Below are positions 1-64,000 of a stretch of 64,000 nt of DNA, in pieces (the first letter of the stretch is position 1; every line of letters begins with the position of its first letter). The notes under the pieces were generated by a model. That model saw only the letters and a list, made by a program, of their open reading frames with translations. It had not been told where the DNA came from and searched no databases. A program made the position numbers and the translations under genes. The DNA comes from an uncultured Planctomycetales bacterium (GTDB lineage: Bacteria; Omnitrophota; Gorgyraeia; Zapsychrales; Fredricksoniimonadaceae), in contig CAZNDZ010000001.1 in NCBI GenBank assembly GCA_964572155.1, forward strand, positions 582,518-646,517, given 5' to 3'.

Positions 1-1
1 A

Positions 2-148
2 CGCACCATTGAATATCATGAACGCGTACGCCTTGGTTATTTAGAAATCGCCAAGCGAGAACCAAAGCGTGTTAAAGTCATCAAGGTGGATGCGCCAGCG
101 CCGGAAATATTCAAACGTGTGCAAGTGTTGATTGATGCGATCCTATGA
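2..148 (+). CDS. tmk: thymidylate kinase, C-terminal fragment (5' end lies outside the window)
   Basis: Frame 2 translates to ...RTIEYHERVRLGYLEIAKREPKRVKVIKVDAPAPEIFKRVQVLIDAIL*, a Tmk-like C-terminus. Its stop overlaps the holB ATG (ATGA), the classic tmk-holB arrangement. Confidence 0.6.
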   Translation, partial: RTIEYHERVRLGYLEIAKREPKRVKVIKVDAPAPEIFKRVQVLIDAIL

Positions 149-984
149 ACAATCAAATAGAGTTAACAATTTTAGATCGCTTTAAACGTTTGGCAAAAGC
201 CCGTCGCATGGCTCATGCGTATTTATTTGCAGGACCGCCAGAGAGTGGCAAGCAAGCAACAGCGCTTGCCATTGCGCAATTGGTCAATTGTTTGAAGCCA
301 CAAGAGGCGCCCTGTGGCACGTGTGCGAGCTGTATGAAAATAGCATCTGGGAACCATCCTGATGTATACTTGCTGGGGGATGAAGATACGGGGGCGATCA
401 AGATTGATCAAATCCGCCAAATGTTGGGCCGTGTGAGTTTAAAAGCATTTGAAGCTAGTGTGAAAGTTTTTATTCTGCCGCATGCGGATCAAATGACAAC
501 AGAAGCGGCCAATGCCTTGCTTAAAACATTGGAAGAGCCAGCGGCCAATACATTGATCATTTTAACCAGCCATGTGCCGCAGAATTGTTTAGATACCATT
601 AAGTCGCGTTGCCATGTGGTGAATTTTTTTGAGTCAAAAGATCCGATGCCGTCGGATCACGATCGTATTTTAAATTTATTTTTAACACGCGGTACAGGTG
701 AAGAATTTGTAAAGCAGTTAAGTGCAGATAAGGCGGTCACCGCTGCAGCCATGCAGGTTTTACTGATGTTTGTGCGCGATGCGGCATTATTCCGACAAGG
801 TGTACCAGAAAAGCACTTAATTTTTCGTAATCGCATCAGGGACATTCAAGAAATGTCTCATCGGGGGATGGATGATTTGGGTAAAATAACAACTCAGATT
901 GTACGTACCAAACAATTAGCAAATGAAAATCTTAATGTGAAGATGGCATTAAGTTTAGTAAGGCAGAGGTTATGGGGCAATTGA
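145..984 (+). CDS. holB: DNA polymerase III delta-prime subunit
   Basis: AAA+ clamp-loader N-terminus AHAYLFAGPPESGKQATALAIAQ, a Cys zinc module CGTCASC, and the tmk-holB-PSP1-metG context. Confidence 0.85.
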   Translation: MNNQIELTILDRFKRLAKARRMAHAYLFAGPPESGKQATALAIAQLVNCLKPQEAPCGTCASCMKIASGNHPDVYLLGDEDTGAIKIDQIRQMLGRVSLKAFEASVKVFILPHADQMTTEAANALLKTLEEPAANTLIILTSHVPQNCLDTIKSRCHVVNFFESKDPMPSDHDRILNLFLTRGTGEEFVKQLSADKAVTAAAMQVLLMFVRDAALFRQGVPEKHLIFRNRIRDIQEMSHRGMDDLGKITTQIVRTKQLANENLNVKMALSLVRQRLWGN

Positions 985-1772
985 TCGAAATAAAACTGGG
1001 CGAGTATCGACCCGTTGGATTATTTGAAAGCAATAATGTGGCCTGCAAACGCGGGGACATTGTTGTTGTAGATGTAGAGAAAACAACAGAGTTTGGTAAA
1101 GTCGTTTCTGATCCAAGCAAGGCGTGTGCCACGAAGAAAGCACAGATTGTTGGCAAATTATTACGTGTTGCAACCGACGGGGATATTCGACAAGTTGTAA
1201 ATAATCAAATCAAATCCAAAGATGCCCATCAGGCGTGTCAACGTAAGGTGATGGAATCAAAATTGGATATGCAGTTGGTTAACGCAGAATATTCTTTTGA
1301 TGGCAGCAAGATCCTATTCTTTTTTACATCAGAGGGGCGCGTTGATTTCCGTAACTTGGTTAAAGATTTGGCCAAGACTTTTCGGGCGCGCATCGAGCTT
1401 AAACAAATTGGCGTGCGTGATAAGGCTAAGATTGTCGGTGGTATCGGGGTTTGTGGACGGGAATTGTGTTGCTCGTCTTACATGAAAGATTTTCATCCGC
1501 TGTCGATTAAGATGGCCAAAGATCAAGGTTTGCCATTAAACCCATCGAAGATTTCAGGCGTGTGTGGCCGCGTTAAGTGTTGCATGGCATATGAATTTAA
1601 TGTGTACCGTGAAATGTCTAAAGACTTGCCTAAGATGGGCGCTAAGGTGTCAACAGAGTCGGGTGATAAGGGACGTGTTATCAATGTGGATATTTTAAAA
1701 AGATTTGTCACGGTTGATTTAGGCGAAGGCAAGCATGCCAAGATCACCTATCCGCCGATCAATTTTAATTAA
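972..1772 (+). CDS. PSP1 C-terminal domain protein (RicT/YaaT-like)
   Basis: Conserved PSP1 region (GRVDFRNLVKDLAKTFRARIELKQIGVRD...GVCGRELCCSSY...CGRVKCCMAYE). Overlaps the holB end, as is common. Confidence 0.8.
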   Translation: MGQLIEIKLGEYRPVGLFESNNVACKRGDIVVVDVEKTTEFGKVVSDPSKACATKKAQIVGKLLRVATDGDIRQVVNNQIKSKDAHQACQRKVMESKLDMQLVNAEYSFDGSKILFFFTSEGRVDFRNLVKDLAKTFRARIELKQIGVRDKAKIVGGIGVCGRELCCSSYMKDFHPLSIKMAKDQGLPLNPSKISGVCGRVKCCMAYEFNVYREMSKDLPKMGAKVSTESGDKGRVINVDILKRFVTVDLGEGKHAKITYPPINFN

Positions 1773-1774
1773 CG

Positions 1775-3250
1775 ATGTCAAAATTCTACGTCACAACCCC
1801 AATTTATTATGTCAATGATGCTCCGCATATTGGTCATGCCTACACGACCATATTAGCGGATGTCTTGGCGCGTTTTCACCGTCATGCACATGATGAAGTT
1901 TTCTTCTTAACCGGTTTGGATGAGCATGGCCAAAAAGTCATGCAAGCCGCCCAGAAGCGTGGGATGACCCCTCAAGCGCATTGCGATGATTTAGCTCCGC
2001 GTTTCTTAAACCTTTGGGAAAAATTAGATATTCGTTATGACGATTTTGTCCGCACCACCCAAGAACGCCATAAGCGTGTTGTCCGTGATGTGTTACAAAA
2101 GGTATATGATGCCGGTGATATTTATCTAAACGAATACGAAGGTTTGTATTCAGTTGCAGAAGAGCGATTCATCACGCAAACAGAATTTGATAGCGGGCAA
2201 TTCCGCGATGTAAAGACGCTTAAAGAAAAGAATTACTTCTTTCGCATGAGCAAATATCAGAAGCAATTGATTGAGTATATTGAATCGCATGACGATTTTA
2301 TTTTGCCAGTTTCCCGTCGTAATGAAATCTTAGGTTTTTTGAAGCAGCCCTTAGGCGATTTGTGTATATCAAGACCTAAATCCCGTATGGATTGGGGCAT
2401 TGAGATCCCGTTTGATCGAGACTATGTCACCTATGTGTGGTTTGATGCCTTGATCAATTATATTTCCATTCCTGGATATTTATATGATGAGGCCAAGTTC
2501 AAACAATGGTGGCCGGCGGATGTGCATTTAATTGGTAAGGACATTTTAACGACGCACAGTGTGTATTGGACCACGATGTTGTTTTCATTGGGATTACCAC
2601 AACCCAAAACCATATTCGCCCATGGCTGGTGGTTGACGGGGGATTCAAAGATGAGTAAGTCGTTGGGCAATGTGGTTAACCCCTTAGATTTGATTGAACA
2701 ATATGGCATCGACGCGGTGCGTTATTATTTGATGAAAGAAATGGTGTTGGGGCAAGATGCGAATTTCACCATGGATTCATTTATCAAGTGTTATAACAGC
2801 GACTTGGCCAATGATTTTGGTAATTTGCTCAATCGTGTGAGCGGTTTGATTGGCAAGAATCATGGCGGTATTATTCCAAAGACCAGCGACCATGAGCCAA
2901 CCGATGCAGAGAAAGAAATTTTTCAATTAGCATCCGCGTTAGAGAAGCGTGTCGACGAGAATATCGCGCATTTTAAGGTACAAGATGCGGTTAGTGCTGT
3001 TATTGAATTTGTGCGTGTCATGAATAAATACATGGAATCTCAAGCACCTTGGAAATTAGCCAAAACAGATATGAAGGCCGCAGAGCGTGTGTTAGCCACA
3101 GCCGCCTTTAGTTTAAAAACAGCCGCGACGTATTTAACGCCTGTAATGCCAGATAAGTGTGCACAAGTCTTAGATATTTTAAGTTCCCCAGACGGAAAAA
3201 TTAAAACTCACCCTGCGCTGTTTCCGCGCATTGAAGTGGAGAAAAAATAA
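1775..3250 (+). CDS. metG: methionyl-tRNA synthetase (short form, no C-terminal tRNA-binding domain)
   Basis: HIGH motif region PIYYVNDAPHIGHAYT and KMSKS motif KMSKSLGNVV. Confidence 0.9.
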   Translation: MSKFYVTTPIYYVNDAPHIGHAYTTILADVLARFHRHAHDEVFFLTGLDEHGQKVMQAAQKRGMTPQAHCDDLAPRFLNLWEKLDIRYDDFVRTTQERHKRVVRDVLQKVYDAGDIYLNEYEGLYSVAEERFITQTEFDSGQFRDVKTLKEKNYFFRMSKYQKQLIEYIESHDDFILPVSRRNEILGFLKQPLGDLCISRPKSRMDWGIEIPFDRDYVTYVWFDALINYISIPGYLYDEAKFKQWWPADVHLIGKDILTTHSVYWTTMLFSLGLPQPKTIFAHGWWLTGDSKMSKSLGNVVNPLDLIEQYGIDAVRYYLMKEMVLGQDANFTMDSFIKCYNSDLANDFGNLLNRVSGLIGKNHGGIIPKTSDHEPTDAEKEIFQLASALEKRVDENIAHFKVQDAVSAVIEFVRVMNKYMESQAPWKLAKTDMKAAERVLATAAFSLKTAATYLTPVMPDKCAQVLDILSSPDGKIKTHPALFPRIEVEKK

Positions 3251-4290
3251 TGGCGATCGATACCATCAAATGGGTTAACCATGCTGCACGCATCATTGAT
3301 CAAACCAAATTACCTGGCAGTTTGGTTTATATTGATTGCCGTGATGTTGATACCATGTGGCATGCGATCAAGCGTTTGTCGGTGCGTGGTGCGCCAGCTA
3401 TTGGGGTGGCAGCCGCTTTTGGTGTCTTGCTTGGCATTCAACATTATAAGGATGAAAATCGGGGCATATTCTTAAAACTATTTCACAAGACCTGTGATTA
3501 TTTAGCGACGTCGAGGCCTACAGCGGTGAATTTGTTTAATATGTTAAACCGCATGCGTGATGTGGTTAAAAATAATCCAGATTTTAATGTAGCAGATTTG
3601 AAGAAGGCCTTGTTTAAAGAAGCTTTTGAAATTTATGAAGAAGATCGACGGGTATGCCGCACCATGGGTGATCATGGGGCAAAGCTTATTAAGAATGGCA
3701 TGACGGCATTGACGGTGTGTAATGCCGGTGCATTGGCCACTGTCGATTATGGAACAGCGTTGGGTGTATTTTATAGCGCTAAAAAGATGGGTAAGAAATT
3801 TAAAGTTGTCTCCTGCGAAACAAGGCCACTATTACAAGGTGCTCGGCTTACCTGTTGGGAATTGACCAAAGAAAAAATTGATACAACCCTCATTTGTGAC
3901 AACATGACCGCAACTTTGATGCAACAAGGTAAAATTGACATCATCTTCGCCGGTGCAGATCGTATTGCTTCCAACGGTGATGCTGCCAATAAGATTGGGA
4001 CATACATGTTGGCCGTCTTAGCGAAATATCACAAGGTGCCATTTTATATTGTCGCGCCAAAATCCACATTTGATTTGAAGATTAAAACAGGCAAACAAAT
4101 CCCTATCGAAGAGCGTCATTCCGACGAAGTAACCCATGTGGCCGGTGTTCGCACCGCAGCCCAAGGGGTGAAAGTATTTAACCCAGCGTTTGATGTTACC
4201 CCATCAACCTTGATTGCTGGGATCGTGACAGAATATGGCATTATTCGTTCGCCTTACGTTGCGAATATACGTAAGCAATTAAAAGCATAA
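3250..4290 (+). CDS. mtnA: S-methyl-5-thioribose-1-phosphate isomerase / eIF-2B-related family
   Basis: IF-2B family motifs (RGAPAIGVAAAFGV; CNAGALATVDYGTALGV; AGADRIASNGDAANKIGTY). Confidence 0.75.
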   Translation: MAIDTIKWVNHAARIIDQTKLPGSLVYIDCRDVDTMWHAIKRLSVRGAPAIGVAAAFGVLLGIQHYKDENRGIFLKLFHKTCDYLATSRPTAVNLFNMLNRMRDVVKNNPDFNVADLKKALFKEAFEIYEEDRRVCRTMGDHGAKLIKNGMTALTVCNAGALATVDYGTALGVFYSAKKMGKKFKVVSCETRPLLQGARLTCWELTKEKIDTTLICDNMTATLMQQGKIDIIFAGADRIASNGDAANKIGTYMLAVLAKYHKVPFYIVAPKSTFDLKIKTGKQIPIEERHSDEVTHVAGVRTAAQGVKVFNPAFDVTPSTLIAGIVTEYGIIRSPYVANIRKQLKA

Positions 4291-4291
4291 T

Positions 4292-5167
4292 ATGAATGTC
4301 AGCAGTTTAGGTGAATTTGGTCTCATTGCGCGTTTGGCAAAAATTTTGCCCAACAATCCCAAAGGAGTTTTAGGGATAGGCGATGATGCAGCGGTTTTGC
4401 CTTATACAAAGTCGAAACATTTGCTTTTTACGACGGACATGATGGCTGAAGGCGTGCATTTTACAAAGCACATGCGGGCGGAAAATGTTGGGCATAAGGC
4501 TTTGGCGTGTAATATCAGTGATATTGCGGCCATGGGTGGTTTGCCTACATATGCGGTTGTGTCACTGGGGTTGCCTAAGAATACGGATGTTAGATTTGTT
4601 GAGGGCATTTATAAGGGCATTGCCAAAGTTGCGAAGCAATATCGCGTGTCGATTGTCGGAGGGGATAGTATTAAGTCTGACAAGGTGATTATCAACATTG
4701 CGCTGTTGGGTGAAGTTGATAAGAAGCATGTGGTGTTACGATCTGGAGCCCGACCTCAAGATTGGATTTTTGTAACAGGAGCTCTGGGTGGATCGTTAAA
4801 GAGTGGGCGTCATTTAACATTTGAGCCTCAGGTTGAGAAGGCTCAGTTTTTGGTAAAGCAATATAAACCATCATCCATGATGGATATTTCCGACGGGTTA
4901 GCAGGAGATTTGAATCATATTTTAGCAGAAAGTAAGGTAGGCGCAACGCTTTGGCCGGATGCTATCCCAAAACATCAGGGGGTTAGTTATGCACAAGCTT
5001 TAAGTGATGGGGAAGATTATGAGTTATTGTTTACACTTAATCCAAAGCATGCAGTTAAGCTCATGCAATGGCAGTTTCATAAAAAACTTTTTCACTTTTA
5101 TCCCATTGGGGAAATAACCAATAATCAAAAACAAACGATCAATGTCAAAAGTTACACACATTACTAA
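4292..5167 (+). CDS. thiL: thiamine-monophosphate kinase
   Basis: AIR-synthase-like fold with LGIGDDAAVL...LFTTDMMAEGVHF and GGDSIKSDKVIINIALLGE. Confidence 0.8.
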   Translation: MNVSSLGEFGLIARLAKILPNNPKGVLGIGDDAAVLPYTKSKHLLFTTDMMAEGVHFTKHMRAENVGHKALACNISDIAAMGGLPTYAVVSLGLPKNTDVRFVEGIYKGIAKVAKQYRVSIVGGDSIKSDKVIINIALLGEVDKKHVVLRSGARPQDWIFVTGALGGSLKSGRHLTFEPQVEKAQFLVKQYKPSSMMDISDGLAGDLNHILAESKVGATLWPDAIPKHQGVSYAQALSDGEDYELLFTLNPKHAVKLMQWQFHKKLFHFYPIGEITNNQKQTINVKSYTHY

Positions 5168-5594
5168 CGCGCCACAAGCAACACTTGAATTTGGCAAAGC
5201 CTTTGCGAAGAATTTAAAGCCAGGCGATGTTATTTTTTTAAAAGGTGATTTAGGTGCAGGCAAGACGGTATTTACCAAAGGGATTGCTAAAGCTTTGGGC
5301 TTAAACCCCCAGTCAGTCAATAGCCCTACCTTTGTGCTCATGAACTTTTATGAAGGTAAGTTGCCGCTATATCATTTTGATTTATACCGGCTTGAAAATC
5401 CTAATGAATTAAAATCCGTATCCTTTGACGAGTATTTCTATGGCGAAGGGATTAGTATCATTGAATGGCCAGAACGTTTAGGGGCATTTGCGCCAAAAGA
5501 TTTCTGGCTGGTTGAATTAACACATCAAGGAGAGAACAAGCGGCAGATATGTATTTCTTATCCATCGAATCCTCAACGCAAAATTTTGCAATAG
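5142..5594 (+). CDS. tsaE: tRNA t6A37 biosynthesis ATPase TsaE (YjeE)
   Basis: P-loop GDLGAGKT followed by SPTFVLMNFYEG...LYHFDLYRL. Confidence 0.85.
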   Translation: MSKVTHITNAPQATLEFGKAFAKNLKPGDVIFLKGDLGAGKTVFTKGIAKALGLNPQSVNSPTFVLMNFYEGKLPLYHFDLYRLENPNELKSVSFDEYFYGEGISIIEWPERLGAFAPKDFWLVELTHQGENKRQICISYPSNPQRKILQ

Positions 5595-6232
5595 CCTTGA
5601 ATCTTGACGGCAAGGTCTTGCGTCATAAGACGGTAAAGCACGCCAAGCTATTAGAAGATGTGATTCTAAAGAACATTGATGCGCTTTTAAGTCAAGCCAA
5701 GGTTCCATTTTCCAAGATCGATGCCTTTGTCGTTGGACTTGGCCCTGGATCATTTACGAGTTTGCGGGTTGGTTTATCCACGGTTAAGGCATTTTGTTTA
5801 GCCACACAAAAACCTTTGGTTGGGATTTGTTCACTAGATATCATTGCCTATGCTGCGTGTGATGCGTCCAGTGATGACATCTGTGTGATTGTTGATGCAA
5901 GGCGCAATCTAGTATATAGTGCCATTTATCAAAAGACAGCGACGGGTTTAAAGCTAAGAAAAGGTTATACGTTAAGTTCATTTGTAGATGTTGCAGCGAT
6001 GGTTAAGCCTAAAACGTTGTTCGTAGGTGATGCGGTTGGTATTTATGCTAAGGACATCCAAAAGATCAAAGGCATATGTGCACCAGAAAAGATGTGGCTA
6101 CCAACAGCGAAAGTTTTGGCAATGTTAGGTCAAAAGCGCATTGAAGAAAAGGCGTTTGATGATGCAGCGACGGTTGTGCCAATATATTTATATGAAGATG
6201 ATTGTCAGGTTAGTCCAAGTAAGAAAGTGTAA
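5549..6232 (+). CDS. tsaB: tRNA t6A37 biosynthesis protein TsaB (YeaZ)
   Basis: LSIESSTQNFAIAL...GLGPGSFTSLRVGLSTVKAF. The start is uncertain; it overlaps the tsaE end. Confidence 0.8.
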   Translation: MYFLSIESSTQNFAIALNLDGKVLRHKTVKHAKLLEDVILKNIDALLSQAKVPFSKIDAFVVGLGPGSFTSLRVGLSTVKAFCLATQKPLVGICSLDIIAYAACDASSDDICVIVDARRNLVYSAIYQKTATGLKLRKGYTLSSFVDVAAMVKPKTLFVGDAVGIYAKDIQKIKGICAPEKMWLPTAKVLAMLGQKRIEEKAFDDAATVVPIYLYEDDCQVSPSKKV

Positions 6233-6240
6233 GGAGCAGC

Positions 6241-7452
6241 ATGCATTTAACGTGGTGTGAGATTGATTTAAAAGCGTTGACGCACAATTATGCGCAGCTC
6301 GTAAAATTGGCTGCAAAGCATATGACAGGTCGCGCCAAGCCTTTAATCATCACGGTCATCAAAGCCGATGCCTATGGTCATGGTGTGGTTGATGTGGCAC
6401 GTGCGTTGGATGCAGCAGGTGGCACATTCTTTGGTGTGTCGAATGTTGATGAAGGCATGACCTTGCGCCAACATGGCTTTAAGCAAAAGATTTTACTCTT
6501 TGAAAGTACATTACCAACGGATGCTAAAAATATTGTTGCGCACGACCTTACCCCGACGGTGTGTAATAAAGAATTGGCCATTGCTTTAGACAAGGAAGCG
6601 TCTTTGGCAAAGCAAAAGATTGGTGTTCATTTAAAAGTTGATACAGGCATGGGTAGGCTTGGCTTAGATGAAGAAAAGGCGATTGATTTTGTTAAGTTTG
6701 TTCAATCAACTTGCCCTTCTTTGGAATTAGAAGGTATCTATACGCATTTCCCACTCGCTGATTCGGATAAAGATTTTACTTTTGATCAAATGCGACGCTT
6801 TCGAGATATTGTTTTCGCCCTTGAAAATCAATTTATCACATTTCAATACGTGCATGCGGGTAATAGCATGGGCTTAGGGGATTATAAGTCGGAACTATTT
6901 AATTGTGCGCGCCCAGGCATCATGCTGTATGGCTTATATCCGGTTGAATATTTGCAAAAGAAGATTAATTTAAAACCTGTCATGACGGTTAAGTCTAAAA
7001 TCATTTTTATTAAGACGATTGCCAAGGGACAGGGCATTAGTTATGGCCATACGTTTAAAGCCAAACAGGATATGACCATCGCTGTTTTGCCCATTGGGTA
7101 CAGCAACGGGTATTTGCGTTCTTTGTCGAACAAGGCTTTTGTTCTCATTGGTGGCATGCGCTGTCCGTTGATTGGCCGCGTCACCATGGATCAAATCATG
7201 GTGGATATTTCTGTCTTAGGCGATGCCAAAAAATTACCTAAAATCGGGGATGAAGCGGTGCTTATAGGCTTTCAAAAAAATGAATGCATCACCGCAGAAG
7301 ACGTTGCCAAATGGGCGGGTACAATTAGTTATGAAGTTCTGTGTTCTTTAGGAAGCCGCTTACCAAGACACGTGATCAATGTGGTTAAAGCTAAAATTTC
7401 TGCAGTAAACAAAACGGATCTTTACGAAGACTTCTCTAATAAAATGGGGTAA
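6241..7452 (+). CDS. alr: alanine racemase (with a ~30 aa C-terminal extension)
   Basis: PLP-lysine region VIKADAYGHGVVDVARAL and GVSNVDEGMTLRQ. The 3' end overlaps the convergent pilB gene by 31 nt. Confidence 0.85.
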   Translation: MHLTWCEIDLKALTHNYAQLVKLAAKHMTGRAKPLIITVIKADAYGHGVVDVARALDAAGGTFFGVSNVDEGMTLRQHGFKQKILLFESTLPTDAKNIVAHDLTPTVCNKELAIALDKEASLAKQKIGVHLKVDTGMGRLGLDEEKAIDFVKFVQSTCPSLELEGIYTHFPLADSDKDFTFDQMRRFRDIVFALENQFITFQYVHAGNSMGLGDYKSELFNCARPGIMLYGLYPVEYLQKKINLKPVMTVKSKIIFIKTIAKGQGISYGHTFKAKQDMTIAVLPIGYSNGYLRSLSNKAFVLIGGMRCPLIGRVTMDQIMVDISVLGDAKKLPKIGDEAVLIGFQKNECITAEDVAKWAGTISYEVLCSLGSRLPRHVINVVKAKISAVNKTDLYEDFSNKMG

Positions 7453-8786
7453 ATATCGTCGAGGGTGACTAAGCCTGTTTTGACTTTGTTGATGGCATCG
7501 ATCACCATGCTTTGATAGCCTTCTTTAATGGCCAATTGTTCTAAGGTGGTCACAGGGGCTTTGTTGATGATGGCCTCACGCATTTCTTCCGTGATTACGA
7601 CCAATTCAAAAATACCAATACGTCCACGATAACCAGTGCCAGAGCAATGTTCACAGCCAGTGCCTTTATAAAAAGTCATGCTCTCAGTATTTCTTGATTC
7701 GCTAGCACTATAAACTAAGCTCGATGTCTCAGTGGTTGTAGGCTTTGCAGATGCGCTCATAAATAACTTTGGATTAATCCCACATTGGGCGCAAAGTCGT
7801 GTGATGGTGGCAGGGTCAACTTTTTGAGGAACTTTACAACCCTCACAAATTTTACGGACGAGGCGTTGAGCGAGAGATCCAATCAGCGCGTAAGATACGA
7901 CGTGGCTTTCTAATCCCATGTTCATTAATCGCACAACGGTACCAATGGCGCTGTTGGCATGTAAACTGGTGAACACCAAATGCCCTGTGATCGACGCACG
8001 CACAGCAATCTCAGCGCTTTCTGCATCACGGATTTCACCGATCATGATGATGTCAGGGTCTTGACGCAAGATCGATTTAAGTCCTGTTAAGAAATCTTCA
8101 TCGCCTTTACCACGATTTTTTAAGTCACATTGGTTGATGCCGTCAATCTGATATTCGACGGGATCTTCAAGGGTTACGATATTGACAGAGGGATTGTGCA
8201 AGCGTTTTAAAATAGAATAGAGGGTTGTGGTTTTACCGCCACCTGTCGGACCGCTAACGACAATCAAGCCGCTTTTACGCTGGATGATGCGTTCAAGGCG
8301 CAAGCCGTCATTTGGGGTAAGGCCAATCTTTTTTAAATCAACGGTGTCACTGCCTTTGACAATGATACGAATGGCAATCTTATCACCTAAGATGGTTGGG
8401 AATGTCGCCACACGAAAATCGAATTTATTGCCATTAATGTCGGAACTAAAACGACCGTCCCAAGATTTTTTACTGCTGGCGAGATCAGTTGGGATGCCAG
8501 AGAGTAATTTGATGCGTGGCAAAATATTGATATTGGCATTGGTCTCAACTTCTAAGACTTCGTGCAGTTTTCCGTCGATGCGATAGCGGACAATGACCTT
8601 GTCAGGCCGTGGTTCTAAATGCACGTCACTGGCGCGGTTGATGATGGCTTGCTTAAGCAAGAAGGTGACAATCTCGCTCGTTAAGGTTGTGGAATTTGAT
8701 GCCGCAGGTGTTGAACCCCAGACAGATTTCTTACTCTCTGTAAAGGAAGACAATAGCTGAGTGTATTGAGTTTTGATGGAAAGCAT
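7422..8786 (-). CDS. pilB: GspE/PilB-family secretion ATPase (type IV pilus assembly or T2SS)
   Basis: Walker A GPTGGGKTTTLYS, Asp/His boxes, and a C-terminal tetracysteine CEGC...CEHCSGTGYRGRIGIFEL. It lacks a long N-terminal domain (454 aa). Confidence 0.8.
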   Translation of the reverse strand: MLSIKTQYTQLLSSFTESKKSVWGSTPAASNSTTLTSEIVTFLLKQAIINRASDVHLEPRPDKVIVRYRIDGKLHEVLEVETNANINILPRIKLLSGIPTDLASSKKSWDGRFSSDINGNKFDFRVATFPTILGDKIAIRIIVKGSDTVDLKKIGLTPNDGLRLERIIQRKSGLIVVSGPTGGGKTTTLYSILKRLHNPSVNIVTLEDPVEYQIDGINQCDLKNRGKGDEDFLTGLKSILRQDPDIIMIGEIRDAESAEIAVRASITGHLVFTSLHANSAIGTVVRLMNMGLESHVVSYALIGSLAQRLVRKICEGCKVPQKVDPATITRLCAQCGINPKLFMSASAKPTTTETSSLVYSASESRNTESMTFYKGTGCEHCSGTGYRGRIGIFELVVITEEMREAIINKAPVTTLEQLAIKEGYQSMVIDAINKVKTGLVTLDDIYPILLEKSS

Positions 8787-8833
8787 ATCTAATTAAAGAT
8801 AATACTTCAAAACATGAAAGAAGCAAAAAACAA

Positions 8834-9940
8834 TTAGAAATACTTTTTGATCATTGCAAGGCCAAGACTAAGGAAGATCGTCGGAGCAAGCCACGCTGCC
8901 GCAATCGGAGGAAGGCCGCCTCCTTTGCCTAAGGCAAGGCCAACGGCATCCATGACGTAGTAGAGAAAACCAATGACAACAGCTATGCCAATTGAGGTAA
9001 AGGTTACGGCTTTACGACGGCCAGTCATTAAAGCAAATGGCAAGCCTGCTAGGACAATGATGATGGTGCGAAATGGAAATGCAAATTTTTGTTGCAGGTC
9101 AACGCGCAAATTATTAATTGTTTTAACAGCGCCACTGTGTTCAAAGCGTTTGATGTAGCTGTTTAACTGCAGGATATTCATGGTGTTGACATCAAGGCGT
9201 TGTTTCATAAAGTCTGTTGGTTTCTCTTTGATATCCATCAATTTTTCAGGGTAAATCTTGATGTCATTTGAAACATTGGGCAGGTTTGTATTGTAGTTGG
9301 TGATTTGGCAATTATGAAATTTCCAAGCGATACCCGTCCATGTTCCTTTGAGAGCAACAATCTTTTCACGTAGGTTTTGGTTTTGATCATGGCCAATGAT
9401 TGTAACACCAGTGATTTCATTGGTATTGGGGTCAAAGGTATCGATAAAAAATAATCGGTTTTTTAATCCATAAAACGTTAAGTTCTTAACGATCTGGTGT
9501 CCTTTGGCTTTGTCTGATATGGTGATTTTAATGTGACTTTGTCGGATTTGTTCATTGACCAGCGACGATTGCGGTACAAATCGTTCATTAGCTAAGAATA
9601 CTAACGCAGAGATAAGCAAAGCAAAAATCAAGGCAGGACGCGTTATTTTCCAAAAGTTTAAGCCGGATGCGCGAACAGCAATGATTTCATTTGAACTATT
9701 GAGACTTGCATATGTAAATAAGGTAGCTATTAAACAGGCCATGGTTGCCGTATTAACTAGGACCATGGGTAACAGAGATACGTAATATTGCATGATGATC
9801 GACATGGTGACTTTTTTTTCAATAAAGTCCTGCAGGTTACCGAATGTGTCGATCAAGATAAATAAGAATGCGAACATGATCACAGAACCAATGAAAATGC
9901 TGGCAATCGATTTTAAGATGTAGCGGTCTAGGATACGCAT
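8834..9940 (-). CDS. lptG: LPS export permease LptG (YjgP/YjgQ family)
   Basis: YjgP/YjgQ architecture (3 TM, periplasmic beta-jellyroll, 3 TM). Second gene of a tandem pair overlapping lptF by 13 nt. Confidence 0.7.
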   Translation of the reverse strand: MRILDRYILKSIASIFIGSVIMFAFLFILIDTFGNLQDFIEKKVTMSIIMQYYVSLLPMVLVNTATMACLIATLFTYASLNSSNEIIAVRASGLNFWKITRPALIFALLISALVFLANERFVPQSSLVNEQIRQSHIKITISDKAKGHQIVKNLTFYGLKNRLFFIDTFDPNTNEITGVTIIGHDQNQNLREKIVALKGTWTGIAWKFHNCQITNYNTNLPNVSNDIKIYPEKLMDIKEKPTDFMKQRLDVNTMNILQLNSYIKRFEHSGAVKTINNLRVDLQQKFAFPFRTIIIVLAGLPFALMTGRRKAVTFTSIGIAVVIGFLYYVMDAVGLALGKGGGLPPIAAAWLAPTIFLSLGLAMIKKYF

Positions 9941-11016
9941 AGTTTCCAGTTAAGCCCAAGGACAATCAGGCCTAAGATGATGTCAGGGATCCACATGGTT
10001 AACGCAGGGTCAAAGCTACCGTGACTGGCAATGCCTTGGCAAGCCAATGAGAGAATATAATACGGCGCGGCAAAAAGCACAGCGAATAAGATGTTTGCTG
10101 ATTTAGCCCGTCGATGGGTGATAACGGCAAAAGGAAATCCTAAGAGGATAAATAATAACGGCGTCCAAGACCAAGCCATGCGGCGGTGATATTCTGCTGT
10201 TAATGGGGCGGTGTCAATTGACATGGCATTTAATTCTTTAATCTTTGAGCCGAGTTCATCTAAGGTCATGGCTTTGGGTTTCTTTTCAAATTTGCCTTTT
10301 TTCTTAGATAAGTTCATGGTCACAAATGAGTTTTGGAAATTGAGCTTATAGAAATTATTGGGATTCTTGAGGTCAGGCTCGTCGGATGTTCCATTGATGA
10401 GCTTGAGCATGATCTGGTCTTGATTGGGGACTTTTACAAATTCGCCCTCTTGGGCAATGATGGTGCGCGTTGGACGATTTGCTTGGGGCTGATAAATACG
10501 CACGCCATATAAGCGATCATTGTCGATGCGATAGATAAAGATGATGTACTTATCAAAGGCATTGATAAAGCTGCCTGCTTCTAAAAGGGCAATGGGGTTT
10601 TGTGAACCTGTTTCTTGTAAGACTTGGGACTGAGCGGTGAAGGCTTGTGGGATCACGCGGTCGTTTAAGAGATAGACGACCAAATTAAAAATGATCCCAA
10701 CAATAATCAAGGGCATGATTAAACGGCGGATATAAATGCCGCTGGCACGCATGGCCAAGATTTCATTTTCAGCTGACATGCGGCCAAAGGTTAAGATCAC
10801 TGTCACCAAACAGGCGATGGGTAAGGTATATCCTAAAAGGATAGGGATATAATACACAAAGATTTTTCCGACAGCAGCAACGGACATGCCTTTGTTGATG
10901 ATCTTGTCAGCTAATTGAGGTAGATAACCTAAAAGAAAGACGCTTGTTAAAACACTTAAGGCAATGCTAAAGGGGGTAAGACACTCAAGCAGGATGTAAT
11001 TGCGTAAAATGCGCAT
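9928..11016 (-). CDS. lptF: LPS export permease LptF (YjgP/YjgQ family)
   Basis: Paralogous YjgP/YjgQ permease; first gene of the pair. Confidence 0.7.
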   Translation of the reverse strand: MRILRNYILLECLTPFSIALSVLTSVFLLGYLPQLADKIINKGMSVAAVGKIFVYYIPILLGYTLPIACLVTVILTFGRMSAENEILAMRASGIYIRRLIMPLIIVGIIFNLVVYLLNDRVIPQAFTAQSQVLQETGSQNPIALLEAGSFINAFDKYIIFIYRIDNDRLYGVRIYQPQANRPTRTIIAQEGEFVKVPNQDQIMLKLINGTSDEPDLKNPNNFYKLNFQNSFVTMNLSKKKGKFEKKPKAMTLDELGSKIKELNAMSIDTAPLTAEYHRRMAWSWTPLLFILLGFPFAVITHRRAKSANILFAVLFAAPYYILSLACQGIASHGSFDPALTMWIPDIILGLIVLGLNWKLCVS

Positions 11017-11019
11017 GAT

Positions 11020-11760
11020 TTATGACGTTATACTCAAGGTTATGATGCCCACATGGGCGGCACCGGCTTCTTTTAAAGCTGTTGCTGCCGCATTGGCTGT
11101 TGCTTTGGTTGTCAGCAAATCATCGACGAGTAAAATGCTTTTATCGGCGACTTTCTTTGAAGGATTCATTTTAAAAGCCCCTTGGGTGTTTGTCCAGCGT
11201 TGTTTTTGGCTTAAACCTGTTTGCGAAGGGGTTGGGACGGTGCGTATTAGCACGTCGGGATCATGAGGCATATTTAAACGTTCGCTTAAACCATGGCTTA
11301 AGAGGGCTGATTGATTGTATCCACGTTCTCGCAGCCGTACGGGATGCAATGGGATGGGGGACATGAGGTCAAAATCTGTGTAGGGCAGATGATATTGAAT
11401 GACAAAGTCATGCATGATCGGAATAAAGGTTTTACGCAAGGCCGTCTTTCCTTGATATTTGAAAGCATGGATCAAATGGCTTAAAGGTTCTGTATAAAGG
11501 CAGCATCCCCACAAGCGATCGATCTCAAGGGCTTGGTCGCGGCATTGAACACATAAACTATCGTCGCTAAAGTGTTCTTGATGCCTTGAGCAGCGCACAC
11601 AAAAGGGAGGAACATTGGCTATGATTTTAGATGTACAGGCTTTACACAATTGTTGCTGATGGTTGCTGTTAAGGAATGTTTTACAGAGGAAGCAATTATC
11701 AGGATAAACAAGTTGGCGTAAGCCATCCATGATGTTGAGAAGCATAATATATGGTAACAC
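11020..11760 (-). CDS. comF: ComF-family protein (zinc finger plus phosphoribosyltransferase domain)
   Basis: N-terminal Cys pairs (CFLC...CKAC; CVRC...CVQC) and a PRTase motif LLVDDLLTTKATANAAATALKEAGA. Confidence 0.75.
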   Translation of the reverse strand: MLPYIMLLNIMDGLRQLVYPDNCFLCKTFLNSNHQQQLCKACTSKIIANVPPFCVRCSRHQEHFSDDSLCVQCRDQALEIDRLWGCCLYTEPLSHLIHAFKYQGKTALRKTFIPIMHDFVIQYHLPYTDFDLMSPIPLHPVRLRERGYNQSALLSHGLSERLNMPHDPDVLIRTVPTPSQTGLSQKQRWTNTQGAFKMNPSKKVADKSILLVDDLLTTKATANAAATALKEAGAAHVGIITLSITS

Positions 11761-11772
11761 ACGAAAATAAGT

Positions 11773-11801
11773 TTGTCATAGGTGAGCTTTGTTCGTATAA
11801 T
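11773..11801 (+). promoter_or_regulatory. near-consensus sigma70 promoter (TTGTCA, 17-nt spacer, TATAAT)
   Basis: -35 TTGTCA at 11773-11778 and -10 TATAAT at 11796-11801. A strong SD AAGGAGGA at 11811-11818 sits 6 nt before the ATG at 11825. Confidence 0.7.
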
Positions 11802-11824
11802 ATCGAATCCAAGGAGGATACCTT

Positions 11825-12130
11825 ATGAAAAAATTATTACTCGCTGTTGCGTTGTTAACCGTTTTAACACCATCCGCTTTTGCAGCATTTGCGTCGAATG
11901 TGGTTGTTTTAGATAAAGCAGATGTCGTTAAATTATCCGATGAAAAGTTGGTTGATGTGTATACCGATGTTGTTGTTGAACTCGAAGCCATCCGCACCTT
12001 TCATGCCACCTCAGGCTTTTCACCTAAGCAATATGATGAATTCCGTGAATTATTAAAATACCGTCTAAAATTGCTCATGGAAATCCATGCGCGCAATATC
12101 GAAATCCCTCAACAAATGGAGCGTTTGTAA
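11825..12130 (+). CDS. small secreted protein (signal peptide), unknown function
   Basis: Signal peptide MKKLLLAVALLTVLTPSAFA, then a charged helical region. Has a strong promoter and RBS. Confidence 0.55.
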   Translation: MKKLLLAVALLTVLTPSAFAAFASNVVVLDKADVVKLSDEKLVDVYTDVVVELEAIRTFHATSGFSPKQYDEFRELLKYRLKLLMEIHARNIEIPQQMERL

Positions 12131-12131
12131 A

Positions 12132-12677
12132 ATGAACAATGATCGTGCAGAACTATTTAATGTCTTAAAGACCAAGGCTTTTTTTACAGGAAAATTTATT
12201 TTATCGTCGGGCAAAGAAAGTAGTTTTTACTTAGATGCCCGCCTTGTTTCCTTGAGTCCCATTGGGGCGTACTTAACAGGTAAGATCATGTTGGATATGA
12301 TCAAAGACGATGGTGTTGATGCCATTGGTGGTCCAACGCTAGGTGCCGATCCTATGGTTGGGGCAATTGCATCGTTGAGCTATCAAGCTAAAAAACCCAT
12401 CAATACCTTTATCATCCGCAAGCAACCAAAGCCACATGGCAAACAACAGCAAGTTGAAGGGCCTGAATTAAAAGAGGGTTCTAGTGTCGTTATCATCGAC
12501 GATGTGGCAACTACCGGTAAGGCCTTTGTTGAATCTATTGAAGTATTACAAAAAATGAATATTAAGATTAAGAAGGCCATCTGCATCATTGACCGTAACG
12601 AAGGGGCAAGGGAAGCATTGGCAAAATACAATGTGCCTTTAACACCAATCTTTACGATCAATGAGTTCTTAGCATGA
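12132..12677 (+). CDS. pyrE: orotate phosphoribosyltransferase
   Basis: FKTKAFFTGKFILSSGKESSFYLDARL and the PRPP motif VVIIDDVATTGKA. I preferred the ATG at 12132 (MNNDRAELF) over the upstream in-frame ORF start at 12087. Confidence 0.85.
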   Translation: MNNDRAELFNVLKTKAFFTGKFILSSGKESSFYLDARLVSLSPIGAYLTGKIMLDMIKDDGVDAIGGPTLGADPMVGAIASLSYQAKKPINTFIIRKQPKPHGKQQQVEGPELKEGSSVVIIDDVATTGKAFVESIEVLQKMNIKIKKAICIIDRNEGAREALAKYNVPLTPIFTINEFLA

Positions 12678-13252
12678 GACGCATTGTCTTAGCTTCCGCA
12701 TCCCCGCAGCGACGCAATCTCATGAAGATCTTAGGTCTTCCTTTCGCAATAGTTCCAAGCAAGGCGCAAGAATCATCGTCGATGGCGCGTGGTGTGGCGC
12801 ATTTGGTCAAGCATAATGCGCTGCTTAAAGCCAACGATGTGGCATCTCGTGAAAAAGATGCGCTGGTCATTGGCTGTGATACGGTTGTCCTCTCAAGCAA
12901 AAAACGTTTGATCCTAAAACCCAAAGATTTAAAAGAAGCGAAGCGGAATTTAAAAGAATTGATGGCCAAACCTCATTGGGTGTATTCTGGCCTGGTTGTG
13001 ATAGATACCAAAACAGGTAAGAGCATCGTCGCTGTTGAAAAGACCAAGTTGTGGATGAATCCCTTAAGCGATGCAGCCATTGATCAATACCATGCCCTTG
13101 TTAGCCCCTTAGATAAAGCGGGTGGTTTTGACATTGAGGGTAAAGGTGCTTTGTTTATCCCGCGCATCGAAGGCTGTTACTTTAATGTGGTGGGCTTGCC
13201 GTTAGCCTCCTTGGGAAAGATTTTAGGAAAATTCGGGATAAAAGTTTTATGA
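12674..13252 (+). CDS. maf: Maf-like nucleoside triphosphate pyrophosphatase
   Basis: N-terminal LASASPQRRNLM and the Maf fold. Overlaps its neighbours by 4 nt. Confidence 0.85.
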   Translation: MRRIVLASASPQRRNLMKILGLPFAIVPSKAQESSSMARGVAHLVKHNALLKANDVASREKDALVIGCDTVVLSSKKRLILKPKDLKEAKRNLKELMAKPHWVYSGLVVIDTKTGKSIVAVEKTKLWMNPLSDAAIDQYHALVSPLDKAGGFDIEGKGALFIPRIEGCYFNVVGLPLASLGKILGKFGIKVL

Positions 13253-14025
13253 CACCGATGTTATTCATTTGTTTAAGTCTTGTGGTGTTGTTATCCGGCT
13301 GTGCTTCTGAGTTTAATACAGCGACGGGCCGTCAAGAGACATTGTTGTACGGTGAAGATAAGGAAGCCAGCATCGGTGCCTCGATTGCCTTGCAAGCTGA
13401 AAAAGAATTGAAGATGGATAATCGTGTTGATATCAATGAACGCGTTGAAAAGATTTTAGATAAGATCACCGCTGTCAGCGACCGTCATGATTTGGTGTAT
13501 ACCATCCGCGTTGTCGATGATGATGAATTAAATGCTTTTAGTTTACCGGGTGGGTATGTGTTTATCAATCGCGGGCTTATTGAAAAAGTTGATAATGATG
13601 ATCAACTAGCCGCTGTCATCAGCCATGAGGTGGCGCACATCACCGCGAAGCATGCATTAAAACGCATTCAAGGCGCTTATGGCGCAACGGCCTTAGAATT
13701 AGCATCGGCCTTATCTGGTCATGGGGCATTAGCGGCGGGGATTAGTTTGGCGGCAAACTCAATCCTTTTTAAAAATTCACGTGAAGACGAATTTGAATCA
13801 GATCGATTAGGCGTTAAGTACATGCGTTTGGCGGGTTATAATCCAATGGAGATGAAAAAAATGTTGGGCAAGTTGTTGGCTGATCAAATGAAAGGCCCGA
13901 CACGACCGCTGAATTATTGGCGTACACATCCCTTTATTCCAGCCCGCATGTCCCAAGCAAATGCAGCAGCCAAAGGTCATGCAGATTATCGTGATTATCT
14001 AAATATTACCGGTGGCAAGGAATGA
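13249..14025 (+). CDS. M48-family zinc metallopeptidase lipoprotein (BepA/YcaL-like)
   Basis: Lipobox LLSGCAS and HEXXH ISHEVAHITAKHA with a downstream E (NSREDEFESD). Confidence 0.75.
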   Translation: MTPMLFICLSLVVLLSGCASEFNTATGRQETLLYGEDKEASIGASIALQAEKELKMDNRVDINERVEKILDKITAVSDRHDLVYTIRVVDDDELNAFSLPGGYVFINRGLIEKVDNDDQLAAVISHEVAHITAKHALKRIQGAYGATALELASALSGHGALAAGISLAANSILFKNSREDEFESDRLGVKYMRLAGYNPMEMKKMLGKLLADQMKGPTRPLNYWRTHPFIPARMSQANAAAKGHADYRDYLNITGGKE

Positions 14026-14441
14026 GGTATTTCTGGTTCTTGTTGATATCGATGTTCATTATAGGCACGGTGCATGCACAATCACCTAAAGTTTGTTTTG
14101 AGAAAAGCTGTGTAGATGTTTTCATGGCTATTACCGATTCTGAAAAAATGCGTGGATTAAGTGGGCATGCACCGCTTGAAAGAAATCAAGGGATGTTATT
14201 TGTCTTTGAGAAAGAAGGAAAGCACACCTTCTGGATGCATGACATGACCTTTAATCTAGATATCTTGTGGTTAGATAAAACAGGTAAGATCGTTGATTTT
14301 AAACAAGATTTAAGTCCATGTACCCCAACTGGTTGTCCCAAGTATGGCTCCATCAATCCTGCTTTATATGTCCTTGAAGTTCCTGCCGGTTATATCAAAG
14401 CCAAGGGGCTAAAACAGGGCGACGTTGCACGCCTGCCGTAA
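14022..14441 (+). CDS. DUF192 domain protein (secreted)
   Basis: Signal peptide plus DUF192-like core (FNLDILWLDKTGKIVDFKQ...ALYVLEVPAGY). Confidence 0.65.
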   Translation: MRYFWFLLISMFIIGTVHAQSPKVCFEKSCVDVFMAITDSEKMRGLSGHAPLERNQGMLFVFEKEGKHTFWMHDMTFNLDILWLDKTGKIVDFKQDLSPCTPTGCPKYGSINPALYVLEVPAGYIKAKGLKQGDVARLP

Positions 14442-14478
14442 GTGGCATATATCTATATAATATGTTATATTTTGCCTG

Positions 14479-17400
14479 ATGTTGAAGCGATTCTTAATTC
14501 CCATTTTATGCGTTTGTTTACTACCATTGCCGCAACTCCATGCCGCAGAAGGATTTTTGTCGCTGCCTGCGCCTGGAACCATGGTGCATTTAAGCCCTTC
14601 TTTTAATCCACCGCTTTTAAAAGGGATTAAGGTGCATTTAGATGACCCATTTAAATTTGATTTCATTATCAATAATACCGTAGAGACGCGATTTATCGCG
14701 TCTGATACAACAAAATTAATCAAATATTTCCTAGCCGCCTTAACCACCCCAGAACAAGACATGTGGGTTAATTTAAGCCCCTATGAAAAAGACCGCATTG
14801 TGCCAGATGGTTTTGGCCAAACTGAAATGGGCCGTGATCTATTAGCCCAAGATTACATCTTAAAGCAAATCACTGCGAGTCTGATTTATCCTGAAGATGC
14901 CATTGGCAAAGAATTCTGGAAACGTATTTATGAAGCAACAGCTAATAAAAATATTCCTGTTAATACGTTTAATAAAGTTTGGATTGTCCCAAATAAAGCC
15001 GTGGTCTATGAGAATGTTAAAGCAGGTACAGCTTATGTTGTTGAGTCATCATTAAAAGTTTTAACAGAGCAAGACTATAGCGCAAATCAGAAGAATAATT
15101 CCCAAGATAACAATAATCTAATTGTTAAAGACGTTGTTATCCCTCAATTAACCAAAGAAGTCAATGAAGGCGCAAATTTTGCACAGTTGCGACAAGTCTA
15201 CAATGCCTTAATTTTAGCAACGTGGTATAAGAAAAAAATTAAAGATAGCATCTTATCAAAGGTTTATACCGACCAAAATAAAATTAACGGGGTCAATATT
15301 AATGATCCTCTAGAAAAAGAAAGAATTTATGCCCGCTATTTAGAAGCTTTTAAGAAGGGCGCCTTTAATTACATCAAAGACTCTGGACTGCCAAATGGTA
15401 CAACAGCCCCAAGAAAATATTTTGCCGGCGGTTTTAATTTTGCCATGACAAGTCATATGGATTATGTCACATCCATCCCAGACAAATCCCTGACGGGTGA
15501 TACAGCCATTGTTCGTATTGAATTAAATGCATTTAATGATCAAGCCATGACCGTTGAGAGTGATCATTGGTACTTTGAGATGATAGCGCATAAAGAGTAT
15601 CGGATTGTAAAGAAGCGATGGTTAAATGCGGAGATTATCCGTGGTTTAAATGATCAACGTTTAAAGAAGTATTTAGATGAGATTTCACAAGCGGGTTTTG
15701 ATTCGGTTGAAAATCTGGCGCGGTTTTCATTTGGCACATCCACAACGCATGATATTTATAAGGATTTAATGTATGTTCAAAATAGCATCCGCACGTGGGT
15801 ATTTGATTATTTAGAGGACATAGAATTTGCTAGAAACCATCAACGTAAAGATCGTTTAACTGAGCTTATCAATGTTTTAAAGCTTTTTAGTAAAGATCCA
15901 AAGCTGATCTCACATCGCATCAAGAATGTCGGTTTAAAAGAAGCTGAGTATTTAAAACGCTTGATGTTGGTGTTGATGCATTCTGATCAAACAGGAGCTT
16001 TAAGTTTTAGATTTGATGGGAATGATGTGTTGATTGACGTGATCAATCGATCAGGTTTGCTGGAAACCATTGATTATTTGCGCAACGTTCAGCAAGGATT
16101 CTACCAAGTCGATCAATATTTAGAGAATGAAGATTTGATAGAACGATTGATCCATTATTATGAGGATTTATTACAAACAAATCCATATGGAGTTTATGAA
16201 GATCTGATTGATGAAGATGTTTTTGTGAATACGCCTTTTCTAGCATTAGGAGTTCTCTATAAGTTATGGCAAGAGGGTGATTTGAAAGTTAAAGGCAACA
16301 TAGCAAGTATTCTTAATAGAGCTGTTCTAGAGAATGAGTCCTTGCAAGCGTCGTATGATCGGTTTGCAGACCTATTACCAGAAGATGCTGTGATGAAAGT
16401 CATTTTGCATGGCCCAAATGATTCGGGGAATGTGTTACCATTGAAAGATGCAGATAAAGATGAAGCCATGACTTCCCGTCGTAGTTTATTGCTGGGGGCG
16501 GGGTTTCTGACGCTAGCAGGTGCGGGGAGTGTGCTTACGCTTAATCAAACATTGAATCGCCCATACATGGAGTGGGTGGATCCAACAACATCGCAGCGTT
16601 TTGGATTTGCGGGATTTACGTATCCTCAAGCTAGGCTTATTAATGTGATTAAAGGCATTTTTGATAATCAAGGCAATTTGTCGGCGTGGGGTAAGGCGGA
16701 TGAAGTTTATGTAAGGGAGATTTTAAAAGATCTGGTTGTTAATGATAACTTTCAGCAATTTGCTAAGGATTATTATGACGCGCTTATGCGCGCTGAAACA
16801 GCTTTTAATCAAAAGCCATTTGATGTTATTGCGGTCGAGGGGCAATTGCCAGATCCAAGGTGGGATGGCAAGTCTGTTATCGTTGATTATGGCGCCTACA
16901 ATCGCATCATCGATGTGATGCATAAGACGATTGCTTCTTTATTTGAAAATCAAACAGAGCAGCTAGACCTAAAGCAATTGTCTGATGTTGTCGATGCGCT
17001 TGTTATTCCACCACATGTCTTGATTGCTCGACGCAATGCAGCCTTTGCAAAAGTTAAGATGACATATATTGAGAAGCATGTGCTTTATCATGACAATGTG
17101 CGTGACAATTTTGTTGCACAAACTTACCTCGATAGGGGTTTAGATGATGCTTACAAGGGTCAAATGGAGTTGGCTAAAAAGAGCGCATCAGCAAGATCAG
17201 CCTATATGGCAGAAATTGGAAAATCACAACAAAACATTTTATTCTTAACAAGCACTGTGCATCAAAACGATATATATGCAATTCTGTCACAGAATCAGGC
17301 CATGATCACCCGCAGGCAAGTCTTGAATTTTGGCGTTATTGCGGCTGGAAGTGTTGGTTTAGCACATTTGGAAATCATTAAAGTAGAAGAAAAAGAAGCC

Positions 17401-18558
17401 GTGAAGCCCAAGATGCCTAAAGTAACCATCATGGGCATTGCGCACCCTCCTGAAGATCTGACAGCTTACATGTTTAAGAAGTTGATCGATAAAGATATAT
17501 TGTCATTGTCTGATTTTGAGATAGTGAGGATAGCTCGTTTGTTAAAGCAATTTATCGATTCAAATCAACGCATGCTTGCGCAATACGAAACTACCATTGA
17601 TAAGTTTTCTGCATTTATGGCGCGTCATGAAGTAAGAGTTGTTGGTGTCGAGGGTGCTGTCATGTCTCAACATACAAAGCAAGGGGAAGTAATTTCGATC
17701 AATCCAAATACGATTGAACTATACAAGAAAAAGGTAGAGAGAGCTGCAAAGACCTTGTGGAGTCGAGACGAAGCAAAGAAATATCTACCAGAATTGATGA
17801 AGGTGTGTTTGCCCATGGCTCATTATCTTTCAGTCAAATACCCTAAACCCCAAGAGATAAGAATATTGCCTTTAGAAAATGGTGTAATCCTTCAAGATGC
17901 GTACATTAGAAATAAACAGATGCTAGAAGCTAGGGCATTTTTACGTGATCGATTATTCGATGCGGATCAGTTAAATGATTTGAATAAACGAAGATTAGCT
18001 AATGCCGTCGAGCAGTTAGATCTAAGCGCCGTTAAGGAATTAGAGGATTATTTTAATACGATCAAGAAGATTTCTGTGGAGCATCGCACTGCAATAAATC
18101 AAGGTGTTCAAAGACTTAAAGATGCTGTGAAAGCCATGGTTGATATTAACAAAAAACGTCAACAACATTGGGCAGATCAGATTACAGGCATTAATCAGAA
18201 GGAAATTACAGGTATAAATAAAAACGAAATTGCAGTCATTGCTAGTTCAGCATGGACTAAAGACTTGGAGAATGTATTACATGCAAAAGCCGATGCAGAA
18301 AAACAAAAGATAGAAACACAGGTAGAGTTGATCGATCAAGCAATGACGGCAACAGGGGGTATTGATTTTAATGCCGATAAGATTGACTTCGATATTAAGA
18401 ACTCCGGCGAGGATATTAAATTTAATGTCGATCCTACAACGCTTGAACGATGGAACAATGTGACGGGGTTTGTGCCGGTGATTATTAATGTAAAACCCCT
18501 GCCACAAGGCGCAGCAGGGGTTTTGGATTTAAAAGCGTTTTTAGGAATTACTTCTTAG
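14479..18558 (+). CDS. large secreted/membrane protein of unknown family (P1), paralog of 45471-47357
   Basis: Sec signal peptide (MLKRFLIPILCVCLLPLPQLHA|AEG). A ~400-aa N-terminal domain and a ~70-aa C-terminal domain are shared with P2. Two internal Met-initiated Tat-like hydrophobic segments (MTSRRSLLLGAGFLTLAGAGS; MITRRQVLNFGVIAAGSVGLA). I recognised no known catalytic motif. Confidence 0.6.
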   Translation: MLKRFLIPILCVCLLPLPQLHAAEGFLSLPAPGTMVHLSPSFNPPLLKGIKVHLDDPFKFDFIINNTVETRFIASDTTKLIKYFLAALTTPEQDMWVNLSPYEKDRIVPDGFGQTEMGRDLLAQDYILKQITASLIYPEDAIGKEFWKRIYEATANKNIPVNTFNKVWIVPNKAVVYENVKAGTAYVVESSLKVLTEQDYSANQKNNSQDNNNLIVKDVVIPQLTKEVNEGANFAQLRQVYNALILATWYKKKIKDSILSKVYTDQNKINGVNINDPLEKERIYARYLEAFKKGAFNYIKDSGLPNGTTAPRKYFAGGFNFAMTSHMDYVTSIPDKSLTGDTAIVRIELNAFNDQAMTVESDHWYFEMIAHKEYRIVKKRWLNAEIIRGLNDQRLKKYLDEISQAGFDSVENLARFSFGTSTTHDIYKDLMYVQNSIRTWVFDYLEDIEFARNHQRKDRLTELINVLKLFSKDPKLISHRIKNVGLKEAEYLKRLMLVLMHSDQTGALSFRFDGNDVLIDVINRSGLLETIDYLRNVQQGFYQVDQYLENEDLIERLIHYYEDLLQTNPYGVYEDLIDEDVFVNTPFLALGVLYKLWQEGDLKVKGNIASILNRAVLENESLQASYDRFADLLPEDAVMKVILHGPNDSGNVLPLKDADKDEAMTSRRSLLLGAGFLTLAGAGSVLTLNQTLNRPYMEWVDPTTSQRFGFAGFTYPQARLINVIKGIFDNQGNLSAWGKADEVYVREILKDLVVNDNFQQFAKDYYDALMRAETAFNQKPFDVIAVEGQLPDPRWDGKSVIVDYGAYNRIIDVMHKTIASLFENQTEQLDLKQLSDVVDALVIPPHVLIARRNAAFAKVKMTYIEKHVLYHDNVRDNFVAQTYLDRGLDDAYKGQMELAKKSASARSAYMAEIGKSQQNILFLTSTVHQNDIYAILSQNQAMITRRQVLNFGVIAAGSVGLAHLEIIKVEEKEAVKPKMPKVTIMGIAHPPEDLTAYMFKKLIDKDILSLSDFEIVRIARLLKQFIDSNQRMLAQYETTIDKFSAFMARHEVRVVGVEGAVMSQHTKQGEVISINPNTIELYKKKVERAAKTLWSRDEAKKYLPELMKVCLPMAHYLSVKYPKPQEIRILPLENGVILQDAYIRNKQMLEARAFLRDRLFDADQLNDLNKRRLANAVEQLDLSAVKELEDYFNTIKKISVEHRTAINQGVQRLKDAVKAMVDINKKRQQHWADQITGINQKEITGINKNEIAVIASSAWTKDLENVLHAKADAEKQKIETQVELIDQAMTATGGIDFNADKIDFDIKNSGEDIKFNVDPTTLERWNNVTGFVPVIINVKPLPQGAAGVLDLKAFLGITS

Positions 18559-19960
18559 GTTTGTAAATATGTGTGGAATGACCGAAGTAGCTTTCAGCGG
18601 TTTCCATCATCGTTTCGCTGAGTGTCGGATGTGGATGGATAGAAAGTTTTAAATCATTAGCCACACAACCCATTTCAATGGCCAAAACACCCTCAGAAAT
18701 CATTTCACCCGCACCTACACCAACAATACCCACACCTAAAATGCGTTGTGTTTCTGGATCAATGATCATCTTGGTCAATCCATCTTGACGATCGAGTGTC
18801 AAAGCACGACCAGAAGCGCCCCATGGGAATTTAACCACTTGAACGGTTTTACCAGCTTTGATAGCTTCAGCTTCGGTGATACCACACCATGCAATTTCTG
18901 GGTCGGTAAAGACAACGGCAGGGATGGCTTGTGGTTCGAAGGCAACCTTAAGACCAGCGATCGATTCAACAGCAACACGGCCTTCATGTGAGGCTTTGTG
19001 TGCGAGCATTGGGTCACCGGCAATGTCGCCGATGGCATAGATATGTTCATCCGCAGTGCGGCGTTGCAAATCAACTTCCACGAAACCACGTGGCGTGACT
19101 TTGACCTTTGTATTTTCTAAACCTAAATTCTCACTATTGGGTTTACGGCCAATCGAGACTAAGATCTTATTATATTCTTCGCTAAACTCTTTACCGTCTT
19201 TATCGGCAAAGGTAACGGTTAAGCCATTGCTTGATTCAACAACCTTAACAACCTTAGTTTCTAACATGATCTTGGCAAACATGGTGCGTGCGCGTTTGTT
19301 TAGGACGTCGGAGAGATCACGGTCAGCGCCTGGGAGCAAACCATTTAACATTTCGACGATTGAAACCTTGGTGCCTAGTTCATGATATGCGGTACCTAGC
19401 TCCATACCAATATATCCGCCACCAATAACAAGCATGGATTCAGGAATAACTTCCATATCGAGGGCGGCTGTTGAATTCCAAATATTCTTGGATTGCGGTA
19501 AGGTTGGGATAGAAGAAGGGCGAGAACCCGTCGCTAAAATAGCTTTTTCAAAGGATAGTTGTTCGACGGTGCCATCAGTCTTTTTAATATTTAATGTTGT
19601 CGAATTGATGAAACTTGCTTCACCTTGGATATATTTGATCTTGCGTGCCTTGGCCAATTGTCCAAGCCCACCGGTGAGTTTAGTTACAATGCTTTGTTTC
19701 CAATCACGTAATTTATTAATATCAATCTTAGGAGCACCATAGGTAATCCCAAAATGATCCGCATGTTTGGCCTCTGACATGATTTTCGCCACATGCAATA
19801 AAGCCTTCGATGGGATACAGCCACGGTATAAACACACACCACCGGGATTTGATTCTTTTTCAACGATGGCAACATTCATCCCAAGGTCAGCAGCTAAGAA
19901 GGCAGCGGCATAACCACCAGGACCTGCACCAATCACAACTAATTGAACTGATTCTGACAT
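18548..19960 (-). CDS. lpdA: dihydrolipoyl dehydrogenase (E3)
   Basis: FAD motif GAGPGGYAAAF and redox disulfide GGVCLYRGCIPSK. Its 3' end overlaps the convergent P1 gene by 11 nt. Confidence 0.9.
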   Translation of the reverse strand: MSESVQLVVIGAGPGGYAAAFLAADLGMNVAIVEKESNPGGVCLYRGCIPSKALLHVAKIMSEAKHADHFGITYGAPKIDINKLRDWKQSIVTKLTGGLGQLAKARKIKYIQGEASFINSTTLNIKKTDGTVEQLSFEKAILATGSRPSSIPTLPQSKNIWNSTAALDMEVIPESMLVIGGGYIGMELGTAYHELGTKVSIVEMLNGLLPGADRDLSDVLNKRARTMFAKIMLETKVVKVVESSNGLTVTFADKDGKEFSEEYNKILVSIGRKPNSENLGLENTKVKVTPRGFVEVDLQRRTADEHIYAIGDIAGDPMLAHKASHEGRVAVESIAGLKVAFEPQAIPAVVFTDPEIAWCGITEAEAIKAGKTVQVVKFPWGASGRALTLDRQDGLTKMIIDPETQRILGVGIVGVGAGEMISEGVLAIEMGCVANDLKLSIHPHPTLSETMMETAESYFGHSTHIYKPKK

Positions 19961-19969
19961 AATTATTCC

Positions 19970-21250
19970 TTACTTATCTAGATCCATTAAGAATGGTTGA
20001 GCAATGGCATCGGCCACCCAGCGGATAAAGCGTGCGCCATTTGCGCCGTCGATGATACGGTGGTCATAGGATAATGACAAGGGTAACATCAAACGAGGTA
20101 CAAATTGATTCTCCATATAAATGGGTTCCATGACGCCTCGTGAAACACCTAAGATGGCAACTTCGGGTGAATTAACAATAGGTGTAAAGAATGTACCACC
20201 AATGCCGCCAAGATTAGACACAGTAAAACATCCGCCGGTCATTTCATCCATTGTGGTTTTGCGTTCACGCGCGCGTGAGGCAATTTGTGTTAACTCATCA
20301 GAGATTTGCATGATGGATTTTTGATCGACGTTCTTGAGGACGGGAACAATCAACCCACGATCTGTGTCAACAGCGACGCCGATATTGATATAGCTCTTAT
20401 ACACAATTTCATTGGTCGTCATATCAACCGCAGAATTAAATTCAGGGAATTGTTTAAGCGCTGCAGCTAAGACCTTGATAATAAAAGGCGTGATCGACAA
20501 CTTGCGCTTATCATTAGAAAAACGTTTGCGTAGCTTTTCAAGTTCGGTGATATCTGTTTTATCAAATTGGGTGACGTGTGGGATAGAATTCCACGCGTTA
20601 GACAAATGTTCGGCTGTTTTGCGGCGCACATTGTTCATGGGTTCACGACGCACTTGACCCCATTTGCTAAAGTCTGGCAACGGTTGATGGGTAATGCCAC
20701 CACCGCCAGCAGGGCGTGATGTGTTTAAAGATTTTGCATATTTTTTGACGTCATCGATGCTGATGCGCCCACCGGTTCCAGAACCAGGGACAACATTGAT
20801 ATCTATGCCGATTTCACGGGCGAATAAACGAACTGACGGCGCTGCAGGTACATTGGCGCGTGCTGGTACAGCGACGGGTGTGGCAACAGGCGTGCTAGCC
20901 GGTGCAACAGGTGTAGGTTGAGCAGCAGCTTTTGTAGGGGCTGCTATGGGTGCTGGTGCTGCTTTAGGAGCTTCAACTTTTGGAGCACTTGCTGCAGCTG
21001 CAGGAGCAGCAGTAGTGCCGCCAAATTGAAATATCGCCGCACCAACTTTGATCACATCACCTGATTTGACTAAGATTGTTTGGACGGTGCCAGCCTCAGG
21101 TGATGGGACTTCCAATACAGCCTTGTCCGTTTCTAATTCGAGAACGTTTTGGCCTTTCTTTACGCTATCGCCAACCTTAACCAAGACTTTTGAGACAGTG
21201 GCTTGGGCAATGTTTTCACCTAAAGCCGGTAATTTGATTTCCATATGCAT
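19970..21250 (-). CDS. aceF: pyruvate dehydrogenase E2, dihydrolipoamide acetyltransferase (single lipoyl domain)
   Basis: Lipoyl-lysine region LELETDKAVLEVPS, an Ala/Pro linker, a peripheral subunit-binding domain, and the catalytic DHRIIDGA. Confidence 0.9.
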   Translation of the reverse strand: MHMEIKLPALGENIAQATVSKVLVKVGDSVKKGQNVLELETDKAVLEVPSPEAGTVQTILVKSGDVIKVGAAIFQFGGTTAAPAAAASAPKVEAPKAAPAPIAAPTKAAAQPTPVAPASTPVATPVAVPARANVPAAPSVRLFAREIGIDINVVPGSGTGGRISIDDVKKYAKSLNTSRPAGGGGITHQPLPDFSKWGQVRREPMNNVRRKTAEHLSNAWNSIPHVTQFDKTDITELEKLRKRFSNDKRKLSITPFIIKVLAAALKQFPEFNSAVDMTTNEIVYKSYINIGVAVDTDRGLIVPVLKNVDQKSIMQISDELTQIASRARERKTTMDEMTGGCFTVSNLGGIGGTFFTPIVNSPEVAILGVSRGVMEPIYMENQFVPRLMLPLSLSYDHRIIDGANGARFIRWVADAIAQPFLMDLDK

Positions 21251-21252
21251 CC

Positions 21253-23940
21253 TTACGATATCATCGGGTTTAATTTATTCGGATTAATCTTCAAATCTGT
21301 TTGAGCCAAAGATAAGACGTTCGATGAAATTTTCTTTTCTTGGTATAAGGCAACCAAGGTGGCCCAAACGATGTGTTTGGCATCAACTTCAAAAAAGTCA
21401 CGCAAAGCCACGCGTGTTTCAGAACGTCCAAAACCGTCGGTACCAAGTACGGTGTAATGACCAGGGATCCATTGACGGATGGAATCTGGCAATACCTTCA
21501 TGTAATCAGATGCAGCCACAAACACGCCGCTTTCATCTTTGAGCAATTGAGACAAGTAAGATGTTTGCATGGGTTTAGCGTTTAATAAATTGGTGCGTTC
21601 TGCATGTAAGGCATCACGGCGCAATTCATTGTAGCTGGTGACCGACCATACGTCGGAGGATACGTTATATTTTTCTTCCAAAATCTTTTGGGCTTCAATC
21701 ACTTGGTTCATGATGGCGCCAGAACCAAATAAATGTGCCTTGAGTGTAGAAGATTTAGAGGACTTACTAAAACGGTACATGCCCTTTAAGATGCCTTCTT
21801 TGCAATTTGCTGGCATTGGAGGCATGGCGTAGTTTTCATTACCGACGCTTAAGTAGTAGAAGATGCTTTCTTGATTCTCATACATGCGGCGAATACCGTC
21901 ACGGATGATGGTCGCGATTTCATAAGCAAAAGCAGGATCATAGGAAACTAAGTTAGGCACCGTCGATGTTAACAGATGTGTATGACCATCTTGATGTTGC
22001 AAGCCTTCACCGTTTAAGGTGGTGCGTCCTGAGGTAGCGCCCACTAAGAAACCTTTGCAACGCAAATCAGCAGCAGCCCAAACTAAATCACCGACGCGTT
22101 GAGGTCCAAACATCGAGTAATAGGTATAGAAGGGCACCATGTTGATATTGTGTGATGCATAGGCGGTACCTGCTGCGATAAACGATGAGATCGCACCAGC
22201 TTCGTTAATACCTTCTTCTAAGATCTGACCATCTTTTGCTTCTTTGTAATACATTAAGCTGTCTGAATCAACAGGTTCATATAATTGCCCAACGTGAGAA
22301 TAAATACCAACTTGACGGAATAAACCTTCCATACCAAAGGTGCGCGCTTCATCTGGGATGATTGGCACAATGAACTTGCCTAATTTTTCATCACGCAATA
22401 ATTTTGCTAAAACACGCACATAAGCCATGGTTGTTGATGCTTCAACACCGTCGGTACCCTTGTAGAATTCTTCAAATAAGCTTTCTGCTGGTGTTTCTAA
22501 TTTGGTGACTTCGGTGCGACGGGTTGGCGTATAACCGCCTAAGGACTTACGGCGTTCATGCAAGTATTTCATTTCCGGTGAATCTGCTGCGGGTTTATAG
22601 AATGGGGCTTTATCAACCTCTGCATCGGAAATTGGAATATTGAAACGGGAACGGAATTCTTTGAGTTCTTGTTCGTTTAATTTTTTACGTTGATGGGTGA
22701 CGTTTTTACCTTCACCCGCTTCGCCTAAACCATAACCTTTGATTGTATGGGCTAAAACAACGGATGGAGCGCCTTTATATTCAGTCGCTGCTTTATAGGC
22801 TGCGTAGACTTTTTCAGGATCATGGCCACCGCGATTAAGCGCACGGATTTCATCATCAGATAAATGTTCAACCATCTTAAGCAATCGCTCATCCACGCCA
22901 AAGAACTTTTCACGGATGTACGCGCCGGAAGATACAGAATACTTTTGGAATTCACCATCAACCACTTCACCCATGCGGCGGGCGAGTAAACCTTCGGTGT
23001 CGTTGGCGAGTAATTGATCCCAACCATTACCCCAAACAACTTTAATAACATTCCAACCAGCGCCACGGAAAAGCGCTTCTAATTCTTGAATGATCTTGCC
23101 ATTACCGCGCACTGGACCATCAAGGCGCTGTAAGTTGCAATTGATGACAAAAATTAAGTTGTCTAACTTTTCGCGGGAAGCCATGGTCAAAGCGCCCAAT
23201 GATTCAGGTTCATCGCATTCGCCATCACCCATATAAACCCAAACTTTATTATCATCTTTCGCTTTTATACCACGATCTTCTAAATAACGGCTAAAGCGAG
23301 CTTGGTAAATACCCATGATTGGCGCTAAACCCATGGAAACAGTTGGGAATTGCCAGAAATTTGGCATAAGCCAAGGGTGAGGATAAGAGGATAAACCGCC
23401 GCCTTTGGCTAATTCTTGGCGAAAATTGGTTAAATTCGTTTCACTTAAGCGTCCTTCTAGGAAGGCGCGTGAGTAAATCCCAGGAGAAGCATGGCCTTGG
23501 AAGTACACCAAGTCACCGCCATCGGTTTCAGTGCGTGCTTTGAAAAAGTGGTTGAAGCCAACCTCATAAAGGGTAGCAGATGAGGCAAAAGTGGAGATGT
23601 GGCCACCTACGTCCGCAGCGATCTTGTTTGCGCGGACCACCATAGCCATAGCGTTCCAGCGTACAATTGACTTAATACGGCGCTCTAATTCGCGATTTCC
23701 TGGGTAATTTGGCTGTTTTTCTGGTGAAATGGTGTTGATGTAAGGGGTATTATAGGTGAAGGGAAGTGTGACGCCTGATTCTTGTGCTCGGATTTGTAAT
23801 TGTTGTAAGAGGTACTGAACTTTTTCTGGTGTTCCATGGGATAGCACATAATCTAGTGAGGCTAACCATTCTTTTAATTCAATCTCTTCAATGACAGGAT
23901 TCTTTTTTACATTGCTTTCATCCGACATAAGAAACTCCAT
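21253..23940 (-). CDS. aceE: pyruvate dehydrogenase E1 component, homodimeric type
   Basis: ~895 aa AceE-type E1 with a ThDP-binding fold. Operon order is aceE-aceF-lpdA. Confidence 0.9.
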   Translation of the reverse strand: MEFLMSDESNVKKNPVIEEIELKEWLASLDYVLSHGTPEKVQYLLQQLQIRAQESGVTLPFTYNTPYINTISPEKQPNYPGNRELERRIKSIVRWNAMAMVVRANKIAADVGGHISTFASSATLYEVGFNHFFKARTETDGGDLVYFQGHASPGIYSRAFLEGRLSETNLTNFRQELAKGGGLSSYPHPWLMPNFWQFPTVSMGLAPIMGIYQARFSRYLEDRGIKAKDDNKVWVYMGDGECDEPESLGALTMASREKLDNLIFVINCNLQRLDGPVRGNGKIIQELEALFRGAGWNVIKVVWGNGWDQLLANDTEGLLARRMGEVVDGEFQKYSVSSGAYIREKFFGVDERLLKMVEHLSDDEIRALNRGGHDPEKVYAAYKAATEYKGAPSVVLAHTIKGYGLGEAGEGKNVTHQRKKLNEQELKEFRSRFNIPISDAEVDKAPFYKPAADSPEMKYLHERRKSLGGYTPTRRTEVTKLETPAESLFEEFYKGTDGVEASTTMAYVRVLAKLLRDEKLGKFIVPIIPDEARTFGMEGLFRQVGIYSHVGQLYEPVDSDSLMYYKEAKDGQILEEGINEAGAISSFIAAGTAYASHNINMVPFYTYYSMFGPQRVGDLVWAAADLRCKGFLVGATSGRTTLNGEGLQHQDGHTHLLTSTVPNLVSYDPAFAYEIATIIRDGIRRMYENQESIFYYLSVGNENYAMPPMPANCKEGILKGMYRFSKSSKSSTLKAHLFGSGAIMNQVIEAQKILEEKYNVSSDVWSVTSYNELRRDALHAERTNLLNAKPMQTSYLSQLLKDESGVFVAASDYMKVLPDSIRQWIPGHYTVLGTDGFGRSETRVALRDFFEVDAKHIVWATLVALYQEKKISSNVLSLAQTDLKINPNKLNPMIS

Positions 23941-23977
23941 TCCCTATTATACGTTTATTAAAATATTATATACTATC

Positions 23978-24062
23978 TGGTGCCGGAGGAGAGATTTGAA
24001 CTCTCAAGGCTTTCGCCATACGCTTCTGAGACGTACGCGTATACCAATTCCGCCACCCCGGC
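23978..24062 (-). tRNA. tRNA-Leu (anticodon CAG), class II with long variable arm, CCA encoded
   Basis: The reverse complement reads GCCGGGGTGGCGGAATTGGTATACGCGTACGTCTCAGAAGCGTATGGCGAAAGCCTTGAGAGTTCAAATCTCTCCTCCGGCACCA: a 7-bp acceptor stem, anticodon loop CU-CAG-AA, and a T-arm GTTCAAATC. Confidence 0.85.
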
Positions 24063-24180
24063 ACATCAAGTGCCACAGGCATGAATCAATGCAATATTGC
24101 GTAACTGCTTCAAGTCAATCAGTATAACTGCACTAAAATTATCTGTCAACAAGAAGCGGTAGCTGTTATAATGCCGCCTT

Positions 24181-25134
24181 ATGTTAAACATTTCGTTTCA
24201 AACCTCAGTCGTAGCCATAGCTCAGATTTTCTCCATGGGGGCGGTAGGTTTTTGGCTGGTTAAAAGTAAAGTCATTAACGATGCTGGTTTGCGCATGTTG
24301 TCGTTTATTAGCATTAACATCGCATTTCCCATGTTTATCTTCAATCAAATCATTCATAATTTTGATCCTATCCAAACACCCTTATGGTGGACATATCCGC
24401 TTATTAATATCGGCCTTACAGCGGTGGGGTTGATGTTATCGATAGCAGCTTTTTATCTTTTTGGAAAGAAAGTCAAAGATGAGGTTTTAGCAGCAAGTTC
24501 TTTACATAACGCAGGTTACATCCCACTTTTGTTGGCAATGACGTTGCCATTGGGTGCTATGGCGGGTAAGGTTTACACGGCCATTATTTTATCCATCATT
24601 GGTTTTGATATGTGTTTATGGTCGGTTGGGCTGTGGTTAATGACCCGCGCTCAAAAGCCGCACATGGATTTAAAAAATATGATTAATCCGCCTCTTTTAA
24701 GTATGGCAGCGGCGGTGTTGATAATCTTAATATTTGGAACAGTAAACGTGGGTGAAATATGGTTGAAACCCATTAAGATCATAGGAGATTCTGCCATGGC
24801 TTTGTCGATGTTGATTATTGGTGGGAACTTGGCTTTAACACAATTGTCAAAATTAAGCGGCAGGGGTTTAATTGCAAGCGTGGTGCTTAAGACAATGATC
24901 ATCCCGGCCATTGCGTTATCTTTGCTGATCGTGTTAAAATTAGATCCAGTGTTTAGTTTTGTGGTGATGGTGCAGGCGTGCATGCCAACATCGATCACAC
25001 TTTCCATCATTGGGCGGCATAACAATACGCAGAATCAAGACTTTATTAACACGGCTATTTTTATAACACATTTGCTTTGTGTATTTACGTTACCGATATT
25101 TTTAGGGCTGTATGGGAAAATGGTGCATGGATGA
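24181..25134 (+). CDS. AEC-family (auxin efflux carrier-like) membrane transporter
   Basis: ~10-TM protein with the composition and length typical of AEC/malate-permease-like transporters. Confidence 0.6.
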   Translation: MLNISFQTSVVAIAQIFSMGAVGFWLVKSKVINDAGLRMLSFISINIAFPMFIFNQIIHNFDPIQTPLWWTYPLINIGLTAVGLMLSIAAFYLFGKKVKDEVLAASSLHNAGYIPLLLAMTLPLGAMAGKVYTAIILSIIGFDMCLWSVGLWLMTRAQKPHMDLKNMINPPLLSMAAAVLIILIFGTVNVGEIWLKPIKIIGDSAMALSMLIIGGNLALTQLSKLSGRGLIASVVLKTMIIPAIALSLLIVLKLDPVFSFVVMVQACMPTSITLSIIGRHNNTQNQDFINTAIFITHLLCVFTLPIFLGLYGKMVHG

Positions 25135-25574
25135 AAGTTATCGCAACAAATAAGAAGGCGTATCACAATTACAATCTGATTGAAAAATTTGAATGTGGAC
25201 TTATGTTAATTGGTCCAGAAGTAAAATCTGTGCGTGCAGCACAAGTTAGTTTCACGGACAGTTTCGCATTTGTCGAGAAAGATGCACTGATGTTATATAA
25301 CGTGCACATCAATCCATATGAACAAGCAAGCTACAATAATGTTGAACCTGCGCGCCCACGCAAATTGTTGCTTCACAAAAAAGAAATGGAACGTCTCAAA
25401 GGGCTCATGTCCCGTCAAGGATTAACCATCATTCCTACCAGAATCTATTTTAATGCGCGAGGGTTTGCAAAAGTAGAAATTGCTTTAGCTCAAGGCAAAA
25501 AGCAGTATGATAAACGTGAAGATATAAAGACACGTGACATCAAACGAGAAATCGATCGACGCATTAAAAATTAA
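25131..25574 (+). CDS. smpB: SsrA-binding protein
   Basis: KVIATNKKAYHNYNLIEKFECGLMLIGPEVKSVR...LLLHKKEMERLKG. I chose the ATG at 25131, which overlaps the upstream stop as ATGA. Confidence 0.9.
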   Translation: MKVIATNKKAYHNYNLIEKFECGLMLIGPEVKSVRAAQVSFTDSFAFVEKDALMLYNVHINPYEQASYNNVEPARPRKLLLHKKEMERLKGLMSRQGLTIIPTRIYFNARGFAKVEIALAQGKKQYDKREDIKTRDIKREIDRRIKN

Positions 25575-25580
25575 AGATCA

Positions 25581-27077
25581 ATGAAACATTTGTTCAAAAA
25601 TAACGATGGGCAAGCATGGCAATGGGTTTCGTTTGCCTTAATTGCCGCGGTAGTTTGGGTTGTTTACGCTCCTTCTCTCATGCATGTGGCGCGGGCAGAT
25701 CAGTTGATGTATCTTGCGGAAATTGGTCACAAGCAGAGTTTGTGGGATCTTACTTTTGGGAGCATTGACTTAAATCGGCATCGGCTATATAGTCCCGGCG
25801 ATGAAGTGCTTTTTAGGCCGCTTGATTATATATTGCTTGGAATAGAGAAATATTTTTTTGGTAATGTGTTTATTTATTGGCAAGCTGTTGGCATATTTCT
25901 TCATTTGTTAGTTATTTGGTTATTGTTGAAATTGTTGCTAACGATTCATCGGGGGTGGCCAGCTGTGATGGCCACATGTTTTTTTGCTGTCTTGATGGTA
26001 AACATGGAGATGGTTATTTGGCATCATATTAACGCATATATGATTTTTGTGGCCGTCACATTATCTTTGCTACGTCGACTGATGGATTATTTATCAGGGA
26101 AGGCAATCAATGAGCGTGATTCATTAATTATTTTCCTTTTAACTTTAACGGGTTGTTTTACTCACGAAGTCGGGAATATTGTTGCGTTGTCTTTAGGTGT
26201 TATTTCATTTATTTTTTTAAAGCAGCACAAACATCTTTATCGCGCGTTTTTCTTATCGGTGTTGATTTATGTCTTAGCAAGTTTGACAAATGCAATTCTC
26301 CATCCCTTTGATACAACAATGTATCAGCATAATAAATTTTGGCAGGTCATAAAAGATGTGGCATATGCTTTGTATTGTTGGTTTTACGCTGGATTCTTTC
26401 CGTATGAGATCCCTTGGGCATTATTCTCACGCAATATGATGTCGCAAACAGTGGAAAGTTTATTTCATGGGTTTGGAAAATTTCATGTGGCTTCTTGGGT
26501 GGCAATAGTGTCGATGCTTGCGCTGGCAGGATGTTTGGTAAGATATTATCGACGCGATGAAGTGAAAGCCCCATGGATTGTTGGTATTATTTGTATAATC
26601 GTTATCATGGGGTATACGGCCATTATTGCGTTGGGTCGGGGTAGTCAGTGGGGCATATGGGATGTGGTCCGTGTAAATACGTATTACATGTATATCTTTT
26701 GGGTATTTTTGATTATAGCTTTTTATGCGTGCATTGACTGGACAAAGGTTTCTAAGCTATTGCAATGGGTGATTTGTGTATCATTGATGATCTTGTGTAT
26801 GTTTAATGCCAATAAATTATATGCGTTAAATGAACAACAAGTCAGCGAGAATAATAAGATTGCGGTTTTAGTTCAAACGTTAGAGCTGCTCATCAAAGAA
26901 CATGGGCATGAGAAAGATTTCTCATTTTATGTTGATCCAAAATATCCCGGTAATTTTATTTATGAAGGTTTGCGTCGCATTAATGAGCCTGACACAGTTA
27001 AGTATAGTTTTGCGAAGATCCTGTATCCAAAGTATTTCGAAGAGAAAACGCCAAAATATAAATTGCTTGTGAAATAA
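25581..27077 (+). CDS. polytopic membrane protein, probable GT-C/TMTC-like glycosyltransferase paralog (no TPR)
   Basis: Multi-TM protein whose N-terminal loop and TM region (LFRPLDYILLGIEKYFFGNVFIYWQAVGIFLHLL) resemble the two TMTC-like proteins at 32850-34361 and 37433-38998. Confidence 0.4.
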   Translation: MKHLFKNNDGQAWQWVSFALIAAVVWVVYAPSLMHVARADQLMYLAEIGHKQSLWDLTFGSIDLNRHRLYSPGDEVLFRPLDYILLGIEKYFFGNVFIYWQAVGIFLHLLVIWLLLKLLLTIHRGWPAVMATCFFAVLMVNMEMVIWHHINAYMIFVAVTLSLLRRLMDYLSGKAINERDSLIIFLLTLTGCFTHEVGNIVALSLGVISFIFLKQHKHLYRAFFLSVLIYVLASLTNAILHPFDTTMYQHNKFWQVIKDVAYALYCWFYAGFFPYEIPWALFSRNMMSQTVESLFHGFGKFHVASWVAIVSMLALAGCLVRYYRRDEVKAPWIVGIICIIVIMGYTAIIALGRGSQWGIWDVVRVNTYYMYIFWVFLIIAFYACIDWTKVSKLLQWVICVSLMILCMFNANKLYALNEQQVSENNKIAVLVQTLELLIKEHGHEKDFSFYVDPKYPGNFIYEGLRRINEPDTVKYSFAKILYPKYFEEKTPKYKLLVK

Positions 27078-27090
27078 GAGGGACAAGAAA

Positions 27091-27132
27091 AGGACGCAAT
27101 ATGTTCTCAAGGAACGTATTGCGTCCTTTTTT
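27091..27132. terminator. bidirectional rho-independent terminator between convergent genes
   Basis: 11-bp perfect stem AGGACGCAATA/TATTGCGTCCT with an inner GTTC/GAAC extension, followed by TTTTTT. Confidence 0.75.
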
Positions 27133-27133
27133 A

Positions 27134-27535
27134 TTACTTTTTCTTCAAGAGGTCGCGTATTTCTGCTAACAGGATTTCTTCTTTGCTTGGAGTTGGAGGA
27201 ACGCTGGGTGCAGCTTCTTCTTTTTTCTTTAATGAATTGATGCCGCGGATCAACATGAATACCGCAAAAGCAACGATGGTGAAACTGAGCATGGCGTTTA
27301 AGAATAAGCCATATTTGATTGTTACGGCAGCCATGTCACCTTCAGCAGCTTTTAAGGTAAAAGCAAGATTACTAAAATCAATACCGCCGACCATGAAACC
27401 TAAAGGGGGCATTAAAACATCTTTGACCGCTGAATCAACAATTTTACCAAAACCTGCACCGATGATAATACCCACGGCCATGTCGATGATGTTGCCACGT
27501 AATGCAAATGCTTTGAATTCTTGTACGATTTTCAT
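27134..27535 (-). CDS. mscL: large-conductance mechanosensitive channel
   Basis: [33 protein letters not shown]...[15 protein letters not shown]. Confidence 0.9.
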
Positions 27536-27564
27536 GCTTGAATCTCCTTGATTTGACGCGTTTC

Positions 27565-27966
27565 TTATTGTTTTTTCGATAGGGCAATAACGGCATCAAC
27601 CCTGTTGTTTTCATCGTAGCTTACTTCGTAAGCCAATTCATCACCGCTAAATACACCTTCGGTAGGTGTACCAACCACTTCCCAAAGACCTAAGGTGAAT
27701 ACATCCGCCGCTCCGTGGAAAACAGCGCGACCAGCTTTAGCGCCGGCGCTATAACCTTGGGTAAATTTAAAAATCTCAAATTTTTTACCATCGCGCATTT
27801 CTGAGGCAATGGGTAAACCAAATTCTGCTAAGAGCACGCTACGCGGTGTGCCAACTCTAAACAATTTCACATTCAATTCACCGGGTTGTTTCGCGGCCAT
27901 AAAAACAGAACAGCCCTGTGATGCCAAGACGAGAAATGCAGTTAAAATAACAAAAGCTTTTTTCAA
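27565..27966 (-). CDS. lipoprotein, unknown function
   Basis: Signal peptide with lipobox (LASQGCS). Confidence 0.5.
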
Positions 27967-28029
27967 TGAAACCTCCTTAAAATTATTTACGTTTATGTTA
28001 GGGAAGCCAGCCGTAGCCTTGGCGAAGCT

Positions 28030-28432
28030 TGGTGGAGGTGCCGGGGATCGAACCCGGGTCCTTGAGTTTCTAAGGAGAGACGTCTACATGCGTAGTCTGT
28101 TTACTGAAATCTCGCTTTAAATCCCCCAACAGACAGGAAGGATGTTAAAGCCAGCTCTATAGGATCTCATCCTAACGTTAAGAGCAGCCATTAGGACCAG
28201 CCTGCTAGTGACAGTTTATCTTAGTAGCAGACATTCTAAGTAAACTGGCTAAGCTACTTGAGCTTAGACGAGGGCAGGAGCTTCGGCACCCTTTAAGATG
28301 CTTTCAGCTTCAGCCACGACGTTGTAGTTGTCGTTTGCGTTTAATTTGTGCCTGGATTGTTAACGGGGCCGACCAAGCATCCCCGGCATGCATTCTAACC
28401 TCGAGCTAAACAAGTCGAGACCAATCACCCCC
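28030..28432 (-). ncRNA. ssrA: tmRNA (SsrA); ends approximate
   Basis: 5' end GGGGGUGAUUGGUCUCGAC; 3' tRNA-like end GACCCGGGUUCGAUCCCCGGCACCUCCACCA. Predicted tag ORF from resume codon GCA: ANDNYNVVAEAESILKGAEAPALV*. Confidence 0.85.
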
Positions 28433-28589
28433 ATAAGAAAGAACTAAAATACTTGGAAAGGAGTATACCGGAATAGGGGGCGTTTAGCAAATTTTTGTTT
28501 AAAACAGAATTTATAATATATGCCTATGTAACGCGATTGTACGTGATAAAATCAAAGTCTACGTAATACATATTGCACAGGAGATACAT

Positions 28590-31064
28590 ATGGCACCCGC
28601 AAATGGTAAGCATTCGGATTGGTCGATTTCCGGTAAAGAAATGACAAAAGAGGCATTAAAGGCGTCGTTTCAACACAATCGACAATACACATTGTCGAAA
28701 GATGAATACACTGCCACGATGCATGATAATTTTTTAGCCCTGTCATTATCGGTGCGTGAACGTTTGGTTGAGCGCTGGATTAAAACACAGCAGCATTACC
28801 ATAAAGATAATTCCCGACGAGTTTATTATTTATCCATGGAGTTCTTGATTGGCCGTTTGATGGGCAATAACATTTATAATTTAGGCATCGAGAAACAGTC
28901 TGCGGAAGCTCTAAAAGAACTTGGGATGGATATGGATGTTGTGCGGGAGCAAGAAGTTGATGCTGGTTTGGGTAATGGCGGTTTAGGTAGACTTGCAGCA
29001 TGCTTCTTGGATTCTATGGCAAGCCTTGGCATCCCATCGCATGGTTATGGCATTCGCTATGATTACGGGATCTTTAATCAGAAAATTGTGAATGGTTTTC
29101 AAGTTGAGTTGCCTGACGAGTGGCTTCGTGCGGTGAACCCTTGGGAATTTGCTCGTCCAGAAAACACGGTGAAAGTTGCTTTTTATGGTCGGACGCAAAC
29201 CTATCAAGATCAAAATGGTAAGTTAAAAGTCAAATGGATCGACACGCAAGATGTGTTGGCGGTGCCGTATGATACGCCCGTTGCGGGTTATAAGAATGAT
29301 GTGGTTAATACCTTGCGCTTGTGGTCAGCGCGCAGTTCTGAAGAATTTGATTTCGATTATTTTAAAAGCGGGGATTATGATCAGGCTGTTTATAAAAAGA
29401 TCCTTTCGGAGAATATTTCCAAGGTTTTGTATCCGTCGGACAATATAGATCAAGGTAAAGAACTCCGTTTAAAGCAAGAATATTTTTTCACCGCGGCAGC
29501 CATCGCAGATATTTTAAGAAGATATAAAGCGGAAAATTCCGATCTAAAAGAGTTGGCCAGTAAGGTGGTCATCCAATTAAATGACACGCATCCAACCTTA
29601 GCGATCGTCGAACTTATGCGCTTATTGATGGATGTCCATGACATGGAGTGGGTCGATGCTTGGGAAATCACGCAAAAAGTTTTTGCGTACACCAATCATA
29701 CCTTGCTGCCGGAAGCCTTAGAGTGCTGGTCGCTGGATCTTTTTGAAAATCTTTTACCGCGTCACGCACAAATTATTTTTGAGATCAATGCGCAATTCTT
29801 AAGAACCATTGTGTTGCGGTATCCAAATGATCATGACCGTTTGCGCCGCATGTCTTTAATTGAAGAGGGTAATCCTAAGCGGGTTCGAATGGCCTATTTA
29901 GCCATCATCGGAAGTGCTTCGGTCAATGGCGTCTCTGCATTGCATTCGGAGCTTCTTAAAGAGCATTTGTTTAAGGATTTCTATGAACTGACACCGGAGA
30001 AATTTAATAATAAAACCAATGGCATAACTCAGCGGCGATGGCTGCTTAAAGCAAATCCTAAGTTGTCTTCGCTGATCACAACATCCATTGGGGATCAATG
30101 GGTTACCAACTTAACGCAATTAGAACAATTACAGCAATTTGCGTCGCAACAATCATTTCGCGATCAATGGTTTGATATCAAACGGCAGAATAAAGAGAGC
30201 TTGGCAAAGTATATTGCCGCCAACATGAATATTCAGGTAGATCCAACGTCGATGTTTGACGTCCAGATCAAGCGTATTCATGAGTATAAGCGTCAGATGT
30301 TGTTTGCGTTATATATTGTGTCGCAATATTTGCGCATTAAGCATAATCCTAATGATTTTATTTGTCCGCGCACCTTTATCATTGGGGGCAAAGCTGCGCC
30401 ATCTTACCATATGGCAAAATTGACGATCAAGCTGATCAACAGCATTGCCGATGTGATCAATAAAGATAAAGATATGAAAGGTAAACTCCGTTTGGTGTTT
30501 TTGGAGAATTACCGCGTGTCTTTGGCAGAAAGAATTTTTCCAGCCAGTGATTTATCAGAACAAATCTCGACGGCAGGGATGGAAGCGTCAGGAACAGGTA
30601 ACATGAAGTTCATGGTTAATGGGGCGCTGACGGTTGGTACATTAGACGGCGCCAACGTTGAAATGGCAGAACAAGTTGGGATGGATAATATTTTTATTTT
30701 TGGTTTAAAGGTAAATGAAGTAGAATCTTTAAAAGAGCGCGGGTACCGTCCTAAAGAATATATTGATCGTTCTCCCATGTTGGGCCAGATCTTTCAATTG
30801 ATCCATGGGGATTTCTTTAGTCCAGAAATGCCAGGATTATTTGCGCCCATTGTGCAGTCTTTAATGCATCACGACACATATATGGTGTGCGCTGATTTTG
30901 ATAGTTATTGCCAGATGCAAGATAAAATATCGACGATGTATTTGAATCGCGATGAATGGGTCAAGCGATCGATCATCAATGTCGCAAAAAGCGGGTTCTT
31001 CTCAAGCGATCGCACCATCCGTGAATATGCTAAGGGCATTTGGAATGTTCCCGTTAGTCACTAG
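28590..31064 (+). CDS. glgP: glycogen/maltodextrin phosphorylase
   Basis: PLP-site EASGTGNMKFMVNGALTVGTLDGANVEM and overall GT35 length. Confidence 0.9.
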   Translation: MAPANGKHSDWSISGKEMTKEALKASFQHNRQYTLSKDEYTATMHDNFLALSLSVRERLVERWIKTQQHYHKDNSRRVYYLSMEFLIGRLMGNNIYNLGIEKQSAEALKELGMDMDVVREQEVDAGLGNGGLGRLAACFLDSMASLGIPSHGYGIRYDYGIFNQKIVNGFQVELPDEWLRAVNPWEFARPENTVKVAFYGRTQTYQDQNGKLKVKWIDTQDVLAVPYDTPVAGYKNDVVNTLRLWSARSSEEFDFDYFKSGDYDQAVYKKILSENISKVLYPSDNIDQGKELRLKQEYFFTAAAIADILRRYKAENSDLKELASKVVIQLNDTHPTLAIVELMRLLMDVHDMEWVDAWEITQKVFAYTNHTLLPEALECWSLDLFENLLPRHAQIIFEINAQFLRTIVLRYPNDHDRLRRMSLIEEGNPKRVRMAYLAIIGSASVNGVSALHSELLKEHLFKDFYELTPEKFNNKTNGITQRRWLLKANPKLSSLITTSIGDQWVTNLTQLEQLQQFASQQSFRDQWFDIKRQNKESLAKYIAANMNIQVDPTSMFDVQIKRIHEYKRQMLFALYIVSQYLRIKHNPNDFICPRTFIIGGKAAPSYHMAKLTIKLINSIADVINKDKDMKGKLRLVFLENYRVSLAERIFPASDLSEQISTAGMEASGTGNMKFMVNGALTVGTLDGANVEMAEQVGMDNIFIFGLKVNEVESLKERGYRPKEYIDRSPMLGQIFQLIHGDFFSPEMPGLFAPIVQSLMHHDTYMVCADFDSYCQMQDKISTMYLNRDEWVKRSIINVAKSGFFSSDRTIREYAKGIWNVPVSH

Positions 31065-31072
31065 AAAAAAAT

Positions 31073-31657
31073 ATGGAAACAATAAAAACAGGTATTTACG
31101 AGCACTATAAGCATAAACGTTATGAAGTCATCGACGTGGCGCTCCATAGTGAGACGGAAGAGCCTGTTGTGGTTTATAAAGCGTTATATAAAAGTGAGTA
31201 CCCTGAGGGCACATTATGGGTGCGCCCACTTGCGATGTTTCAAGAAAATGTCACCGTCGATGGTCAAAGTGTCCCAAGATTCAAATTTGTTGGGCCTGCG
31301 ACACATCAATTTCATCATCATTACCGCTCACCGTATAAACGCGCTTTGTTTTGTTTTATCTTAATTGCATTTACGATTTTGATAGGTACGATCGGCATCC
31401 ACATCCTTGAAAACATGCCATATTTAGATGCCTTCTATTTTATCAGCATGATCGCCACCGCCCAAGGCCCCATCACCATTCCCCAAACAGCCGCAGGCAA
31501 GATCTTTGCAGTGGCAATGTCATTCATTTCCGTCGGCACAGTCGTTGCCGCCTTAGGTTTCTTATTTGGTCCTTTCTTTGGAAAGTTGTGGCATGTGGGT
31601 GTTGTTCGCCTTGAAAAAGACATGCACATCATTCCTCGTAAAGACAAACATATATAG
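31073..31657 (+). CDS. DUF1653 domain fused to a 2-TM ion-channel pore domain
   Basis: N-terminal ~80 aa is DUF1653-like (YEHYKHKRYEVIDVA...GTLWVRPLAMF). The C-terminal part is TM1, a pore helix with filter AFYFISMIATAQGPITIP, then TM2. Confidence 0.55.
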   Translation: METIKTGIYEHYKHKRYEVIDVALHSETEEPVVVYKALYKSEYPEGTLWVRPLAMFQENVTVDGQSVPRFKFVGPATHQFHHHYRSPYKRALFCFILIAFTILIGTIGIHILENMPYLDAFYFISMIATAQGPITIPQTAAGKIFAVAMSFISVGTVVAALGFLFGPFFGKLWHVGVVRLEKDMHIIPRKDKHI

Positions 31658-32392
31658 GTGCAATTAATGAACGAAAATCCATTACGCTGGGACGCGCAAG
31701 GTGTTCCGCATTCGGTCATGTTCGATGATAAATACTTTTGTACGCAAGATGGGTATGCTGAGTGTTACCATGTGGCGGCGATAGGTAATGATTTGCCGGC
31801 GAGGTTTGCGGCGCTTGATTCTCGGGTACAAGGGACGTTTACGATCATTGAGACGGGGTTTGGGACGGGATTGAGTTTTTGTTGTGCGTGGAAGTTGTGG
31901 CAGGAAAAGGCGCCTGCGTCATGGACGCTTAAATTTATTTCGATTGAAATGTATCCGTTGTCGGGTGATGACATTGGCACGGCTTTAAGTTCTTGGCCTC
32001 AATTGGATGAATTGAAAAAAGCCCTGGTTGCAAAGTACAAGCCCGCAGCACGGGGACAAGGTCATTTTCATTTTGATAATCCGCGGGTGCATTTGATTTT
32101 AGTTTTTGAGGAAGTTGTTACAGCTCTTGAGGTTATAGCCCAAGAAAAATTGGCAGAGGGGGGCGCAGATGTGTGGTTCTTAAATGGGTTTTCACCTTTT
32201 AAGAATCCGCAGATGTGGCGCATGGACGTGTTTAAGGGGATGGTGCCTTTAAGCAAGGTTGGCACAACATTATCAACCTTTACAGTGGCGGCCGCAGTGC
32301 GTAGGGGCTTGGAGGAATGCGGGTTTTCGGTGTTGCGTGTTCCAGGATTTGGCACAAAAAAGACGGTGTTGTCGGGAGTTAAGAAGGCCTAA
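31658..32392 (+). CDS. MnmC-like tRNA (mnm5s2U34) methyltransferase domain protein (DUF752), standalone
   Basis: Matches the N-terminal methyltransferase half of MnmC (TFTIIETGFGTGLSFCCAW...DVWFLNGFSPFKNPQMW). No FAD oxidase domain follows. Confidence 0.65.
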   Translation: MQLMNENPLRWDAQGVPHSVMFDDKYFCTQDGYAECYHVAAIGNDLPARFAALDSRVQGTFTIIETGFGTGLSFCCAWKLWQEKAPASWTLKFISIEMYPLSGDDIGTALSSWPQLDELKKALVAKYKPAARGQGHFHFDNPRVHLILVFEEVVTALEVIAQEKLAEGGADVWFLNGFSPFKNPQMWRMDVFKGMVPLSKVGTTLSTFTVAAAVRRGLEECGFSVLRVPGFGTKKTVLSGVKKA

Positions 32393-32434
32393 TTCTTTAG
32401 CCTGATTTAGGTCGCTGGATTTCTTAAGAAAATG

Positions 32435-32443
32435 TGGTATAAT
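32435..32443 (+). promoter_or_regulatory. extended -10 promoter element (TGgTATAAT)
   Basis: TGGTATAAT at 32435-32443 in a 260-bp intergenic region. The -35 is weak. Confidence 0.45.
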
Positions 32444-32449
32444 TAATCT

Positions 32450-32620
32450 ATTATGACGCAACAAACGTATCTAAAACACAACGCGGCTGTATGTATTATG
32501 GCTTCTCCAGTATGGAGAAATCACGCGGGAGGGGTGTGTTTTTAGTACGTAGTCATTTATAGATTTAGTTACAGGAGTACTTAAAACCACCGATCCTTGA
32601 AAAAGCATCGGTGGTTTTTT
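32450..32620 (+). ncRNA. candidate ~170-nt small RNA or terminator-containing leader (unclassified)
   Basis: Bounded by the extended -10 promoter and an intrinsic terminator. It contains no ORF with an RBS, and I could not match it to a known family by eye. Confidence 0.3.
32587..32620 (+). terminator. rho-independent terminator
   Basis: 8-bp stem CCACCGAT/ATCGGTGG, a 12-nt loop, then TTTTTT. A strong SD and ATG (32654) follow 30 nt downstream. Confidence 0.7.
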
Positions 32621-32653
32621 ATTTTATAGTGTTTAAGAAAGGAGGGTAAAGCA

Positions 32654-32863
32654 ATGGAATATAAGGTTTTATTAAGCTTCCAAGAAGCTTTGGTAAAGCA
32701 AGAGTTTGAGTCTTGCCAGAAGATCATCGCTGATGCAAAGCAATCTGGGATCAATCAAATTGAGATTGATGCTGTGATCGCTGCGTATTTACGGGGTGAT
32801 GTGCGCGGAAAAGACAATATATCATATCCCAAAAACCGTTTAAGGTTTCTTAAGGAGAATTAA
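32654..32863 (+). CDS. small hypothetical protein (69 aa)
   Basis: Strong SD AGGAGGG 7 nt upstream. No recognisable domain. Confidence 0.4.
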   Translation: MEYKVLLSFQEALVKQEFESCQKIIADAKQSGINQIEIDAVIAAYLRGDVRGKDNISYPKNRLRFLKEN

Positions 32864-34361
32864 TTAATGATTGTAATTGTTCTAGATAATCCGCTGGTAT
32901 AGGGATGCCCATATTTTTTGCTTTTTGGGCATCCCCATACGCTTGAATGTAAAGTCCTAAGGTCTTCTGTGCAATTGATCGGTTAAAGTAAGCTTCCCCA
33001 AGCGATGGTTCAATGCTCAAAGCCGTACTAAAATCATCGATGGCTTTCTGATGTTGTCCTAACATGCCCCACATGGTGCCACGACCAATGTAGTTGCGTG
33101 CAAAGCCAGGTGATAATTCAATGGCTTTATTGTAATCAGCCAACGCTAACGTCAATTGACCTGTGCCATAATAATAATGCGCACGGTTGTTATAGCCCGA
33201 GAATGCGTCGGGATATGCGCGGATCACTTCATTATAAAAACTCAATGTGCTTTGCCAAACACGAGACTGTAGATGGGTTTTATAAATCATCAGGCCAATG
33301 AGAATAATGACAACGGTTTTTCCGACGCGTGATTTCCAAAGATTGCTTGAGAATATGCCAAGCAAGATACAAAATCCTAGGCATGGCAAATACATGAAGC
33401 GGTCATTAACGACGGACGCATCAACACCGACGTCGAAACGCAGTAAGAAGAAAATAGATAGAAAGAAGTATGCGCCAGCAAAAATGTATAACCTGCGACG
33501 ACGCCAGATGATCAAAGACATTAAGGCTAATACAAAGAATACAAGGCTTAAGCCATATGCCCACGTATAAATATGCACGGGCATGGGTAGTTTATAGAAG
33601 GCATAAACATTGGCAGGAAATAAAAATTTCCAAATGTAGAAGCCACATGACCATATCCAAACAAGCAATGCGCTACTAAAATCTGCAATAGGATTGCGCA
33701 TATTTTGCGCGTAGGTGATCCAACCAATACCGCCGGCAATTGCCATAAATGGGATCTTTTCCATCACGGTCTTTAGATTAAATCCTCGACGAAAATACCA
33801 ATCTAATAAGAATAAAATCAATGGCAAGCTTAGCGCCATGGGTTTGCTTAAGATGCTCAACATTGCCCACACAATGGCAAAGGCATAGGCGCCTGAAGAT
33901 TTATCCGTTATATATTTGGTATATGACACAAGGGCTAACATATAAAATAAGCTGTATAAAACATCCTTGCGTTCTGTAGCCCATGCGACAGATTCTACCT
34001 TCATAGGGTGAACAGCGAATACAAGCACGGCAAAAAATGCTGCCATAGATGTAATGTTTAAACGTTTTGTGAAGATGAAAACAATCCAACAAACCGCAAT
34101 ATGCAAAATGAGGTTATTTAAATGAAATATGAAGGGATTGAGCCCAAAAAAGAATTTTTCAACGGCAAATGAAAGGGTGGTTAAGGGCAAATAAATCTTG
34201 TTAATGCTTTGGGTAAAAATGAGTTGGATTGAATCAGGAAAATAGATGACCGCTGGGTTTAAGAAAATGTGTTGTGGGTCATCAAATTGCAGAAAACCTG
34301 CACTTAAGGCAGGCCAGAAAGCAAACGCGCACGCAATAATTACTATAAAAAATTTAATCAT
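32850..34361 (-). CDS. TMTC/PMT-like GT-C membrane glycosyltransferase with C-terminal TPR repeats
   Basis: N-terminal loop motif FLQFDDP, ~10 TM, and C-terminal TPRs (AHYYYGTGQLTLALADYNKAIELSP...YIGRGTMW...AIDDFSTALSIEP). Confidence 0.6.
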   Translation of the reverse strand: MIKFFIVIIACAFAFWPALSAGFLQFDDPQHIFLNPAVIYFPDSIQLIFTQSINKIYLPLTTLSFAVEKFFFGLNPFIFHLNNLILHIAVCWIVFIFTKRLNITSMAAFFAVLVFAVHPMKVESVAWATERKDVLYSLFYMLALVSYTKYITDKSSGAYAFAIVWAMLSILSKPMALSLPLILFLLDWYFRRGFNLKTVMEKIPFMAIAGGIGWITYAQNMRNPIADFSSALLVWIWSCGFYIWKFLFPANVYAFYKLPMPVHIYTWAYGLSLVFFVLALMSLIIWRRRRLYIFAGAYFFLSIFFLLRFDVGVDASVVNDRFMYLPCLGFCILLGIFSSNLWKSRVGKTVVIILIGLMIYKTHLQSRVWQSTLSFYNEVIRAYPDAFSGYNNRAHYYYGTGQLTLALADYNKAIELSPGFARNYIGRGTMWGMLGQHQKAIDDFSTALSIEPSLGEAYFNRSIAQKTLGLYIQAYGDAQKAKNMGIPIPADYLEQLQSLINSP

Positions 34362-34381
34362 CGTTTATACTATAGAACATT

Positions 34382-36034
34382 ATGCTTAAAAACAAAGCGC
34401 AAATTTGTGCATTTCTTCTCTGTTTAGGCGCGATGGGCATCATTGCATATTATGCCTTCGTGACCGTCAATTGTTTGGCTTACCCGTGGTGGGTTGGACT
34501 TGGCAGCGATGGTGATGGCACGTATGTGACCCAAACCTTGCTGTTACTTAACAATGGTCCTTTGGAATTGATTTTTCATCCAGGAGCCAGTGCGTATGGT
34601 TTGCTTGGGATCATCTTGCGTATCATAGGAAATTTAGATCCCACGCATGCATTTCTGTCATTATCTGCAATGCAAAATCCTGTGCAAGTTTTTGCGATGT
34701 TAGATCATGCCATGCATGTTTCTCGTCTGGTTGTCGTTATCCTTAATATGATATGCCTCTTGCTTTTCTGGCGAGTTTTGTATCAATTGAGTAAAAATCT
34801 TTTGATTGCGTTGGGGTTATCTGCATTCTTCATGACCACCTATTTTATGATGGAACAGCGGGCTTTTATCATTCGACCGGAGATCTTTAGTTTCTTTTAT
34901 ATGTTGTTGTGTGTCACGTTATTGATAAGCACACAACAACGCCTCGCATCAGGGCTGTCGGTAGGTATTTTTAGAATGATGGGCATAGGCATTCTTGCTG
35001 GATTAGCTTTCTTAGCAAAGTTCCAGACGTTGCCATTGATCGCGTGTCTCTTTATTTGGTGGGTTTTTGCAACATCCAGTAAATTTCAAAAGAATATCGA
35101 GACCCGCATCCTTTGGGTTGCTTGTGCTAGTGCGGTTGTGAATATTGTCATCATGCCATGGTCATGGCTCAAACGTCCTGATTTTTTATTAGATTTTTTA
35201 AAGAACTTATACTATTTGCGTGAAGAGCATCAGCTCTATGGGCCTGCACCTGCGAGTGTTGCACCTGTGTATGCAGTAGTCCTATTTTTATTATTAGCCA
35301 TTTCTCTGGCGGCTGCATGTATAAGGCATCCTTATCAGAATATAGTCGCTAGGTATTTGATTAAGATAAATTTCTTTATTACAGGATTCATTGCGTCGTG
35401 TTATCTGGTTTTTTTAGGTTTAGGGCAGAGCATGGCTGCATATGTGGCAGCATCTAATCATTTATTATATTCTGTAACAACCAATGTTTTATACGGCGGG
35501 GCTGCAAATCATCGCATGATTGATCATAGGACATTCGAGGCGATCGTAAATGTTCATAATGGCAGTCAGATTCTTGGTGTGAGTGTATTATGGTATGTAG
35601 TTGCGGCAGCCTGCTTTTGTTTTATTCGCTTGCTACGATCATCGACGGAAAGAAATAAGTATGGGCTAGTCTTGCTGGTGTTTGCCATTGGCTTAACCAT
35701 GGATATCTTGTCTACATTTAGGCAGTATTCCAAAGAGCAGGTCATCATTGTTGCGTCATATGCGATTTATTCTTTATCTGTTTACTGTTGTGGCCTAGCG
35801 TTATTATGTGCTTTGGAAATGCAAGTGCTGCGGCAGCGTTTAGGCAAGATGCAGATTCAAACCATTGTAAGTTTTGCATTAATGTTTAATATGTTGATTG
35901 TCGCCAATCACGTTTGGCGTCTGGAGCGCTGGGATGTGGTTAATCATCGGGGCCAGAACGCACAGCAAGAAATGTTAAACACAACCTCACAAGTGCCTGG
36001 TTTTTGGCACATGGTTTCACAAGGGAAGATTTAA
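34382..36034 (+). CDS. polytopic membrane protein (possible GT-C-type glycosyltransferase), unknown function
   Basis: ~13 predicted TM segments; first periplasmic loop has WWVGLGSDGDGTYV. Confidence 0.35.
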   Translation: MLKNKAQICAFLLCLGAMGIIAYYAFVTVNCLAYPWWVGLGSDGDGTYVTQTLLLLNNGPLELIFHPGASAYGLLGIILRIIGNLDPTHAFLSLSAMQNPVQVFAMLDHAMHVSRLVVVILNMICLLLFWRVLYQLSKNLLIALGLSAFFMTTYFMMEQRAFIIRPEIFSFFYMLLCVTLLISTQQRLASGLSVGIFRMMGIGILAGLAFLAKFQTLPLIACLFIWWVFATSSKFQKNIETRILWVACASAVVNIVIMPWSWLKRPDFLLDFLKNLYYLREEHQLYGPAPASVAPVYAVVLFLLLAISLAAACIRHPYQNIVARYLIKINFFITGFIASCYLVFLGLGQSMAAYVAASNHLLYSVTTNVLYGGAANHRMIDHRTFEAIVNVHNGSQILGVSVLWYVVAAACFCFIRLLRSSTERNKYGLVLLVFAIGLTMDILSTFRQYSKEQVIIVASYAIYSLSVYCCGLALLCALEMQVLRQRLGKMQIQTIVSFALMFNMLIVANHVWRLERWDVVNHRGQNAQQEMLNTTSQVPGFWHMVSQGKI

Positions 36035-36036
36035 GC

Positions 36037-36900
36037 ATGATCAAACGCATCTTGATCGCCATCGTAGCGATTGTCCTTGTTGGTTCTATTTACGTCGCGC
36101 TCAATGCAAAACGTTGGGCGATGGCTTATATAAAGAAAGAAATCAGTGAATCATTACAAACCAAATCTGTGACGATCAAAGATTTGCGATTGCCGCTTCA
36201 TGGCCCAATTGTCTTAAATGGGCTTGTGATCAAAAAAGATAATGTGATGGAATTAAATGTCAGCGACATTGTCCTTGATAAAGGCATTTGGTCAGTATTC
36301 AGTGGTAGTACCGGCGATATACACATTAAATCTGTTCTTGTGAATCAACTGATGATTCAAAATGTGCACTTAAACGTTTGGTGGCATAAGCAAGATTTGG
36401 TCTTTCATATTCTAGACGGCAAGATTTTAAATGGGACAATGAAGGGTAATGCCATTTTTGAATTACGAACGATACCAGCGTATCAAGCCCGTTTGGATTT
36501 AGTTGACATTAGCTTGCCAAAGTTCATCAATGATTTTAAATTGCAAAAGAAGTTATCATTATCGGGAAAAGTTTCAGGGGTGATTGAGGTTAAGGGCAGC
36601 GGCAAGAACTTTAGCATTATTCATGGTGATTTAAGTAACGTCGACAAAGGCGGTGAACTGATCATCGAAGACACGGTATTCTTAAAGCAAATGGTTAAGA
36701 GCATGAAGTTAGATAAGTATGCAGGATCAGAAGATTTAGTTGTGGCTAGTTTAAAACATTATCTTTATAATAAATTAAAAGCATCGTTGAATTTAGAGAA
36801 GGGCGATTTATTTTTAGAAGCGACGTTAGAAGGGGATGCGGGTAAGCGTAGTTTTCCCATTGTGTATCATGATTTTAATTTAGAAAGGTTAGGTTTATGA
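36037..36900 (+). CDS. short AsmA-family / YdbH-like protein (single N-terminal TM anchor)
   Basis: N-terminal TM (ILIAIVAIVLVGSIYV) followed by a beta-rich region. Sits immediately upstream of the YnbE-YdbL fusion gene, and the ydbH-ynbE-ydbL order is conserved in Proteobacteria. Confidence 0.45.
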   Translation: MIKRILIAIVAIVLVGSIYVALNAKRWAMAYIKKEISESLQTKSVTIKDLRLPLHGPIVLNGLVIKKDNVMELNVSDIVLDKGIWSVFSGSTGDIHIKSVLVNQLMIQNVHLNVWWHKQDLVFHILDGKILNGTMKGNAIFELRTIPAYQARLDLVDISLPKFINDFKLQKKLSLSGKVSGVIEVKGSGKNFSIIHGDLSNVDKGGELIIEDTVFLKQMVKSMKLDKYAGSEDLVVASLKHYLYNKLKASLNLEKGDLFLEATLEGDAGKRSFPIVYHDFNLERLGL

Positions 36901-37448
36901 AAGAATTCCTCGTTGTAGTAGCATCAGCAGTATTCCTTGCCGGTTGTGCGCACATTACAGTTGATGCGCCAAAAGAGCCCATTAAATTAGACGTTACCAT
37001 GCGGTTGGATATTTATCAACATATTCAAAGTGATATCGATGACATTGAAAATATGGTGAGCGGTTCTGGCAAAAAAGCACAAGCCAAAGATAAGCATAGC
37101 TTCTTAGAATTATTAATCACCAATGCGTATGCCCAAGAGGGTTTAGGAGCGCAAGTCCAAGAAGCGGTTGAACGTCGCAAAGCACGTCGAGATGAACTGA
37201 TCGCTTTAGAGGAATCTGGGGCTATTGGCGAAAACAGCAGTGGCATGGTTGTTGTTAAGAAACCAGCTGGTAATGCCGCAGCCTTGGTCAGCGCTGAGAA
37301 TGCCGATCGCAAGGCCATTTATCAAGCGGTTGCCGATAAAAATGGCAGTTCTGCGGATGAGGTAGCTGCTTTGTATGCCAAGCGTTTACAGAATGATGCG
37401 CCTTCAGGAACACCTATTGAAACAGACGGTGGATGGCAGATAAAGTAA
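36897..37448 (+). CDS. YnbE-like lipoprotein fused to a YdbL (DUF1318) domain
   Basis: Lipobox FLAGCAHITVDAPKEPIKLDVTMRLDIY (the YnbE hallmark APKEPI), and a C-terminal DUF1318 consensus AIYQAVADKNGSSADEVAALYAKRLQNDAPSGTPIETDGGWQIK. Confidence 0.65.
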   Translation: MKEFLVVVASAVFLAGCAHITVDAPKEPIKLDVTMRLDIYQHIQSDIDDIENMVSGSGKKAQAKDKHSFLELLITNAYAQEGLGAQVQEAVERRKARRDELIALEESGAIGENSSGMVVVKKPAGNAAALVSAENADRKAIYQAVADKNGSSADEVAALYAKRLQNDAPSGTPIETDGGWQIK

Positions 37449-38998
37449 AACTTATAGTCGCCTTTGGCGCGTGGCTTGTTTTAGGCATCTTGCTCTATGC
37501 TAAGACATTTCACGCGCCATTTCTTTTTGACGACGAGATCTTGATCCTTCGTAATCCGATGGTGCAAGATCTGACCCACGGGCTGGCATCGCTTAAAAAC
37601 ATATTTAGTTATCAACCCTCCCGCATCTTTACTAACTTAACGGTAGCGCTTAATTTTCACTTCTGTCATGTGGACACCTTTGGATATCATGTGACCAATT
37701 GGATGTTGCACATCTTGGTTACTTTAGGGGTATGGTATTTCACCCGGCAGATCATTGCCATCCATAAGATAACGACACAAATAGATGTGCCGTTTTGGGC
37801 GTCGTTACTATTTCTGGTTCATCCGTTGCACACCGAATCAGTCAGTTATATCAATCATCGCAGCAGCGTGCTTGTGACCTTGTTTTATTTGTGGTCTTTG
37901 ATCTTTTATATCAAAGCGAGGGTGGGCAATGATGGTCGATATTTCATGCCTGCGTGTGTTTTGGCGGTTTTGTCTTTGTTGAGCAAAGAATCAGGGTGGA
38001 CATTGCCTTTGGTGTGGATGTTGGCGGATGCAATGTTGATTAAAAAGCCAACGCCTAAAATTGTGTGGGGATCTTTGTTGGCATTATTGGTTGTGATGTT
38101 TGCCATTTTTGATTTCAAGGTCAAACAAATATTGATGACGCAGGTTTATTCTCAGTCGCACCGAGGAGATTTTTTAACCTTAGGGACTTATCTTTTAACC
38201 CAATTAAAAGTGTGCATCGTATTTTTAAGGCTAATGTTTTTCCCAGTTGGACTCAATGCCGATTATGATTTTGCCATATCGCATTCATTGTGGGAGCCAC
38301 AAACAATGGGAGCGGCGGTGATTTTGATGTTGTTGGCTATAGCAGCTTTTCTTTGGCGTCATCGCTGTTGGTATCTGACGTGGGGGGTTGCGGCATTCTT
38401 TATTTCGTTATTAAGTCATTTTTTCCCTGCGCGTTACAATGTCATTGCAGAACACAAGTTGTATCTAACCTTAGCACTCATCATCCCCGTGGCTGTTTTG
38501 TGGCTTCATGATTATTCTAAAAAATATTTTATGGTGATCATAAGTGTTGTGATTGCAATTTTTGCTGTATTGACGATACAACGCAATGAAGTGTGGGCAA
38601 GTCCGATCAAACTTTGGCAAGACACGGCAAAGAAGTCACCTTTAAAACCTCGAGCACATTTAAATTTAGCCACAGCGTTGTTAAACCACGGCCAAGACAA
38701 GGAAGCAGAAGCGCTATTCTTTCATGTGATTCAAATAGCACCAGAATATTGCGAGTCTTATATCAATTTAGCGCAGATTGAAACTAATCGAGGCAATCTT
38801 GAGAAAGCATTGGCATATTCTAATCAAGCCATTGTGGTTAATCCAACGTTTGATATTGGGTATCTGCAGAATGGTTTCCTCAATGATCGCATGGGTCGAC
38901 GGGAGGCTGCGATCAAAAGTTTTTCCGTATGGCTTAAAACGCATCCAAATGATGTGACCATCAGCAACCGTGTTAAATTTCTACAAAATCAATTGTAG
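37433..38998 (+). CDS. TMTC/PMT-like GT-C membrane glycosyltransferase with C-terminal TPR repeats (second copy)
   Basis: FHAPFLFDDEILILRNP loop motif, multi-TM, and C-terminal TPRs (AHLNLATALLNHGQDKEAEALF...YINLAQIETNRGNLEKALAYSNQAIVVNP). Confidence 0.6.
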   Translation: MADKVKLIVAFGAWLVLGILLYAKTFHAPFLFDDEILILRNPMVQDLTHGLASLKNIFSYQPSRIFTNLTVALNFHFCHVDTFGYHVTNWMLHILVTLGVWYFTRQIIAIHKITTQIDVPFWASLLFLVHPLHTESVSYINHRSSVLVTLFYLWSLIFYIKARVGNDGRYFMPACVLAVLSLLSKESGWTLPLVWMLADAMLIKKPTPKIVWGSLLALLVVMFAIFDFKVKQILMTQVYSQSHRGDFLTLGTYLLTQLKVCIVFLRLMFFPVGLNADYDFAISHSLWEPQTMGAAVILMLLAIAAFLWRHRCWYLTWGVAAFFISLLSHFFPARYNVIAEHKLYLTLALIIPVAVLWLHDYSKKYFMVIISVVIAIFAVLTIQRNEVWASPIKLWQDTAKKSPLKPRAHLNLATALLNHGQDKEAEALFFHVIQIAPEYCESYINLAQIETNRGNLEKALAYSNQAIVVNPTFDIGYLQNGFLNDRMGRREAAIKSFSVWLKTHPNDVTISNRVKFLQNQL

Positions 38999-39016
38999 AG
39001 ACGCATGCCGTCTAAA

Positions 39017-40057
39017 TTATGCAAATTTACTTTTATCGATGGCTTTGAGAAAGGCGTTTTCTTTGGTGATTTTGCCTGTTGTGACCAAGGCCATGAGGGA
39101 ATCATCCATGAGTTGCATGCCTGCAGCGCGATTCATTTGAATCTCACTATTTAATTTGTTGGTCTCGCCGGATTGGATGATGTTCGATAACGCAGAAGAG
39201 CGCAATAAGATTTCATATGCCGCATGTCGGCGATTGCCATCCACGCTTGGAATAAGTTGTTGTGCGATGATCGCTTTTAAATTATTAGCTAAAATGGTTC
39301 GGATTTGATTCTTACGGCTCATGGGAAATGCATCCACGATACGGTCAACAGTTTTGGCCGCAGAGTTGGTGTGTAAGGTGCCAAAGACAAGGATGCCCAT
39401 TTCCGATGCGGTGAGGGCTAATTCCATCGTTTCTGCATCACGCATTTCACCGACTAAGATAATATTCGCATCACTCTTAATGGCAGTGCGCAGTCCACTT
39501 GAGAAAGAAACTGTATCTCGCCCAACCTCACGGTGGGTGATCAGACATTTCTTCTTGGGGTGAATGAATTCAACCGGCTCTTCAATGGTGATGATCTTAA
39601 AAGCAAAGTTGGTATTAATATAATCAATCAAGGCGGCCAAGGTGGTTGATTTACCACTTCCCGTCGGACCTGTAACCAAGACAAGGCCAGACTTCCATTT
39701 TGCAAAGTTCTTGATGTGTTGCGGCAAATCCAATTCTTCAATGGTGCGAATTTTTGATGGGATCAAACGAAAAACAGCGCCGATGCCGTAAAAGTGTTTG
39801 AAGTAATTGGCACGCATGCGCGTATCGTTAAATGCATGGGCAAAATCTAAATCTCCAGTTGATAAGAAATTGCGCCATTCATTGGGTTCAGCAATGGGAG
39901 ATAATAATTTAGTTAGGGATTCATTGGTTAAGACAGCGTCGCCAATTTCGATCAATGTGCCTTGCAAACGCATTTTAGGTTTTTGTCCTTCTTCTAAGTG
40001 AAGGTCAGAACCTTTGCGTTCGATTAAGATATTAAATAATGCATCAATTTCGGCCAT
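39017..40057 (-). CDS. pilT: type IV pilus retraction ATPase, PilT family
   Basis: Walker A GLVLVTGPTGSGKSTTLAA plus Asp and His boxes; PilT-length. Confidence 0.85.
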   Translation of the reverse strand: MAEIDALFNILIERKGSDLHLEEGQKPKMRLQGTLIEIGDAVLTNESLTKLLSPIAEPNEWRNFLSTGDLDFAHAFNDTRMRANYFKHFYGIGAVFRLIPSKIRTIEELDLPQHIKNFAKWKSGLVLVTGPTGSGKSTTLAALIDYINTNFAFKIITIEEPVEFIHPKKKCLITHREVGRDTVSFSSGLRTAIKSDANIILVGEMRDAETMELALTASEMGILVFGTLHTNSAAKTVDRIVDAFPMSRKNQIRTILANNLKAIIAQQLIPSVDGNRRHAAYEILLRSSALSNIIQSGETNKLNSEIQMNRAAGMQLMDDSLMALVTTGKITKENAFLKAIDKSKFA

Positions 40058-40058
40058 T

Positions 40059-41168
40059 TTAAGTTTTTCCTAACATGGTCATCATCATGGCTGGGTTTGT
40101 CGCACGATCGAGGGCATCAGTGTTTGAAATGAGCCCGCCGTTGGCCATGGTTTGTAATGAGCTGTCCATCAATTGCATGCCAAAAGATCGCCCTGTGGTC
40201 ATGACATTATTTAATTGAGATATTTTGCCTTCACGGATGGAGCTGGCAACAGGTTGATTGACAATCAAGACTTCGAATGCCGGAACCATGCCGCTGCCAT
40301 CTTTTTTAGGGATGAGCTGTTGGCAAATAACGCCGCGTAATGATTCAGAGAGCATGTTGCGCATAATGCCTTGTTCGTCGGCCGGAAAAGAGTCGATTAA
40401 TTTTGAAATGGTTTGCATGGCATTGACCGTGTTCATTGTACCAAACACAAGATGTCCTGTTTCCGCCGCTGAGATAGCTAATTGAATTGTTTTAAGGTCG
40501 CGCAATTCGGAAATGATCAAGATGTCGGGATCTTCGCGCAATGCCGCACGCAAGGCATTGTTTTGAGACATGGTGTGGCTGCCAACTTCACGTTGGGTGA
40601 TCTGACATTTATTTGGTTTAAACACAATTTCAATCGGGGATTCGATGGTGATGATATGTTCTGCACGATGACCATTAACAATTTCAACAAGCGAGGACAA
40701 TGTCGTGGTTTTACCGCAACCTGCAGGACCCGTCACTAGAACTAACCCTTGAGCCCATTTGGTTAAATTGATGCAAGCGTCCGATAAGCCAATTTCTTTA
40801 GGTGTTGGGATTTTAACTGGGATCAAGCGCACGGTTAATTCCCAACCATCACGCTGTTTCATTAAAGACATACGAAAACGGCCATTGCCAGGGATGGTGT
40901 GCACATATTCCGCATCTCCAGTGGCATCAAATACTTTAACAATATCGAGTGGCAATGCAGTGCGGATTAAATCTTCTGCTTTTTTTGCCGTCAATATTTC
41001 TTGAGACAGGGTGAGCAGTTGATTTAATTTTCTAAAGATCAACGGATTATTCGCAGAAAGATGCACGTCGGAGGCGCCTTGTTGCCGCGCCAGAATAAGG
41101 ATCATATTAAGGTCAGATGGGATCGCACTCATGGAAGTGATTATAAAAATGAAATGATCAATAAACAA
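40059..41168 (-). CDS. PilT/PilU-family ATPase (second paralog; start uncertain, possibly internal Met at 41132)
   Basis: Walker A GLVLVTGPAGCGKTTTLSS. In tandem with pilT. Confidence 0.75.
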   Translation of the reverse strand: MFIDHFIFIITSMSAIPSDLNMILILARQQGASDVHLSANNPLIFRKLNQLLTLSQEILTAKKAEDLIRTALPLDIVKVFDATGDAEYVHTIPGNGRFRMSLMKQRDGWELTVRLIPVKIPTPKEIGLSDACINLTKWAQGLVLVTGPAGCGKTTTLSSLVEIVNGHRAEHIITIESPIEIVFKPNKCQITQREVGSHTMSQNNALRAALREDPDILIISELRDLKTIQLAISAAETGHLVFGTMNTVNAMQTISKLIDSFPADEQGIMRNMLSESLRGVICQQLIPKKDGSGMVPAFEVLIVNQPVASSIREGKISQLNNVMTTGRSFGMQLMDSSLQTMANGGLISNTDALDRATNPAMMMTMLGKT

Positions 41169-41233
41169 GACAATAATACATTTTGATTGCAGGGTATATT
41201 TTTGTTAAAGTGAACACCAATTAAACTTAAGGA

Positions 41234-42034
41234 GTGTATATGAAACAAATTTTATTATCTATTGTGTTGGTGTTCGGTTTTTCAAATATTGCTGCTGCGG
41301 CGCTTGTGACGGAAGAAATCAGTTATTCTGAAGGGTCGACGGCGTTAAAGGGATATTTAGCCTATGATGATGCCTCAACAGAAAAACGCCCAGGCATTCT
41401 GGTGGTACATGAATGGTGGGGGCATAATGATTATGCTCGCAAACGCGCGCGCATGTTAGCCCAATTAGGTTATGTGGCTTTTGCCGTTGATATGTACGGT
41501 GATGGTAAGCATGCAGATCATCCCGATCAAGCGGCCGCGTTTATGAAAGCGGTGGCAGAAAATACACAAATATCACAATCCCGTTTTCATGCGGCCTATG
41601 AGGTTTTAAAGAATTTTAGTTTAACAGATATTACTCGCATTGGCGCGATTGGATATTGTTTTGGCGGCGCCACAGTTTTAAAAGAAGCCATGGCAGGAAC
41701 ACCGCTTAAAGGTGTTGTGAGTTTTCACGGCTCATACGGATTGCCAGAGACTTTGCTTAAGCCAAATAGCATTAGATCAAAGATTTTAGTTTGCCACGGT
41801 GCAGATGATCAATTTGCCACCGCAGAGCAAATTGAGACATTTAAAAAAGCACTGGATGGGGCCAATGCCCAATACACGTTTAATGTGTATGCTGGTGCAA
41901 AGCATGGGTTTACAAACCCAGAAGCTGATACTTATGCCAAAAATTTTGGCATGCCGTTAGCCTATAATAAAGCTGCTGATCAGCAAAGTTGGGCTGATAT
42001 GAAAGCTTTCTTTGCTAAATTGTTTCAAAATTGA
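41234..42034 (+). CDS. dienelactone hydrolase-family alpha/beta hydrolase (secreted)
   Basis: Signal peptide, ILVVHEWWG, and the nucleophile elbow IGYCFGG. Confidence 0.75.
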   Translation: MYMKQILLSIVLVFGFSNIAAAALVTEEISYSEGSTALKGYLAYDDASTEKRPGILVVHEWWGHNDYARKRARMLAQLGYVAFAVDMYGDGKHADHPDQAAAFMKAVAENTQISQSRFHAAYEVLKNFSLTDITRIGAIGYCFGGATVLKEAMAGTPLKGVVSFHGSYGLPETLLKPNSIRSKILVCHGADDQFATAEQIETFKKALDGANAQYTFNVYAGAKHGFTNPEADTYAKNFGMPLAYNKAADQQSWADMKAFFAKLFQN

Positions 42035-42111
42035 AGTTTTTTAATTGAAAAAAATAAAGATATGCTACAATAACACAAAATTTAACGCTTTTATTTAGAT
42101 GGAGGTCGATC

Positions 42112-42573
42112 GTGTTTATTCGTTTATTCTTCGCTGTTGTATTCTTATCTGTCATTTCTGGTTGCGCCACAACCCAACAAAAAGGCGCCAATGATCAATT
42201 GCAAACTCGTGTGATTGAATTAGAGAAAAAATTAGACGAGAAAGATTCTGAAATCGTTGATTTGCAATATGAAGTCAAAGATCTTCATAGCAAGGTTGCG
42301 AATAACAAAACAATGGTCATGCCAACAGAAGATGTTACAACTGCAATAACCTCCGCTGATAAAGCTGACGGTAAAGTGATCAAGGTGGATGTCAGTGCCA
42401 CCAAAGTACAAACTGCACTGAAAAATGCTGGTTACTACACTGGCAAAGTTGATGGCAAAGCAGGCGCAGGCACCAAGGCCGCGATTGCTGCATTCCAAAA
42501 AGCTAAAGGTCTTAACTCCGACGGTGTTGTTGGGCGTAAGACATGGGACGCTTTAAAAGAATACCTTAAATAA
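42112..42573 (+). CDS. lipoprotein with C-terminal peptidoglycan-binding domain (PG_binding_1)
   Basis: GTG start, lipobox VISGCAT, a coiled-coil, and TALKNAGYYTGKVDGKAGAGTKAAIAAFQKAKGLNSDGVVGRKTWDAL. Confidence 0.7.
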   Translation: MFIRLFFAVVFLSVISGCATTQQKGANDQLQTRVIELEKKLDEKDSEIVDLQYEVKDLHSKVANNKTMVMPTEDVTTAITSADKADGKVIKVDVSATKVQTALKNAGYYTGKVDGKAGAGTKAAIAAFQKAKGLNSDGVVGRKTWDALKEYLK

Positions 42574-42575
42574 TT

Positions 42576-43628
42576 GTGATTGATCTAAATACCATTGGTG
42601 AAGAACAGCTGTTGCAAACGAGGCTGTGTGATTTGCCTATTGCCATCGAAGGCACATGGCTTGAAGCGTGTGTGTTGCAATTGCATGCGGAATTAAAGAC
42701 ACAAGGGATCTCATTTTTACCGTCGTGTTATTTAGCCGATGAATGGTTAACCCCCGAGGGTGAAGTTGTCATTGGTATTCCCTTTTACCTCGCCCATCCC
42801 ACATTGATCAAACTAGAACATAAGATGATGTTAGAAGCCGAAGGTGAAGGCAAGACATGGTGCATGCAATTATTGCGCCATGAAACAGGCCATGCACTGA
42901 CGTATGCCTATAAGTTAAATGAGCGCAAAGATTGGCAACGTGTGTTTGGTTCACCGGCGCAAGAATACGGGGATACCTATAAGTTTAAACCCTATAGCAA
43001 GAATTTTGTCAGGCACTTGGATGGTTTTTATGCACAGTATCATCCCGACGAGGATTTCGTGGAAACATTTGCTGTCTGGTTAACCCCAGATTCTAATTGG
43101 AGAGAAACATATCAGGCCCAAGGCGCGCTTGAGAAGTTAGAGTTTGTGGATCAATTGATGGCCTCCATTAAAGACAAGCCACCGTTAAAGAAAACAGGTC
43201 GGAAATTGTGGAGCCAAGCCAAGAGTAAAATGCTCTTAAGTAAATATTATAGTAAGAAACAATCAAGCCGAGAAGATTTGATTGATTTTCATGATGCACA
43301 ACTCAATAAGATTTTTAAATCCTTGTCGCCGGAAGAATGGATTGCTTTTAAGAAGGAGCAACGCAAGAATAAGAATTTATTGCCAGCGTTTACTTTGGTT
43401 CAAGCGCATACGAAAAATTTGATGAATAGTGTTGACCGTTGCACCGGAGAGCGTAAATATATCATCAGTGGATTATTAAAAAATATCGCGCTGCGCACAC
43501 GTCAATTGAATATGATTGTGCAGGGCGATGAGAAGGTAGCACTTGTGCAATTATCCGTCTATGTGACAAGCCTTGTTGCCAACTATGTGCATACGGGTTT
43601 ATATCGAGGAAAAGGGCATCGATCATGA
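42576..43628 (+). CDS. HExxH-motif putative zinc metalloprotein (uncharacterised family)
   Basis: LLRHETGHALTYAY (HExxH) with a downstream acidic region. The stop overlaps the next gene's start (ATGA). Confidence 0.5.
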   Translation: MIDLNTIGEEQLLQTRLCDLPIAIEGTWLEACVLQLHAELKTQGISFLPSCYLADEWLTPEGEVVIGIPFYLAHPTLIKLEHKMMLEAEGEGKTWCMQLLRHETGHALTYAYKLNERKDWQRVFGSPAQEYGDTYKFKPYSKNFVRHLDGFYAQYHPDEDFVETFAVWLTPDSNWRETYQAQGALEKLEFVDQLMASIKDKPPLKKTGRKLWSQAKSKMLLSKYYSKKQSSREDLIDFHDAQLNKIFKSLSPEEWIAFKKEQRKNKNLLPAFTLVQAHTKNLMNSVDRCTGERKYIISGLLKNIALRTRQLNMIVQGDEKVALVQLSVYVTSLVANYVHTGLYRGKGHRS

Positions 43629-44653
43629 AAAAGAAATTAAATGTGCTGATGTTGTTTTACAGCCCATATCAAAAGCCGCGCGGCTACGATTACAAAGAAG
43701 AGTTTGCTGATCCAGATAATATGTACACGGAAAAAGATGTCATGCTCGCCTTAAAAAGCTTGGGGCATGAGGTGCGGCTGCTTGGGATCTTTAATGACAT
43801 TGCACCCCTTTTTGAAGAAATCAAAGAGAATAAGCCTGACGTCATTTTTAATATGATGGAGATTTTTAATAATCAAACGCATCTAGAGAAGAATACGGCG
43901 GCCATCCTTGAGATGCTAGATATTCCTTTTACCGGTTCGGGATCTGGGGTGTTGTTCTTATGTAATAATAAGGCGCTAAGTAAGAAGATATTCTCATATC
44001 ATAAAGTTAAGGTCTCAAAATTCACGACGTACTATAAGGGCAAGCGCATTGTTGTCCCTAAGAAATTACGTTTACCGGCGGTGATTAAGCCATTGTGTGA
44101 AGAAGCATCGCGCGGTATTTCGCAAGCATCGATTGTCGACAGTGTTCAAGGTTTCATTGATCGCATCAAATTTATCCATGACAATTTGCAGCTGGATGCG
44201 ATTGCCGAAGAATACATTGAAGGCCGTGAGTTTTATGTGAGCGTTTTAGGTCATAAGCAAATCACGGTGTTGCCTGCCCGTGAAATGCTCTTTACCAATA
44301 TGCCTGAAGGTGAACCACGCATTGCGACGTATAAAGCTAAATGGGATGATGCCTATCGTAAGAAATGGGGCATCAAGAGTGTGGCTGCGGCCAAGATTTC
44401 CGACGAGTTACAAGCTAAGATGGCGGATGTTTGCAAGAAGGCATATCGTGCCATGGACATGGACAGCTATGTGCGTTTTGATATTCGGGTGGACGCCAAT
44501 GATGAGGTCTATATCATTGAGCCTAATGCTAATCCCTGCATTGCCAAGATGGATGAGATTGCCCAATCAGCGATTAAGGCAGGCATGTCTTATGAAGATT
44601 TAATACAAAAGGTGTTGGAATTGGCCATCTTGCGCCATGAAAATAGAAAGTAG
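43625..44653 (+). CDS. ATP-grasp ligase, D-alanine--D-alanine ligase-like
   Basis: Ddl-family N-terminus (ILEMLDIPFTGSGSGVLFLCNNKALSKK) and an ATP-grasp C-terminus (EEYIEGREFYVSVLG...RFDIRVDANDEVYIIEPNANP). Confidence 0.7.
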   Translation: MKKKLNVLMLFYSPYQKPRGYDYKEEFADPDNMYTEKDVMLALKSLGHEVRLLGIFNDIAPLFEEIKENKPDVIFNMMEIFNNQTHLEKNTAAILEMLDIPFTGSGSGVLFLCNNKALSKKIFSYHKVKVSKFTTYYKGKRIVVPKKLRLPAVIKPLCEEASRGISQASIVDSVQGFIDRIKFIHDNLQLDAIAEEYIEGREFYVSVLGHKQITVLPAREMLFTNMPEGEPRIATYKAKWDDAYRKKWGIKSVAAAKISDELQAKMADVCKKAYRAMDMDSYVRFDIRVDANDEVYIIEPNANPCIAKMDEIAQSAIKAGMSYEDLIQKVLELAILRHENRK

Positions 44654-44659
44654 CGTGTC

Positions 44660-45433
44660 ATGCAGTTATCAAAATCGTTGGTCGTTTTAGATTTAGAAAC
44701 AACAGGGACGTGGATTGAGAAAGATCGCATCATTGAAATTGCCTTGATCAAATTAAATCCTGATGGAACAGAGCAAACATTTGAAAGCAAGGTTAATCCC
44801 TGCATGCCCATCCCACCAGTGGTTAGTGAATTAACCGGCATCAAAGATGAAGATGTTAAAAATGCACCGGTGTTTACCATGATTGCTTCTAAAATCGTTG
44901 AGTTTATCGGTGATGCAGATCTAGCAGGGTTTAACGCTGAGCGGTTTGATATTCCTTTATTGAATCGTGAATTTAGCGACGTAGGGGTTAAGTTTGACAT
45001 GAGCGGACGTATGATCTTTGATGCTCAAAAAGTGTATCACTTGCATCAAAAACGCGATTTGTCAGCAGCCTATTTGTTCTATTGTAAAAAAGATTTAAAA
45101 GATGCCCATTCTGCCCTTGCAGATACACGCGCGACATTAGATATTTTAGAAGAACAAATCAATTTATATGGCAATGGTAACAAGCACATTGACGCGTTAA
45201 AAGATTTTAACTACCGTCAGACCAGCGAGTATTTTGACAGTGACCGTAAGTTTCGTTGGTGGAATGGTGAGCTTTATATGACCTTTGGCAAGTATGCCAA
45301 GAAGGAATCCCTTCGCGTGATAGCCCAGAAAGATCCTAACTATCTGCAGTGGATCTTAGACAAAGACTTCAGTGAAGAAATAAAAGCCATGGTCCAAGAT
45401 GTGATTAATGGCCAACATCCCAAACAGGCTTAA
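44660..45433 (+). CDS. DEDDh 3'-5' exonuclease domain protein (DnaQ-like) with ~85-aa C-terminal extension
   Basis: Exo I LVVLDLETTG, Exo II, and Exo III HSALADTRATLDIL. Confidence 0.75.
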   Translation: MQLSKSLVVLDLETTGTWIEKDRIIEIALIKLNPDGTEQTFESKVNPCMPIPPVVSELTGIKDEDVKNAPVFTMIASKIVEFIGDADLAGFNAERFDIPLLNREFSDVGVKFDMSGRMIFDAQKVYHLHQKRDLSAAYLFYCKKDLKDAHSALADTRATLDILEEQINLYGNGNKHIDALKDFNYRQTSEYFDSDRKFRWWNGELYMTFGKYAKKESLRVIAQKDPNYLQWILDKDFSEEIKAMVQDVINGQHPKQA

Positions 45434-45470
45434 ATTTGCGCTTATATAGATTATATGGTACATTTGCCGC

Positions 45471-47357
45471 ATGTTCCAAAAGCACATCTGTTTAATCATT
45501 AGCCTATGTTTATTGCCCTTGCCACAAGTACATGCAAATGAAATGGTTTTGCCTGTGCCGGGCAAGATGGTTCAATTAAGCGCTGCCTACCAGCCCGCGA
45601 TCCTCAAAGGCTTGACCGTTCATAAAGATAATCCTTTCATGTTCGACTTTTTAGTCGATGTAGGCCAAGACAAGTTACAAGGTGAGGCGTTAAAGCAAGA
45701 AGGCGATAAGTTCATTCAATATTTTCTAGCAACATTGGCTGTTCCTGAAAAAGATCTTTGGGTTAACTTAAGTCCTTATGAAAAAAACCGCACGGTGCCA
45801 CAAGCCTTAGGCCAAACAGCCTTGGGGTCTGACCTTTTAGCTCAAGACTATATTTTAAAGCAATTAACCGCAAGTTTGATTTATCCCGAAAAAGAATTGG
45901 GTAAAAAATTCTGGGACAACGTCTATCAAAAGACACAAGCCAAGTATGGCAAAGTCAATATCCCAGTGAATACCTTTAACAAAGTTTGGATCATGGCGGA
46001 CAAAGCCGAAGTGTACGAACACAATCAAACCGCCTTTGTAACGGACACCCATTTAAAAGTCATGTTAGAAGAAGATTACCTAGCCGCAAACAAAAACACC
46101 GTAGAGACGCGATTCATCGCGTCTCAAACATCAAATAAAACAACCCAAAACATCATCAAAGCAAGCGAAGCTTCCCTGTTGTCCAACAAAGTGTTGCAGG
46201 AAATCATCCTTCCTGAAATCGAGCACGAGATCAACACTGGAAAAAACTTTGCCACCCTAAGACAGATTTTTAATGCCATCATTTTAGCGACGTGGTACAA
46301 AAACAATTTAAAGCAATCGCTATTAAATGACGTCTATTCCAATCAAAACAAAGTCAAAGGCATCGACCTACAAGATCAAACCATCAACCAAGAAATTTAC
46401 GAGCGCTATGTGCAAGCTTATAAAAAAGGCGTGTTTAATTACGTTAAAGACGGTGCACAGCCTAAGAAATATTTCTCCGGCGGTGTTGTCGGCCGCGTGC
46501 CATTGACAACAATCAATAAAGCGATGGCGTCACAAAAGGCAATTGATGATCCTGTTCATCAAATTGTATCATTTAAAGTAAGGTTAAATGATGCCGCCAT
46601 GACAACAAGTGAGGCCATAGTAGAACTCATGGACATGTTGGTTAGTAATGATGTTGTTGATGATCAGATTATGGATGATATTGCGGTATATCTCATACGG
46701 CTGTATCGATCACATAAAGATAAATTAGAGATATTATTCCCTCAATTAATAGTGCATCCAAATTATAAGCATTTAAAGAACAAGATACAGGCCCTTTATG
46801 TTGCAACGGGTTATCCCACAAATGAGATGGGAAAAATATCAAAGGCATTGGTGGATTTTAATTGCTGGCATTATTGTTGGAATAATCTCTTAAGCTTAGA
46901 AAGGCAGAGGAAATTTTTCTATAATAAGGCAATGGCAAGCACAGTAAAAGGTAAGGGATTGTTAAAGATTTTAAGCGCTGGTGTTGGTATGGCGGTGGCA
47001 AGTTATTTTATTCCCGAAGATGGTCACAAGTTTTTATTCTTATATGCCGGTCTAGGGGTTACGGCGTCAGGCTGGTTGCTTTGGCATGCTTTAAATGCGC
47101 CTAAAGCAGATGAAGCGGCCAATGATTCTCGCTTCAATCAAGATCAGGCCATGAATGGTGGTATTGATTTTAAGGATAGTGCTCTTAAAACAAAATTACG
47201 TAAAGATGGATTGGGTGTGAGTTTTGCGGTGGATTCTGAGTTTATAGAAAGGGTCAAACGTGATGGTCTCGAGGGGTTAACGCCGGTTATTGTGCACATT
47301 GAGCCGGTGATCAATATTGCACCTCTGTTGGGTCTTCCTGTTAAAAACAAATCTTGA
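45471..47357 (+). CDS. secreted/membrane protein (P2), shorter paralog of the 14479-18558 protein
   Basis: Sec signal MFQKHICLIISLCLLPLPQVHA|NE. N- and C-terminal domains are collinear with P1 (WVNLSPYEK...DLLAQDYILKQ.TASLIYPE; IPVNTFNKVWI; QAM..GGIDF). Has a C-proximal bilobed hydrophobic hairpin (LLKILSAGVGMAVASYFI-PEDGHK-FLFLYAGLGVTASGWLLW). Confidence 0.6.
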   Translation: MFQKHICLIISLCLLPLPQVHANEMVLPVPGKMVQLSAAYQPAILKGLTVHKDNPFMFDFLVDVGQDKLQGEALKQEGDKFIQYFLATLAVPEKDLWVNLSPYEKNRTVPQALGQTALGSDLLAQDYILKQLTASLIYPEKELGKKFWDNVYQKTQAKYGKVNIPVNTFNKVWIMADKAEVYEHNQTAFVTDTHLKVMLEEDYLAANKNTVETRFIASQTSNKTTQNIIKASEASLLSNKVLQEIILPEIEHEINTGKNFATLRQIFNAIILATWYKNNLKQSLLNDVYSNQNKVKGIDLQDQTINQEIYERYVQAYKKGVFNYVKDGAQPKKYFSGGVVGRVPLTTINKAMASQKAIDDPVHQIVSFKVRLNDAAMTTSEAIVELMDMLVSNDVVDDQIMDDIAVYLIRLYRSHKDKLEILFPQLIVHPNYKHLKNKIQALYVATGYPTNEMGKISKALVDFNCWHYCWNNLLSLERQRKFFYNKAMASTVKGKGLLKILSAGVGMAVASYFIPEDGHKFLFLYAGLGVTASGWLLWHALNAPKADEAANDSRFNQDQAMNGGIDFKDSALKTKLRKDGLGVSFAVDSEFIERVKRDGLEGLTPVIVHIEPVINIAPLLGLPVKNKS

Positions 47358-47415
47358 GATTTATTAGCAGAACGTATAGAATAACTCCCATTATATCAAT
47401 GGCTTAGGGAGGAAT

Positions 47416-47835
47416 TTGTTCATGAAAAATTTATGGATCGTTTTAGTGTGTATCGCAGCAGGCGTTGTTTTGTTTTCGTTAACCGTCAATAAATCAAAGC
47501 CCAATGAACCTGTTGCCATGATGGCTCAACCTGAGGTTGTTAAACAAGATCCAGTAACATCTCCGTCGATCGTCACAAGTCCAGAAGATGGCAAAGAAGC
47601 AGGTTTTACTATCCAAGTTTATTCATTTCGCGAAGCTGATCGTGCCGCAAGAGCTTTAGCAAATCTTAAAGCTGTAGGGTATAAAGCATTTCAAGAAGTC
47701 AGTGACTTAGGAGACAAAGGCACGTTTTATCGTGTGCGTATTGGTGGTTTAAAAGATGAAGCAGAAGCACAAAAAGTGTTGGAAGATATTCGTAAAAATT
47801 ATGAAGGTGGATTTATCGTAAAACCAAAAAAATAA
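47416..47835 (+). CDS. SPOR domain (septal peptidoglycan-binding) protein
   Basis: N-terminal TM anchor and a C-terminal SPOR domain (FTIQVYSFREADRAARALANLKAVGYKAF...GTFYRVRIGGL). Confidence 0.8.
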   Translation: MFMKNLWIVLVCIAAGVVLFSLTVNKSKPNEPVAMMAQPEVVKQDPVTSPSIVTSPEDGKEAGFTIQVYSFREADRAARALANLKAVGYKAFQEVSDLGDKGTFYRVRIGGLKDEAEAQKVLEDIRKNYEGGFIVKPKK

Positions 47836-47843
47836 GGATCCCT

Positions 47844-48440
47844 ATGAAGAATTTCTTCTTGTTGTGTTTGATCATGGTTGTATCGTTTGCAGGTTGTGCT
47901 ACAAAAGTAACCCGCACGGATGTAAATGCTGTGACGGACTTTAGCGGTTCTTGGAATGATACCGATGCCCGTTTAACGGCAGAAGCCATGATTGCAGATT
48001 GCCTCAATGGTGTTTGGATCAATGAGTTTAACAAAGAAAAAGGTCGTACACCAACGGTGATCATAGGCAAGATTAAAAACAGGACTTACGAACATATCCG
48101 CAGTGATATTTTTACCAATGTCATGGAACGCGCATTAACCAATTCCGGTAAAGTAACATTCGTGGCAGATAAAGAAAATCGTGAAGAAATTCGTGAAGAA
48201 CGTGCAGATCAGCTAGAAGGTAATACTGAACCATCGACCATATCCGAAAAAGGTCATGAGACAGGTGCTGATTTCATGATGCAAGGTTCCATCGAAGCCA
48301 TCAAGGATGCGGTCAAGGGCAAGTACGCCATGTATTATCAAATCACCCTCGAGATGGTTGATATGAAGACCAACCAAAAACGCTGGATTAGTCAGAAAGA
48401 AATCAAAAAGATCGTCGAACGTCCACAAGTGAAGATGTAA
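47844..48440 (+). CDS. lipoprotein, LpoB-like / TolB-N-like fold candidate
   Basis: Lipobox SFAGCAT, then a ~170-aa domain. Family assignment is tentative. Confidence 0.35.
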   Translation: MKNFFLLCLIMVVSFAGCATKVTRTDVNAVTDFSGSWNDTDARLTAEAMIADCLNGVWINEFNKEKGRTPTVIIGKIKNRTYEHIRSDIFTNVMERALTNSGKVTFVADKENREEIREERADQLEGNTEPSTISEKGHETGADFMMQGSIEAIKDAVKGKYAMYYQITLEMVDMKTNQKRWISQKEIKKIVERPQVKM

Positions 48441-48445
48441 AACAC

Positions 48446-49666
48446 GTGCGATATTTTTTTCTAGTTTTCTTTATGTTAAGCGCAGTTTCCTGCGCGTCTG
48501 CATCCAAGAACATCCAACCCCAGATCAATAGTCTGGTCGCCGCCAATCGTTTAGATAAAGCATTGACCTTGATGGGCAATGATCCGTCCATTTATGGCCC
48601 ACATAACCATCTATTGTTTTGGTTAGACAAAGGCATGATCGCGCATTTAAATAAGAAAACTCAAGAAAGCATTGATGCTTTCGAACAAGCCGAAAAATTA
48701 AATGAAGTCCTTTATACAAAATCCTTGAGTCAAATGGCCAATACGTGGATTGTGAATAATGCGAAAGAAGATTATCGTGGCGACGAGCAAGAATATGTGA
48801 TGGTCAATGTCTTTCAAGCGTTTAATTTTGCTGCTATCGATAATATTGATGAGGCCTTGGTCGAGGCAAGGCGTTTGGATTCAAAGTTAAAGACGATTGG
48901 CACAAGATATCAAAACCCTTTTGCATATTTTTTAAGTGGTTTGTTGTGGCATGTGTCCAAAGAGCCTAATGCCAATGAAGATGCGGCCATTGATTTTCAA
49001 AAAGCTTTGGGATTATATGAAAATCCACCTCAGATCTTAAAAGATTTATTACAAGAAACGAAATCTCTACGCAATAACAGTAAAGCCCGCATTTATGTTG
49101 TTGAATATACAGGTTATATTCCAATCAAAGTCGCTGATGCCTTTCCACTTCCATTAGACGGGGGTCATTTGACTAAGTTTAGTTTTCCGCGTTATCAAGA
49201 CCGTTATAGCGAGGTGAAGTCATCACGTTTTAAAATACGTCATGGTGGTATAGCCGATGTGCAGGAATCGCAAGTTGTTTGTGATTTAGGGGCTTTGGCT
49301 AAGAAGATTTTGGATGCCAAAAAAGCGTCGATCAATGCCAAGGCGGTTATTAGGCCATTATTAAAGTATGGCGCACAGAAGGCTGCAGAAATTCCCGTGC
49401 GAGATAAAGGCGGGGATTTAGCTGGGGATTTGATGGGTGTTGCTGGTAGTATTTATAATCTTGCAAGCGAAGAAGCGGATGTACGCACATGGCAAACTCT
49501 ACCCAATCAAATTAGACTAGCGGTCTTTGATGTCGACGCCGGTACGTATGACATTGAAGTCGATGATTTAGATGCAGATGGCTCAACGATCAGTCATAGA
49601 GTGGTTTCAACCGTGACAGTTAAACATGGTGACAATAAATTCATTATCAGTCGTAGTTGGCTATAA
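48446..49666 (+). CDS. lipoprotein with N-terminal TPR-like helical region, unknown function
   Basis: Lipobox AVSCAS, a helical N-terminal half, and a beta-rich C-terminal half. Confidence 0.4.
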   Translation: MRYFFLVFFMLSAVSCASASKNIQPQINSLVAANRLDKALTLMGNDPSIYGPHNHLLFWLDKGMIAHLNKKTQESIDAFEQAEKLNEVLYTKSLSQMANTWIVNNAKEDYRGDEQEYVMVNVFQAFNFAAIDNIDEALVEARRLDSKLKTIGTRYQNPFAYFLSGLLWHVSKEPNANEDAAIDFQKALGLYENPPQILKDLLQETKSLRNNSKARIYVVEYTGYIPIKVADAFPLPLDGGHLTKFSFPRYQDRYSEVKSSRFKIRHGGIADVQESQVVCDLGALAKKILDAKKASINAKAVIRPLLKYGAQKAAEIPVRDKGGDLAGDLMGVAGSIYNLASEEADVRTWQTLPNQIRLAVFDVDAGTYDIEVDDLDADGSTISHRVVSTVTVKHGDNKFIISRSWL

Positions 49667-49716
49667 CCCAAAAAACCATTGCGACGCATTGGGATTTCCT
49701 ATAGAATGAAGAACTT

Positions 49717-50094
49717 ATGAAGATACTCATTGTTGATGATTCCATGATGGACCGCAAATTAATGTCGCGCATCTTACAAAAAAGCGAGATTACCCAAGAG
49801 ATCGTCGAGGTTGAAGATGGGGAAAAAGCGTTGGAAGTTTTAGCTGAGCATTATTCCGAAATTTGCGTCGTCCTCTTAGATTGGCAAATGCCAAAGATGT
49901 CTGGCATCGAAGTATTAACTGCAGTTGCTAAAGTTCCTCTCATTGCTTCTGTGCCAATTATCATGGTGACAGCCTCTGGTTCTGAAGAGAACAAGAAGAT
50001 GGCACGGGATGCAAATCCAAATTTGGCAGGTTATTTGGTTAAGCCATACAAAGCAGATGATTTGATAGCCGCTATCAAACCTTTTTTAAAGTAA
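49717..50094 (+). CDS. single-domain response regulator (CheY-like receiver)
   Basis: ILIVDDSMMDRKL...VLLDWQMPKMSGIEVL...GYLVKP. The phospho-acceptor Asp context is present. Confidence 0.85.
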   Translation: MKILIVDDSMMDRKLMSRILQKSEITQEIVEVEDGEKALEVLAEHYSEICVVLLDWQMPKMSGIEVLTAVAKVPLIASVPIIMVTASGSEENKKMARDANPNLAGYLVKPYKADDLIAAIKPFLK

Positions 50095-50097
50095 TTT

Positions 50098-50754
50098 ATG
50101 GCTGAAGATAAAAACTCCTTACGGTGGTCGCTTCAAAAGATCAAAGAGGCTTTTTTTGAGAAACCTCAGACTCCCGAAGAGCATGCCAGTGAATTGATTG
50201 ATATGTCGATCGCTTTGTCGGTTGCGATCAAGAAAGTTTTTTTTGAGAAATCAAAAACACGTTTTTCTCAAGATCCGATCATTGCAAAGAAAGCCATTGT
50301 TGCCTTTAGCGGTCGTTTGCGCATAGATGCGATGGAGAAGTTTAATCAAACAACCATCCTATCTGTGGTGCATTATTATAAGAATCGTGCAGAGATCGAA
50401 GCGCATAAGGCGCCGTTGGGTTTATTGATCATTTATTTAGATCGAAAATATATCCCTGAAATGTTGCGCTTGTTGCAGTACCCTTATATTGATTACGAAG
50501 ATGATAGCGAAGTGTTAGATGGGGCTGGTGCCATGATTAACTTATTTGCTGGTTATTTCAAGCATGAGTTAAAAGCCTTGGGGTATGAGGACTTAGAGAT
50601 GTCTCATTTTCAAAGTTATGTTAATAAAGCGCCTATGGGCGTTGAGTACCCACGTAAAGAAACAGATCGTTATGAATTAGCCTTTAGCATTGAAGATCAG
50701 AAGCGCTTGGTAGTTGAAATGGTGATGGCACCATTACCTAAGAAATCAGAATAA
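50098..50754 (+). CDS. hypothetical protein (218 aa) between two receiver genes
   Basis: Soluble, helical. I recognised no HPt (HxxKG) or CheZ/CheX motif. Confidence 0.4.
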   Translation: MAEDKNSLRWSLQKIKEAFFEKPQTPEEHASELIDMSIALSVAIKKVFFEKSKTRFSQDPIIAKKAIVAFSGRLRIDAMEKFNQTTILSVVHYYKNRAEIEAHKAPLGLLIIYLDRKYIPEMLRLLQYPYIDYEDDSEVLDGAGAMINLFAGYFKHELKALGYEDLEMSHFQSYVNKAPMGVEYPRKETDRYELAFSIEDQKRLVVEMVMAPLPKKSE

Positions 50755-50766
50755 GTGGGAGTGTGT

Positions 50767-51126
50767 ATGTCAAAAAAAGTTTTGGTTATTGATGATGATC
50801 CAGCATTGGTAAAAATGGTCGATAGTTTTCTTACAGCTCATGGATACAAAGTAACTGTAGCGACCGACGGAGATGAGGGGATTTTGAAGGTTAAGAATGA
50901 TAAGCCTGATCTGATCGTTCTCGATGTGCAGATGCCAAAGATGAATGGATATACATTTGTGCATGAATGCAAAAAAATTAATGCGGCATTGAATATTCCG
51001 ATCATAGTCTTAACTGCGAAGCAAGGGATGGCAGAAATTTTTAAAGTCGAAGGTGTTAAGGAATATATGACAAAGCCTTTTGCTATGGAGAAGTTACTGG
51101 AATCAGTTAAGAAGCACCTCAATTAA
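50767..51126 (+). CDS. single-domain response regulator (CheY-like receiver)
   Basis: [13 protein letters not shown]...[15 protein letters not shown]...TKPF. Confidence 0.85.
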
Positions 51127-51148
51127 AGAGGGTGGAAGGGAAGTGCGT

Positions 51149-52786
51149 ATGAGTAACATTGATTTGAAAACCTCAGGAATTAATGCGTATGAACAATGTT
51201 TTCATAATTTGTCTTTTGACGAATTATATAAACATGAAACAAATCCTGCCTTACAAGGGTTTGAAAAAGGGGTTGTGACTTCATTAGGTGCTGTGTCTGT
51301 AGATACAGGAAAATTCACGGGTCGTTCACCTAAGGATAAATATATCGTGAAGGATGCAACCACCCAAGATTCTGTATGGTGGGCAAGTGGTGAATCTTCA
51401 GGGTCTGATAATAAACCAATCACCAAAGAAACATGGGCGCATTTAAAAGAGATCACCGTTAATCAATTAAATGGCAAGAAACTTTATGTCATGGACGGTT
51501 TTTGTGGCGCTAATGCATCAACCCGGTTATCCGTGCGTTTGGTGACGGAAGTAGCTTGGATGGCACATTTTTTTAAGAATATGTTTATTGCTCCATCCGC
51601 CGAGGAATTAAAGAATTTTAAACCAGACTGGACGGTTTTAAACGCATGCAAGGCCACTTGTGCAGATTTTGCCAAACATGGTTTGCGTAGTGAAGTTTTT
51701 GTGGCTTTTAATATCGCCGAGCGAATGACAGTTATTGGTGGGACGTGGTATGGCGGGGAAATCAAGAAAGGTATTTTCTCGATCATGAATTACTTCCTGC
51801 CACTTAAAGGTATTGGTGCATTTCATTGCTCTGCTAATCAGGGCAAGAATGGCGATACCGCGTTATTTTTTGGTTTGTCTGGGACTGGAAAAACCACTCT
51901 ATCGACGGATCCAAAACGTGCACTCATTGGTGACGATGAGCATGGTTGGGATAATGATGGTGTATTTAATTTTGAAGGTGGTTGTTATGCCAAATGTATT
52001 GGTTTGACGCCCGAACGTGAACCAGAAATTTTCGCCGCAATCCGACGAGATGCGTTATTAGAGAATTGTGTGGTGGATGACAAAGGTGTGGTTGACTTTG
52101 CATCAAAAGCAAAAACCGAGAATACCCGTGTTTCCTATCCGCTCAATCATATTGCCAATATCGTAAAGCCTGTTTCTAAAGGCGGTCATCCAACCAAGAT
52201 TATCTTCTTGGCATGTGATGCCTATGGTGTTTTGCCTCCTGTTGCTAAGTTAACCAAAGAACAAGCCATGTACCATTATTTAAGTGGCTATACCGCTAAG
52301 GTTGCAGGGACAGAGCTTGGGGTTAAAGAACCTTCGGCCACGTTCTCAGCATGTTTTGGGAAAGCATTTTTAAGTGTGCATCCTACGAAATATGCGGATA
52401 TCTTAGCCAAGAAAATGCAAGAGCATAATGCCAGTGCCTATTTGTTGAACACAGGTTGGATTGCGGGTCCGTATGGTGTGGGGTACCGCATCCCACTTAA
52501 AGAAAACCGATTGTCCATCGACGCTATTTTAGATGGCACCTTGGATAAAGGGCCTTTTGATGTATTGCCAGTCTTTAATTTGCAAATCCCACGCGCAGTT
52601 AAAGGGATTGAAGATAAGTTATTAAACCCACGCAACTTATGGGCGGATAAAGCAGCATATGACGCACAAGCCATTAAGTTAGCGGGCATGTTTATCAACA
52701 ATTTTAAAATCTTTACCGATACACCAAACGGCAAGGCCTTGGTTGCAGCAGGCCCACAAATAGAGCTTGCACAAACAGGCCGTTGA
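51149..52786 (+). CDS. pckA: phosphoenolpyruvate carboxykinase (ATP)
   Basis: Kinase-1a [11 protein letters not shown]; ~545 aa. I chose the ATG at 51149 ([12 protein letters not shown]). Confidence 0.9.
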
Positions 52787-52800
52787 TATGGTATAATTGA

Positions 52801-53178
52801 TTGATGAAAACATTAGGAAAAACATTAACAGCAGTATGTCTGGCCGCAAGTTTCCTTGTGGCGTCGATATATTGCTGTTGTTTTTCTTTTATTCAGTTAG
52901 AAAAACAAAAGCATGGTTGTTGTCCAACTAAAGCTTCTAAAAATGAAAAGTCTTCCAAGCACGATTGTCCACACTGCAATAGTTCATTTAAAGCCGATTT
53001 AGCAACCAAAGACGCACCTCAAAGTGTTGTTCTAAGCGTTACGCCAATGGCAGTTCCATTGGGGCATGTGGTTTCCCATGTACCTATCTTGGTTGAAAAA
53101 TCCCTTTTTATTAATGGGCCGCCTGGCCCAATTTTTACAGTCCCGCTCTATATTCAACATCACGCCTTACGCATTTAA
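52801..53178 (+). CDS. small Cys-rich membrane-anchored protein (possible metal-binding), unknown
   Basis: N-terminal TM segment and a Cys cluster (CCCFSF...HGCCPTK...DCPHCN). Sits upstream of cusB. Confidence 0.4.
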   Translation: MMKTLGKTLTAVCLAASFLVASIYCCCFSFIQLEKQKHGCCPTKASKNEKSSKHDCPHCNSSFKADLATKDAPQSVVLSVTPMAVPLGHVVSHVPILVEKSLFINGPPGPIFTVPLYIQHHALRI

Positions 53179-53223
53179 TATTTCCTTCTAGATAAAGTTG
53201 TTTTCTTTATTAAAGGGGGACGT

Positions 53224-54246
53224 ATGCGTACATTATTTCAAATCATATTAAGTTTAGTTTTGGTAGCTACTTCAAGTTTAGCTTTTGCAAAGGATGATTA
53301 CTATTGTCCAATGCACACGTCGTATCACTCAGATAAACCGGGTGCTTGTCCAATTTGTGGGATGAATTTAGTTAAGGCAGAAGGCAAAGCTAAATCTGTT
53401 GGCATTGTGCTTGATATCCCTCAACAAGAGCTCATTGGGATTAAGACGGTTGTTGCCAAGCACATGCCTTTAACAAAGATTATCCGCACATCGGGTTATG
53501 TGTCGACCATGCATGATGTTTATGTGTTTCAAGATGAATATATCAAGGCATATAAAGATTATGTGAATGCTTTTCGTGATCAGAAACGTTTTGAGCATGC
53601 GCGTCGGAATTCTGAGGCACATCGTGATGTGCAGTTAAAGCTTCATGAGGCTGAAGATAAATTGCTGCGTTTTGGTTTCAGCCATTCTGAGATAGAAAAG
53701 CTACAAAAATATTCTTGGGTGACACCTTGGGAGCAGTCGGGCTTATCATTCTTTAATGATGATCAGCATTTTTGGGTGGTTGCTCAATTCTATGAACAAG
53801 ATTTGGGTTACATTGAAGCTGGACAAGAAGTTCGTGTCGAGATTCCTGCATACCATGAAACTGTGTTAGCAAAAATAAAGACAGTTGGCCAAATCATCGA
53901 TCCACAAACACGAACCGTCAATGCATTGATTGAGATTTCTGATTATCGTGGGGAGTTGGCAGGTAACATGTTTGTTAATATCTTAGTTGATGTGAAGCTT
54001 AATGATTTTGTGATGGTGCCCCAAGATGCTGTTATGGACACGGGCTTACGTAAAATTGTTTTTGTTGAAACAAGGACAGGTGTATTTCAAGAAAGAGACG
54101 TTGAGGTTGTTGCCTTAGGAGACAATGGTTGGGCGATTAAGTCGGGGTTGATGGCAGGTGAGAAAGTTGTCGTCAATGGCAATTTCTTTTTAGATTCTGA
54201 AAGTAAGATGCGGGCTTCGATTGATGGAGGGAATGATCATGATTGA
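53224..54246 (+). CDS. cusB: heavy-metal efflux RND periplasmic adaptor (CusB-like) with N-terminal metal-binding CxxC pair
   Basis: YYCPMHTSYHSDKPGACPICGMNL, then a membrane-fusion-protein beta-barrel/lipoyl fold. Confidence 0.8.
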   Translation: MRTLFQIILSLVLVATSSLAFAKDDYYCPMHTSYHSDKPGACPICGMNLVKAEGKAKSVGIVLDIPQQELIGIKTVVAKHMPLTKIIRTSGYVSTMHDVYVFQDEYIKAYKDYVNAFRDQKRFEHARRNSEAHRDVQLKLHEAEDKLLRFGFSHSEIEKLQKYSWVTPWEQSGLSFFNDDQHFWVVAQFYEQDLGYIEAGQEVRVEIPAYHETVLAKIKTVGQIIDPQTRTVNALIEISDYRGELAGNMFVNILVDVKLNDFVMVPQDAVMDTGLRKIVFVETRTGVFQERDVEVVALGDNGWAIKSGLMAGEKVVVNGNFFLDSESKMRASIDGGNDHD

Positions 54247-57200
54247 GAAAATCATTGATTTTTCAGCTCGCAATAAATTCTTAGTGCTTTTACTGACGGG
54301 CTTTGCGTTGGTGATGGCCGTATGGTCAACTAAGAATATAGCCTTAGACGCTATCCCTGATTTGTCGGATACCCAAGTGATTGTTTATTCAAAATGGGAC
54401 CGCAGTCCTGATGTCATGGAAGATCAAGTGACGTATCCCATCATTACTTCTTTATTAGGCCTTCCGAAAGTTAAAGATATCCGAGGCTTTTCAGATTTCG
54501 GATATTCTTATGTCTATGTCATATTCAAAGACGGTACAGATTTATATTGGGCGCGCAGTCGCGTGCAGGAATATTTATCAAAGATCACGACGAGCCTGCC
54601 TCAAGGGGTTAAAACACAATTGGGTCCAGACGCGACGGGTGTTGGCTGGGTCATGCAATATGCGTTGATTGACAAAAGTGGAAAGCATTCGTTACAAGAA
54701 TTGCGTAGCATCCAAGATTGGAATTTGCGTTTTCATTTACAAAGTGTCCCAGGTGTTGCGGAAGTTCCATCGCTGGGAGGCTTTGTTAAGCAATATCAAA
54801 TTAGCGTTGATCCGCTGAAGCTGCAGGCTAATAAAATCCCTATTAACAAAGTTATTGCAGCGGTGCGAGATGCTAATCAAGAAGGTGGTGGTCGTCTTTT
54901 AGAGTTTTCTGGTGCTGAATATATGGTGCGTGGGCATGGTTACCTAAAAGGTGTTAAAGATTTAGAGAGCATTGTTATTAATACATCAACCAATGGAGTT
55001 CCTTTACTTTTAAAAAATGTGGCGAGTGTCAATGTTGGTCCAGACATGCGTCGTGGTGTCTTGGATCTTAATGGTCAGGGTGATGTGGTTGGCGGCACCA
55101 TCGTCATGCGGCATGGTGAGAATGCCTTGCGTGTTATTGATGCGGTTAAGGCGAAGCTTAAGGATTTAAAAAGTAGTCTTCCTGAAGGTGTTGATGTTGA
55201 AATCACCTATGATCGATCAATATTGATTAATAGTTCGATTGAACATTTACGTCGACAACTGATCGAAGAAATGATCATTGTGAGTTTGGTTATTTTATTG
55301 TTTTTATGGCATTTGGCATCTGCGGTTATCCCAATCATCACCATCCCTATTAGTGTTTTATTGTCGTTTATTTTCTTAAAGTCGATGAATTTGACATCTA
55401 ACATCATGTCCTTGGCAGGCATTGCCATCTCGATTGGTGTGCTTGTCGATGGAGCCATTGTGCAAATGGAGAATGTCTATAAACGCTTGGAAGAATGGCA
55501 AGCTGATGGGAAAAAGGGGCCTGCGGCACCGGTCATTTTAAATGCACTTAAGGAAGTAGCACCGTCGGTATTCTTTTCTTTGTTAGTCATAGCCGTATCC
55601 TTTTTGCCGATTTTTACACTCGTTGATCAGGAAGGTCGATTGTTTAAGCCTTTGGCATGGTCTAAGACATTTGCCATGGTCATAGCTGCGGTTTTAGTGA
55701 TCACGCTTAACCCAGCACTACGGATGATGTTTTCTGGAGATAAAGGTCGCTATTATCCAGAGCACAAGCACCCCATCAGCCGTGTTTTATTTATGGTTTA
55801 TGAACCAGTATGTCGCTTTGTTTTAAAACATGCTCGTGCTGTGATCATCGCTAGTGTTTTACTTGTTGCGACAACAATTCCTGTGTTTCTCAAGCTTGGT
55901 TCCGAATTTATGCCTTCATTATGGGAAGGGCAAATCTTGTATATGCCAACGACCATGCCTGGCATATCGATCCAAGAGGCGCAGAATTTACTACAAAAAC
56001 AAGATTTGATTTTAAAGTCATTTCCTGAAGTGGAGAAGGTCTTTGGGAAAGCTGGAAGGATGGAAACAGCAACGGATCCAGCACCCTTGTCGATGATGGA
56101 AACGGTGGTGCAATTAAAACCCGAACATCAGTGGCCTGCCGTTAATGGTAAGAAAAGGTCACATGAGCAATTGGTAGAAGCCATGGACCAAGCGTTAAAA
56201 ATACCAGGGACATCTAATGCATGGACCATGCCAATAAAGAACCGCATTGATATGTTATCAACAGGAATTCGTACGCCCATTGGTATAAAAGTGATGGGTA
56301 AGGATTTAGCTGAAATTGAAAAGATTGGTTTACGATTGGAACATATTTTAAAAGATGTGCCAGGGACGCGTAGTATTTTTGCTGAGCGTGTTACCGGCGG
56401 ATATTTTTTGGATATTGACATTCGTCGCGATCAGATTGCTCGATATGGTTTGAGTGTTAGTGATGTGCAAATGGTCATTAATGCTGCCATCGGTGGCGAA
56501 GAAGTGACAACCACGATCGAAGGTAGAGAGCGCTATAGTGTTAATGTGCGATATCCTCGGGAATTACGTAACAATGTGCCAAAACTAGAAAGGGTGATGG
56601 TTGCTAATGAAGAAGGTCAACAAGTGCCTTTAGGAGCAATTGCCAATATCACGATGAACAGTGGCCCTGCCATGATTCGCGATGAGAATGGTATGTTGAC
56701 GGGGTATGTTTATGTTGATGTTAGAACGAGTGACATTGGTGGTTATGTAAATTTAGCAAAACAGAAAGTCGCCGCAGCTTTACAAATGCCCACAGGTTAT
56801 ACCTTAGTTTGGAGTGGGCAATATGAAAATATGTTGCGTGTCCAAGAACGTTTAAAAGTTGTTTTGCCTCTGACGATTTTGATCATTGTTTTGTTGTTAT
56901 ATTTTAATACCAAGTCATGGGTTAAAACAGGCATCGTTATGCTGGCTGTGCCATTTTCGTTGATTGGTGCAGTTTGGTTGTTATATGTGTTGGGGTATAA
57001 CTTATCCATCGCTGTTTGGGTTGGTATGATTGCACTTATGGGTCTTGATGCTGAGACAGGTGTACTTATGTTGTTATTCTTGGACATGTCATATAAAGAT
57101 GCAGCTAAGAAGAACAAACTTAATAATGATGAGGAATTACGTGAAGCTGTCGTTCATGGGGCGGTACAGCGGGTTCGTCCAAAGATGATGACGGTTATGG

Positions 57201-57406
57201 CGGCCATGATGGGGTTGATGCCCATCATGTGGTCTCATGGCAGCGGTGCGGATGTCATGAGCCGGATTGCCGCGCCGATGATTGGTGGGCTTGTGACTTC
57301 ATTTATTCTTGAACTTTTAGTATATCCAAGCATTTTTTATCTATGGAAAGCAAAGGAGCTTTCCATTAAACTAAACAGCAGTAAGATAATCAAGGAGGCA
57401 GTATGA
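54239..57406 (+). CDS. cusA: heavy-metal efflux RND permease (CusA/CzcA family)
   Basis: ~1050 aa, 12-TM RND architecture. The start at 54239 (MIEKIIDF) overlaps cusB by 8 nt. Confidence 0.9.
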   Translation: MIEKIIDFSARNKFLVLLLTGFALVMAVWSTKNIALDAIPDLSDTQVIVYSKWDRSPDVMEDQVTYPIITSLLGLPKVKDIRGFSDFGYSYVYVIFKDGTDLYWARSRVQEYLSKITTSLPQGVKTQLGPDATGVGWVMQYALIDKSGKHSLQELRSIQDWNLRFHLQSVPGVAEVPSLGGFVKQYQISVDPLKLQANKIPINKVIAAVRDANQEGGGRLLEFSGAEYMVRGHGYLKGVKDLESIVINTSTNGVPLLLKNVASVNVGPDMRRGVLDLNGQGDVVGGTIVMRHGENALRVIDAVKAKLKDLKSSLPEGVDVEITYDRSILINSSIEHLRRQLIEEMIIVSLVILLFLWHLASAVIPIITIPISVLLSFIFLKSMNLTSNIMSLAGIAISIGVLVDGAIVQMENVYKRLEEWQADGKKGPAAPVILNALKEVAPSVFFSLLVIAVSFLPIFTLVDQEGRLFKPLAWSKTFAMVIAAVLVITLNPALRMMFSGDKGRYYPEHKHPISRVLFMVYEPVCRFVLKHARAVIIASVLLVATTIPVFLKLGSEFMPSLWEGQILYMPTTMPGISIQEAQNLLQKQDLILKSFPEVEKVFGKAGRMETATDPAPLSMMETVVQLKPEHQWPAVNGKKRSHEQLVEAMDQALKIPGTSNAWTMPIKNRIDMLSTGIRTPIGIKVMGKDLAEIEKIGLRLEHILKDVPGTRSIFAERVTGGYFLDIDIRRDQIARYGLSVSDVQMVINAAIGGEEVTTTIEGRERYSVNVRYPRELRNNVPKLERVMVANEEGQQVPLGAIANITMNSGPAMIRDENGMLTGYVYVDVRTSDIGGYVNLAKQKVAAALQMPTGYTLVWSGQYENMLRVQERLKVVLPLTILIIVLLLYFNTKSWVKTGIVMLAVPFSLIGAVWLLYVLGYNLSIAVWVGMIALMGLDAETGVLMLLFLDMSYKDAAKKNKLNNDEELREAVVHGAVQRVRPKMMTVMAAMMGLMPIMWSHGSGADVMSRIAAPMIGGLVTSFILELLVYPSIFYLWKAKELSIKLNSSKIIKEAV

Positions 57407-57705
57407 AAAAGTTGTTCGCTTTAACAGTCGCAGTAGGTTTGGTATTAACAGCATCTATGGTTCGTGCAGAAGGCATGGCAATGGCCAAAGAAGAGGCAGC
57501 AGATGTCGTCGAAGTTGTTAATAAAATTTGCCCTGTTTCGGGTGAGAAAATTGGTGACATGGGTAAAGGGGAAGTAGTTGAATATAAGGGAAAGAAATAC
57601 ACGTTGTGTTGCGGTATGTGCAAGAAGGATTTTGATAATGATCCAGATATGTACGTCAAGAAAGTTGAAGAAGAAATGGCTGCATCAGCAACAGAGAATA
57701 ATTAG
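57403..57705 (+). CDS. YHS/TRASH-domain periplasmic metal-binding protein
   Basis: Signal peptide and CPVSGEKI...YKGKKYTLCCGMCKKDFDNDPDMY. Confidence 0.7.
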   Translation: MKKLFALTVAVGLVLTASMVRAEGMAMAKEEAADVVEVVNKICPVSGEKIGDMGKGEVVEYKGKKYTLCCGMCKKDFDNDPDMYVKKVEEEMAASATENN

Positions 57706-57707
57706 TA

Positions 57708-58118
57708 TTGATGTTAGAAAACTTACATCCCAAATTGGTGCATTTTCCAATCGCCTTGATTTTAACGGCTGGGGTGTTTGATGTTTTGAGTCTGATTTTA
57801 AAGAAGGAATCATTGCATCAAGCCGCTAGGTATGTCTTTAACCTAGCGGCTTTCTTTTCTGTGTTAGCTGTGATCAGTGGTTTACAAGAAGCGAATCACC
57901 TGCAATTAAATCATCCCGTCTTAACATCACATCGTTTTTATGCTATTGTCTTAGCAGTCATTTCAATCTTGTCGGTTGGGGTACTATTTTTTTTACCAAA
58001 GCGATTCGTGCGTCCTGTCTTCTTCGGGATGGTTTTATTCTGTGCTATACTTGTTATAGTGGTTGGCCATTTAGGTGGACAAATGGTTTATGAGTATGGT
58101 GTTGGCGTTGCGCGTTAA
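57708..58118 (+). CDS. small integral membrane protein (DUF2231-like)
   Basis: 4 TM; LVHFPIALILTAGVFD. Confidence 0.45.
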   Translation: MMLENLHPKLVHFPIALILTAGVFDVLSLILKKESLHQAARYVFNLAAFFSVLAVISGLQEANHLQLNHPVLTSHRFYAIVLAVISILSVGVLFFLPKRFVRPVFFGMVLFCAILVIVVGHLGGQMVYEYGVGVAR

Positions 58119-58135
58119 CGGTTGTTGAGGGATAT

Positions 58136-58726
58136 ATGATCAATGATATCTTATTAGCTTTTGTGCCCATGTTCTTTGCCATCGACCCTGTTGGCATATT
58201 GCCTATTTTTATGGGTTTGACAGCGGGATACGATGCCAAAGCAAAAAAGAAGATTATCATCCAATCATTGATAACTGCGTCCTTATTAGCTGTGGGTTTT
58301 ATATTTTTAGGACGGTTTATATTTAAGTTTTTAGGCATTAGCATGGGTGATTTCATGGTCGCTGGTGGGGCTATCCTTTTTTGTTTATCCATCTTGGATC
58401 TGAGTGGTCGAGGGAGAAGCTTGGTTAATCAGCAAGATGAGGTTGGCGCTGTACCCATTGGAACGCCGCTGATTGTTGGGCCGGCTGTTTTGACCATGTG
58501 TTTGATTCAAATGACACAATATGGTTTTGCCATCACCTTGGCTGCGGTATTCTTAAATATGATCATTGTAGGCGTTTTATTTTTCTTTGCGGATTTCTTT
58601 ATATCGATTGTCGGAAAGAATGGGGCCAGAGCCCTTTCTAAAGTTTTGTATCTATTGTTAGCTGCCATTGGCGTCATGATGATCCGTCGGGGGATCTTAG
58701 AGATGATCGCGGCAAACCACATCTAA
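58136..58726 (+). CDS. MarC-family (UPF0056) integral membrane protein
   Basis: 6 TM; FFAIDPVGILPIFMGLT. Confidence 0.7.
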   Translation: MINDILLAFVPMFFAIDPVGILPIFMGLTAGYDAKAKKKIIIQSLITASLLAVGFIFLGRFIFKFLGISMGDFMVAGGAILFCLSILDLSGRGRSLVNQQDEVGAVPIGTPLIVGPAVLTMCLIQMTQYGFAITLAAVFLNMIIVGVLFFFADFFISIVGKNGARALSKVLYLLLAAIGVMMIRRGILEMIAANHI

Positions 58727-58727
58727 T

Positions 58728-59927
58728 ATGGCCATTAAGATTATTCAGCGGTATGTCTTCACATTCTTCCTAACGTTATTTTCGTTGGTAGTTTTCGTCG
58801 TAGCTATTGTGTATTTTCTAATCGCAACGCCTATTGGTGGGCGATTGTTGGTGCATTACCTCTTATTGCAATCAGCACAAACCGCCTCTGTCAGCCTTGA
58901 ATCATTTTCAGGAAACCTTAAAGAAGGGATGCAATTTAAGAATGTTCAGATTAAGAATTGCCCAATTCTTGGAACAAAGACAATTGTAACGGCGCAACGC
59001 ATGGATGTTCGCTTACCTGTTTTGGATCTAAGTAAGATTGAAGTCACGATTTTTAATGCGCGATTAGATTTGCCTAATAGTGACCCGATGTTATTTCATG
59101 CCTATATCAAAGATGGGAATATTTCTGGTGATGTTGAAGCAAAGATCCTGGATATATCCGTATTATTGCAAGCATTTTTGAAAACGGATTTGTATAAGAT
59201 GGTGCATGGTACAGCATCTTCGGCGAAGTTCGATGTCAGTGGGAGCGTCTTGAGTCCTTCTGTGAAAGGTGGTTTTGTCGCTGATAAAGTAACCTATGGT
59301 GATAAAGTAGTGCGGCAAATTTTTGCTAAAGTAGATGTAACCTTGGCCTATGCGAATGATCAATGGCAAATGCGTGGATTGGTACTTTTAGATGGTGGTG
59401 AAGTGGATGTTAATAAGAATACGTTTAACCTTGAGTTAAGTAGGATTACTTTTAAAGAGAACATGATTGATCCCGACGTTGATATCCGTTGCACCATTCA
59501 TAAAGATATCTATGACATTGACATGCGCGTATTAGGAACAATCAAATACAATAAGATCACCGCTCAATCAGATCCTTATTTAACACAAGAAGGCGCATTC
59601 ATGTTGCTTGGGATGGGCAATTGGTCTCCACTAAACAATGCGTCACTAAATCTTCAGAGCGATGCCCAATCCATGGGTATTAAGAGAAAATTAGGTGAGA
59701 ACTTAAATGTGGGTTATGGTTATGAGCAATCGTCAGAGAATTTTAGAGGAGAGTCTAATTCCATCCAATTTTTGCAAGGTCAAATGTCCTTGTCTGATGG
59801 ACTTTCAGTTAACGTCGAGAAAACAATTTCTTCCTCTCATGAGAGGGATCGTTTTAATAGCACTAACATTGATCCAAGAAAAGATAACGAGTCGCGCATG
59901 TATTTGAAGTATCAGAATAAGTTTTAA
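58728..59927 (+). CDS. membrane-anchored beta-rich protein, possible short AsmA/TamB-like (DUF490-like), hypothetical
   Basis: N-terminal TM, a long beta-rich periplasmic region, and a C-terminal aromatic residue. Confidence 0.3.
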   Translation: MAIKIIQRYVFTFFLTLFSLVVFVVAIVYFLIATPIGGRLLVHYLLLQSAQTASVSLESFSGNLKEGMQFKNVQIKNCPILGTKTIVTAQRMDVRLPVLDLSKIEVTIFNARLDLPNSDPMLFHAYIKDGNISGDVEAKILDISVLLQAFLKTDLYKMVHGTASSAKFDVSGSVLSPSVKGGFVADKVTYGDKVVRQIFAKVDVTLAYANDQWQMRGLVLLDGGEVDVNKNTFNLELSRITFKENMIDPDVDIRCTIHKDIYDIDMRVLGTIKYNKITAQSDPYLTQEGAFMLLGMGNWSPLNNASLNLQSDAQSMGIKRKLGENLNVGYGYEQSSENFRGESNSIQFLQGQMSLSDGLSVNVEKTISSSHERDRFNSTNIDPRKDNESRMYLKYQNKF

Positions 59928-60027
59928 TGTTAAGCTTACAATCCATGCAATTATCTGTACAATCAATGCGCCTTTGTTATAATGCAGTGAATCATTTATT
60001 GACTACTATATCGAAAAGGAAAATGTC

Positions 60028-60558
60028 ATGAATAAGTTAATGCTCTCATTAGTTGCTGCGGTAGGTTTGGCTTTATCATCCAATGCATTTGCAGCAGATG
60101 ATACCGTTGGTGCTGGCAAATTAATCAAGGTTGATTACACGTTAACTGTCGATAATAAGCAAGTTGAATCATCCATTGGCAAGCAACCGCTCGAATTTGT
60201 GATGGGCAATAGATCGATCATCCCAGGATTAGAAAAAGGGATTACAGGGATGCATGTCGGCGAAGAAAAGATGATCACCGTGGCGCCCGCTGATGCTTAT
60301 GGTCAACCTGATGCAAAAGCTATTAAAGAATTTCCTAAGACATCCATGCCTAAAGATATGGAATTAAAGCCAGGCTTAGTGCTGCAAGCGAGCGCTCCCG
60401 ATGGAAATAGTTTTCCTGCGACAATCAAAGAAGTTAAAGCAACCACGGTGTTGCTTGATTTCAATCACCCATTGGCTGGTAAACAATTGCAATTTAAAAT
60501 TAAAATATTAGGCGTTCAACCAGCACCTGCGGCTCCAGCTGTTGGTGTAAAGAACTAA
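60028..60558 (+). CDS. FKBP-type peptidyl-prolyl cis-trans isomerase (periplasmic)
   Basis: Signal peptide and the FKBP core VDYTLTVDNKQVESS...PLEFVMGNRSIIPGLEKGITGMHVGEEK. Confidence 0.8.
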   Translation: MNKLMLSLVAAVGLALSSNAFAADDTVGAGKLIKVDYTLTVDNKQVESSIGKQPLEFVMGNRSIIPGLEKGITGMHVGEEKMITVAPADAYGQPDAKAIKEFPKTSMPKDMELKPGLVLQASAPDGNSFPATIKEVKATTVLLDFNHPLAGKQLQFKIKILGVQPAPAAPAVGVKN

Positions 60559-60569
60559 GCGATACGACT

Positions 60570-61007
60570 ATGATAAAAGAAGTGATTCACGCAACAAAAT
60601 TATCCCAAGTAATGGCGCAACCGGTTATCACGGTTAAGACGCAAGATGAGTTTCATATTGTTTGGGAAAAGATGGACCTGTATGATATTCGCCATTTGCC
60701 CGTTGTTAACGACTTGGGATGTTTGGTTGGCTTAATCACAGAGCGAAGTTTATATAAGATACATTCTCCAAGAAAATTGGAGGATGGATCTTGGTATTAT
60801 GATTCAGATGTGTTAGATGGTTTTATCTTAACAAAAGTTATGCAACATAATCCATTTACCCTTAAAGAAGACAATACCTTAGCAGAAGCGATGAAAGCCA
60901 TGACACAATTTAAATATGGTTGTATCCCTATCGTTAATAAGGATTTGATCCCAGTTGGGATTGTCACGCGCAACAATATCATCAAACATTTTCTAAATCA
61001 TGCCTAA
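60570..61007 (+). CDS. CBS domain pair protein
   Basis: Two CBS motifs (VMAQPVITV...DIRHLPVVND; PFTLKEDNTLAEAMKAM...GCIPIVN). Confidence 0.7.
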   Translation: MIKEVIHATKLSQVMAQPVITVKTQDEFHIVWEKMDLYDIRHLPVVNDLGCLVGLITERSLYKIHSPRKLEDGSWYYDSDVLDGFILTKVMQHNPFTLKEDNTLAEAMKAMTQFKYGCIPIVNKDLIPVGIVTRNNIIKHFLNHA

Positions 61008-62184
61008 TACGGATGCATTATTTTACATGACCCTTATCACAGGCGCTGTGATAGGGGTTTTGTCTTTTCGACAAATGAAGTTAAAGAGCCAACGCCAAGA
61101 GCGTGTCATCAAAGAGTTGCAAGAAATGGTGGCCGTTCAACAGCGACAGTCTACGACGGAGCGAAGTGAGCTTAATGTCATCTTGTCGAGCATGGTCGAG
61201 GGGGTTTTGGTTATTGGTCGTGATGATAAGATTCAGTATATCTCGCCAAATGTTTCAGACATGTTTGATTTTCGTTCTAAGGCTTTAACGGCGAAGTCAT
61301 ATTGGGAGGTTATCCCTCACGGGCAAATCATTTCAGCCATTAAAGAAACATTGCAATCTTCTAAAGCGGTGTCTCGGGAAATTGTGTTGTTTCAGCAAAC
61401 GGATATTGTTTTTAATATTCAAGTGTCACCTGTAATCAACGACGGGCTGTTGATGGGGGCTGTCGCTGTTTTTCATGATATCACCGAGTTAAAGAAGTTA
61501 TTAAAAATGCGCTCTGAGTTTGTTGCCAATGTATCTCATGAATTAAAAACACCGTTGACGTCGATCAAAGGGTATGTAGAGACGTTACGTGAAGCAGGTG
61601 GTTTGGATGATAAGGCAAGTGTTCAGAAATTCTTAGGAGTGATAGAGAAACAGACATTACGCCTAGAAGACCTTGTGAAAGATTTATTAACGTTATCCGC
61701 CATTGAGACCAAAGAAGTGGTTATGGATCTTCAGTCATGTGACATGAAAGCCATTATCGATAATGTTGTTAATATTCTAAAACCATCTACAAAACAAAAT
61801 GTTATTGTTCTAGCGCCGAGCAATATCCTTAAAGTGAGGGTGGATCGCAATCGTATGGAACAGGTGTTTATCAATTTATTAGAGAACGCCATTAAATTCA
61901 CACCTTCTCAAGGTACCATAGAAATCAGCGTTATCGATCAGAATCCTTATATTAGGGTAGATGTCAAGGATTCTGGCATTGGCATTGCCCCAGAACATTT
62001 GCCGCGTTTGTTTGAGCGTTTTTACCGTGTTGATAAAGCACGTTCCACCGAGCTTGGCAGCACAGGTTTAGGGTTGGCCATCGTTAAGCATATCGTCCAA
62101 GCACATCAAGGCCGTGTTGAGGTTCAAAGTAAGCCTGAGCAAGGCTCCACATTCTCCGTTTTTCTTCCTGCATTTAAGAATTAA
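61000..62184 (+). CDS. sensor histidine kinase, PhoR-like (TM, PAS, HisKA, HATPase)
   Basis: H-box EFVANVSHELKTPLTSIKGY, N-box LLENAIKFT, and G-boxes DSGIGI/GSTGLGLAIVK. Confidence 0.8.
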   Translation: MPNTDALFYMTLITGAVIGVLSFRQMKLKSQRQERVIKELQEMVAVQQRQSTTERSELNVILSSMVEGVLVIGRDDKIQYISPNVSDMFDFRSKALTAKSYWEVIPHGQIISAIKETLQSSKAVSREIVLFQQTDIVFNIQVSPVINDGLLMGAVAVFHDITELKKLLKMRSEFVANVSHELKTPLTSIKGYVETLREAGGLDDKASVQKFLGVIEKQTLRLEDLVKDLLTLSAIETKEVVMDLQSCDMKAIIDNVVNILKPSTKQNVIVLAPSNILKVRVDRNRMEQVFINLLENAIKFTPSQGTIEISVIDQNPYIRVDVKDSGIGIAPEHLPRLFERFYRVDKARSTELGSTGLGLAIVKHIVQAHQGRVEVQSKPEQGSTFSVFLPAFKN

Positions 62185-62360
62185 CACAACCTTAATCTTT
62201 CCTTAACATTTACATCCTATACTTCTCGTAAAAGAAGAAAAGGAGAGTCAATATGTCACAAGAGGTTTTACAGTATATTTTAGAAGTTGTTTTTAAGGTA
62301 AATTTAGACATTTAATGTCAAAGATTTACCTAACTAATTGTAATACATATGGTTGTGATC

Positions 62361-62378
62361 TTAACACAATCTTAACAT
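62361..62378 (+). promoter_or_regulatory. Pho-box-like direct repeats (CTTAACA-n4-CTTAACA) upstream of the porin gene
   Basis: Two 7-bp direct repeats with 11-bp periodicity about 30 bp upstream of a TATAAT (62408-62413). A second tri-repeat with the same period is at 62181-62208. Confidence 0.4.
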
Positions 62379-62453
62379 ATCCTTTATATATTCCTAATCA
62401 TCGTAAAATATAATTACAACGAGTAAAGTTTAAAAATCCCAAGGAGAAACGTT

Positions 62454-63707
62454 ATGAAAAAGATTTTTGTAGTATTCATGTTAATGGTTTTTGGAGCGGC
62501 GAATATGAGTTATGCTGCCTCTACTCAAGTAGATTCATTAATTGAGAAATTAATGGAGAAAGGCATCTTAACAAAAGCAGAAGCTAGATCCATGAAAATG
62601 GAAATTGCGGCAGATGCAAAAGCTTTACAAGAAGAAAGTTTGAAAACGCAATTACCAACCTGGGTACAAAATACTAAACTCAAAGGCGATGTGCGCTTAC
62701 GTTATCAGTATGAACGTAGGGTTAATGATGCGGACGCTCGCACACGTGGACGCGTGCGTTTTCGTTTGGGGTTAGAAAATAAAATTAATGATCAATGGAA
62801 TGTTGGTGTGGGTTTAGCAAGTTCTGAAAGTGGGTCTTCAACGGACGATGCTAGATCAACAAACATGACATTCAATGATTCATTCCGTCGAGGAGATATT
62901 CGTCTTGACTATGCATACGCAGAGTTTCAACCAGCATCGTGGGCTAAGGTGGTAGGTGGTAAATTTATAAAAACAAATTATTTGTGGGCGCCATCCGATA
63001 TGTTGTGGGATACTGACATTAATCCTGCTGGTGCTTCAGTACATTTGGAACATCAGTTATCAGATCTTATGACAGCTTATGTGAATAATGGTCTTTGGGT
63101 TATTGATGATAACAGTAAGGCTGACCGCACCGACCCATATTTGGTATATGGACAAGGCGGGGTTAAATTGAGCCAAGGAGTCTTTGGATTAAACTTGGCA
63201 GGTACTTATTATGGTTTTAATGGTGTTAAAGGTGCCGCATTAGATGGTAGTGCGTCATCTAATACTTTGGTTGGTTCAGTCTTAAAATATGACTACGATG
63301 CCATGGGCGCAACAGCAGAGTTTAGCATCAAGGATCCATCGGTAGGGTTATTGCCCATTGAGAAGTTGGCATTCTTTGGGGATTATATTCAGAATATGGA
63401 TACTGATGTCAATGATAGCACAGGCTGGGCTGCAGGTTTAAAGCTTGGCGATGAAAAAGTTGCTGGTCCCAAACAATGGCAATTAAAGTATCAATATACC
63501 AATTTAGGCAAAGATGCTTGGCCAGATGCTTTCCCTGATTCTGATCGCTTGGGCGGTGTCACCGATGTTAAAGGTCAAGAAGTAGAGCTGACCTTTGGTA
63601 TTGCAAAGAATGTTACGGTTGGATTGGATTATTACAAAGACATGCGCATTAAAGCGGCAAAGAATCCACAACATCTTTTTCAGGCCGATTTGAATTTTAA
63701 ATTCTAG
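62454..63707 (+). CDS. outer-membrane porin, putative phosphate-selective (OprO/P-like)
   Basis: Signal peptide, alternating beta-strand pattern, C-terminal F. Context is PhoR-like kinase upstream and pstS downstream. Confidence 0.5.
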   Translation: MKKIFVVFMLMVFGAANMSYAASTQVDSLIEKLMEKGILTKAEARSMKMEIAADAKALQEESLKTQLPTWVQNTKLKGDVRLRYQYERRVNDADARTRGRVRFRLGLENKINDQWNVGVGLASSESGSSTDDARSTNMTFNDSFRRGDIRLDYAYAEFQPASWAKVVGGKFIKTNYLWAPSDMLWDTDINPAGASVHLEHQLSDLMTAYVNNGLWVIDDNSKADRTDPYLVYGQGGVKLSQGVFGLNLAGTYYGFNGVKGAALDGSASSNTLVGSVLKYDYDAMGATAEFSIKDPSVGLLPIEKLAFFGDYIQNMDTDVNDSTGWAAGLKLGDEKVAGPKQWQLKYQYTNLGKDAWPDAFPDSDRLGGVTDVKGQEVELTFGIAKNVTVGLDYYKDMRIKAAKNPQHLFQADLNFKF

Positions 63708-63732
63708 GATTGTTATTTAAGAAAGGAAAAGT

Positions 63733-64000
63733 ATGAAATTGAAATTATTAGCAGTGTTGGGTTGTATGGGTTTTGCGGTTAACGTATTTGCGGCAGATAT
63801 GATCAAAGTGGATGGCTCCTCGACAGTATTTCCAATCACGGAAGCTGTCGCGGAAGAATTTGGTAAAGTGAGTGGCGGCGCTAAGGCCATGGTTGGTATT
63901 TCCGGTACCGGTGGTGGTTTCAAGCGTTTTTGTCGAGGAGAAACAGATATAAGCAATGCCTCTCGTCCCATCAAAGAAAAAGAAATAGCGGCGTGTAAAG
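63733..64000 (+). CDS. pstS: phosphate ABC transporter substrate-binding protein, 5' fragment (continues beyond the window)
   Basis: Signal peptide then [23 protein letters not shown]...[30 protein letters not shown]. Confidence 0.8.

Follow-up and report, generated by a model that had tools for sequence, protein, structure and literature searches.

ATP-grasp enzymes of the D-Ala-D-Ala ligase (Ddl) type have been described structurally in several bacteria, with E. coli DdlB, P. aeruginosa DdlA (PDB 8EVX) and Y. pestis Ddl (4ZQI) among the closest described counterparts of the ligase considered here. In these enzymes the D-Ala-binding residues are the E15-S150-Y216 triad together with H63, with E15 binding the D-Ala1 ammonium, and the D-Ala2 carboxylate is bound by S281 and L282. 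Several ligases of L-amino acids or of metabolites likewise have the Ddl fold, and L-amino-acid ligases of the tabtoxin or bacilysin type work with peptidases. Further combinations of a ligase with a hydrolase are VanA/VanX, glutathionylspermidine synthetase/amidase, RimK and TTL with the cytosolic carboxypeptidases, as well as the ATP-grasp amidoligase plus peptidase modules, the contexts of which were reportedly surveyed by Iyer et al. in 2009 (Mol Biosyst 5:1636).

Among zinc hydrolases, the nearest described families are Peptidase_Mx/Mx1 (PF15887, PF15890) with the Bacteroidota TIGR04549 proteins (PDB 4L7A, 9URD), the [quoted passage not shown], and the gluzincins anthrax lethal factor and MtfA (MEROPS M34/M90). 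Here we describe a locus within a stretch of 64,000 nt (the whole DNA analysed, hereafter the window), in which genes for an HExxH protein, a Ddl-like ATP-grasp ligase and a DEDDh exonuclease follow one another at 42576-45433. The first two are similar to the above pairs in their ligase plus hydrolase logic, and like the amidoligase plus peptidase modules they form a stand-alone unit whose putative substrate would be encoded elsewhere. The HExxH protein has no homology to VanX (M15), to the CHAP amidase or to M14 carboxypeptidases.

Organization of the locus

The three plus-strand frames and their junctions, which were read directly, are exactly as the initial annotation gave them: an ATGA at 43625-43628 forms the overlap of the HExxH-gene stop with the ATP-grasp start, six nucleotides (cgtgtc) separate the ATP-grasp TAG from the exonuclease ATG, and the ATG of a large frame, P2, at 45471 follows the exonuclease TAA after a further 37 nt (Table 1). 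A PG_binding_1 lipoprotein gene stops 2 nt ahead of the GTG that opens the HExxH gene, so that the co-directional run starts upstream of 42576. The description of the three genes as a tight operon is correct as to the spacings and is of little value as evidence of linkage: ~95% of the window is coding, and gaps of 10 nt or less occur in 33 of its 47 same-strand neighbour pairs (16 overlap), hence the tight spacing of the trio proves little. Its close packing is no more than chance in this genome, in which the exonuclease is probably co-transcribed with the other two genes.

Table 1. Features of the locus, with positions counted in the window
Feature	Positions	Strand	Description
PG_binding_1 lipoprotein gene (neighbour, not core)	42112-42573	+	153 aa
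HExxH gene (core gene 1)	42576-43628	+	ORF, 350 aa, GTG start
HETGH motif, H102/E103/H106 (residues 102-106)	42879-42893	+	predicted zinc ligands and general base
YAQYHPDEDFVETFAVW motif	43029-43079	+	predicted catalytic Tyr Y152; predicted third zinc ligand Glu E159 or E163
ATP-grasp ligase gene (core gene 2)	43625-44653	+	ORF, 342 aa, Ddl fold
EPNANPCIAKMDE segment	44519-44557	+	E299, N301 Mg ligands as in Ddl; D310/E311 acidic pair
DEDDh exonuclease gene (neighbour, not core)	44660-45433	+	ORF, 257 aa, ExoX/epsilon-like
P2 (outside unit)	45471-47357	+	628 aa, paralogue of 14479-18558

A divergent zinc hydrolase-like protein

The identification of the first product as an HExxH metalloprotein is supported by its HETGH motif and by a match of residues 100-170 to Peptidase_Mx (PF15887; 30.4 bits against a cut-off of 27), with which it shares the core HExxH ... 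(Y)..P.ED(F/I)AE..A also seen in Mx1 and the TIGR04549 lipoproteins. However, the similarity to these families extends over only ~75 residues; the match covers just positions 90-165 of the 236 in the PF15887 profile at a marginal score, and this partial match recurs in seven other members of the family, all of atypical length. Unlike the Bacteroidota proteins, it carries a distinctive, conserved N-terminal region and, at the C-terminus, a helical domain of 140 residues, and is apparently cytoplasmic rather than a lipoprotein. Comparison with PDB sequences (4L7A and 9URD) yields E-values of 0.36 and 1.8, which are not significant, and the YAQYHPDEDFVETFAVW motif aligns weakly to 4L7A (...YAGSKPSEDIAEVTACFLT). 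By these sequence criteria, the protein is best regarded as a divergent, distinct subfamily that is marginal to Peptidase_Mx.

Inspection of 47 diverse members of the family shows R101, H102, E103, H106, Y152, P157, D160 and E163 to be invariant, with H156 and E159 conserved in at least 90%. Judged by these residues, the protein retains all motifs of the anthrax lethal factor/MtfA type, that is, the HExxH followed by a tyrosine and a glutamate in an E-x-F-x-E-x-F helix, and its Y-to-E spacing of 7 is that of Y728/E735 in anthrax lethal factor. The likeness is one of motifs: there is no sequence-level match to lethal factor or MtfA, and the flanking domains differ. In an AF2 model (mean pLDDT 80), the catalytic core spans approximately residues 90-200 and the C-terminal helical domain approximately 200-340; the best PDB fold matches of this model are to anthrax lethal factor, at values that are not significant (E 0.27-0.6, TM at most 0.25). 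Peptidase activity is a prediction made from motifs.

Both this protein and the ligase are apparently cytoplasmic, the absence of a signal peptide having been judged by eye from the sequences. More than 7500 homologues of the HExxH protein were recovered, forming 1822 clusters at 50% identity; those bearing names are proteins from metagenome-assembled genomes labelled "hypothetical" or "putative zinc-binding metallopeptidase". No solved structure or characterised member was found for this partner, no characterised homologue of either protein of the pair was found in the PDB, literature or database names, and none of the HExxH homologues was found on plasmids or phages.

A Ddl-fold ligase with a replaced substrate site

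The second product had been annotated as an ATP-grasp ligase with Ddl-like domains, and this holds: it matches Dala_Dala_lig_C at 86.9 bits, and the top 50 Foldseek matches of its AF2 model (pLDDT 83) in the PDB are Ddl entries (best E 1.5e-23, TM ~0.75), at a sequence identity to Ddl enzymes of ~20-25%. The three-domain ATP-grasp fold and the residues for ATP, Mg and phosphoryl transfer are shared with the Ddl enzymes. Scores against the NCBIfam Ddl models are nevertheless far below the respective cut-offs, namely 120.6 bits against 243 for the best of them, PRK01372, and 97.6 against 245.65 for TIGR01205.

The residues of the active site were compared in 70 orthologues using DdlB numbering, the alignment to the E. 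coli DdlB sequence being in agreement with that to 4ZQI. K97, K144, S151, E180, E187, K215, R255, D257, E270 and N272 are invariant; in the numbering of the ligase itself, E299 and N301 are invariant in the 70 orthologues. By contrast, the position of E15 is occupied by E, K or A, that of H63 is variable, S150 is replaced by alanine in 45 of 70, Y210 by alanine and Y216 by tryptophan (66/70). At the position of S281 (ligase residue 310) an E or D is found in 68 of the 70 orthologues, and at that of L282 (ligase residue 311) a D or E in all 70, such that the acidic pair D310/E311 stands in place of the S281/L282 of Ddl. Additionally, a conserved extra N-terminal loop (residues ~14-36) is located at the D-Ala1-binding place of Ddl. 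As read from the alignment, the ligase keeps all ATP, Mg and catalytic residues and is without the D-Ala-binding residues of Ddl. The question raised by the initial annotation, namely whether the Ddl substrate residues are retained, is hence answered in favour of a protein divergent from canonical Ddl; identity with a canonical Ddl was rejected on account of these replacements and the score of 120.6 against 243 bits.

The ligase further differs from Ddl in its genomic setting, being located outside a dcw/mur cluster in the window and paired with the HExxH gene. No mur genes were detected among 57 large window ORFs scanned against Pfam and no second ddl by tblastn of DdlB against the whole window, in keeping with the earlier statement that this is not a cell-wall context; the PG_binding_1, SPOR and LpoB genes in its vicinity speak against the same statement.

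The two genes form a widely conserved pair

Using a profile of the HExxH family, 80 genome loci were retrieved, 77 of which have downstream DNA and are therefore informative. In 72 of these 77, representing at least 14 phyla, the HExxH gene is followed directly by an orthologue of the ATP-grasp ligase in the same orientation; in the other five the ligase gene does not adjoin it. At the 53 junctions that could be measured, the exact 4-nt overlap recurs 24 times and the gap is at most 20 nt in 46. The distribution includes Omnitrophota, Planctomycetota, Verrucomicrobiota, Acidobacteriota, Myxococcota, Bdellovibrionota, Nitrospirota and other phyla, and the pair is also present in three further metagenome loci (72%, 60% and 55% identity). 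Clustering of flanking ORFs of at least 70 aa from 83 loci revealed no other conserved neighbour beyond lineage synteny, and a crude identity-correlation test showed no co-evolution signal of the pair beyond phylogeny.

These gene-order data argue that the HExxH and ATP-grasp genes are a functional unit, a two-gene module rather than a trio. The linkage of ligase and metalloprotein proposed at the outset is thus substantiated, mostly with coupled genes, and the comparison of gene neighbourhoods bears out this part of the proposed trio, while the exonuclease and P2 do not recur widely.

The exonuclease and other neighbours

The third gene resembles the stand-alone DEDDh exonucleases of the ExoX/DnaQ-like type in its RNase_T domain (80.3 bits against a cut-off of 24), its DEDDh motifs (LDLETTG, FNAERFD and HSALAD) and a C-terminal region with a sub-threshold match to ExoX-like_C (23.3 bits against 26.5). 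It differs from them in falling below all NCBIfam epsilon/ExoX equivalog cut-offs (best model PRK06309, 78.3 against 245), and it carries no partner domains. The region matched by ExoX-like_C is a known feature of ExoX-type exonucleases; accordingly, the earlier call of a DnaQ-like DEDDh exonuclease stands, and that of an unusual extra C-terminal domain does not.

Adjacency of the exonuclease to the pair, established by tblastn for L001, L002, L003, L007 and L008 and from gene tables for L087 and L088/L089, is confined to one Omnitrophota clade that includes these loci, in which the HExxH protein is ~59% identical or more. The exonuclease is absent from the position next to the pair in eight other Omnitrophota-titled loci with ~5 kb of downstream DNA (L012, L014, L017, L019-L022) and in every other phylum among the loci examined. 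Even within the clade, a Transglut_core2/YccV-like gene is found between ligase and exonuclease in L003, L087 and the JGI 3300071358 contig, with gaps of ~60-190 nt. The near-abutment of the two genes elsewhere in the clade (a 4-nt overlap in L001 and L007, 6 nt here) makes a clade-specific functional tie possible. However, a housekeeping block of ~20 kb, from DLH to PEPCK and an RND pump and including response regulators, is equally syntenic in the clade as a whole, which suggests that the exonuclease adjacency reflects relatedness. On this comparative evidence the exonuclease is a lineage-specific neighbour and probably a bystander of the pair, contrary to its suggested part in a common system, and the flagged trio, as lineage synteny in a compact genome, is of small weight.

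Further neighbours identified with Pfam are the PG_binding_1 gene upstream and SPOR and LpoB genes downstream of the trio. The PG_binding_1 lipoprotein is also encoded upstream of the pair in L001, L003, L087 and L088, separated from it by one to three additional genes in the first three of these; among the loci examined, no copy was detected close to the pair in other phyla. P2 has no Pfam domain; that it is a paralogue was rightly recognised, given an identity of 44% to 14479-18558 over ~390 aa. A functional linkage of P2 to the trio is not upheld: in L001, L007 and L008 the SPOR gene directly follows the exonuclease, P2 being missing from that position, and the only other loci with P2 at this place are L088/L089, which encode an ATP-grasp protein identical to that of the window. 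P2 thus appears to be an insertion between the exonuclease and SPOR genes limited to this genome.

Proposed function of the pair and alternatives

With a little better than even confidence, we regard the pair as a two-gene module in which a cytoplasmic zincin and a coupled ligase act on one class of amide bond. The ligase would activate a carboxylate with ATP as an acyl-phosphate and join it to an amine, yielding an amide (peptide or isopeptide) bond. Because E15, the D-Ala1 ammonium binder of Ddl, is not conserved, the donor of the carboxylate is likely to be N-blocked, as would be the case for the C-terminus of a peptide or protein, or for a side chain. Likewise, since the S281/L282 site is an invariant acidic pair, the incoming amine is probably positively charged and lacks a carboxylate at the position of the D-Ala2 carboxylate in Ddl. 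The co-translated zincin would hydrolyse the same bond class in trimming, reversal or recycling, and the substrate may be encoded elsewhere or be a metabolite. The exonuclease, for its part, would be an ExoX-like enzyme acting generally on DNA and sharing the co-directional array of housekeeping genes. It is also conceivable, if rather unlikely, that the pair constitutes a reversible protein tagging system spread over many phyla and so far undescribed. The ligase would then couple an amino acid or amine of positive charge to a conserved cytoplasmic protein, at the carboxylate of its C-terminus or of a side chain, and the zincin would take it off again, as a bacterial counterpart of the RimK or TTL/carboxypeptidase cycle, and one Omnitrophota clade may have recruited the pair beside envelope and DNA-maintenance genes.

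The kinship of the ligase to Ddl, its nearest characterised relatives in both sequence and structure, also brings into view peptidoglycan-peptide metabolism, in which the ligase would make or extend a part of the stem peptide in the cytoplasm (such as a different dipeptide or one more amino acid) and the zincin would cleave stem peptides or the normal dipeptide, in a manner that would resemble VanA/VanX or Mpl/LdcA muropeptide recycling. Every phylum carrying the pair is wall-containing, and in the Omnitrophota clade the pair is flanked by the PG_binding_1 lipoprotein, SPOR and LpoB genes. However, those neighbours are not conserved beyond that single clade and are envelope proteins, as opposed to a pair without evident signal peptides (by eye); further, in no phylum does the pair have a linked gene for a Mur ligase, transporter or amidase. 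Together with the loss of the D-Ala-binding residues and the acidic D-Ala2 carboxylate site, this makes a role in the wall improbable. The range of L-amino-acid and metabolite ligases in the Ddl fold, the catalytically intact appearance of both enzymes and the failure to find a protein substrate gene beside the pair would equally agree with a small-molecule or peptide natural product, i.e., a di-/oligopeptide or amino-acid conjugate (osmolyte, storage compound or pro-drug) built by the ligase and matured or degraded by the zincin. This too we judge to be quite doubtful, as none of the 80 loci has a transporter, tailoring enzyme, regulator or precursor gene conserved nearby, the intergenic gaps in the window leave no space for a precursor ORF, and the pair is chromosomal and vertically conserved at ~40% identity across phyla, not on plasmids, unlike typical clusters. 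A graspetide/RiPP system was considered separately and rejected: no adjacent precursor gene was found, the gaps being 2, -4 and 6 nt, and there is no conserved flanking ORF of at least 70 aa in 83 loci.

The suggestion that the trio, possibly with P2, is one nucleic-acid or nucleotide system, such as an anti-phage defence, draws on the co-directional, tightly spaced genes, the 4-nt ligase/exonuclease overlap in two relatives, the retention of the trio in the Omnitrophota clade down to ~59% HExxH identity and the domain-level match of the exonuclease to PADLOC models containing DEDDh domains. These latter models are generic, and PADLOC gave no match for the HExxH protein, the ATP-grasp protein or P2. 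The absence of the exonuclease from the eight other Omnitrophota-titled loci and all other phyla, the unrelated gene and wider gaps in three members of the clade, the equal synteny of the surrounding block with its PEPCK and response regulator genes, the tight spacing that is the norm of this genome, the failure to find plasmid or phage homologues and the absence of P2 from this position in relatives all weigh against it. This comparison largely refutes such a system, which we consider very improbable; the defence reading is likewise disfavoured by its housekeeping surroundings.

Annotation of the pair

The pair is unexceptional within a module that is widespread and uncharacterised. Knowledge of its substrate would allow a function to be assigned to thousands of "hypothetical" genes and the KO-based ddl counts in peptidoglycan surveys of uncultured phyla to be corrected. 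Published surveys describe conservation of ddl and dcw genes among the Omnitrophota, and the KO-based ddl calls in these surveys could include the present paralogue. In NCBI, homologues of the ligase are named "ATP-grasp domain-containing protein" or "hypothetical protein", while in the JGI annotation some are labelled D-Ala-D-Ala ligase, an instance of this Ddl-fold ligase being sometimes mislabelled by annotation pipelines.

Gene layout and local neighborhood

The three ORFs lie on the same strand at exactly the coordinates that the initial annotation gave them, and its reading of the junctions was borne out in the sequence: the HExxH and ATP-grasp genes overlap in an ATGA at 43625-43628, a 6-nt spacer separates the ATP-grasp stop from the exonuclease ATG, and P2, a paralog of another ORF in the window, starts 37 nt after the exonuclease gene. 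However, the tight spacing that had been taken as a sign of an operon-like unit is uninformative in this genome, since the window is about 95% coding and 33 of its 47 same-strand neighbor pairs have gaps of at most 10 nt, with 16 overlapping. A scan for promoters and terminators gave results at chance level, and there was no Rfam match in 40000-50000.

The window consists of normal chromosomal DNA; among its genes are holB, metG, alr, LptF/G, those for the pyruvate dehydrogenase complex and glycogen phosphorylase, PEPCK, a CusBA-like pump and three T2SSE ATPases. The named homologs come from Candidatus Omnitrophota MAGs. The local neighborhood of the pair is envelope-related, on account of the PG_binding_1 lipoprotein gene upstream and the SPOR and LpoB genes identified with Pfam downstream of P2. 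Hence, the earlier description of the genes as lying outside a mur/ddl cell-wall context stands only in part: no mur gene was found among the 57 large ORFs of the window scanned against Pfam, nor a second ddl anywhere in the window by tblastn with DdlB, but the lipoprotein gene had been missed and the PG_binding_1, SPOR and LpoB neighbors speak against it.

Features of the window and of related loci (handles such as L001 denote the genome loci compared)
Feature	Coordinates	Strand	Remarks
PG_binding_1 lipoprotein gene	42112-42573		stop 2 nt ahead of the HExxH-gene GTG
HExxH gene	42576-43628	+	350 aa, GTG start
ATP-grasp gene	43625-44653	+	342 aa
Exonuclease gene	44660-45433	+	257 aa
P2	45471-47357		ATG at 45471
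P2 paralog	14479-18558		
SPOR, LpoB-like and TPR genes	47416-49666		TPR protein 406 aa
Antisense ORF	44590-45000	-	136 aa
tRNA-Leu(CAG) gene	23978-24062	-	
tmRNA gene	28030-28432	-	
T2SSE ATPase genes	39017-41168; 7422-8786	-	
Transglut_core2 and YccV-like gene	L003 8174-9361; L087 5705-6877		about 395 aa
Gene upstream of HExxH gene	L001 5393-6004; L003 5340-5978; L015 about 5390-5990; L007 138-290 (partial)		about 205 aa
P-family homolog	L001 204-3977		about 1250 aa

Conservation of the pair

A word-indexed search with the HExxH protein gave over 7500 homologs, and an exhaustive one gave 1822 clusters at 50% identity. From a scan with the family profile, 80 loci were collected with one genome per species, and in all loci ORFs were called and then searched with the proteins of the window. 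As labeled in their records, the carriers span Omnitrophota, Planctomycetota, Verrucomicrobiota, Acidobacteriota, Myxococcota, Bdellovibrionota, Nitrospirota, Gemmatimonadota, Methylomirabilota, Alpha- and Gammaproteobacteria, Spirochaetota, Auribacterota, Lentisphaerota and Dormibacterota; the clusters looked up for cultured carriers held MAG proteins only. Of the 77 loci with downstream DNA, 72 have a same-strand ATP-grasp ortholog immediately 3' of the HExxH gene (the others being L040, L050, L059, L069 and L085). The identical 4-nt overlap recurs at 24 of 53 measurable junctions, and 46 have a gap of at most 20 nt. The linkage between ligase and metalloprotein suspected from the single sequence is therefore real, and the pair constitutes a two-gene, translationally coupled module kept across phyla.

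Clustering of all flanking ORFs of at least 70 aa revealed no third gene family common to the loci beyond lineage-level synteny. No fusion to the ATP-grasp protein was seen among seven long or N-terminally extended HExxH family members, and where HExxH and ATP-grasp identities correlate between loci, phylogeny alone accounts for it (Spearman 0.02 in the distant subset). Several members of the Omnitrophota clade carry, directly upstream of the HExxH gene, a gene for a protein of about 205 aa without a Pfam match; in L001 the two genes overlap by 4 nt. This upstream gene occurs nowhere in the 64-kb window and may be a clade-specific accessory gene lost from this genome.

The HExxH protein and the ATP-grasp ligase

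Profile searches place the putative zinc metalloprotein, marginally, in Peptidase_Mx (30.4 bits against a Pfam threshold of 27 bits, over residues 100-170 only). Among 47 members, the most distant at 32% identity, there is no variation at R101, H102, E103, H106, Y152, P157, D160 and E163 and hardly any at H156 and E159. This gives a family motif HExGH ... YAQxHPDEDFxETFA, whose Tyr-to-Glu spacing and E-x-F-x-E-x-F helix recall anthrax lethal factor and MtfA. Lethal factor is also the top Foldseek match of the AF2 model (pLDDT 80), without reaching significance. Neither single-sequence nor profile searches of PDB gave a significant match, though in the latter the same motif aligns weakly to 4L7A and 9URD, SusCD-associated zinc metallohydrolase lipoproteins of Bacteroidota, consistent with weak matches of the protein to TIGR04549 and Peptidase_Mx1. 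No signal peptide was seen by eye, and the last 140 residues make up a helical domain without a recognizable relative. These features point to a divergent Peptidase_Mx-type zincin. Literature searches on Peptidase_Mx/PF15887, the TIGR04549 name, and MtfA or zincins with ATP-grasp yielded nothing relevant; the protein of PMC4000134 is M28-like and unrelated.

The domain guess for the second gene was upheld by Dala_Dala_lig_C (86.9 bits, Pfam). The protein matches Ddl in sequence (4ZQI, E 5e-16, about 25% identity) and in predicted structure (pLDDT 83; Foldseek E 1.5e-23, TM about 0.75), with all top 50 matches being Ddl, and is thus predicted to be an ATP-grasp enzyme of the Ddl fold. We aligned 70 orthologs with E. 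coli DdlB, in a version of its sequence that agrees with the 4ZQI alignment. Every residue for nucleotide or Mg binding or for phosphoryl transfer is invariant (K97, K144, S151, E180, E187, K215, R255, D257, E270 and N272 in DdlB numbering). The positions for D-Ala recognition are altered: E15 and H63 are variable, Ala stands at S150 in most orthologs and at Y210, and 66 of the 70 have Trp at Y216. Further, S281 and L282, which hold the D-Ala2 carboxylate in Ddl, have become an acidic pair (E/D in 68 and D/E in all 70, respectively), and a conserved low-confidence loop (residues ~14-36) replaces the short D-Ala1 loop. The protein reaches 120.6 bits with the broadest of the NCBIfam Ddl models, whose cut-off is 243. 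Together, the intact catalytic residues, the lost recognition residues and this score suggest an active ligase with a substrate pair different from that of Ddl, as the alternative of a divergent ligase over a canonical Ddl had envisaged; from the same residues and scores it is unlikely to be the sole Ddl of the genome.

Orthologs are named "ATP-grasp domain-containing protein" or "hypothetical protein" at NCBI and D-alanine-D-alanine ligase at JGI. Published surveys describe dcw/ddl genes as conserved in Omnitrophota; given the JGI naming of these non-Ddl orthologs, KO-based ddl counts in this and other uncultured phyla may partly include the paralog.

The exonuclease and P2

The third product matches RNase_T (80.3 bits, Pfam), and the "extra C-terminal domain" noted initially is explained by a sub-threshold match to ExoX-like_C. 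It is a predicted DEDDh enzyme of an ExoX/epsilon-like type. Its gene lies beside the pair only in close Omnitrophota relatives (L001/L002, L003, L007, L008, L087, L088/L089), whose HExxH proteins are about 59-90% identical. It was not found near the pair in eight other Omnitrophota-labeled loci whose downstream DNA extends for about 5 kb (L012, L014, L017, L019-L022), nor in any other phylum surveyed. Even within the clade, ligase and exonuclease are not adjacent in L003, L087 and one JGI contig, because a Transglut_core2/YccV-like gene (390-396 aa), absent from the window, intervenes. Transglutaminase-like peptidases are frequent amidoligase partners, and this gene may belong to the module as an optional part. 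The adjacency of the exonuclease is best explained by relatedness of the genomes, since the whole series DLH, PG_binding, HExxH, ATP-grasp, exonuclease, SPOR, LpoB, TPR protein, two response regulators, PEPCK and RND pump is syntenic in that clade.

The suggested functional linkage to P2 is likewise unsupported: L001, L007 and L008 lack P2 between their exonuclease and SPOR genes, and it occupies this position only in L088/L089, whose ATP-grasp protein is identical to that of the window.

Functional implications

We moderately favor a ligase-plus-hydrolase pair, beside which the exonuclease and P2 are bystanders; that they are bystanders is much more secure than the ligase-plus-hydrolase reading. 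The alignments show the predicted catalytic residue sets of both proteins to be intact and the predicted specificity of the ligase not to be that of Ddl, and the module has no conserved third gene. The ligase would activate a carboxylate as an acyl-phosphate and then join it to an amine. That the E15 ammonium ligand has been lost points to an N-blocked donor, e.g., a peptide or protein carboxylate, and the acidic residues at 281/282 suggest that the acceptor is cationic. The zincin, translated together with the ligase, would hydrolyze the class of bond that the ligase makes.

A role in acting on peptidoglycan peptides would accord with the Ddl fold of the ligase and the local peptidoglycan neighbors, but it is improbable because the D-Ala residues are lost and the pair has no such context in other phyla. 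A small-metabolite pathway is similarly doubtful, as no conserved accessory genes accompany the pair. The three-gene nucleic-acid or defense system of the initial annotation is less probable still: the pair has no PADLOC match and no tblastn match in plasmids or phages, its context is one of housekeeping genes, and on these grounds a defense function was rejected. The window shows no sign of the proposed unusual three-part system.

In comparison with known systems, the likeness of the ligase to Ddl is one of chemistry, whereas it fails both the substrate-residue and family-score tests for Ddl. The pair is akin to VanA/VanX, Gsp synthetase/amidase and TTL/CCP in the theme of an ATP-grasp amidoligase with a peptidase. 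No characterized member was found in PDB, literature or database names, though a 2009 survey of amidoligase contexts, outside that search, may mention the pair. The copy in the window is thus a typical instance of a widespread, uncharacterized module, a well-defined target for study whose ligase is easily mis-annotated as Ddl.

Additional observations

The P-family proteins are large and without a Pfam match; the two in the window have their N-terminal ~390 aa (44% identity) and last ~70 aa in common, and the N-terminus of P2 resembles a signal peptide by eye. Copies occur at differing positions in related genomes, including one upstream of the DLH gene in L001/L002. The SPOR-domain protein, LpoB-like penicillin-binding-protein activator and TPR protein are encoded as a tightly spaced trio, kept downstream in the Omnitrophota clade (L003, L007, L008, L087, L088). 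The antisense ORF across the ligase/exonuclease junction is probably spurious. The MAGs of L008 (CAZCHB010000021.1), L011 and L015 are labeled Planctomycetales or Planctomycetia, probably wrongly; L008 has a 73% identical HExxH gene and the full Omnitrophota-type synteny (exonuclease, SPOR, LpoB, TPR), and L015 has the ~205-aa upstream gene. Two of the T2SSE ATPases are tandem, PilT-like and 37% identical to each other, the third being a larger PilB-like paralog. The tmRNA encodes a long 24-residue tag, ANDNYNVVAEAESILKGAEAPALV.
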